Source of the DNA: Ministeria vibrans ATCC 50519
Lineage: Eukaryota > Protista > Filasterea
Assembly (NCBI GenBank): GCA_943704425.1
Contig: CALSCP010002175.1
Location: 62,001-126,000, forward strand
Length of the DNA: 64,000 bases
Direction of reading: 5' to 3'
Below the pieces are notes generated by a model. It did no database searches. It was given only the letters and a program-made list of their open reading frames with translations, and had not been told where the DNA came from. The position numbers were made by a program, and so were the translations under genes. Below, one piece after another: positions 1-64,000 of this stretch (its first letter is position 1; the number at the start of each line of letters is the position of its first letter).

Positions 1-1347
1 CACTCGGGTAGGAGACAAGTGGTTCCGTCGTCGAGCGGGGACTTGGCAGCTCGATGGCAGTAAAATTTTACCCCCAAACATAGTAAACAAATACCTGAAC
101 CCGGAACGCTTGATGTTGGCTGCGTTAGCAGGAGATGTGCCGTGGAACAGCGTGAGAACTTTGCCGGCGTGTCCCTTTGTTTCAACGGTGGGCCTTATGA
201 AACAACAACAAAAGGCGCAGCATCAATAGAAGTCGGAGAAAGGGATGACAAAACTTGTATTGTTACTGTGAACTTGTACTGCTGTCTCGACACGTTTTGC
301 CACAGAAGGCAGAGTACTTGAGCGTCTTTGTGTCAAGGTAGCAGGGACGTGTGCAGCCGCTGCGGGAGCACGGTGGCGCAGGAGCGGCCGAGGCCGAGGT
401 CGCAGCGCTGGAAGTGGCGAGCGGACGCCCAAGGTTGGAGAGAGGGTTGGTAGCTGTCGTTGTGGTCGTCGCTTTGCCAGCTGGCGATGAGGTCGACTGC
501 GAGAAGGCACCTACAAAGCTGTAAAGTCAGAAAAAGATTCATTGCGCCTGATAGATATGTGTGAACCTCGAGATGTGAGGCCACGTTCGCGTGCTTCGGT
601 ACTGTGCTTGACGCCACAACACTCGTGCTGCCGCCCATTGCTGTCGACAAAAGGAGGGCGAGTGCAACCGGGCAGCAGACACTCAGTGGGCTTTGCGTCG
701 CCGCCTGTCGTCTTTCGTTGTCCCTTTCCACCACCACCACCACCACCACCACCACCAGGTGTCGACTTGAAGCACTCCTGGCACCAACCTTTTCCATTGG
801 AAGTCGGGTTTTTGAGACACTACACGTGTAGAAGTAACGGGTGAGAGGGCGGTTGAGAGAAACCCCAAGAACGAACCTTGGTGCAAACTCCTTTCTTTTT
901 AGTCATTGCATGACACGCTGTACACATGTTGGCGTTTGCTTCCATACCGCACTTCTGGTGGCACTGTCGGCAGCTCCAGCCGGCGGGGTCGTCCTTGATC
1001 TTTTCCTTTGGCACATTCGATAGTGGGAAGTACAGCGGCAATAGCTTTTTGTAAGCATCTGATGAGATATCGTCAAACGTGACAAACACAACCCGCTGTA
1101 AAGAGAGAATAAATGAAAGAAAGAACACGTAAGACGGAGAAACAATGCGAGAAAAAATCATTTCTGACAAGTTGAGATCGCTGCAAGAAGAGACGCACAA
1201 CAGACATAGCAATGCGCGCGGCCTTGTCGGTGGGGAAGCCATACACTCCAGTTGAGATGCAGGGGAACGCCTAAGAAACAAACACGCAAGAGATTGAGGA
1301 TCTTCTTTCGTCCATGTACCACAAACACACACACACACACACACACA

Positions 1348-1429
<82 letters not shown>

Positions 1430-3074
1430 CACGTACAATGGATTGCGCATTCTTCTTGACAGCAAGCTCAAGACAGTTGATGTAGCACTTGGCGAGGTTG
1501 TGCGTGGCGTTTGGCTCGTGGCCCTGTGGACCAACCGTGTGAAAGATAGCCTTGAGGTGCTTGAGACGGTAGGGCTTTGTATCACATGCACTGCCGACGG
1601 GACAGCGGTCGCCGTTTGAATTTGTGGACTTTTTTTGACACTCTTTTAGCAGCTGCGGACCGGCGGCTGCGTGGATCTGCGCAAATCACACAAGCACAGA
1701 AAAACCCCCAAAAAAGGGAGAAGAGAGAAGTAGTGATTAGTGATCCAAACAACAGAAATGGTTGCAACTTACAGCGCCATCTACGCCCCCTCCACCTACA
1801 AGACGGGCGTTGGCGGCATTGACAATGATGTCAACGTCAACCTTTGTGATATCCGTCTTGAAGACGGTCACGAAGCCATTGAGGTCTGGACGGAACTGCG
1901 CATATGCAAAAGATGTCTGGTGGTTGGCGGGATTGATGCTGGCATCGCCCCACCAGAGCGGCACGGCAACACAGCCCGACGAAGAAGCCGCTGTTGCTGC
2001 CTTGCTCAACGCCACCGGCTTGCTGTCAGTGGTGCTCGTGGATGATGCGGGTACGCGGCGGCCATGTTCCGACTGATCGCAACCACAGTACTCGCACTCA
2101 GTCGAATTTACCATGGGGTGAAAGGTGGGGCAAGAGCACCCGGGTCTAAAACAAGGGAGTTTGACGGGAGGAGTGTTGCCACGACCGTGGCTTGCTTGGC
2201 TGTGTTGACAAGCGTCACACACGGCCATGCCAGCGCGAGCAGTAAACGTGGGACACGAGCACATTGCCTGACGACAAGGGAGAGAAATATTGTCGGATGA
2301 GGGCGGGAAACGCTTGGTGGACGCAGTGCTTGTGGTGGAAGACGAGACAGTTGACGATACAGCAGGCGAGGCAGCAGCAGTCGAGGTCGCGGTAGTCGGA
2401 GCAGCAGGAGACGGGGTGGCGGTAGTCCCAGCAGAGAGAGAGGAGTTTGGCTGCACGGTGGGCTCCACGGGAGGCGTGGCAGTCGCGCGTAGGCTCGCGC
2501 ACGTCTCTTTCAGATTATTGCGAGCCTCTTTGAGGGAACCTATTTCTTGCTTCTGCTCCTGAATGATCTCATTCAGGCGTTTCACTTCCTCCCGCGTCGC
2601 TCGCAAATCTTGCTGCGACTGCTCCGCCCACTCCCGTGATTGCGCCTGTTGAGCTTGCATCATCTGAAGCATTGTGTTTGTTGCATCGTGCGATACCGCA
2701 GAAGCGGCGGATGGAATTGCTGCTGGTGGTGGTGCTGTTGATGTTGGTGTTGTTGTTGCTGTTGTTGTTGTTGTTGCTGTTGCTGATGTTGGTGTTGTCG
2801 GTGGAGTCTTACGATTCAACTCAAGAGACCCATCCGAGTCCACTGTAGGGAACACCGGCTGCGGCGACTCCGCTGCGTACGGAGGAGGCGGCGTGTCGAC
2901 GGGACAGTGTCGCTGCGACCCCTCCACGCTCTCCACACCCACCCGCGCGTGCTGTGCCGGCTTGCAGCCGCACGTGCAGCATCGGAGCGAGCTTCCGTCG
3001 GCCGGAGCAACATAGTCCTGGCACTGGTTGCACTGGCACGCCCCGAGAAACGCTCCTGTGACATCCTTTCCCAT
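1..3074 (-). CDS. Multi-exon, 3'-partial protein: three Cys/His modules, coiled coil, MacroD-type macrodomain, zinc fingers, start of an ART (PARP-like) domain
   Basis: Spliced translation gives [28 protein letters not shown]|[13 protein letters not shown]...IFHTVGP...[12 protein letters not shown]...SI|[13 protein letters not shown], the MacroD signature (~1170-1860). Fingers CLLPGCTRP...HECCGVKH and [10 protein letters not shown]...FCGKTC follow. [21 protein letters not shown] lies at ~95-165. Introns are GT-AG and the gene runs off the window edge. Confidence 0.85.
1325..1424. repeat. (CA)n microsatellite, intronic
   Basis: Direct inspection. Confidence 0.95.
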
Positions 3075-3619
3075 TGTTGATCTTTCATGAACAACCCCAA
3101 CAGACGAAAAAAAAAAAAAAAAGAAGAAAAAAAAAGAAGAGAAAAAAAAGACACTGTGAGATCAAAAGCTGTGCACTCATAGCGGTAAATGGTCACTATT
3201 GCGCCATGTGTGTCCTATCCACATGTGCGTGTAACGAGTGGGAATGAACGTAAAAAGAAAAAGAAAAAAAAAAGTTTCCCCCAAAAACAAACTATGTCGT
3301 CTTGTGCGGCATTGGCTGCCCCCACGATACCGCCTTAAAGCGTATATCGTATATGTGGTAAAGCCTGTCGATTTTATGTTTCACTTTTGAGATAAAACAC
3401 ACAAAAACAAAAACAGGCCAGATAGGCCCTGCCGACGCTACTTCCAGTGTGCTACAGCTCACTTACTCGCTAATCTATCCAATATGATAATAATGAAAAA
3501 GAATGCAATTTCAATCGAAAATTCGATAAAATCGATAAAATCGATTTTTTTCCGACGTTTTTTTTATTATTATCGGGTGAAATAAGTGAAATACGTGAAT
3601 AAACACACTCAAATCTGTT

Positions 3620-5228
3620 ATGCTTTCAAAGTGCACCAAATGTCGGGAGTGTACTCGGTTCATAGACAGTTCGGGCGGTGGCACATGCGTCTGCGGCTGT
3701 TCTCGACTCTTCCACTTGCCCTTCTTGGGCCGTTGTGTCTTTTCTGACTGTCCCGAGCATACGTTTCTCAGCGGCGATGTGTGGAACGAGTGCGGGTACT
3801 GCGATCACTCTTATGAGATGCACTGTGAGCCTGAACGCCGCGTGGATTTGCAAGGAGTGGTCGACGACGAACTCGATCGTTCGTCCAGCTCCGAACCACA
3901 CTCCGCCGCTGCCGCTGCCGCTGCCGCTGCAGCCGAGGCAGACGTGTCTTTGCATCTTGCGCTGTTCTCGTGCAGCGAGTGCGCGCATGAGCAGTCGCTG
4001 CATTTTGAGCGTCTGTCGACAGTCTGCTCAAAATGCAATCACCATTGCTCCTCTCACCACAGACAAGCGAACGAGCGCCTCCTTCGCTGTGCAGCCTGCT
4101 CTCTGGACGAGGCATCTCACAAGGCGCTCCACGACCCCTCTGATCCGTTTGCGTGTGACTACTGCGGACATGCTCTGGCAGACCACAGCGACGCCCCTGC
4201 CCCTGCACCAGCCCAGGACGACTTCTTCGCGCCAACGTCGCAAGCGTCTGGACTACTGGAGGGCAGCCAGACGCGTTGCTCCAAGCCATCCGGAGCATCC
4301 AGATCGTACGCGTCAGCAGCGGCAACGTCGTCTCAAGACTGCGCCAAGTGCAGGCAGCGAGCAGCGAACCCAGGCCGCCCGTGGTGTCAACAATGCTTCG
4401 CGCAGCAGAGCCAGAAGCCAACCTCGCCCCCTCCAGACCGCTCGCATTCCAGCAGTGTCTCGTCGCACTCTCAGTCAGTCTGCAGTCTTGTTGCTGACGA
4501 CTTCAGGAAGGGCATCAAGAGGAGGGTGGTGGGGGCGCTCGGCTTCGGCTCTGACAGTTGTGTCTTCAGTGAAAAGTGTACCCTCCCGCTTGCAGACGAC
4601 TCCAACGGCAATCGTCTAACGATGTGCAGCAACCACGGTATTTTTATAATACTAATATTACAATGAAAGAACAATGAAACCCCCTAATTCCTTTCCGCTG
4701 TATAATTATAGCGCCGCGCTGCAACTTCTTCGGGTGCGAGAAACTCTGCATTCGGGAGAATTACAAGTACCATGACTTTTGCTCACGCTACCACGCGAAA
4801 AACTTTAAGCCATTCTTCGCGCAAAATTTCCTGAAACAAGACGACATTCCATCGAGCTTCCAGTTTACAGCCGTGTGCAATGTGCTCAGCCGCCGCTTAC
4901 TACGCTCCAAAACGAACGACCTTCACATTGTCTTCTTTGTCCTACACTGTCAGTGTCCGCGCACCGGCATCATCTGTACTGAAGGCATTGGATGTTCGCT
5001 GTGTAACATGGTGCGCACAGGCAAGGTGCCCCGCTCGGCCATACCGACGCCGCTTCACCGCTGCGTTCGCGGCGATTTCCATTTCGGGCGCATTTTGGTG
5101 GTCTGCGAGACGGAATTCTATGTAAGAGTATGGTTTTTTGATAAATTTAGTGATGCTTATGATCTCTCTCTCTCTCTCTCTCTACTCTGTTTTTCTCTCT
5201 CTCTACTTCGTTTCTCTCTCTCTACTTC

Positions 5229-5295
<67 letters not shown>

Positions 5296-5310
5296 CCTAT
5301 CACTTTTTTT

Positions 5311-5390
<80 letters not shown>

Positions 5391-5391
5391 T

Positions 5392-5437
<46 letters not shown>

Positions 5438-5447
5438 NNNNNNNNNN

Positions 5448-5544
<97 letters not shown>

Positions 5545-5759
5545 CTCTCTCTCTCTCTCTACTTTGTTTCTCTCTCTCTCTCTCTACTTTGTTTCTCTCT
5601 CTCTATCTCTCTCTCAAAAATCTCTCTCTCTTTTTCTTCTCTTCTTTCTTTCTTTCTTTTCTTTCTCTTTGTTTTTCTTTCTTGCTCTTGTTTTCTCTCT
5701 TGTGTGGGTAAAAGATGCACCACGACCCGGTTTACAGTGTCATTGGAGTGCTGGGCTGA
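3620..5759 (+). CDS. Cys/His-rich multi-zinc-finger protein with a putative degenerate ART-like C-terminus (paralogue of 14096-15800)
   Basis: Exon 1 MLSKCTKCRECTRF...MCSNH; exon 2 APRCNFFGC...HDFCSRYHA...CPRTGIICTEGIGCSLCNMVRTG...LVVCETEFY; inferred last exon MHHDPVYSVIGVLG* (~5715-5759), which matches the paralogue's VNKDDRYCVIGVLR*. Confidence 0.75.
5163..5620. repeat. (CT)n microsatellite tract, intronic, containing a 10-N gap at 5438-5447
   Basis: Direct inspection. Confidence 0.9.
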
Positions 5760-5909
5760 ATTCAATAAAATATACAACTATTTCTTCCTCCGATTCGATT
5801 CGTCTATTCAACCTTGGATCATTGCTTGTTTGTTTCAGTTTTTCTTTCATTCTGATATACAAATTGATGTCTGTGCGTATGTATGTGTGTGTGGGAGAGA
5901 GGGGGATAC

Positions 5910-7636
5910 TTAAGGAGCAACATAACAGAAGACATAGCGGGGAAGGCAGGCGTCCTCGCGGTACACAACAACCTCATCGTGGTTGAGATTGCCCACCGTG
6001 GCATTTTTGACCTCGCCCAGAACCGAGTCGCATCCGTCGGGCGGTGCAGTCAGTGTCAGTGCGTCTTGTTGTAGTCGCTTGCCGTTTCCCACGACCACTT
6101 TGGCCAGCAGAACCCGTCGCACTTTCTTCCCCGTATCAAGTACCGTCTCCGCCCTATTATATATTATTGGTAATGTAAGATAAACACTTTCCTCTCTCTC
6201 TCTCTATTACGTTTCTCTATTACTTTCACTCTCTATCACTTTGTTCTCTCTCTGTCACGTTGCTGATTCTCTCTCTATCACTTTTTTCTTTCTCCATCAC
6301 TTTGTTCTTTCTCTCTCTGTCACTTTGTTCTTTCTCTCTTTCTTTCTCTCTTTTTCTCTGTCACTTTGTTTCTTTCCCCTCTCCTTTCTCTCTCTCTCGT
6401 ACTCATCACAGTAGTCGTTGGCCTTTCCCGACGTAGACGAGAAGTAAATGCCTCGTCCAAAGCGATCAAACCCGCGTTTGCTGCTCGCTGCTACTTTAAA
6501 GCCCCCTTCGGCAATCCGACACAGTGCACATCCGGCGTGCGCGCACAGATTGGTCGCACTTATGGATGTGCCCTAAACAACACACAACGTAGAAGACTTG
6601 GATTGATTCTATTCTTTGGACTATGGAGGTTGTGTACCATTTGACATTTAGCCGATGTCCCGTGAAACCGTCTTTGTTCATTGCCGGGCGCTCCACGGTT
6701 GTGGGTCGCGGGGTTCTTGGAGATGATCGTTTGCTTGTAGGCATCGTAGCGCGGCTCGAGGGAGCATTGGGAAATGCGAGTGATCTGAACAATCTCAGGT
6801 GCAACGCCCTTGACCCATCTCGTTTGAAACTGCTTGCACAGGGATTGGTACTGGCTGTCGCTTTTGGAGACAACGGATAGCGCTCGTGGAGGAGCTGGGG
6901 CGGGAGTAGGAACAGCGGAAATGTCGGGGCGAGGAAGCTTTTGTCGTCGATTCCACTCGTCCGCATGCGTTTTCCCGCAACACTCGTACGATTCACCACC
7001 GTCCTTTTGAAAACGCGGTTTACGGCAGCCTGCAACTTTGCAAACGATAAAGCCAAGCGCGTTCTTCTCTTGTGTGTCTTCTTGGCGATGCTTTGGCGTG
7101 CAAAAGAGATAGGGGATTTGCGGCGTGCGCATGCGACACGGTCGGCGACACCCTGGATAGGCACAGACGGGCTCTCTCTTCGACTTCCGCGACGACTCGG
7201 GCGGCGGGTCGTGGAATCGCCTGGGAGTGGTGGTCTCACTCTCATCCTCCATGAGCGACCACTCCAGTCCGTCGTGTCCATCCTCCGCCTCTTCGTCCTC
7301 ATCACAGTCCAAGAGACTCAAACGACCAACCCCATCCTCCTCCTCCTCGTCGTCGTCGTCGTCATCGTCGTCATCGTCCAAGTCCACATCCTCCTCGTCG
7401 TCGTCGTCGTCGTCCGAGCCCTCCTCCGCGTCGTCCGAGTCCTCTTCGTCGTCTTCCTCCGCCGCTCCGTCGTCGCAAAGAGAATCCCCGCTCCCTGCAA
7501 ACACCTCGGCAGGGACCACCTCCATGTGCTTCGCTGGCGCATGTGTACACTGGCACCGTACGTTTCCCGGCGCAGTCGTGAACTGCGGACACGCACATTG
7601 GGTGCAATGGCCGCGAACAACTCCTTGGCAGTCCAT
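5910..7636 (-). CDS. ADP-ribosyltransferase (ARTD/PARP-like, H-Y-E) with N-terminal Cys/His module, acidic tract and two CxxxGC..CxxxH fingers
   Basis: MDCQGVVRGHCTQCAC...; GNEQRRFHGTSAKCQM|GTSISATNLCAHAGCALCRIAEGGF...FDRFGRGIYFSSTSGKANDY|...RRVLLAKVVVG...PPDGCDSVLG...LNHDEVVVYREDACLPRYVFCY; three exons. Confidence 0.9.
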
Positions 7637-7857
7637 TGGGAAAAAAATGGAAAAAGAAGGGAAAAAAACGAACACAGAGAGAAGAATAGGGAGCCTCAAG
7701 GCTAGGAGGGAGGGAAGAAAGAGTGGGTGGGGGCGGTGGGGGGTGGAGAGGAGGAAGGAGCACTCTGAACAAGAAAGTTGAGAGGGTGAATTATTATTGT
7801 TAGTGTAAGAAAAATAAACACAGTCGAAGATAATCAACGAATTGATTACTTTTTAAT

Positions 7858-9336
7858 ATGGCGTCCTACGACTCTATGGGGATTCAACGGGGCAAGTGTA
7901 CAAAATGGTAAGAGGACGACGAGAGAGCGAGAGGGATGTAACACTCTCAAAAACGTCTCTCTCTCTCTCTCACTCTCTCTCTCTCTCTCTCCCATTCCGC
8001 AGCTCATGCTCCATCTTCCAACGTGTGCCCGACGGCGTTCGGTGTTCATGCCAGCATACGCCGGTGGCGCATGTCAACGTAAGTGCGATGGTCCTTCTGC
8101 GTCGATGTCAAGACGGAATGTGTTGGGGTGTTTTGACAGGTCGATGAGTGCGAGACAGCCAGCGCAGTCCATGCGCACAGCAGCCATGCAGGTGCCTCGC
8201 CACAAGCCCCGTTCAGGTCGCTCCTGGACGACGGCGACAACGACAACGGCGCCCGCAACAGCGCATACGGCGCAGAGAGACAGTCCTTCTCCCGTTCCGC
8301 TCCCTCACCCAGCTCTCACTCCGCCTCCCACTATTCTCCGCCCGCTGCGCGCAAGGCTCCCCATAATCTATCACCCATACTCTTCTATCGCCGAGGTGAA
8401 CCCTACTTTGAATTCACCAACTTTTATGCGGGAAAGCCAGTGAGACAAGTTGAGTCCTTTGAGCTCTGTGACTGAACTACGTATGACGTTGCTGCTAGAT
8501 TGTGATCGACGGTCTGTCGTGGCCCACCAGCGAGCACTACTTTCAAGCAATGAAGTTTCCTGATACAGCTTTATCGACCCGTGAACACGTCCGGTGAGTA
8601 GATCACACACACACACACACACACAGAATTATACATAATGAGACTGTGTTTTCACAGGAGCGCTCCGACTGTGAGTGAGGCAGTTGCGCGTGCTCGCAAA
8701 CAAGATCCTTCGTTGGTTGTGCGGGGGTGGAGGACTCGCAAGATGGTCGTGATGAAACGGGCTCTCTTCGAAAAGGTTCACATTTCTCTCTCTTGATTGA
8801 CTTTGACAGTATCTCTTGTACAGTTCTGTGATCCGTCACTACGTCAAGTGCTACTGGACACACATGATGATAAGCTTGTTGAGGACTCACCAACGGATGC
8901 GTTTTGGGGCGGGGGAGCAGATGGACGGTAAGTGAGTGAGTGAATCCATGGAATATGTCAGCGTGATAGTGAGCGTTCGTACGAGAGTAAATGCAACAGT
9001 GAATTCGAGTGGTAGTGACTCGCACGATTGCGTTTTATTTTAACTTCTACAGAGGAGAGAATCAAATGGGAAAAATGCTCATGGAAGTGCGGAAAGTGCT
9101 CAGGGAGAGACGAGAAGGGGAGGAAATGGGACGATTGGACAAGATTCTGGCTCAGTATGTGCAGGAAGACCGAGAGAGGGAAGAACAAGAGTACTCTGAA
9201 AAGGTATGTGACGACCTGAGAGGAAACAGTTCTGTTTGTTGTGTATGTGTGTTTATTTTGTTTTTTTTTCTGTTTTGTGTAGAGAAGAGCTCTTGAGAGT
9301 GAGATCAGACGATTAGAACAACACGAAACTGAGTAA
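7858..9336 (+). CDS. NADAR/YbiA-family protein with N-terminal Cys/His module and C-terminal coiled coil (NADAR-1)
   Basis: Spliced: MASYDSMGIQRGKCTKC|SCSIFQRVPDGVRCSCQHTPVAH...PILFYRRGEPYFEFTNFYAGKP|IVIDGLSWPTSEHYFQAMKF...MKRALFEK|FCDPSLRQVLLDT...LVEDSPTDAFWGGGADG|GENQMGKMLMEVR...HETE*. Confidence 0.9.
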
Positions 9337-9462
9337 ACACATTTGAATAATCTCAACAGGATTGCCTTTGTGTCGATCAAATAGAAACAATATGAAGTGA
9401 TAATACTTTTTTTTCGTCAATTTCATTATGGGTGCGCAATACAATTAATTTTATATTGCGCT

Positions 9463-10647
9463 CTACTGCTCGGGAGGCGGTGTAAATTCGTAAGTGACAT
9501 ACTGTATAGGAAGTGCGGCTGACGGACTGTACACAACATATTCATCATAGTTGAGATCCACTCCTGGTTTGCCATACACAGAGTGGAATCCCTAAGCAAA
9601 GACAGAGATAGGATGAATAAAGAAACAGAGCATAGAGAGAAAGGAGTGAAAAAGAAACAAAGCATAAAGAGAGAGAGTGCTTAGACACACGCAGAACTCC
9701 ATCGAATCCTAGTCTCACCTTTGGAGGTCCGTCCAGGTCCACTGCGGTCTTCTGTAGATCATACTGCTTTCCGAGAAGCACCCTTGCAATAAACATCCCT
9801 CTGATGCGCCGGTGCGGCTTGCTTCCCCTGACTTCACTCCTGCACACAATAGTATTATATGCAGAAGTCGCTGATTTCATGGAAGAAGTATACGTTACAC
9901 TTACCCTTCCGAGTAGTCGTGTGCTTTGCTTGAGGTGCGAGTGAAGTAAAGCGCTCGTCCAAACCGATCAAACTTGCCATCAACTCCTTCGCGTACACGC
10001 ATGCCGTGGTGGATGATGCGACACGCAACACACCCGTCATAGCTGCACAGCGCTGGCTCACTTTGCGTGTCGAGACCCAGCGAGCACAGTCGAGTTGTGC
10101 CGTGGAAGCGTCGTTTACTGTTCCCACGTCCCGCATGCTTGCCGTCCGGCTTGACTCCCTCCTCAACCAACGCATCCTGGCACATTTCCCAGCGATCTTG
10201 CACCGCATCGTTGTGAATCCGCAGCACCGACCGCACACGAACGTCTGTGCCGCGCTCCTCCCCGTGCGCCCACTGCCGCTTAAAATACGCCTCCACGTCC
10301 GCCACCGTCTCCTGCGACGCCCACCACACCCCGCACCAGTTGAGCCCCAGCCCGCCCTTCGGCAGGAGCAGTGCGGACGGAATGCTTCCCTGTGCGCCTC
10401 TCTCAAAAATCCGCCCGTGCAACTCCGAGCAAAACTCATGCGTCTTTGTGACGCTCCCGCGGACGAGCTTCACTTTTCGACGGCAGCCCGCCAGTCTGCA
10501 GGGGTCTCGGACGGCGCGACGCAGCGCCTCCAAACGGCACGAATGGGAGCAATGGGCGAAGAGCGATCCGTCTTCCGCCGTCGCTCTCTCGCTCTGACGG
10601 CACACGGGACACACAGAATCCGGGATGCCCGCATGCAAGGTTGACAT
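9463..10647 (-). CDS. ADP-ribosyltransferase (ARTD/PARP-like, H-Y-E), paralogue of 5910-7636
   Basis: GNSKRRFHGTTRLCSLG...LCSYDGCVACRIIHHG...FDRFGRALYFTRTSSKAHDY|...GMFIARVLLG...PPK|GFHSVYGKPGVDLNYDEYVVYSPSAALPIQYVTY...*. The start codon is not certain. Confidence 0.9.
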
Positions 10648-10935
10648 GGCACTTGCTTATGGGTTTCACAGTGTCGAGAGGAGAAGAAAGAACGACAAAA
10701 ACTGAAACTGAAACTGTGTATTGAACTCAATCACATAGAAAATCGCACCGCACAGCAGCACGCCCAAAGCCCGCTTAGTACTTAGACTACTTTGTCTTAT
10801 AGTGCTTTTTATCACTGCAGCCGTTGATCGGATATTCAGAATTGTGTTTGCTTTGCTTTTAATATATTTCCTTTCGCTCAACACTTTCAGTATCTTTTTA
10901 CGCCCTAGTCGACTTCACTCTTTTACTTTTCTCTC

Positions 10936-12704
10936 ATGCACAAGGCCGACGTGCCTTGCGAGCAGTTTTGCCCAGGGAGCCGTGCTGTGACTTGTGAGTG
11001 CGGACATGTAAAATCCAAACACTCTCCGCCAAAGAGAACAGCCAGTCCGAATGCCTCCAAGCCCGCCACACCCACTGGCACGTATGCACAGCCACGCTCA
11101 GGTGCCGCTCCGCACGGCGCAAGGGTGCCCGATCCGTCGCCCACAGCCAAAGCAACGAGTGCGTCGTCTGCGAAAACAAGCCCCTCTCCTCTTGCCGTCA
11201 CGAGCGCCACAGCGACAGAGAACCCTTCTCGTCGAAGCACAGACACGATGCAACCTTCTTGTACGCTTGCCTTGGCTCCGCAGCAAGCAAAGTCGGAAAG
11301 TGTCTCCAGACTGGACGAGCCGACTCGCCATCTATCATCGTCTGCAGCCAAGCCAGAGTCATCGCAGACGACTCTCTCACACGCCCGGAAAGAGCCGCCA
11401 AGCCCATCATCGTCTGCAGCCAAGCCAGAGTCATCGCAGACGACTCTCTCACACGCCCGGAAAGAGCCGCCAAGCCCATCATCGTCTGCAGCCAAGCCAG
11501 AGTCATCGCAGACGACTCTCTCACACGCCCGGAAAGAGCCGCCAAGCCCATCATCGTCTGCAGCCAAGCCAGAGTCATCGCAGACGACTCTCTCACACGC
11601 CCGGAAAGAGCCGCCAAGCCCATCATCGTCTGCAGCCAAGCCAGAGTCATCGCAGACGACTCTCTCACACGCCCGGAAAGAGCCGCCAAGCCCATCATCG
11701 TCTGCAGCCAAGCCAGTGTCATCGCAGACGACTCCTTCACATGCATGGAAAGAGCCGCTAAGCCCTCCGACGTCTTTATATTCTACTCCTGCCCCATCCT
11801 ACCCTCCTTTAAGCGCCGTGCGAAGCCCCTCAGCTTTCTTCCACGGTCCTTCCCACCACAGACACACCGTCCGATTCTACGCCGAGCATTCTGGCCATTT
11901 CCCGCTCTCGAACATGTATCCATCGACCGTAAGTGACAACCGATTGATATGTGTATATTTGCTACCTCCTTTCCCATAATCTCATCGTATCTTTTTTAGT
12001 TGTACATATTTGGGTTGGCGTATGCGAGCGTTCTACACTTCTTCCAGTCGATGAAGTACGAGCACACCTATCAGTATCTCCCCCATCTGTTCCAGACCCT
12101 TCCCTCTGCGCGCGACTCTTTTACACTGTCGCGCACACACGAGCGGCACAAGCGGCCCGACTGGGAAACGGTCAAAATGCAGCTCATGGAAGATGTTCTC
12201 ATGGCAAAAGTACGCTTGCAGTGGTGCACAGCGCCGTTCCATTGACACTGCATTGTTCCTCATAGTTTACGCAGTGCGATCGGCTGAAGCAAACGCTTCT
12301 GGGCACGGGTGAACGGACGTTGGTTGAGAACTCGCCACACGACGCATTTTGGGGAGTGGGAGCACACGGACAGTAAGTCAAAGACGTAGACAAGATAGAG
12401 ACACTCAGTATGTACACATGCAGGGGACGGAATGAGCTGGGAAAGACACTGATGCGAGTGCGGACGCGCATTCGTGCGAGCGAGTACAGACGACAGAGAG
12501 GCGAGCACAGAGTGCAGAAGCTCAAGGAATTGCGCGCACAACTCAAAGCATTGGAAGTGGTCCATCGGGAACGGGTGAGTGAGAGAGTGAGACACAGAAA
12601 GAGACCCAAAAATTATGTCAATCACACTCCGTTTTTTGTTTGAATTTGTTTAGCTGAGGTATATGGACAAAAAGATTCAATATCTGCGCGACACGCGCTA
12701 TTGA
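10936..12704 (+). CDS. NADAR/YbiA-family protein with partial Cys/His module, 24-aa tandem repeats and an altered EHY motif (NADAR-2)
   Basis: PCEQFCPGSRAVTCECGHVKSKH; TVRFYAEHSGHFPLSNMYPST|LYIFGLAYASVLHFFQSMKY...KRPDWETVKMQLMEDVLMAK|FTQCDRLKQTLLGTGERTLVENSPHDAFWGVG|GRNELGKTLMRVR...|LRYMDKKIQYLRDTRY*. The 5' end may extend upstream. Confidence 0.85.
11335..11766 (+). repeat. Coding 72-bp tandem repeat, 5 identical copies plus 1 diverged copy (SSSAAKPESSQTTLSHARKEPPSP)
   Basis: Direct inspection of DNA and translation. Confidence 0.95.
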
Positions 12705-12773
12705 TGAGCGGACATGTCACATACATACACATACAAACACAACAGTGGTCATTACGTAACACAAAAGCGCCTC

Positions 12774-13895
12774 TCATTCAGTGTCCATTGGGCGTCTGCG
12801 CGTCCTTTCGTTCTCAATGTCCTTATTAACCTGAGCCAATCGGCCCTCCGCAGCCCTCAACTAACAGAGACAGAACAGATGACCTCCCACACATACACAC
12901 ACGCAAACACACAGACAGGCTTTCGCTCACCTTTGCTTTGTGCTCCTCACATTCCCTAATCAGTGCCGCACGTTCGCGACACAGCGCCTCTTCACGTTCC
13001 CGTGTCACTTTGGCATCTTCTAGTGAGCTTTCTTCACCTGCAATCCGTGCTCGTGTCACCTCCAGTAGATGCCCAAGTCGGTTCTGGCCCCTACAAAAAG
13101 AATAACAATTGTTATACAATCTCACTATTCAACGATGCTTTCTCATACGTCGAATCGCCACCGTCGCCCCAGTACGAATCGTTGCGTGTGTGTTCCACCA
13201 ACTTGGCATTTCCAGTGCCTAGCAGACGTGCCTTCAAGTTTTCATGTTGCGTAAACTACACGAGAGAGTGTTAGCCAGTCAGGCAGTCAGACAACACTAT
13301 CAAGTTACCTTTGCGTACAGCGCCCGCTCCATCACAGCCTCCTTCACTGCCTCCCAGTCCTTGCGCTTGTAGTCATTTAACTCTCGAGCGCGCGTGAATG
13401 CGTCGCGGGGCGTCACCTGTCGCTCTATCTCGTCGGGAATGTGCATGACCTTTCCTGTGAATTTGTGTGCCTGGAAATAATGCTCGGTCGTCGGCCACCG
13501 GCGGCCGTCAAGGACAATCTACAGCCAGCACACAGAGAAACGTGTTAGCAGCTGGGAGGGAGGCGGACGAGGCGCGCGGGCTTACAGGAGAGTCATGGAA
13601 GTTGGTAAACTCGTAGAATTCTTTGTTTTTGTCGTAGAAATTGATGACGCGCTGAACCTAGAGGATCAAACAAGCGCCAGATGAGGCCAGAAGACGCACT
13701 TGGTCGTGTTCCCACCTCCTGCTTGGCGTGCACTGTGGGCTTGTGTCCGCAGACGCACGTTTGAGATAATTCCGAAGGATCAAACCGATCGCACGACAAA
13801 CTGCGCATTGTGGTGAGACACGCGATGAACACAGCGCCGCTGTTGCCTTACCATGTGTTGCAGTTGTACCGTAGCACCCCTTCAGCGTCCTCCAT
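12774..13895 (-). CDS. NADAR/YbiA-family protein with N-terminal Cys/His module and C-terminal coiled coil (NADAR-3)
   Basis: MEDAEGVLRYNCNTC|LSCDRFDPSELSQTCVCGHKPTVH...INFYDKNKEFYEFTNFHDSP|IVLDGRRWPTTEHYFQAHKF...KRKDWEAVKEAVMERALYAK|FTQHENLKARLLGTGNAKLVEHTRNDSYWGDGGD|GQNRLGHLLEVTR...MDTE*. Confidence 0.92.
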
Positions 13896-14095
13896 CTCAA
13901 AATAATCAACAGATGAAATTATAAAAGTGAATTAAAACTGAAACTCAAAATAATTATGATTACCTCGTAATAATAATAATAATAATTAATAGTATGTTCA
14001 TTCATTTGAAAAAGAAAAAGAGAGCAAGGTGATACCATAACAGACACACACAGTCGATACGAAGGTCGTAACAAAAGCGTTTACTATTGTATTAA

Positions 14096-15800
14096 TTATC
14101 TCAAGACTCCAATGACACAATATCGATCGTCCTTGTTTACCTACAAAAACATTGGTTACTCTCATCCCTTTGTCCATCATTGACTCACCTGTCGCACCAT
14201 CTCACAGACAACCAGAGCAGCACCTCCGCCATAGTCGATAGCATGACACTTTTCGGGATAGGAGTGCGTTGTGCGCTTGGGGAGGATGCCAGTGCGCACC
14301 AGTACGCACAGTGCACATTTTTTTGACTTCGAACAGACACCAGTGTGCGGGCACCGCGTAGCCACATCCAAGTACACCAGCGAAATATTACTAGTACTAC
14401 CACCATTACTGCTGCTACTGTTGCTACTGCTACTGATACTGCGAAGTTCCCGCTGTGCCGCCACATTGCACACCGCAAGGAACGGCAGGTGCACCGGCAA
14501 CGCGTACTCTGTGTGCGTCAGTGGTCGTTGAGTGAAGTACGGCTCAAACTCGGACGCATGCGCCTGTCCGCAGAATTCGTGGTACTTCGTTGCGCTCTCC
14601 ATCGCGCATTTTAGTGTACATCCAATGAAATTGCATCGAGGCGCTGCAGAAAGAAAAGAAGAAAAACACAGAATCAGAAAGCTGTTTTCGTTTTTCGGGA
14701 GTGTTACCATGAGAATGGCACATGGAAAGCTCATTTCCATTCTTGTCGCGTGCGCGTGTATTGCGACAAACGGAAGGGTGGGCGCAGTCTTGACTGAAGA
14801 AGAGACTGGCGGCTTTCTGCAGAAGGCTCTTGTTGCTCCTGACGGACGACGAGTCGCTTCTGCAATGGTGACACAACTGATGATCGGGGCTTGACAGCCG
14901 CACCTGACACTTGCTACATTGTATCTCGCTTGACGATGCTTCTGCTGTGGCTGGGGGTGGAAGCGGGAGCCGCGTGTCTTGGTGTGACCTCTGAGTCAGT
15001 GAGCTGTGGCTACTTGCGTGTGCGCTCTCCGGCCTGGTATGAGAAACTGTATCGTTGACTGACGAGGCAGAGAGGGGCTTATCACAATGATCGGCCAATG
15101 CGTGTCCGCAATAGTCGCAAGCAAAGGGGTCAAAAGGATCACACAGCACCTTGTGTGACCCCTCTTCGATAGAGCAAGCCGCGCACACAAGGGCCCGGCT
15201 GTGGTCTTGCGGCGAGTGCGCCGAGCGTTGGTGATGGCATTTGGCGCAAGCACCAGTCTCAGTTGTTGAGACATGGTCAAGAAAGTGAAGACGCTGCATA
15301 TGCTCACATTCGCTGCAAGAGACAAGCTGTATGCGTCCTGGCACATCTGCTGCGACTCCTTCACGATGGGCGTCTGGTCCTGACACATCCGCTTCGTCCT
15401 CCACCGCCCCTGCAGCAGCTGCGACTCCTTCCCGATTGGCGTCTAGCCCTGACACATCCGCCTGGCCCTCCACCGCCCCTGCAGCAGGCGCGACGCCTTC
15501 CCCGTTGGCTCGTTCCAGCCGCAGTTGCTCTCGAACGCATTGTTCAACCTCCTCGCCGCGTTCCGGTTCACAGTGCGAAATATAGCAGTGGTCGCAGTAC
15601 TCGCACTCGTCCCACAGCGTGGTCGTTTGATAGCGGTGCAGGTGGTCGCACCCTTGCTGGGTGCACTGAGCCAAGTGCGGCAAATGGAAGAGGCGAGAGC
15701 AGCCGCAGAGGCAACTGCGCGCATCCGCATTCCCTCCGGCGCCTCTGAACTCAACGCACGCATTGCTCCCGTACTGGCACTTGGTACAGGCACGGAGCAT
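14096..15800 (-). CDS. Cys/His-rich multi-zinc-finger protein with a putative degenerate ART-like C-terminus (paralogue of 3620-5759)
   Basis: Shares CGCSRLFHLP, ECxYCDHxY..HCEPER, CAACS..E.SHK.L.DP.DPFACDYCGHALADH, APRCNF.GC and LVVCE with 3620-5759, and has the same intron positions. Confidence 0.75.
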
Positions 15801-16182
15801 AGTTAACAAAGAAATTGATTACTGATTCCTCCTCGACAGTCCTAATCTGTCCTATTGAGTATTGACGTTCGAAATGAACAACCTGGATAATAAAAATAAG
15901 ACAATAATAATTATTAATAATATTAAAAATAATAATAATAATAATTATTATAATAATATAATAATAATAATAATAATTGATGTAAACTTCTAACCTTGCT
16001 TGGCTGTCTCGTCGAATCGTCTTTGACTCATCACGATTTCCCCCCGAACTTCTCCAAACAAACTACATTTTCCTTCACTTTGTTTCAGCTCGTGCACCCG
16101 CGGAACATGAACGGAACATCCGCGCTCCATCCGACGCCGCAAGTTCACGTATCACGTATGGGTTTGATCCAGCCATGAGCTA

Positions 16183-16333
16183 NNNNNNNNNNNNNNNNNN
16201 NNNNNNNNNNNNNNNNNNNNNNNNNNNNNNNNNNNNNNNNNNNNNNNNNNNNNNNNNNNNNNNNNNNNNNNNNNNNNNNNNNNNNNNNNNNNNNNNNNNN
16301 NNNNNNNNNNNNNNNNNNNNNNNNNNNNNNNNN
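16183..16333. other. Assembly gap (run of N)
   Basis: Direct inspection. Adjacency across the gap relies on scaffolding. Confidence 1.
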
Positions 16334-16964
16334 NGGGTGCTAGCGTGCGCGTTATCTATCCTTTTTAGGGCTTCGTTCGCTTGTGACAAAAAGCGAAAAA
16401 AAAATTTCAAAAAAATACCGTTTGCACCCGAAATCGCCTTCGCAAGCGGTCTATTGTCTCACCGGAGCTTCACACTGGCTATGTAGCCTTGTGTTTGGCT
16501 ATTTGTGGGTGCTAGTGCTTTCGCGATTGCATGATTTGTCGGCAACCCATTTTACTGCAGTTCTGTACCGAATCTGTGTACCGCTTGGCTTTTCGCCCTC
16601 GGGGCTAAGTAGGTCTGCTACTCCCACAGCCAATTCACGCACATTCAGCTACGTACATGCACCCCACTGTTAACTGTTTCCATATCCTCACCATCCTCAC
16701 CCAAACACCACGCAGTCGCACACAATCCCTCTCCAGTTCACCTCGAGCACGGTGAGTGGGGAATCGCCTTCGAATAGCCTCCATTATCCAACCGCACAAA
16801 CACTCATTTTTTCACGTGCTGTGGTGACGTCTCTGAGCTGCCTTTCTTAGCTTTGTGCTCATCAGCGCTTATCATACGTCTCAATATGATAGGCATTATA
16901 AAGAATTAATAATAATAATAGTATTAATAAAGTGTATTCAAAATACTACTTAGTAGAGTCAGCT

Positions 16965-17138
16965 ATGCATTCTTGTCAACTTGTCCTGCTCGCCCTGGTG
17001 GGAGTGTTTGCCGTTGCACATGGCGGTTTTACTCGTTGTCGAGCAGAGTATGTGTGCACTGGATCTGACGTCGTTTTGTCTGACATCAGCAGCACTTCTG
17101 AAATGCAAGAAATTGCGTCTTGCCAGAAAGTAAGTACA

Positions 17139-17176
<38 letters not shown>

Positions 17177-17195
17177 GAGTATTATGAGTATTATG

Positions 17196-17233
<38 letters not shown>

Positions 17234-17614
17234 GAGTATTATTATTATTATTATTATTATGAGTATTATGAGTATTATGAGTATTATGAGTATTATGAGT
17301 ATTATGAGTATTATTATTATTTACATTCATGTGGGTGATTAGCAAAATCCCTCATCACTGTCTCTTTGCTGTAGCTCACGACGGGTGTGCATTACTGTCG
17401 CCTTGACTTGATTCGCCTGTCCTCAGGGAGCCCTTCCGCAGCCATCAATGAAATCGCCTGCGATTACACGGTCGTGGCCATTGGCGCGAAAGATGGCTCG
17501 TGTGAATTCAAGAAAGGATCTCTTGCTGGCCCCTTAATGGCTGTTGGGGATAGCTATCAGACTAGCGATACCACGTGTACTCTCATCTCCGCGCACACCA
17601 CGGTCGTTAGCTGA
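16965..17614 (+). CDS. Small secreted Cys-containing protein, two exons, unknown function
   Basis: Signal-peptide-like MHSCQLVLLALVGVFAVAHG; a GT-AG intron filled with (ATT)n/(ATTATGAGT)n repeats; exon 2 ends AHTTVVS*. Confidence 0.6.
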
Positions 17615-19293
17615 TTTCCTATGAACACGAAAACAATTCCAAAAAAATATCCAAACAATACAAATCAATCGTCTTCGCCTCGATGATTTTAACATTAGTG
17701 GTTCTGCAAGATGCATGTTGTCTATTTGCGCTGTTGCTTATTGTTTGTAATTGACAATGATTATGGATAATTGAAGAAGAATACCCAACCCATTTATTCA
17801 TGGGATACAGTCACGTTACAGACACCACGCGAAAACACAGCCAGACCGCCTTGCAAACTCAACCGAAACTCTACAAGAAACATGGGAGAACAGTGGTAGA
17901 TAATAGTGCTGTGTCGACGCTATCCAGTGAGGCAATCGCAATGGCACGCCATACCCCCAGTGGAGGCTTAGGGCTCTGACGCTATGGAAGATCACTCACT
18001 CCGCCGCCCGCCGCCCGCTCGAAGGTGTCTGTCGGCAAGAAGTGTGGGTTCGGATCGGTGGTCGGCGGCGGCAAGTCCAGGTGGCTGCGGGGGCGCTTCC
18101 GTGGTAACACAGGCAGGGCATATCGGCTGCAGCCTGCAGGGCGGCTGGTGTACTTGTTGTTGTGGCTGTGTGTTAGGTTATGAAGATGAAGATATGGATG
18201 GGTAGGGGAAAAAAGGGGGACTCGGGGGAGGTTCGGGAGTGTGAAACATCTGGGGTGGCGTTGACGGCGACGATGAAACATTTGTACATCTTCTCCAGGC
18301 GATGAAATGCTTCTTAATCTGCGTCGTTGGTCGCACGTAGTGCCCTCGGCAAGTATTATAAAATGATGATGAGAGCGGCTCTCACATGGATATTACCGCC
18401 CTGCGTCATCACATATTATTTTTCAACACACTAGTCACTACATACACATACAGTGTTGCTCGCAAAAGAACGCTCCGATTTGCAGGGATTCGCAGCGCTT
18501 TTGGGTTGGTCACGGAAGCTCTGAAGAGAGAGGGCTACGAATTTGACACATATGAACACCATACACAGACACAGCGAGGTAATACGAGCTGGAATACTGT
18601 TGGAGACTTGGAGTGTTGATCGTGACGCGATTATGTGAATAAACTATAAAGTGTGGTAAAGCGCAAGGGACAAGCACGATCAAACAAAAATGTTTTAACA
18701 ACCATCAAAGTCAATAATCACCAAAGAGTTTAACCAAACCGATTTCTCATGACTCATTTCATTTTTTCTTCCCCAAAACTGTATACGGGTACGCTAAAAT
18801 CATAATTCCCTGTAGTAGTGGTCGTGTCAAATTCTGAGTTCCTTCAAAGCTCTTTTGAACCGAGTGCGTTTCTCTTGTGCGTTTCGGCTAAATTCGAACG
18901 TGCTCATTTCGCGGCGGCTGAACGCAAGCTAAGCTCTCAGGTTGCCTCGCACGTTGTTGTATTCCCGACAAAGTAGACTGTGTTGCAGGTTGCTCTTCTT
19001 CTCTTGCGCGCGGTACACTTTCGGGTCACTCACTTTTTTTTTCAACGTTCGAGTTTTTTTCTCTTTTTCTTACCATTCTTTGTCGAAATTTTTTCGACTG
19101 TTGTTATTCTGCATTCCCTCGATTGGAAGGCTCCGTGCTGGAGCGTGCGCTTGAGTTTGTTTTATTCCGTTGTGTGGTGTGTATTGGCGGTGTGTCCGTT
19201 GCATGAAAATGTGTTTCTGCCGGACTTTCAGTTTTCTTTCACTTTCCTTTCACATAATTCTCTACATCTTTCACTTTCTTTGTAGAAACTAAA

Positions 19294-22200
19294 ATGGCGA
19301 TGGTTCCACTTCTGTTTTTCGTCTGTTGCCTGTCCCTTGTCGGGAGCACATCCGCCAGTGCGTGGATGCAGCCGAGGAGCTTGCAGCTTTCCCAGGGCAT
19401 CTGCGGCTCGTCAAGCTTCTTTTTTGACGATCAGATTTGCTTCGCTGGTGGAGGAACGCTTTGGTACAATGACTTTGCTGATTCTCCAGCGGACCATTTC
19501 ATATGGCTTACCAACGCGGTGTTGTGCCTCTCAACTGACAACGAATGGATTGATTACTCCGCGCCTGCGCTGCCATACAAAGCCGCACTGCACGCTACGC
19601 TGGCTTTCACCGCAAACACAGTGTGGGACTACGAATCCGTCCTCCTTGTCGGCGGTCGTGTCGGCTTTGGCCCCTCTAATACTGACAAAGCGTATATTCT
19701 CCAGGACTACGAGTGGACGGAAGTTGATCCGATGCCTCGCGGAGGAAGGGCGGGCCACTCTCTTGTGGGTCCCTTCTCAAACGGTGATGTGTACGTTGTG
19801 TGCGGTGGCGAGCAAGTGATCGAAATCTACAATACCTTGTCAAGCACTTGGCTCGATGGTCCCACCGTGCCCAATACGCAATGTTTGTTTGCTGCTGCAG
19901 CAATGATTGAGTCAAAATTGGTTGTGGTTGGTGGTAGCGAAGAGAGCCCAAAGTCTGCGTGGGTTTGGGACGTTTCGTCGTCACAAGGCTCTAGCTCAGC
20001 TGCCTGGGTGAGGGGTGCTTCGCTACCCTGGCTGTTGTCGTCAGGCGCCTATATGAGCGGTGTTGCCGTTCTCTTCAACACTCGTATGTGCATTGTTGGC
20101 GGCGCTACTTACGCTGTTGGTGCACAAGTCGCTACGTCATCATCGGTCCTCTGCGGCACAGGCTTGCCAGGCTCCTCGTGGGAGTCGCTTCCATTGCTTC
20201 CAGAAGGCGTGCGCTACACAACAGCAGTACTGGCCTATTCGTCGCATGACATTTATCTTGCTTCCATTGGAGGCGTCGTGACAGAGCAGAACAATGCACT
20301 CTCAAGTGTGAATATTCTAGATGTGGATCAAATCCTGACATCGACATCGCTGTATTGTACTCTACCGTGTCAAAACGGAGGCTACTGTGCGCCAATGGAT
20401 CCAGGATTGGGTCCAGCCTCCTTGCCGGATTTGGTGTGGGAAAACCAGTGCAAGTGTCCCTTTTCCTACACGGGAGCTCAGTGCGAGACCTTTGTCTCTC
20501 TCCCGCCTTGCGACCCCAGCACGTCTGCCGAGTGTGCAAATGGTGGATCGTGTGTGCTGACAAGCCCGACTACCTTTGAATGCATTTGTCCCGCGACGTA
20601 CACCGGCTACACCTGCGAATCATTGACCTCCAATGTCGACCCATGTGCTCTGAGTCCGTGCCGCAATGGCGGGTCATGCCTGAACGTGGCACATCTCTTC
20701 TTTTCTTGCCTGTGCCCGGTGGGGTTCGTCGGGGGGGAGTGTGAGACGTCCTTGAGCGCCCCTCCCCTTTCGATGGCCATCTGCGATTCGTCGCCCTGTT
20801 TGAATGGGGGAACGTGCACCGTGGCCGAGGTCAACAGCACCATGGAAGAATGGAGATGCGAGTGCGACGCGGTCACGAGCGGATTCACCGGTAGTCGGTG
20901 TCAGCTCACGGTTGCAAGCGAATTGTGTGAATCAAGCCCATGCGCCAATGGAGGAACATGTGTGGGCGTTGATGCTACAGAAAAAACTCGACGGACGTCT
21001 TCCGTGGATCCCGAGTGGATGTGCGTGTGCCTGAGCGGCTTCACCGGCGATCGTTGTTTGGTGCAAAATGGATCCTGCTCGGCCACCGCCATTTCCTTGG
21101 GCGAAAAGTACTGTCGCAATGGTGGGTATTGTCAGGTGGCGCCAAATGGACACGTGGCGTGTGCGTGTCCCCAGGAGTTTAGCGGTGCGTATTGTGAGGT
21201 GCCGATCAATGCCACTCGGTGTGTCACCTCGCCCTGTCTCAATTCAGGACTGTGTCTGGCATTTAAGAATGGACGTCACTTTTGTGAGTGCTATCCTGGC
21301 TATACCGGTACCACTTGCGAAACGCTCACAATATCGAGCTGCTTGTCGTCTCCTTGTCTCAATGGCGGCCTGTGCATTTCGTCACTGACTGCGTCGCTCG
21401 ATGGGACTCCCGAATGGGCGTGTCGATGCCCAACGGGCTTTGTGGGAATCGACTGCTCCACCGTTCTGCTGCCCAGCGCATGTGATGCTCGTCCCTGTGA
21501 AAACGGGGGTATTTGCTCGGTGCAACAGCTCAACCAGTTTGTGTGCAGGTGTGGCATCGGTTTTACAGGCGATAAGTGCCAGGTAAAACTGCCGACTTGT
21601 GCGTCATTGCCTTGCTTCAATGGAGGCACTTGCTTTTACAATGAACATGGTACGACCATGGTTTGCGCGTGCAGTGCACATTATACCGGAACCAGGTGCG
21701 AAACAGCTGACGAGGCAGCAACGCCCGAGTCGTTGGGTGCGTCGGGCCCGAATCATAGTACATTCATTGTGATTGCCGTCTTGGTACTCTTGGCAACTCT
21801 CGCTCTTGTATTGGCGCTCACCTTTTACGTGTGGCGGCGGAGACGATCTAATCGGCAGGCGGCGCTACCCGATCATCACAGTGACCTACGCGAGTACCTT
21901 ATTGTTGATCATGGACAGGCAACGGGCGAATGTGATGACGACGCAACGTACACGATGGAGATGGAGGATTCAGGATCAATGGCGAGCCGGGTGCCCTCAT
22001 CTTGGAAGAAATTACCCGCGGACGCATGTATGTCTAGTGGCTTTGATCAGGTGGATGTGACCGCGACGTTGGGTCGGTGCTTTGAAGAGCTTATGAATGG
22101 GACGGCTCGACCGCAGTCGCATGGCAGAGGACGCGACAGCCATGGCTTCAGCTTCCAACGGTTTGCCATTCAAAGGGTGTTTCACATTCAAAATTATTAT

Positions 22201-22591
22201 CTCTGGGCGGACTACGATCGCGAGCGCGGACGCATTCGTGCTAAACTCCCGCGCGCCGTCGACAGGTCGTTCCTCGCCTCTCCCATTTTAACTTCAAACT
22301 TTAAAATTCCTGGCTCACCTCTCTCCGCAGACATTGGCGAGTACTTTTTCTTTCATGGAACAAAGGTAAAGTGCCCTTTGGTAAACTTGTTATTAACACT
22401 ATTATGTTTAATAGTCGTCTCTTGCCCATACGATCAAAGCGACTGGATTTGATGATCGGGTGGCGAGCCAAAAGGGAATGTTTGGTGCTGGATGCTACTT
22501 TGCCGAATCGTACGTCTTCAATTATGATATTAATATAAGAAAAGAGTGTACAATGTCAAAACAAGATAGTATACAAAACAAACAGCGATAC

Positions 22592-22642
<51 letters not shown>

Positions 22643-22977
22643 TATTATTAATACAAGTATAATAATAATAACTATGACGTAATAACTGGCTGTTTAGAGC
22701 GTCGAAAAGCGATCAATACGTTCCCGCCAGAGACACAACCTTCTGCATGTTTGTGTGTCGAGTTGTCCTTGGACGAGCAGTCACGACGAGTATGTCTGAT
22801 TGCAATATGCGCCGACCACCCTGCATCGAGGGGCACATCCATGAACCGTGTGCGCACGAGCGCTACGACAGCCTCATTGCCGTCCCCGACGTTCTCAGCG
22901 CACGCTTTCGCGAGTTTATCGTCTTTGACCGGCGTCAGACATACCCTGAGTATTACCTCGAGTACAAGAGAGAATAA
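19294..22977 (+). CDS. Single-pass receptor: signal peptide, Kelch-like propeller, 10 EGF repeats, TM helix, cytoplasmic ART (PARP/tankyrase-like) domain
   Basis: Kelch-type GG/W repeats (VGG...W...MP...RAGHS); ten CxNxGxC...CxCxxxx(G)xxC units; TM FIVIAVLVLLATLALVLALTFYVW followed by RRRR; then EYFFFHGTK|...GFDDRVASQKGMFGAGCYFAES|ASKSDQY...MFVCRVVLG...RFREFIVFDRRQTYPEYYLEYKRE*. Confidence 0.9.
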
Positions 22978-23134
22978 GAGAAGAAAAAGAATACAATAGT
23001 CATTTTTTTAAGCCAACCTGTGCCTCAGGAATGCCTCAGTACCAGTCACATTTATGAAACATTTATTCCCCAAACAATCATAACTCATACTAGAATTACT
23101 TTTTTTGTTACATTTTGCTGATTTGAATAATGAC

Positions 23135-23340
23135 TCGAAAGCGATCACTACAACCCGACCGTTTGTTTACCGTCAGCAAGGCTCTGCATCGAGGGCCCAT
23201 CCTCAAACTGTGTGCTCACCCGTGCACACACACAAGCGCTACGGCTGCCTCATTGCCATCCCTACTGTTTGCAGTGCACGCATTTGGGGGGAGTTGTACT
23301 GGAGTCAAACTTTCCCCGAGTGTCTCGTCGACAAATCCTC
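23135..23340 (+). pseudogene. Degenerate tandem copy of the last (ART) exon of the receptor gene
   Basis: Nucleotide matches to 22701-22970: tcgaaa(a)gcgatca, ctgcatcgaggg, agcgctacg..gcctcattgcc.tccc, cag.gcacgc; contains deletions and frameshifts. Confidence 0.65.
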
Positions 23341-23404
23341 GAAATCAAGAGACGGTGAAAAAACAAAACAACTTTTCATTGATGACTGTATTTTCTTCAC
23401 TATG

Positions 23405-24756
23405 TCAAAGAATCAAATTTGGTGCCAAACTGTAGGCTAAGGAGAGGGCACGGAGCGCCTCGTGGAAGACGGAATTGAGCGACCAGGGACGCAATTCTTC
23501 GCCCTCGCGAAGGACCCGCCTCGCACGCGACTCGTTGATGAGCGTTGAGTACACGGTCACATTGATGTTGTACTTTGTCCTCTGGCCGGGCTCCTTCTGC
23601 ACCACGTGCTTGAGCACGACAAGGAGCACATCTGCGCCCCACTGTTCGCGCTCTTCGGGTGACGGACTTACGCAATACGTCCTGTGGTGTTCTTCACGCA
23701 CGCAGTTGAAGCGGATCTCTGGCGGGAGATGGTGCGTCTGCACGAGTGTCTCAAAGTCGTGCAAGTGGTGCTCACGCAGCACTCGGATCGTCTCGTCAAC
23801 GTTGATTTCGACGCCCACTGTGTCACGCGTCAGTGCAATGCGCAGATCCAAAGGCGATCCCAGCACCACAATGTCGCGCTGGCTCACACGCTCCGTCGAA
23901 ATGGTCTCCTCACTATGAAACTCATCCGTCCCCGGGTCATAGTGCACAACAAACTTCTGCGCCATTTTGTCGCCCGTATAAAAGTGAAGCGAGTTGCGCA
24001 GATCCCTCTTGCCCTCTTCCACAGCGTCTGCACCAAATGCGCCCGTGAGCAGTTCGTGAACAGACTCCTTCATCCGCTCAAACTCCTGCTCGGAGTCTTC
24101 CAACTGTGCGTCTTCGAAGAAGACCACGTCGTCGCTAAATGTCCCCTTAAAACTGCCCTTGTTGTCGCGCAGCGCGACATCTGCATCGCTGACGGTGAAC
24201 TGGCGAGCTTGGAGTGTCTCGAGGTTCGGCAGTCGCAGAGTACCCAGGCGAATGCGAAAGTGAAGTGCGTCTCCAGTCGTCTGTAGGTCGCGGTACACAT
24301 CGCGAAGAAGCTGGCCAAACCGGGCATGGTCAAGCGGCACTAGGCTGGCCGGAAGAATCGCGGGCAACGCCTCGTTGTCGCGCTCCTCCGGGAGAAAGCC
24401 GCGCACATCGTCGGGTGAAAAATGGTCGCCGTCGTCGCACAACTGCCGAAATGCATTTCCTGCTTCGCCGTCCGCAGCAACTAGCCGCCGGTTGTTTTTT
24501 GGCAGGTACACCACCGTCGATAGCTGGGTAGCTTGCTCAACGGCGAGCTCAGTGGGCTTCACACTCGACACGTAGCGCTGGATAATGCCGCGCTGCTGAA
24601 ACCCGCCCCCTCGTCCACCACGGAACCCACCGCCACGGCCACCGCCGCGACCTCCCCGGTAGCTCCCTCCTCTACCGCCTCCGCCCCCGCCACGCGCCCC
24701 CCGGTAGCTCCCTCCACCGCCGCGTCCTCGACTGCCACGTCGATTTGCCCCGCCGC

Positions 24757-24790
<34 letters not shown>

Positions 24791-24814
24791 GCCTCGACTC
24801 TGTGATGCGTCCAT
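23405..24814 (-). CDS. RGG-box (Gly/Arg-rich) N-terminus plus a ~370-aa globular domain of unknown function
   Basis: Intronless 469-aa ORF with many RGG repeats, head-to-head with the helicase-ART gene. Confidence 0.75.
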
Positions 24815-25010
24815 ACGGATATATTAATAAGTTTTACGGTTATATAAAGACAAAATGAAGTGAATTAGTTCTCAGATAATCACAATTGTTTTTGTTTGTT
24901 TTGATTTTTGCATTTTCATCAACTCCACTAAAAAATTTAAAAATAGTTTCAGTTTCTATTTGACTATTCGGCGCCTCAATCTTTATTGAGACACTTGTAT
25001 CCAACGGAGC

Positions 25011-25278
25011 ATGTCCAGCGCATTGGACGAGCAGCTGGCGACAGGCATCCGCGATGCGCTGAGCCGCTTAGGGTTGAAATTGATCATCGTGGCGCGCATC
25101 AAAAAGTCCGTCCTCGAACTGCTCACTGCCCTCAGCGAGCCTGCCTGCCACGCCGCCGTGGCGACAGCCTTTGTTGCCGAATGCAAGATGCTCACAGCGG
25201 GCACTCAGGACGCGTTTTTGAGCCTGATGCGCCGAGTCATTGACAACACCAAAGGCACCTCCTCAACAACAACAACAT

Positions 25279-25320
<42 letters not shown>

Positions 25321-28300
25321 CTTCAGCCGCCTGCGCATCCTCTTCCCCTACTGTGCCGCCGCCCCCCATTTTGCCACGCCACCTCGACGGAACTGTCTTC
25401 AGAGTGACGCGCGACACGATTCAGTGCCGTGTCGACTACTCCTCGACGGAACAACGCAAGCATTTCCCTTCGGAGCTCTCTGCTCGCCTCAATCAAGCCG
25501 CCCAGCCATGGGGGTATGCCCTTCGCTCTGATGACAAGGTCCGCCTTGCAGTGGGACCAGCCAGAGGGCAGACAAAGAAAATTTACGTCCATTCTGTCAC
25601 TGTCACAAAGATCTCATCGCCCGTGCCTCGTCCGAGGGACATTTTGGTCGCCTTCGAGAACGACAATCCGACTCGCATTATTGAGATTCTTGCTGACGGC
25701 GGCGAAGCGGTTCTTGAGGCTCTGCTCACGCATGACTCGAGAGAGTGGATCAACACAACGCACCTTGCCCAATTCATCCGTGCGTGTGAGGCCGCACTCT
25801 CGTGTCCCACTGCAAACTTGCAGATGACGCGTCGGCAAACGCTTGCCGCACTCATTGGCGACAGTGAATTTTTCACCGTTGCTCTCGTTCGTCTGGCACC
25901 CAAGCTCAGTTGCGCTCGCCTCCCGGTTCTCGAGCTTATGAAGCTTATGCGTCTCATTGTGCTCAGTGCGCCACACCTCTCGCCCCACATTGTGTCTATG
26001 TGTCGCGCACTCAGCGTCAACCCCTTGGTGCGCCTTGATCCCAGTGCCATTCTCGACATCTTTGATCCGCTTGCCGACGAGTATGCGCGCAAGGACACGC
26101 GCGCACGCACACCGGCCTCCATTCACCGCCAACTCCAACAACAAGACTACACCAAACTCTCTCTGATCCCACACGTTTCCGAACTACGCTGGCCCCTACC
26201 CCTTAACATGCTTCCCGACGCTCAAATTCACTATGAAAGCGCTCACACCATGCTCGACACACTCTTCAAGCTCTACCGTGCCGATGCCTTCCTCCAACTC
26301 CAAGCTCTCGTCGTGGAGCACATCAACAGCAAAAAAAGCACGCCTGCTTCGCCATCCAAGCGCGTAGGTACGGCTAGCACAAGTCGCAACTATGTGCACA
26401 CGAACGTGCAGTTTGTCGGCTTTCATCAGACAGAGCGAGTCTACATGCACGCTCAACGCAACTGGAGTGTGCTACTGCGTCTCGACCGCAAGCCGAGCTC
26501 CTCCTCCCTTATGTACGGCAACCTTCTTGCTGTGTCGCCCAACGGCTCTTTTGCGCAACACAACACTCTCTTTGTCGCCATTGAGCGTGATGACGACAAA
26601 GGCTCTTCCAAGAAGCTCCTCATTCGAGTGCGACTGCTGCAGACTCCCACCTCACCCGATGCGACCACTGCATTGCTAATGCTAGCCCACAGTCCGTCGC
26701 TAACCTGCATTGAGAGCCCCGTCTTTTTCGTTGCCTTTGCCTCAGTCATGACTGCTCTTCAGCGTCTCTCCGACACCTCGCTGCCGTTCCCCGACGATCT
26801 CGCTGCTCCAGCCAACCTACCCTCTACCGCATCTGCTCCTCCTGCATACGTCACTGAGCAAACAAACAACACCTGTGATTGGAGCATCATCTTTCCAGGT
26901 GCTTCCAAGGGTCCGTGCACGCCCAAGCACCTTGCCTTGTTGCGCACCTCCATGACCGCTTCCCACCTGGACGTGAGTCAACTTGAAGCTCTTGAACACA
27001 TCCTCTCGCATCGCCTCGCGCTTGTTCAGGGGCCCCCTGGCACCGGCAAGAGCCGCCTTGCTTCTCACCTTGTTGCGTTGCTCCTTTCCAACCCTACGCA
27101 AGACCGTCCCATTGTGGTCATCACATACAAGAACAAGGCTCTCGATGACTTTTGTCTCTCCTGTATGGAACTTGCGGGTCTTTCTCCAGGCGAGCTTGTT
27201 CGTCTCGGTAGTCGCTCTCAAGACCCAAAGGTGAGGGATGGGGGATGATTGTTTTCGGCTCTTTCAGCTTACATCACCACTTTGTACGACTTCAATAGAT
27301 TGCCGAATGCAGTGCGTCGAAACTGTTGTGGAAAACGCTCACCCACGAGCAACGGAGCTCAGTGAAGCGACTTGAGGAACAACTGTCGCCGGACAATCTA
27401 CCGCTTGAGGAGGAAGTAGAGAGGTCCATTGCGAAACTTGAAGACGCTCTGTCACTGGAGTGTGCGGTTGAGGCGTTGCTTGAGGTGTGGACGGACCGTG
27501 CGGAGCTAGTCAGCGAATTGATGGCGCTGGTGGAGCCGCCGTCGTCGTTGAGTGCATCAAAGAAGAGTAATAGAGGAGCGGTCGACTTGGACAAGAAGGA
27601 GACGTTGGAGATGCTCATTGCCGAGTTTCAGTCAATGGAGCCCGGGCAAATGCTCGATGTGGTGCGCGGGGATGAACAGTCTCAAGTGAGAGGAAGTCTG
27701 AAAGAGCGTCGTTTTCTGATGCTCAACTGGCTCACCAAAGCAGTCGCTACGTGGCTCGATGTTGCACACTGCTCTGACGCTGCCACTGGCTTCCTCGATG
27801 ACCAGACCGACGACACCGTTGCCAGTGCGCCTGACAGTGACATTTTGCACGATATCAATGACCTCGAGATGTCGCAGAACGAAGAGCGCTCGTCGACTGT
27901 GCACGAGCGTGTGGCGGCCACGAGCGAGTCGCTGGGCAACGACTTGACGAAGGAAAAGGGAAAGCGCGCAAAAGAGATGGACATAGGCGATGGTGTCGCG
28001 AAGGGACAGCCAGATGACTATCGACGTCCAGTGAGCGAGTCGGTCGAGTTGCTTACGCACGCCGTCCTGAGCGCCCTTCGTCTTGACGCTCAGCCGAACA
28101 CCACAAGCACGGCCGACGGCGACGATGCCACTTTGTTGGCCTCCATGTCACCGTTAACGTCACTGTCACACCCACGGAGCCTTGCGTCAAGCGCACCGGC
28201 CGAACGTCGCCTCTACCTCGGAGGTGTGCTTCTTGCCACAGGCCGAGTATCGCAGCTTTGCTCCCACATTAAGCGACAGCTTGCCACTGCTGACTCGCTG

Positions 28301-30881
28301 CACGCTCAGCTCATTGAGCAATATCAAGAGGCGCTCAAGTCGCTCTTGAGCCGTGCTCGCATTGTGGCCATGACGACCACAGGTATGACAAGAGACTAAT
28401 CCCAGCGCATCATTATATTATTTTTACTATTAGTATTAGTATTAGTATTATTATTACTTATTCTTATTATTCTTATTCTTATTCTTATTCTTGTCCTTAT
28501 TCTTATTCTTATTATTATTATTATTATTATATTATTATATTATTTATGTTTTTCATGCTCCAACTTTTTTTTTTCTCTTTCTGCAGGCGCTGCCATTCAC
28601 GATCGCCTTGTGCGGTCCATTGAAGGCCGTGTGCTTGTTGTGGAGGAGGCGGCGGAAATTTTGGAACCACAGTTGTTGGCGTGCCTTCACGAGCGGATTG
28701 AACACGTCATTCAGATTGGCGATCACTTGCAGTTGCAGCCAACGGTGAACACGCACCGTCTCAAGGTCGACAAGAAGTTTCGCTGGTCTCTCTTTGAGCG
28801 TCTCGTCAAGGCGAAGCGTCCCTTTGCCACCCTGCGCTTCCAAGGACGCCAGCTGCCCACTCTTGTGCCGCTGCTCCAGCAGGTGCACACTGGCTACAAA
28901 GGTCTCGAGTCCAACATGAACTCGGTCGCACACCTCAAGGCCATCAATTGTCTCTACCCTCAAGAGGCTCCTTTTACCTTTCTCGCTCATTCCAATCGAT
29001 CACAGGCCATGTACAATGAGCACGAAGCATTCCTTGTCCTGCAGCTGCTCCACCTCCTTACGACTGGCTCGAATCCCCCTGTCATCCTTAACAAAGTGAC
29101 CGTTCTCGCTGGCTACGCTCGTCAGGTCTGTCGAGAAAGAGAAATAATCCGTGATGTTTTATAATAATTTATTATTATTATTATTATTTTATCAAATTGA
29201 TGTGACTTTGACCATTCTGTTATTATTAGTGTTATTGATGTGATTTTGGCCTTTATTATTATAATTTTTTATTATTTATTATTATTATTATAATTATTAT
29301 TATTATTATTGTAGACATTGATTGATGTGACTTTGATCATTCTGTAGGTTGAATTGTTGAAGAAGTTGTTGTCGAACCACGACATGTCGGAAGCGACAGT
29401 GATGACAGTCGACGCAGCCCAGGGTGCCGAGAACGACGTAGTGATTGTGTCGCTGGTGCGAAGCGCTGGTGCAGGGACGCCCATTGGGTTCATGAGCACA
29501 AACAATCGCATTGTGGTGCTGGCTTCGCGTGCGCGACGTGCTCTCTACCTGGTCGGCCACGGCGAAACATTTAAGTCTGCTCGCAAGTCTGTTTGGCCCA
29601 ATCTCATCAAGTTTATGAGCACCAAATCAGCCGTGGTCTCCCAGCTTGACTACGTCTGTCCTGTACATGGGCGCACCAAGAACACCTTTTCACTCAAAGC
29701 AAACGGTATGATAATATAATAATTATTAGAATAATTAGAATTATATAATAATTATTAATGATATTTAAACAACAATAAACAACCAAAGGTGCGTCTACCG
29801 GTCTTGACACTCTCTTTGTAGTGCCTCAACAGCAGCAGTGGAAACCACCTCTATTGTGCTGCGAACAAGTGAAGCTGAATTGCAAGCACACAGCTCTGTG
29901 TAGTGAAGCCACAGCCTCCTTGTTTGTCTGTCGCGACTGTATCAAACCCGTTATGACCGTACGAAAAGTGACAAAACCAAAATATTATTATGTTATTAAT
30001 TATTTATTTATTTATTTTGGGGGGGACCTTGTTCTTTGTGATCTTTTCAGGGCAACAGAGTGCCGCCCTCTTACTGGACAAGCATCAAGGCGAACAAGCG
30101 TCCCGATCATGGCAAAGAGTTTTTTGATGTAACAGACTCTATGCGACATTGCGTGGAGGACCTGATGAATGCGACCGCCGAGCCCGCAACGCACGGCACC
30201 GGTGCCGACTCGCACAAGGAAATATTTATCAAGTTTAAGGTGCTCAAAGTGGAGCGGTGTGAAAACTGGCCGCTGTGGGAACGCTATGCACAGTATCGTC
30301 GACAGCGCCTGGAGGAGTTGGTTGGAGAGAGAGCTGTGCTGCGCGACGAATACGAAACGCAGCTGCAAAAGGGCATTTTGAAGACGCACGAAGTATTGAC
30401 GGACGCCTGGCGCAGGGGAGATGATAAGATGCACAGCTTTTGCGAGTCTCGTGCGAACGAACATTTTTTGTTTCACGGGACGGATGCTGCCGCGAGCAAC
30501 AACATTGGCAGTGGGGGTTTTATCGACAAGATTGGCAAAGGCATGTTCGGCGAAGGCTGTTACTTTGCCGAGCGATCGTCCAAGTCAGACCATTACACGG
30601 GGACTTCACCTCCTTACACTATGTTTGTCGCTCGCGTCACTCTGGGTCTCTACCACGAGCAGCTACATTCAGACAACACTTTGAAAATGCCGCCTTGCTC
30701 TCGCCCGTACTGCCACGACTTCAAGTTGTGTGCGTCACAGCGTCACGTACGCCCTCACAGTGTCGTCTTTGTGGCTGGCCAGCGACCCCAATCCCATCCT
30801 GCTCGCTTCCGTGAGTTTATTGTGTACGACAAGGCGGCCGCCTACCCCGAGTATCGCGTGACCTACAAGAGGGTGACATGA
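25011..30881 (+). CDS. ZNFX1/UPF1-like SF1 RNA helicase fused to a C-terminal ART (PARP-like) domain
   Basis: Helicase motifs LVQGPPGTGKS, VITYKNKALD, LVRLGSRS, AMTTTG, VVEEAAE, IGDHLQLQP, SLFERL, TVDAAQGAENDVVIVSLVRS and NRIVVLASRAR; ZNFX1-like LFKLYRAD and IESPVFF..F..V..ALQ; then NEHFLFHGT, GMFGEGCYFAERSSKSDHY and RFREFIVYDKAAAYPEY. Confidence 0.88.
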
Positions 30882-31272
30882 AAGTGACATATTGAATGAA
30901 ACCCAATGCAAACCCAAGCAAGGGTGAAATACTTTCAAAAAGCTTAACCGTATTTAGTGACTAGCTATGGCTAGCTAGGGGTAAGATGATAAAACAGTGA
31001 CAGGAATCCCATTATATTAATGGAGTCACAGAAGGAAAAGTAAAATATAAATAATTTTATTGATCTTTTCGAATTTCGCCGCAACAGAGGTAAGCCCGCC
31101 TCAGACGAACCCCAAATCTCCAAAGAATGAAGCGCCCATATAGATCCACAAAAAATAAATCAAAATAATTAATTAAAATAATTATTTAGATTTTAGAATA
31201 AGTCAAATTATTTCGTCCTCTTCCTTTTTTGTCGCCCCCCCTTAGTGTACCTCCCCGCTCGAAGAGGAGAGC

Positions 31273-32632
31273 ATGTCGGGAATCGGCGCAGCGACGGTGC
31301 GATCTACATTTTGCTGAAAAAAAAGAAACTGGTTTTGTCGACCAGTGTTTTCCGCTCGTTTAACACACACCCCGGCTTTGCCCTACCACGCCCTGTGTCT
31401 GCTGCATGTCCTCCCATCGCGCTTTTGCCTCAATCTTCGCCGATTGTCTTTGTTGAACCGGCTTTTTTTTTTTCTCACCTTCAAATGTTTCGCTCCTGCA
31501 AACGTCCGGACTTCTTACCGCATTTCCAAGCCGCATGCGGACTCTTCTTGGTGAAAAAATGTTGATTGGCGCGCGCGGGCTAGAGGGTGACGCTGTTGGA
31601 GTGGCAAATGGCGCAAAATCAACATTGGCTTCGACCGTCTGTGTTCAACTTACGTCTCTCCTTCGCTTCTACAGCAAAAGTATGCGGACGCCGTCATCAA
31701 GGATGTCATTGCGAGTATTCGTGAAGAGTTTCTTGCGCAGGGAGTTGGCGAGGATGTCGTGGATGATCTGCAAGAGGTACACAACGACAGCAGGAGATTG
31801 GTGGACGAGACACTGACCTTTCGATCAACTGCAGTTGTGGAGAGAGAAACTGAACCAGGCAAGAGTATTTCCGACGTCGGCCAATGTGGTGTACGCTCCA
31901 GCAAGTCGTGCGCGCGGAACCGTAATCAAGCGAGAGAGAGAGGAGAAAGAAACAAAGTGATAGAGAGAGAGAGAGAGAGCGAGAACACAAACCTCAACTC
32001 ATCATTCCTTGTTACATATATGCAGTCAAGCAAAACCAACGACAAAAACACGACAGGCACAAACACAGACGCAAGCACATCATCAGGTGACAACCCAACA
32101 ACAACAGCAGCAGCAGGAGCAACATTGCCGTATCCCCTGCGCAACAGCACAGCCGATCAGACCCCCTCTGTCCCCGCATCACTCGCCGCGCTCCCTTCGC
32201 TCCCGCTTGCTCCTTCCGCCTCACTCGCCGCCACTCCCACACTGGGTATCCACTATCTTCCGAAATCTCCATCCCAGTCCCTTATATTCCTTGCGATCGT
32301 ATTCCTTGTGGGGCACCACTAACAACACACATTCACAGATAAACCCAAAGACGGATCAACGAGCAAAAAATCGGCTATGGATCTGCGCACTGAGGGTATG
32401 ATTGATCCAGACGACGACGACAACAGCTCACTGGGCGATGATGATGATGACGATGAGCCTGATGATGTGAGTGAGAGCGAGAGAGTGTCTGTGATTATCA
32501 TGAAGACTGTGCATTTTTGTTGTTTTACATGTTGCTCACTGTCTTTTTTGTGTTTAGAATCCTGATGAATTTTTGGTCTGTCAGTACACTAAAGTAACGC
32601 GAAAGAAGACCCAATGGAAATGTCAATTGAAG
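31273..32632 (+). CDS. GTF2A1: TFIIA large subunit (alpha/beta precursor), 3' end missing
   Basis: QKYADAVIKDVIASIREEFLAQGVGEDVVDDLQE (alpha), an acidic linker, and EFLVCQYTKVTRKKTQWKCQLK (beta). The final exon was not found. Confidence 0.8.
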
Positions 32633-32696
32633 GTAGACACTCATTAAATATAAAAATAATATTATAAAACATTATAATAATAATACTAATAATAAT

Positions 32697-32748
32697 ACTC
32701 TCTCTCTTTCTATCACTTTGTTTCTTTCTCCCTCTCTCTCTCTCTCTC

Positions 32749-32837
<89 letters not shown>

Positions 32838-32859
32838 ATCACTTTGTTTCTTTCTCCCC

Positions 32860-32954
<95 letters not shown>
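32697..32954. repeat. (CT)n microsatellite between two 3'-truncated convergent genes
   Basis: Direct inspection. Confidence 0.9.
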
Positions 32955-32958
<4 letters not shown>

Positions 32959-33004
32959 AATATAATGTATTGTCCCTCGCTCTCTCTCTCTGCATCTTTC
33001 TTAC

Positions 33005-33778
33005 CTGAGGTCGCTCAATGACTTCTGCCTCGCGAATGACAATAGAGTAGCCGCGAAAGTAACCCGCGTAGAGACGACGGGGTGACTGCGAGGCCAGTTG
33101 GCTCATAAGACGAGGAACATACACATAGCTGTCGTCGTCAATCTGCACAATGGGAGTCGCTTGAGACACAGCAAAAACGTACAGACTACGGACCTTTGTG
33201 AGCCATTTGAAACGAAAGTGGGTTCGTGCGTGCTTGATGGAGAGAATGACTTTGGTAGTGAGGTTGCCGTAGGACTCCCTGTAGTCGTCGAGAAGCACAA
33301 TGTCGTTGTGCTGGGCGAGTTCTTCGCGGAAGAGCCGAGCGCGTCGCCGCTTCACCATGTCCGACGTGTTCTCGTCGCTCTCGAAGCCTAAGATGCCCAC
33401 GTAGAAGCGGAGGATGCAGTGATGGCGTGGGGTTGGATCGGACGCACCCTGTGGCGAGCAGTAGCGTCCGTACGTGTCGCGAATCACCTTGCGAAAGGCC
33501 AATCGGTCGAGGTGAGTGATCGACACCAAAAGCAGGTCTGTCTCGGCCAAACACTCGGCAGCGCCCTTTCCCGCGCCACACTGCGGTGTCTGTTCCAGAT
33601 TGACACCCAGTGTGTCGGTTACGGCCCGTCGCATTCGTCTCGGAGCGGAGGAGGGCGCCACATCGACTTCGCGCACGCCGACGGGATTCACAGGTGCCTC
33701 TGGCCCTCCCGACGACAGCAACAGGGCAACAAGCCAGCCCACGATCAGACCCAAAAGGACTGCTCCAAACGGGCGCAT
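33005..33778 (-). CDS. GT31 beta-1,3-galactosyltransferase-family type II membrane protein, 3' end missing
   Basis: N-terminal TM; RKVIRDTYG; DIVLLDDYRESYGNLTTKV; K|IDDDSYV (DxD motif). Confidence 0.8.
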
Positions 33779-33857
33779 ATAATGTCAAAAAATGAATGAA
33801 AGTATGAAACCAGTCCTCAAACTGAAACCACCAAAGTGAAATTGTGTAAACAATCAT

Positions 33858-36173
<2,316 letters not shown>

Positions 36174-36369
36174 GCCGACAGCGTCCGCAGACGACGACCT
36201 AATGCATGAAGCATACTTGACAGTAAAGAGAGGATCAAGGGAGAAAATCGATTGAATGTTTATTGTTTAATGTTGAGTGTTGAGTGTTGAATTTTTGATG
36301 AGAAAGAATATTAACAATAGAACCGTTGAATAGTTATTATTTTCGCTTTTGCTTTGCTTGTCCAGGACC

Positions 36370-38063
36370 ATGTCTGAACCGACTGGTGAGACGTCCAAGC
36401 GTCCCAAGGGTAAGGATATTTTGCGTACAGGAAATGGGTTTCTCTTTCTGACTCTCTCTTTCCCTCTCTCTCCTCTCTCCTCCCGTCTGATTCTTGGCGG
36501 GTGCAGACACGGCGTTCCGCCAGCAGCGGCTGCCGGCCTGGCACCCCTTAATAACGCCCAAGTCGGTCATTCCCGTGTTTCTTCTTGTCGCAGTCGTCTT
36601 TGTGCCCCTCGGCATCGGCATGCTCGTCACCACCAACGCCGTATGTGCCATTCCCCTCCCCCTTGACCCCTCCACTCTCTCCATTTCGTCGTCTGTGTTG
36701 TGTTGGCGCAAAAGGGGAATTTTTTTTTCTGTCGTTTTGATGTTTTAAAAATATCCTCAACACAAAAGAGACTGAAGTGAGTGTCTATTCTGCAGCTGTC
36801 CGAGTACTCTTTCGACTATACCAACTGTGCGGCGCTCGAGGGAGGCGGTACGTGTGCATCGCAGGTAAGAACAGATTCTTTAGAATCAACCTTCAAACTG
36901 ACACACAATCTACACAATATTTACACTATCACTTTGCTTCTCTCTCTCTATCACTCTCTCAAACTCTCAAACTCACACACACACACACACACTCACTCAC
37001 TTTGTTTCTAAACCCTCCCCTCTCTTTTTCATACGCACAGGTCGCAATGGGCTTTCAAAACTGCACCTGTAACATCACCGTCACTATTCCCAAGACACTC
37101 GACGGCACCGTCTACATGTATTATGGCCTGACCAACTTTTACCAGGTACAAAAAGGGTTTTGTCTTGGTTTGTCATCATTTTCACCTTTCTTCTTCTTCT
37201 GTAGAACCACCGTCGCTACGTCAAGTCACGCGACGACGTTCAACTGAACGGCGCTCTTGCAGCCGCTAAGACGTGTGACCCTCTGACAAGTGCCGGCGGA
37301 GCGCCTTACGCGCCCTGTGGACTTATCGCCAACAGCATGTTTAACGGTACGAAACGACTGTGCACACTGCTTGCTTCTTACGTTACTTGCGTAGACACCC
37401 TCCGCCTTGTTCCAGCACTGGGCGGCCCGCCGATCTTCCAGAAGAGCACGGGGATTGCGTGGACGAGCGACGTTGACACCAAGTTCAACAACCCGCCGCC
37501 CAGCAGCAACCTGACGCTCGCCTTTGCCGGCTCCCTCCAGCCGCCCAACTGGCCCTTCTCGCCCGCCGAAATTGGCAACACCGCCGGGCACCCCAACGGC
37601 CCTGGCTTCAAGAACGAGGACTTTATTGTGTGGATGCGTGTGGCGGCTCTCCCCAACTTCCGCAAGCTTTACCGCATTCAAGAGAACGGTCTGCAGGCCG
37701 GCGACTACTTTCTCCTTGTAGACTACAGTACGCGCGCAAAAAATTCTCTCTCGTGTGTGTATGTGTCTTTGTGTGTGTGTGTGTCTTTGTGTGTCTTTGT
37801 GGTGCGTGTGTTTGTGTGTGACTGACCAGTGTGTGTGTGTGTGTGTTATGTGTTGCGTAGACTTCCCTGCGCTCAACTTTGAAGGCACCAAGTCGATGAT
37901 TGTGACGCAGAGCAGTTGGATTGGCGGCAAAAGTGCATTTCTGGGCGTTGCGTACATTGTTGTTGGTGCTATATGTCTGCTCATTGGCGCCTTCTTCATC
38001 CTCCTCAACCGCATCAAGCCCCGCGCTCTTGGCGATCCCGCCCTCCTCAAGTGGTCCTACTGA
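36370..38063 (+). CDS. CDC50: CDC50/LEM3 P4-ATPase flippase beta subunit
   Basis: FRQQRLPAWHP, YYGLTNFYQ|NHRRYVKSRD, PCGLIANSMFN, NEDFIVWMRVAALPNFRKLY, WIGGKSAFLGVAYIVVG. Confidence 0.96.
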
Positions 38064-38185
38064 TCCTCTCTTTTTGTTTTTCGAAAATGAACGATTGTAT
38101 TTTCTTTTCAGTACTATTACTTTTTAAAACGAACAAACATCACAATAACAGTACATTTTCATTTGGGTTTTTATTATTTTGTCTC

Positions 38186-38948
38186 ATGTCCTCCCAACGA
38201 ATCCTCACCCTCCAACAACACCTTACTCCTTTCTCCATGTCTGCCGCAAGCACTGCCGACCTCTCTAAAATCAACAATCTCTCCAACGCAGATGCACAAT
38301 TGTGCTTTGAACAGTACGCCAAAAACCATCACTCCACGCTCCTGTGTCTATCCCGCGTCTCCTATCCTCGCAGAGTATGTGCCAGCCAGGTATGGGCCTC
38401 GAGTATGGTACATCAACGTCCATTTGCCTCTCTAGCGGCGCTCATCGACACCGCCGAGCTTCTCTGGTTCGAAACGTACGCGAAACACCGTTCGCAGCTG
38501 CTCACAGCCATCGCTGCGCACGGCACACTCGGCCAGGCGGTTGCTGAACAGCGTGATGCTGTCAATCATGCCCACGACGGCGATCTAGCGACGCTACGTC
38601 AAGCAAATGAGCAATACGAGACGCGACACGGTCACAAGTGCATTGTGTTTGCGTCGGGTCTCACTGTGCCCGCCATGATCAGTGCCGTCCGCTCACGACT
38701 TGGCAACTCTGTCGACACTGAGTTTGATCTATGTGCTCAACAGGTAGGCACACGCGCGCACCACAAAGACATACACACACACCACAAAGACATACACACC
38801 ACAAAGACACACACACCACAGAGACATACGCACACACCACAAAGACACACTCACACACCACAAAGACACACACACACCACAAAGACATACACACACGCAC
38901 CACAAAGACATACACACACACCACAAAGACATAAACACACACCACAAA

Positions 38949-38999
<51 letters not shown>

Positions 39000-64000: not shown

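Follow-up and report, generated by a model that had tools for sequence, protein, structure and literature searches.

The question raised by this locus is why genes for writers and erasers of ADP-ribosylation, together with catalytically degenerate paralogues, should begin with the same short Cys/His module. The first-pass annotation had placed this module as the first element of seven of the eight genes in positions 1-15800 of the window (the whole stretch of DNA analysed, 64,000 nucleotides), and every copy that it named was located, including the two inside Macro-ART (Table 1). PARP-B is the sole gene of the eight to have no module. Behind its N-terminal module, gene 3620 has about three degenerate half-modules (e.g., 4130-4195), and a ninth gene opened by a module (C2175:58975-59082) lies just upstream of the window, 3 kb off. 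Two gene pairs are arranged head-to-head, namely ART-A with NADAR-1, whose ATGs are separated by 221 bp, and NADAR-2 with PARP-B. The product of gene 15800 is present in a public protein collection (P0044); the one assembly gap is intergenic and affects no module or reading frame.

Table 1. Modules, fingers, domain exons and introns of the cluster, in window coordinates (E, profile E-value)
Feature	Position	Strand	Details
Macro-ART N-terminal module	2949-3074	-	gene start 3074; E 3.9e-9
Macro-ART internal module copy 1	2178-2288	-	E 7.5e-15
Macro-ART internal module copy 2	2055-2165	-	E 2.3e-14; directly ahead of macro domain
Macro-ART macro domain exons	1770-1823, 1434-1679, 1208-1279		downstream of modules
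Gene 3620 N-terminal module	3620-3724	+	MLSKCTKCRECTRF...CVCGCSRLFH; profile match
ART-A N-terminal module	7517-7636	-	MDCQGVVRGHCTQCACPQF...RCQCTHAPAKH; E 3.2e-13
NADAR-1 exon 1	7858-7907	+	MASYDSMGIQRGKCTK + TG; read directly; GT donor 7908-7909
NADAR-1 intron 1	7908-8002	+	95 nt, GT..AG, phase 2; Cys codon split TG/C
NADAR-1 exon 2, module remainder	8003-8078	+	(C)SCSIFQRVPDGVRCSCQHTPVAHVN; E 3.2e-8
NADAR-1 NADAR domain exons	8668-8925, 9051-9104
PARP-B first exon	9904-10647	-	PARP E 6.7e-5; includes PARP H-G-T region
NADAR-2 truncated module	10936-11031	+	MHKADVPCEQFCPGSRAVTCECGHVKSKH; E 2e-9
NADAR-2 NADAR exons	12012-12212, 12254-12475
NADAR-3 exon 1	13852-13895	-	MEDAEGVLRYNCNT + TG; read directly
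NADAR-3 intron 1	13801-13851	-	51 nt, GT..AG, phase 2; Cys codon split TG/T
NADAR-3 exon 2, module remainder	13716-13800	-	(C)LSCDRFDPSELSQTCVCGHKPTVH; E 7.5e-9
NADAR-3 NADAR exons	13255-13518, 13148-13261
Gene 15800 N-terminal module	15675-15800	-	MLRACTKCQYGSNACVEF...CLCGCSRLFH; E 1.1e-10
Second finger, ART-A	7088-7165	-	C-x4-C-x14-17-C-x2-3-H; example
Second finger	604-681	-
Second finger	4720-4794	+
Second finger	6965-7042	-
Second finger	10417-10500	-	belongs to PARP-B
Second finger	14558-14635	-
Assembly gap	5438-5447		10 N, inside (TC)n microsatellite 5163-5615

The module spans about 35 amino acids with the pattern C-x2-C-x-C-x2-[FY]-x8-14-C-x1-2-C-x-[HC]-x4-H, in which a set of seven ligand residues is conserved (five Cys, one His or Cys, and one His), and it is probably stabilised by zinc. 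The motif as first described is to be corrected to this ligand set, and the G-x-x-R leader that had been written into it is limited to the N-terminal copies. A leader M-K-D-x-Q-G-x-x-R-G-x-C is found at residue 1 in 38 proteins of the family, and the extreme N-terminal placement of the module is itself conserved. The window copies share 23-55% identity in their cores and resemble foreign copies at least as closely as they do one another, with four ligand positions invariant in every copy. The first two Cys are missing only from the NADAR-2 copy, which is reduced to C-E-Q-F...C-E-C-G-H-x4-H, and a reading of 10640-10935 revealed no upstream exon that would supply them; in NADAR-1 and NADAR-3 these residues lie outside the exon-2 pieces that were compared, the modules of both genes having been searched exon by exon and not as joined sequence. 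As far as their sequences tell, the copies are old and under constraint, which is counted in favour of a recruitment function.

It had been recognized at the outset that a common zinc finger spread across the genome would deprive the module of its significance for the cluster, and this was examined by searching all six frames of the whole 29.7-Mb assembly with two profiles, one built from the window copies (A1) and one from 36 copies from six sources (A5). Matches were obtained at 10 sites only, all within about 19 kb (C2175:58975-77797), with the next-best match in the genome at E > 0.1 for either profile. Elsewhere in the assembly the module is absent from roughly 15 PARP loci, from two NADAR genes and from three macro loci, and it is confined to the cluster. 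On the sequence evidence, it is a genuine homologous domain, far beyond chance. The idea that chance or base composition produced the motif, through Cys-rich frames over repeats, can be dismissed as next to impossible, since regular-expression matches on (CA)n frames do exist but the profile matches (E 1e-8 to 1e-15) fall in the cluster only, 95 homologues occur elsewhere and splicing restores the motif exactly.

Those homologues came from a profile search of the kind that the first-pass annotation had suggested, which returned 95 representative proteins at E <= 1e-3 with 185 copies of the module. In the bacterial and phage/viral members it is joined to an enzyme, which may be a nuclease, a DSP phosphatase or a peptidase, and fusions as varied as these are typical of targeting or adaptor domains. 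Tandem arrays of the module run to 6 to 12 or more copies per polypeptide (at least 12 in one gene). Some members, from a sponge and from a metagenomic eukaryote, are stand-alone arrays that lie among housekeeping genes, with neither PARP nor NADAR close by. A general binding unit would account for the tandem arrays and for the phage and bacterial members no less well than a homotypic adaptor of the death-fold kind. Binding of nucleic acids by charge is not supported, the mean net charge over the 185 copies being -0.2. No Pfam family exceeds its cut-off on whole ORFs, isolated modules or homologues, a profile search of PDB sequences with the module yields nothing at E <= 10, and a search of the ESM Atlas with one module returns only unnamed clusters at 0.83, which are uninformative. 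Word-based protein searches produce no matches for the first exon of ART-A and only metagenomic relatives for P0060, a two-module protein. The module family is conserved and widespread and has no adequate Pfam model.

The carriers had been described as unrelated enzymes, a description that does not survive closer comparison, as most of them are paralogous ARTs sharing a second finger and the NADARs are paralogues of one another. This second finger (Table 1) is limited in the cluster to ART-lineage genes, and those in which it accompanies the module are the upstream gene, Macro-ART, 3620, ART-A and 15800. Three of these five are detectably similar, in pairwise comparison, to PARP-lineage proteins, namely ART-A (a paralogue of PARP-B), 15800 (a paralogue of 3620) and the upstream gene; Macro-ART and 3620 are provisionally placed in the ART lineage by the shared finger and architecture only. 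The EsV-1-7 cysteine-rich repeat (PF19114) does not account for the second finger, there being no match to it in the cluster and none in a family search of the organism's own genome; the related locus L019 of another organism gives a single sub-threshold match (20 bits against a 25-bit cut-off). Because the layout of module, finger and ART is kept at 45% identity in another organism, the ART-lineage carriers can be regarded as having inherited the module by descent. As to the NADARs, the proposal that NADAR-1 and NADAR-3 share an intron inside the second Cys codon was borne out, both introns being GT..AG, in phase 2 and at the same position, which argues that the module entered the NADAR lineage once, before the NADAR duplications. 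A recent inverted duplication of the first exons of ART-A and NADAR-1 was considered and rejected, since inverted repeats at the DNA level reach only 16-19 nt, a chance-level length. The number of independent acquisitions in the cluster is therefore about two and not seven, and the sharing of the module is largely a matter of descent.

Two or three other eukaryotic assemblies also have the N-terminal module in gene clusters that contain PARPs and head-to-head PARP/NADAR pairs. In L019, six modules open four genes, and the neighbours include two NADARs, one of them head-to-head with a PARP; L017 has four modules plus a PARP, and the contig of P0037 encodes three PARPs and one NADAR. The ART of the upstream gene and the module-bearing ART of L019 are 45% identical (E 1e-28), and PARP-B matches the PARP of L019 at E 1e-12. 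The NADARs of L019 carry, in place of the module, the second finger type of the adjacent ARTs, which suggests that erasers took zinc modules from adjacent writers more than once. Given this recurrence in other PARP/NADAR clusters, the original view of the module as evidence for a single system is upheld, and it is good evidence that the cluster functions as one.

In the reading that we prefer, and put forward tentatively as a real possibility, the module is a shared N-terminal recruitment or targeting tag, which was inherited with the ARTs and passed once to the NADARs. The ancestral ART gene would have had the layout module, C-x4-C...C-x2-H finger and ART, inherited by the paralogous ART genes, following which a single transfer would have brought the module into the NADAR lineage ahead of the NADAR duplications. 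The module would bind one shared partner or ligand, and this binding would gather writers (the ARTs), erasers (NADAR and macro) and the catalytically degenerate paralogues (3620 and 15800) in the same place, and the divergent promoter pairs would co-express them. It has to be noted that several observations count against recruitment, namely that PARP-B functions without the module, that NADAR-2 has lost two ligands, that the stand-alone arrays lie away from PARP and NADAR, that with about two acquisitions the module is shared mostly through descent, and that no significant structural match hints at a mode of binding.

An alternative, possible but on the unlikely side, is that the module is a passenger, retained through tandem duplication of a module-ART gene and one exon-shuffling event into a NADAR, in which case it would act in cis only (in folding, stability, auto-regulation or redox/zinc sensing) and the proteins would not be gathered. 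This would agree with the kinship of the carriers, five or six being ART-lineage paralogues with a common second finger and the three NADARs being paralogues with a common intron, as well as with the presence of the module in unrelated contexts lacking PARP or NADAR. Counting against it are the ligand positions that are kept in very divergent copies, including those of catalytically degenerate genes, the recurrence of the cluster association in other organisms, and the repeated capture by NADARs of their neighbours' zinc modules.

Distinctly unlikely, in our estimate, is the proposal of the first-pass annotation that the module is a homotypic assembly tag, analogous to death-fold adaptors. Copies would bind each other, as death-fold domains or bacterial effector-associated domains (EADs) do, and would thereby unite writers, erasers and pseudo-enzymes in a single complex, for which enzyme-dead proteins with several modules (3620, 15800 and others of the two-module kind, such as P0060) would be the scaffolds. 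In at least three assemblies a single N-terminal module is found on several different effectors per cluster, with enzyme-poor multi-module proteins occurring alongside, the logic matches that of the EADs (PMC7159879), and the pTM of 0.55 of the two-module AF2 model hints at a defined contact between predicted modules. Nevertheless, it would be unusual for homotypic adaptors to be strung together as the members of this family are, at 6 to 12 or more copies per polypeptide, and the window holds no module-bearing STAND or NTPase hub, the AAA_11 gene at 25011-27245 being without the module.

The preferred reading, that of a recruitment tag, makes co-recruitment of writer and eraser a testable hypothesis. 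To our knowledge, no endogenous eukaryotic writer of G/C ADP-ribosylation is known; in the cluster, PARP-like ARTs stand head-to-head with NADARs, and one conserved N-terminal module is common to the writers, the erasers and the dead paralogues, an arrangement that recurs in other animal-lineage assemblies. The profile of the module, which is a widespread Cys/His domain found also on nucleases, phosphatases and peptidases of phages and bacteria, offers a practical handle for finding such systems in other genomes.

Among known domains, FAM221 (PF14753) is the only Pfam model that repeatedly matches the module, and it does so weakly. The FAM221A/B proteins are eukaryotic, have repeated Cys/His motifs and are of unknown function, and we know of no link between them and ADP-ribosylation. 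ART-A aligns at profile positions 80-116 and NADAR-1 at 88-128 (E 0.05-0.09), the best window scores of 13.7 and 12.8 bits falling short of the 25-bit gathering cut-off, and 6 of the 95 homologues match, likewise below that cut-off (best E 9e-4). The alignment to the same stretch of the profile is suggestive of a distant kinship; a family search found no FAM221 gene in the organism's own genome. The SWIM zinc finger signature C-x-C-xn-C-x-H is literally contained in most copies (e.g., C-A-C-P-Q-F...C-T-H), being present with its His in 139 of 174 (about 80%). The module differs, however, in having three further conserved ligands and in replacing the SWIM His by Cys in 20% of the copies (35), and none of nine copies matches the SWIM profile (PF04434) at E <= 10. 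The module also resembles zinc ribbons and rubredoxin-like domains in its short beta strands and its pair of C-x(1-2)-C knuckles, and weak Foldseek rows list rubredoxin, the C-terminal domain of rubrerythrin, the zinc finger of Trx2 and RNA polymerase Rpb12; its seven conserved ligands, as against four in those folds, imply a different metal site. Confidence in the AF2 models is moderate (pLDDT 71.5 for one module; pLDDT 80.6 and pTM 0.55 for the two-module unit), and neither Foldseek (best E 1.1-5 with the one- and two-module models) nor a wide VIA-align search with the one-module model (none with Z >= 2) gave a significant structural match, a result that carries little weight for domains of such small size.

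At the level of systems, the pairing of ART and NADAR genes is shared with bacterial DarT/NADAR (DarTG1), which differs in that the ARTs here are PARP-like and not DarT, and in that the bacterial systems lack a shared N-terminal Cys/His module; nor is an N-terminal Cys module described in the paper on the Gig2 family. A sponge NADAR removes ADP-ribose from G and C in DNA and RNA, with endogenous G/C-ADP-ribosylation in eukaryotes yet to be found (PMC12945103). A further parallel is that with the EADs and the death-like adaptors found in conflict systems (Kaur et al. 2020, PMC7159879; 2021, PMC8195603), as in both cases a small terminal domain is attached to diverse effector enzymes of one gene neighbourhood. 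Here genes of four kinds (ART, macro-ART, NADAR and degenerate ART) bear the same terminal domain, as do four genes in L019. No EAD of the Cys/His pattern of the module is described in PMC7159879, and the resemblance is one of functional analogy only, within which the part of a scaffold could fall to the enzyme-dead genes 3620 and 15800. Carried furthest, this analogy would make the module a eukaryotic counterpart of the bacterial EADs, a proposal to which we would give little weight at present, in which a zinc-dependent homotypic or scaffold-binding tag, conserved from unicellular animal relatives to sponges, would bring PARP-like writers together with the NADAR and macro erasers and with enzyme-dead paralogues. 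Such an assembly, which may act on nucleic-acid bases and thus account for the endogenous G/C-ADP-ribosylation mentioned above, would be a regulated ADP-ribosylation "immunity" complex.

Every copy of the Cys/His module, a domain of about 35 residues that probably binds zinc, which the first-pass annotation had placed in the ADP-ribosylation gene cluster was recovered by regular-expression and profile scans (see the table), the modules of NADAR-1 and NADAR-3 being searched exon by exon. The intron that these two genes had been said to share was read directly in the DNA, and in both it is a phase 2 intron lying within the second Cys codon. The N-terminus of NADAR-2 is MHKADVPCEQF, in which the first two Cys are absent, and no upstream exon was found for this gene; PARP-B (9904-10647, -) is the sole cluster gene in the window without the module. 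The domain labels given earlier to the cluster genes stand on the whole: each of the three NADAR genes has NADAR exons that exceed their Pfam threshold, the Macro-ART modules are followed downstream by macro exons, and a weak PARP signal is present in PARP-B and ART-A. The module copies in the cluster are old; their cores share 23-55% identity, with foreign copies being equally close, and no DNA-level repeat was found between the head-to-head first exons. The ligands are kept across these divergent copies, including those of the catalytically degenerate genes.

Features of the module-bearing cluster and of related loci (positions are those of the window unless a contig is named)
Feature	Position	Strand	Basis or remark
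Macro-ART N-terminal module	2949-3074	-	regex and profile scans
Macro-ART internal modules (two)	2178-2288, 2055-2165	-	regex and profile scans
Gene 3620 module	3620-3724	+	regex and profile scans
ART-A module	7517-7636	-	regex and profile scans
NADAR-1 split module	exon 1 7858-7907 (end ...AAA TG); intron 7908-8002, GT..AG; exon 2 from 8003 (C)		DNA read
NADAR-2 module	10936-11031	+	regex and profile scans
NADAR-3 split module	exon 1 13895-13852 (end ...ACA TG); intron 13851-13801; exon 2 from 13800 (T)		DNA read
Gene 15800 module	15675-15800	-	regex and profile scans
Upstream (ninth) cluster gene	C2175:58897-61300 (L013:6897-9293)		tenth module site, 3 kb upstream of window
Second finger, window sites	604-681(-), 4720-4794(+), 6965-7042(-), 7088-7165(-), 10417-10500(-), 14558-14635(-)
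Second finger, outside window	L013:7338-8364
NADAR-2 tandem repeats	11334-11765		six 72-nt units, near-perfect (98% identical)
Assembly gap, 10 N	5438-5447		inside ~450-bp (TC)n array 5163-5615, between gene 3620 and ART-A
COG2 gene, single-exon (intron-less)	55940-57715	+	protein similarity
Tandem modules, at least 12	L015:9551-11928		eukaryotic metagenomic gene region (JGI 3300062365), among housekeeping genes
DSP-type phosphatase with ~six tandem modules	L016:4873-6216		phage-like contig (Logan ERR14790940); DNA polymerase A, endonuclease VII and UDG nearby

The window, which is C2175:62001-126000, is eukaryotic, with long microsatellites, short GT..AG introns and a GC content of about 52%, and the best matches of its COG2 are metazoan (hemichordate, mollusc, annelid and echinoderm; 38-39% identity), followed by fungal COG2. 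The DNA thus probably comes from a holozoan or another opisthokont protist whose genome is small and poor in introns. The gap between gene 3620 and ART-A is non-coding and without bearing on the module finding; two other gaps, at 16183-16334 (152 N) and 51948-51957 (10 N), both lie outside it. In a six-frame search of the whole assembly (29.7 Mb in 2,860 contigs), two profiles, A1 built from nine window copies and A5 from 36 copies of six sources, returned the same ten sites, all at 58975-77797 of the window's contig, C2175, and no further site better than E = 0.1, absence elsewhere being provisional in so fragmented an assembly. The tenth site belongs to a gene that starts with MLDSQGILRGPCTECGCVEFQQAANGSVRCVCGCRPICH and carries a canonical N-terminal module followed by four fingers and an ART domain, so that the cluster reaches past the window start. 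This gene is interrupted by a microsatellite containing a short N gap. Outside the cluster, the same assembly has about 15 PARP loci, two NADAR genes and three macro loci, all without the module. Since the only sites found are those of the cluster, the module is not a zinc finger of widespread occurrence in this genome, as had been considered possible.

When the ten copies were used as query in a full HMMER search against 1.84 billion representative proteins, 95 proteins matched at E <= 1e-3. The module is present in 94 of these, in 185 copies in total, usually one or two and at most five per protein, and the pattern C-x2-C-x-C-x2-[FY]-x8-14-C-x1-2-C-x-[HC]-x4-H is constant across the family. 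Residues conserved besides the ligands are the R-G ahead of the first Cys, the aromatic that follows the third, and the P-x-x-H tail. In 60 of the 94, the start of the first module falls within the first 15 residues, and 38 proteins open with M-[KR]-D-x-[QR]-G-[IV]-x-R-G-x-C, a leader that is conserved. One match, P0044, is gene 15800 itself, and one named match, a hypothetical protein, comes from the glass sponge Oopsacas minuta. Because genes on eukaryotic contigs were called in prokaryotic style, many of the homologues are first-exon fragments, and their full architectures are under-reported; no Pfam family scored above its cut-off on them. AlphaFold2 gave a small beta-rich model of one module (pLDDT 71.5) and a model of the conserved two-module unit (pLDDT 80.6, pTM 0.55), both of moderate confidence and neither with a significant PDB neighbour, the weak structural matches being rubredoxin-like and zinc-ribbon-like. 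With its seven conserved ligands, the module could accommodate two metals that share one bridging Cys.

A second finger, C-x4-C-x14-17-C-x2-3-H, is found in Macro-ART, 3620, ART-A, PARP-B, 15800 and the upstream gene, and not in the NADARs. A fuller form, C-x-[FLY]-x-G-C-x14-17-[FYE]-C-x2-3-H, occurs in every ART-lineage cluster gene and in none of the NADARs. The alignment of ART-A with PARP-B (E 1e-6) starts at this finger and reaches the PARP H-G-T region, and gene 15800 aligns weakly with both. The common finger and these alignments indicate that the ART-type carriers are paralogues that inherited the module, and the three NADARs are likewise paralogues of one another, with about two independent acquisitions of the module in the cluster. 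Thus, not all carriers are unrelated enzymes, contrary to the earlier description. Further motifs were observed in the cluster proteins. Downstream of its macro domain (820-1000, -), Macro-ART has a C-x2-C-x10-C-x2-C knuckle pair, the third kind of small zinc motif within this protein; the NADAR-2 repeat, located between its module and its NADAR domain, encodes a Ser/Pro-rich 24-residue unit (SSSAAKPESSQTTLSHARKEPPSP), and gene 15800 has a similar 69-nt repeat at 15349-15509.

Comparable clusters occur elsewhere. L019 (ENA ERZ25068803) is a eukaryotic contig with a length of 1.08 Mb and a GC content of 39%. A 21-kb stretch of it contains four genes opened by six modules; one is a module-finger-ART gene, and its ART shares 45% identity (E 1e-28) with the ART of the upstream gene. 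L019 also has a second NADAR and a head-to-head PARP/NADAR pair, the PARP of which has a 4-Cys insert and matches PARP-B (E 1e-12). The NADARs of L019 have the second finger type of the ARTs instead of the N-terminal module; in each of the two lineages, NADARs thus took over a zinc module of the ARTs beside them, each in its own way. One sub-threshold match to the EsV-1-7 repeat was also seen in L019. Contig L017, from another sample, has four modules and a PARP, and the contig encoding protein P0037 has three PARPs and one NADAR; as P0037 and P0097 (on L017) fall into the same 90%-identity cluster, the two contigs may come from closely related organisms. Counter-examples are the sponge module gene, which with its neighbour lies among housekeeping genes, and the L015 tandem-module gene, which is flanked by formin and fibrillarin genes and has neither PARP nor NADAR in its vicinity. 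Prokaryotic and viral members lie on a phage-like contig or beside an integrase, and their fusion partners are DSP phosphatase, SNase nuclease and peptidase.

Confinement to the cluster, conserved ligands, a constant place at the N-terminus, recurrence in other PARP/NADAR clusters and fusion to varied effector enzymes together speak for a module common to writers and erasers that serves recruitment or targeting, and that may act by binding either itself or a shared partner or ligand. Three divergent gene pairs with ATGs 221-545 bp apart (Macro-ART/3620, ART-A/NADAR-1 and PARP-B/NADAR-2) make co-expression of their members likely. A serious rival to recruitment is that the role of the module is purely inherited and cis-acting. 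Binding of the module to itself would be analogous to effector-associated domains (PMC7159879). The long tandem arrays mildly favour a general binding unit. Nucleic-acid binding receives no support from the mean net charge of the copies, which is near neutral (-0.2).

A sponge NADAR has been shown to remove ADP-ribose from G and C in both DNA and RNA, the endogenous eukaryotic writers being unknown (PMC12945103), which makes ART/NADAR clusters with a common tag worth testing. No paper naming the module was found in the literature. The module motif includes the SWIM signature C-x-C-xn-C-x-H, with no match to the SWIM profile; FAM221 (PF14753) gave repeated sub-threshold matches, in which the window copies align to one common stretch of its profile.

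Follow-up and report, generated by a model that had tools for sequence, protein, structure and literature searches.

Two bacterial systems in which an ART, a writer of ADP-ribose, is encoded next to a NADAR-domain protein are the closest described counterparts of the locus analysed here. In DarTG1 (DarT1-NADAR), an anti-phage toxin-antitoxin system, ART writer and NADAR eraser stand side by side and act through reversible guanine ADP-ribosylation (PMC11543638). In the myxobacterial YarT-YbiA system, an ART toxin of the H-Y-[E/D/Q] clade is encoded beside a Glu-type NADAR of the YbiA family, which hydrolyses guanine-ADP-ribose and neutralizes the neighbouring ART as its antitoxin (PMC11125620). 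Known NADAR substrates comprise guanine-N2 and cytidine ADP-ribose, on DNA as well as on RNA. A sponge NADAR removes both G- and C-ADP-ribose (PMC12945103), and a bacterial NADAR left in place the guanine-N1 mark that human PARP15 writes (bioRxiv 10.64898/2026.03.31.715305). Eukaryotic NADARs are active on guanine- and cytidine-linked ADP-ribose, yet they count as orphans. The 2026 paper on cytidine interprets them as a safeguard against toxins of bacteria, and of endogenous eukaryotic G/C ADP-ribosylation it says that it "has not yet been discovered" (PMC12945103).

In the window, that is the whole 64,000-nucleotide stretch of Ministeria vibrans DNA analysed, two ART genes each lie next to a NADAR gene (Table 1). 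In contrast to the bacterial YarT-YbiA operon with its small single-domain ART, these eukaryotic genes contain introns and are transcribed divergently, and in the ARTs the tankyrase-like PARP core is joined to a Cys4 insert and to Zn modules. DarTG1 differs in its NADAR, which is of the BC4488/Asp type, whereas the NADARs here are of the YbiA type. In macro-PARPs (PARP9/14/15-like), an ADP-ribose writer is likewise coupled to an ADP-ribose-processing domain, but within one protein, while the candidate eraser here is a NADAR encoded by a separate, divergently transcribed gene.

Table 1. Features of the ART/NADAR locus and its flanks (positions within the window).
Feature	Position	Strand	Description
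Flanking macrodomain-ART gene	1..3074	minus	runs off window start; FHGT at 136-147; predicted as one gene
Flanking gene X1	3620..5150	plus	several N-terminal-type modules, TRASH-like module 4720-4794; 3' end approximate
ART-A gene	7636..5910	minus	CDS with introns, 470 aa; exons 7636-6638, 6572-6403, 6153-5910
Two TRASH-like Zn modules of ART-A	6965..7165	minus	C-x3-GC ... [FY/E]C-x-x-x-H
ART-A N-terminal Cys/His module	7526..7606	minus	CxxCxCxxF-x9-CxCxH-x4-H
ART-A/NADAR-1 divergent spacer	7637..7857	none	221 bp, GC 0.42, putative bidirectional promoter
NADAR-1 gene	7858..9336	plus	8 exons, 315 aa; exons 7858-7907, 8003-8078, 8140-8439, 8499-8593, 8658-8775, 8824-8927, 9053-9203, 9283-9336
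ART-B gene	10647..9463	minus	3 exons, 330 aa; exons 10647-9905, 9839-9719, 9591-9463
ART-B/NADAR-2 divergent spacer	10648..10935	none	288 bp
NADAR-2 gene	10936..12704	plus	5 exons, 503 aa; exons 10936-11928, 12000-12209, 12266-12372, 12424-12574, 12654-12704
Tandem repeat in NADAR-2 exon 1	11334..11765	plus	in-frame 72-nt x 6.0, copies 98% identical
NADAR-3 gene	13895..12774	minus	7 exons, 254 aa; exons 13895-13852, 13800-13716, 13657-13586, 13518-13309, 13255-13149, 13090-12931, 12860-12774
Flanking gene X2	14177..15809	minus	X1 paralogue, mirror orientation; YLDV replaces FHGT

The coordinates and the head-to-head layout of both pairs given in the preliminary description hold in the gene models, all introns of which are GT-AG; NADAR-3 converges on NADAR-2 as described, with the stop codons 69 bp apart. 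A six-frame search of the 29.7-Mb genome with PF08719 revealed five NADAR loci, three of them in the window, which score above the curated cut-off of 35.1 bits (64.2, 52.1 and 42.7 bits) and thus bear out the domain assignment. ART-A and ART-B are the only two genes of their ART type genome-wide, and the clustering of three of five NADAR loci with both ARTs is not due to chance. Spliced RNA contigs (runs X1, X4 and X5, from two studies) match nine modelled introns to the base, namely both introns of ART-A (6154-6402 and 6573-6637), both of ART-B and five of the seven of NADAR-1. Poly(A) ends are present at 9358 (NADAR-1) and 9393 (ART-B), the contigs of ART-A extend to about 7737-7756, and exon 1 of NADAR-2 is transcribed. 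Transcript boundaries are seen at about 10666 and about 10903 in the ART-B/NADAR-2 spacer, in which positions 10700-10899 have no cover by RNA contigs. ART-A, NADAR-1, ART-B and NADAR-2 are all transcribed in the same RNA samples, in line with the co-expression previously envisaged, as judged by the presence of contigs, whose depths are no quantitative gauge of co-regulation.

Both ARTs are predicted members of the PARP/ARTD (PF00644) family with a complete H-Y-E triad (H325, Y376 and E450 in ART-A; H182, Y234 and E305 in ART-B), and the FHGT, I/LYF and LNxDE motifs reported for them before were located in each. ART-A consists of an N-terminal Cys/His module, an acidic linker, two TRASH-like Zn modules and a PARP catalytic domain carrying a Cys4 insert; in ART-B, which is without the N-terminal Cys/His module, TRASH-like modules precede the same type of catalytic domain. 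The two proteins are 29% identical, and the fast-evolving ART-B forms the longest branch of the family tree. When single exons served as queries, the PF00644 scores fell below the cut-off of 26.7 bits (22.9 bits for ART-B exon 1 and 15.3 bits for ART-A exon 3). Yet all ten scanned members of the 338 relatives retrieved with ART-B exon 1 passed, and the closest solved structures to the family are the tankyrase-1/2 catalytic domains (profile E=1e-20; fold TM 0.76-0.83 to target), which upholds the PF00644 assignment. The triad and four Cys residues are invariant across a 20-member alignment. Judged by sequence, the family is a branch of the PARPs that occurs across eukaryotes and in which a tankyrase-like core carries the four-Cys insert. 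The similarity to tankyrases, which provide the best profile and fold match, extends to the SSKS-x-x-Y and Y-x-E-x-V-I-Y-type motifs. However, the Cys4 insert directly follows the FHGT strand, whereas the tankyrase Zn site follows the YF strand; moreover, the N-terminal part is made up of Cys/His and TRASH-like modules instead of the domains found there in tankyrases, and Pfam detected no ankyrin or SAM domains in the ARTs. Thus, the catalytic core is tankyrase-like, but the proteins are not tankyrases. A relationship to DarT was likewise rejected, as the similarity is to PF00644 and tankyrase only and no PADLOC defence model matched the ARTs. In the family tree, the fungal ARTs form one clade (99% SH-aLRT), which does not include the window ARTs; these are placed in weakly supported groupings.

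NADAR-1, NADAR-2 and NADAR-3, which are 34-36% identical to each other, are assigned to the YbiA subfamily, in which the last strand carries Glu rather than Asp or His. The reference active site of the P. nicotianae NADAR comprises E43, K50, E125, D130 and W133 (PMC11543638), and the LVE Glu at the E125 position is retained in all three proteins. NADAR-1, in which an N-terminal Cys/His module precedes the NADAR domain and a coiled-coil tail follows it, has the complete set (E154, K159, E233, D238, W241), and the same applies to NADAR-3 (E79, K84, E158, D163, W166), which consists of the N-terminal module and a NADAR domain. NADAR-2 contains the second half only of the N-terminal module, six tandem repeats of 24 aa and a divergent NADAR domain (exon-level PF08719 score 20.9 bits versus 48.1 bits for the equivalent exon 4 of NADAR-3). 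It retains E422, D427 and W430 but carries Leu343 at the E43 position, that is in place of the first catalytic Glu, and the partner of ART-B may therefore be impaired. E. coli YbiA (2b3w) is the sole PDB match of NADAR-3 exon 4 (E=1e-12) and the best match of a close relative from Geodia (E=2e-34). The NADARs here share the subfamily, by similarity, with E. coli YbiA and the plant RibA/RibD-fused NADARs, which are N-glycosidases of riboflavin intermediates (TIGR02464), but differ from them in carrying Zn modules that also occur in ARTs and in their linkage to ART genes.

The ART-NADAR pairing recurs in other protist and fungal genomes, and extends to a sponge. Three pairs lie within 23 kb in Fomitopsis schrenkii, Dentipellis has one head-to-head pair, and Amanita has a head-to-head pair plus one further NADAR; in a protist contig (L003) the order is ART then NADAR, and in the sponge Geodia barretti an unannotated ART of the ART-A/ART-B family sits between two NADAR genes. 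In Schizophyllum and Chrysophaeum, a NADAR lies 6-8 kb from the ART, and no NADAR adjoins the ART in Balamuthia, Thelephora, Gigaspora and Globomyces, which shows that the pairing is not universal and counts against a functional module. Altogether, 5 of 11 other loci examined show immediate adjacency, and in 2 others a NADAR lies within 10 kb; with NADAR genes being few per genome (five here), adjacency appears, in this small sample and with kinship ignored, to be kept in distant lineages more often than chance. Divergent orientation prevails in seven of eight pairs including the two here, a count covering pairs with both genes called and adjacent or nearly so (one with an intervening 99-aa ORF, one with a 2.3-kb gap) and excluding Geodia, whose ART is unannotated. 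This conservation in Agaricomycetes, a sponge and a protist contig, a recurrence that is new, constitutes a comparative-genomic signature of functional coupling.

The island that holds the pairs also contains a macrodomain-ART gene as well as PARP genes linked to sensors. The macrodomain-ART gene comprises three N-terminal-type modules, a coiled coil, a macrodomain (PF01661, E=4.9e-17), Zn fingers, two TRASH-like modules and an ART. Gene X1 contains an ART-like segment that is degenerate and lacks the catalytic His, and its N-modules are 58% identical to those of X2. A helicase ORF in the neighbourhood shows AAA_11/AAA_12 matches followed by a PARP domain (its match to a ZNFX1 domain is weak, 19.7 bits, and below the cut-off), and an EGF/Kelch receptor-like ORF ends in a PARP motif. 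The N-terminal Cys/His module is common to ART-A, NADAR-1, NADAR-3 and the neighbouring macrodomain-ART and pseudo-ART genes, in total to eight or nine consecutive genes; in-situ duplication thus clearly occurred here, and local duplication of this module-bearing family could account for part of the clustering.

We consider it reasonably probable that the two genes of each ART/NADAR pair are co-regulated and together form a writer-eraser module that makes ADP-ribosylation reversible. The ART would use NAD+ to attach ADP-ribose to a target, and the YbiA-type NADAR, expressed in the opposite direction from a shared promoter region of 220-290 bp, would hydrolyse the N-glycosidic ADP-ribose bond that the adjacent ART forms, thereby keeping the writer's product in check. 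As known NADAR substrates are base-linked, the target would most likely be a nucleic-acid base, and the N-terminal Cys/His module may direct both kinds of enzyme to a common substrate or assembly hub. On the other hand, tankyrases, which the ARTs resemble in their core, modify proteins, and removal of ADP-ribose from proteins is not known for NADARs, which counts against a writer-eraser pair, as does the PARP15 mark that a bacterial NADAR left in place. The preliminary description had proposed such a eukaryotic module: the pairs are indeed real, expressed, head-to-head and conserved in their pairing, but the ARTs are not relatives of DarT and NADAR-2 lacks a catalytic Glu.

As a specific biological role built upon the writer-eraser chemistry, the ART might be harmful and the NADAR its antidote, either in an abortive-infection-like defence or as a selfish killer-antidote pair comparable to fungal toxin-antidote drivers. 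The bacterial analogues DarT1-NADAR and YarT-YbiA are toxin-antitoxin systems, the ART family is patchy with lineage-specific expansions and diverges fast, as do the NADARs, and sponges show a large expansion of YbiA-type NADARs; the degenerate paralogues X1 and X2 flanking the pairs and the PARP-bearing and macrodomain-ART neighbours point in the same direction. However, the four genes of the two pairs are co-transcribed in ordinary RNA samples, which housekeeping regulation explains equally well, the ARTs match no PADLOC defence model, and the single fungal clade with the window ARTs outside fits vertical descent, not a mobile selfish element. We regard this scenario as rather unlikely.

The NADARs could also be N-glycosidases of riboflavin intermediates or NAD metabolites, their linkage to ARTs being incidental through the local duplication described above. 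Close relatives are ~50% identical to E. coli YbiA and exceed the curated cut-off of TIGR02464 ('riboflavin biosynthesis intermediates N-glycosidase'), a function that would be assigned to these NADARs by sequence alone and that speaks against an eraser. A caveat to this effect had been raised at the outset. Its subfamily assignment was right, but YbiA-type enzymes hydrolyse base-linked ADP-ribose, namely guanine-ADP-ribose (PMC11125620), and the riboflavin role can be covered by another NADAR gene of this genome, the RibA-fused one at C334. In addition, the adjacency recurs in a sponge, in another protist and in Agaricomycetes, in which the NADAR neighbours of ARTs are without Zn modules, and targeting modules shared with ARTs make little sense on an enzyme for soluble metabolites. 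A purely metabolic role thus appears improbable.

Auto-modification is common among PARP-family enzymes, which lends some credit to a NADAR acting on the ART itself rather than on a third-party macromolecule. Alternatively, it might degrade a soluble ADP-ribose-derived product of the ART; comparative analyses have put forward low-molecular-weight ADP-ribose derivatives as substrates of NADAR domains (PMC9503650). Both variants are improbable, given that the characterized activities considered here concern base-linked ADP-ribose and riboflavin intermediates and that the Zn modules common to the two proteins suggest that they are recruited together to a macromolecular target.

Within the writer-eraser interpretation, the conserved, co-transcribed ART is a concrete and so far undescribed candidate writer for the orphan eukaryotic NADAR erasers. 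Going further, it is possible, and here we can only be tentative, that the tankyrase-like Zn-insert PARP is the missing cognate writer of eukaryotic YbiA-type NADARs, that both are recruited by the shared, so far undescribed Cys/His adaptor, and that they serve innate immunity or act as toxin and antidote, as a eukaryotic equivalent of DarT1-NADAR and YarT-YbiA. If true, the bacterial ART-NADAR toxin-antitoxin logic would extend to eukaryotes. The shared N-terminal Cys/His module is a candidate new adaptor domain of ADP-ribosylation systems: the copy in ART-A is 43-46% identical to the N-terminus of NADAR-1, ARTs from three further protists (P0002, P0006 and P0012) carry it at their head as well, and it makes up exon 1 of the NADAR on the L003 contig. 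The TRASH-like module, too, recurs in members of the ART family and in Geodia NADARs.

Gene models for the five genes of the cluster, each with a single open frame and GT-AG borders at all introns, were derived from six-frame translations with the aid of rulers (see the table). The preliminary description had reported two head-to-head pairs, each of a PARP-type ADP-ribosyltransferase (ART) gene and a NADAR gene, together with the ART motifs FHGT, I/LYF and LNxDE, and re-reading proved all of its coordinates and motifs correct. The divergent spacers measure 221 bp (ART-A/NADAR-1) and 288 bp (ART-B/NADAR-2), and the ends of NADAR-2 and NADAR-3 are 69 bp apart. For RNA support, spliced contigs from two studies (public runs X1, X4 and X5, whose names are unrelated to the genes X1 and X2; run X8 is unspliced DNA) were compared to one 6-kb stretch, outside of which NADAR-3 falls. 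At single-base precision, the contig joints confirm every intron of ART-A and ART-B (two each) and five of the seven in NADAR-1; the remaining two NADAR-1 introns sit at simple repeats, which were skipped in the contig comparison. Poly(A) tracts place the 3' ends of NADAR-1 and ART-B at positions 9358 and 9393, respectively. Positions 10700-10899 are without RNA cover in runs X1, X4 and X5, and thus the ART-B/NADAR-2 spacer is truly intergenic; the RNA contigs also reveal no hidden upstream NADAR-2 exon in this interval. ART-A, NADAR-1, ART-B and NADAR-2 all appear in the same RNA samples; contig depth cannot rank expression. Beyond purine-rich 8-9-mers, the two divergent spacers share no sequence. 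A sigma-70/terminator scan, which is irrelevant to a eukaryote, found nothing.

Features of the locus and of related loci. Bare coordinates are window positions; L017 is a stretch including DNA just upstream of the window, C2175 the contig of the window (which covers its bases 62001-126000), C334 another contig of the same genome and L007 a contig of Geodia barretti.
Feature	Position	Strand	Content
PARP gene just upstream of the window	L017:4897-7293 (= C2175:58897-61293)	+	N-terminal module, about six TRASH-like modules, canonical PARP domain without Cys4 insert
Macrodomain-ART candidate gene	1-3074 and L017:7546-7905	-	Three N-terminal-type modules, coiled coil, complete macrodomain (PF01661, E=4.9e-17), RanBP2-like Zn fingers, two TRASH-like modules, ART domain (FHGT 136-147)
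X1	3620-5150	+	Flanks the ART/NADAR core; mirror-image paralogue of X2
CT/GA dinucleotide-type repeats, long	4900-5900; 7940-8000		RNA and DNA contigs break here
N runs, short	5438-5447; 16183-16334; 51948-51957
ART-A	7636→5910	-	3 exons, 470 aa
NADAR-1	7858→9336	+	8 exons, 315 aa
ART-B	10647→9463	-	3 exons, 330 aa
NADAR-2	10936→12704	+	5 exons, 503 aa
NADAR-2 exon repeat	11334-11765	+	In-frame, 72 nt x 6.0 (6 x 24 aa)
NADAR-3	13895→12774	-	7 exons, 254 aa
X2	14177-15809	-	Flanks the ART/NADAR core; mirror-image paralogue of X1
EGF/Kelch ORF	19294-22452	+	1052 aa, Kelch and many EGF repeats, ends at FFFHGT PARP motif (22351)
SF1 helicase ORFs, then PARP ORF	25011-30881	+	AAA_11, AAA_12; weak sub-threshold ZNFX1-domain match; PARP E=1.6e-17
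PARP gene	39847-40782	-	Four PF00644-matching segments, LLWHGSR motif
RibA-fused NADAR	C334:36600-37436 (L009:8602-9437)		At contig end
Geodia barretti ART	L007:8611-9461 (CASHTH010002431.1)		Unannotated Zn-insert ART between two annotated 'N-glycosidase YbiA' genes; TRASH-like module, LFHGT, Cys4 insert, SSKSYDY; pieces in different frames (introns or decay)

The 29.7-Mb, intron-rich eukaryotic genome holding the window contains five NADAR loci, three of which lie within 6 kb of one another in the window, and its only two genes of this ART type, ART-A and ART-B, are neighbours of the clustered NADARs, a pairing that is clearly beyond chance within the genome. Elsewhere, loci of ART relatives were picked by taxon and contig size, blind to neighbouring genes. 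Divergent ART/NADAR pairs were found in Fomitopsis schrenkii (three pairs in 23 kb, all divergent), Dentipellis (one pair, 469-bp spacer) and Amanita polypyramis (one pair, 347 bp, with a further NADAR 3 kb from a second ART). On an unidentified Logan contig (L003), an ART is followed by a NADAR on the same strand, and the Geodia barretti locus was reached from the NADAR side. In Schizophyllum and Chrysophaeum a NADAR, in the latter of the classical short type, lies 6-8 kb from the ART, and tblastn over the fetched loci found no NADAR near the ART in Balamuthia, Thelephora, Gigaspora and Globomyces. Immediate adjacency thus amounts to 5/11 loci elsewhere. Since there are only a handful of NADAR genes per genome, we reckon this to be far beyond expectation, with a chance per locus of the order of 1e-3, a rough figure from a small sample; the three Agaricomycete cases may go back to a single ancestral event. 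Of the eight pairs, the two in the window included, in which both genes are called and lie adjacent or nearly so, seven are head-to-head; the unannotated Geodia ART is left aside. The fungal NADAR neighbours of ARTs are devoid of the Zn modules described below, which argues that the linkage is not simply due to local duplication of module-bearing genes.

Homologue searches were carried out exon by exon, and the exons were joined by coordinates for local alignments and the tree. At the exon level, the Pfam PARP matches of the ARTs are sub-threshold, and neither a word-based homologue search nor a single-sequence PDB search produced a match for ART-B exon 1. A full HMMER scan with this exon yielded 338 relatives, and all ten of those scanned pass PF00644. 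The relatives looked up comprise Basidiomycota (Fomitopsis, Thelephora, Amanita, Schizophyllum, Dentipellis, Mycena and others), Glomeromycota, chytrids, Amoebozoa (Balamuthia, Stereomyxa), stramenopiles (Chrysophaeum, Ectocarpus), the malawimonad Gefionella and unnamed protists. In a 20-member alignment, the H-Y-E triad and the four cysteines of an insert directly after the FHGT strand (Cys4 insert) are invariant, and ART-A (H325, Y376, E450) as well as ART-B (H182, Y234, E305) retain both. Among solved structures, the tankyrase-1/2 catalytic domains come closest, both by the family profile (E=1e-20) and by fold: the model of the family member P0002 (mean pLDDT 77, catalytic part >90) aligns to them with TM scores of 0.76-0.83 to target. 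However, the ankyrin and SAM domains of tankyrase are absent and the Zn insert is located at another place than the tankyrase Zn site; therefore the ARTs have a tankyrase-like core and are not tankyrases. Neither DarT nor any other PADLOC defence model matched the ARTs. In a quick maximum-likelihood tree, the fungal ARTs form one supported clade and ART-A and ART-B fall among protist sequences, ART-B being the longest branch. A prokaryotic origin of the family is unsupported: among 185,579 genomes of bacteria and archaea, a pattern scan returned a single bin, labelled 'Stappiaceae MAG' (L010-L012, OZ220037.1), in which the scan found three loci, with four to five ART copies on one 211-kb contig and no NADAR. 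At 20.3 Mb this bin is too large for a bacterium, and its DNA is probably eukaryotic.

Regarding the NADARs, PF08719 scores above the cut-off at all three genes. Their assignment to the YbiA subfamily in the preliminary description was right: E. coli YbiA (2b3w) is the sole match of NADAR-3 exon 4 among solved structures, a close relative from a sponge shares ~50% of its residues with YbiA (E=2e-34) and is distant from the P. nicotianae NADAR, and relatives also pass TIGR02464, the model 'riboflavin intermediates N-glycosidase'. The accompanying caveat that YbiA-type enzymes are known only for hydrolysing riboflavin intermediates is, however, outdated. Guanine-ADP-ribose is hydrolysed by members of the YbiA family, one of which, from a myxobacterium, serves as antitoxin to the ART toxin YarT (PMC11125620); cytidine-ADP-ribose is also removed by YbiA-type and sponge NADARs (PMC12945103). 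The classical riboflavin arrangement is found elsewhere in the genome, where another NADAR is joined to a C-terminal portion of GTP cyclohydrolase II (RibA); this gene is distinct from the cluster NADARs. A fourth YbiA-type copy, on contig C1708, stands alone beside an assembly gap. In PADLOC, the only match of NADAR relatives was the candidate model PDC-M42C. Residues equivalent to E43, K50, E125, D130 and W133, which bind and process ADP-ribose in the P. nicotianae NADAR structure (PMC11543638), are all kept in NADAR-1 and NADAR-3. NADAR-2 carries Leu343 at the E43 position, its first motif is degenerate, its profile score is 20.9 bits as compared to 48.1 for the equivalent NADAR-3 exon, and the copies of its transcribed exon repeat are 98% identical, pointing to a very recent expansion. 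For these reasons NADAR-2 may have reduced activity or have taken on another role; directly downstream of it is the intact NADAR-3. YbiA-type NADAR paralogues are greatly expanded in sponges (P0215-P0332; Geodia, Halichondria, Ephydatia and many ENA assemblies), often with several per contig.

Writers and erasers also have sequence modules in common. ART-A, NADAR-1 and NADAR-3 start with a Cys/His module of ~35 residues, G-x-x-R-G-x-C-x2-C-x-C-x2-[FY]-x7-12-C-x-C-x-[HC]-x4-H (N-terminal module), of which NADAR-2 has the second half only. ARTs from an MMETSP protist, Gefionella and L003 begin with it as well, and it constitutes the first exon of the L003 NADAR. Identity between ART-A and NADAR-1 is 43-46% in this module, and modules of head-to-head partners are not closer than those of non-partners (~40% throughout), giving no sign of partner-specific co-evolution. 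A TRASH-like module, C-x3-GC...[DE][FY]C[GS]-x2-H, is common to the ARTs and the Geodia NADARs and is modelled with high confidence. The N-terminal module has low confidence in the AlphaFold2 model. Neither corresponds to a Pfam family; the N-terminal module gave only sub-threshold FAM221 matches, and the ESM Atlas provided no usable lead.

In the best-supported reading, which we regard as moderately probable, an ART-NADAR pair is a writer-eraser module under joint regulation. One short promoter region would serve both the PARP-type ART and the YbiA-type NADAR, so that the eraser would be made whenever the writer is, and the common Zn modules may bring the two to a single target or hub. If the known substrates of NADARs are a guide, the mark would most likely be an N-glycosidic ADP-ribose carried by a nucleobase. 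Two points sit uneasily with this assignment: the ART core is tankyrase-like, that is protein-modifying, and the guanine-N1 mark written by PARP15 is not removed by a NADAR (bioRxiv 10.64898/2026.03.31.715305). Within such a writer-eraser module, the ART could, as far as sequence tells, be either a toxin held in check, following the logic of DarT1-NADAR and YarT-YbiA, or a regulatory enzyme. ART-NADAR pairs are known in bacteria; in the literature examined, eukaryotic NADARs are stand-alone or orphan, and an earlier mention of eukaryotic links is possible. De Souza and Aravind (2012) reportedly named the NADAR domain from contextual links, and their work and that of Aravind et al. (2015) are the likeliest places for such links to have been noted. 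Endogenous eukaryotic G/C ADP-ribosylation has been called undiscovered (PMC12945103), and, according to a 2026 review, no NADAR is known from fungi (PMC13720257).

The pairs form the core of an island that spans positions -3100 (approximately) to 15809 and holds eight or nine genes in a row beginning with the N-terminal module: the upstream PARP gene, the macrodomain-ART candidate gene, X1, X2 and the five genes of the cluster. Its context fits a conflict or immunity role, which is compatibility and not proof. In architecture, the PARP gene that precedes the window matches the first L003 gene (L003:69-2348), and thus two organisms may share part of the island in synteny. The gene at 1-3074 resembles a fusion of macrodomain and ART assembled from the same set of modules, putatively a single transcript. 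In X1 and X2 alike, several modules of the N-terminal type and a single TRASH-like module are accompanied by a degenerate ART-like segment without the catalytic His (YLDV where FHGT is expected in X2); both are candidate pseudo-enzymes. Further into the window, the EGF/Kelch ORF has the appearance of a receptor-type protein that carries a PARP domain, the helicase and PARP ORFs possibly constitute one sensor-effector gene, and the PARP gene at 39847-40782 resembles a canonical PARP1-3-type enzyme.
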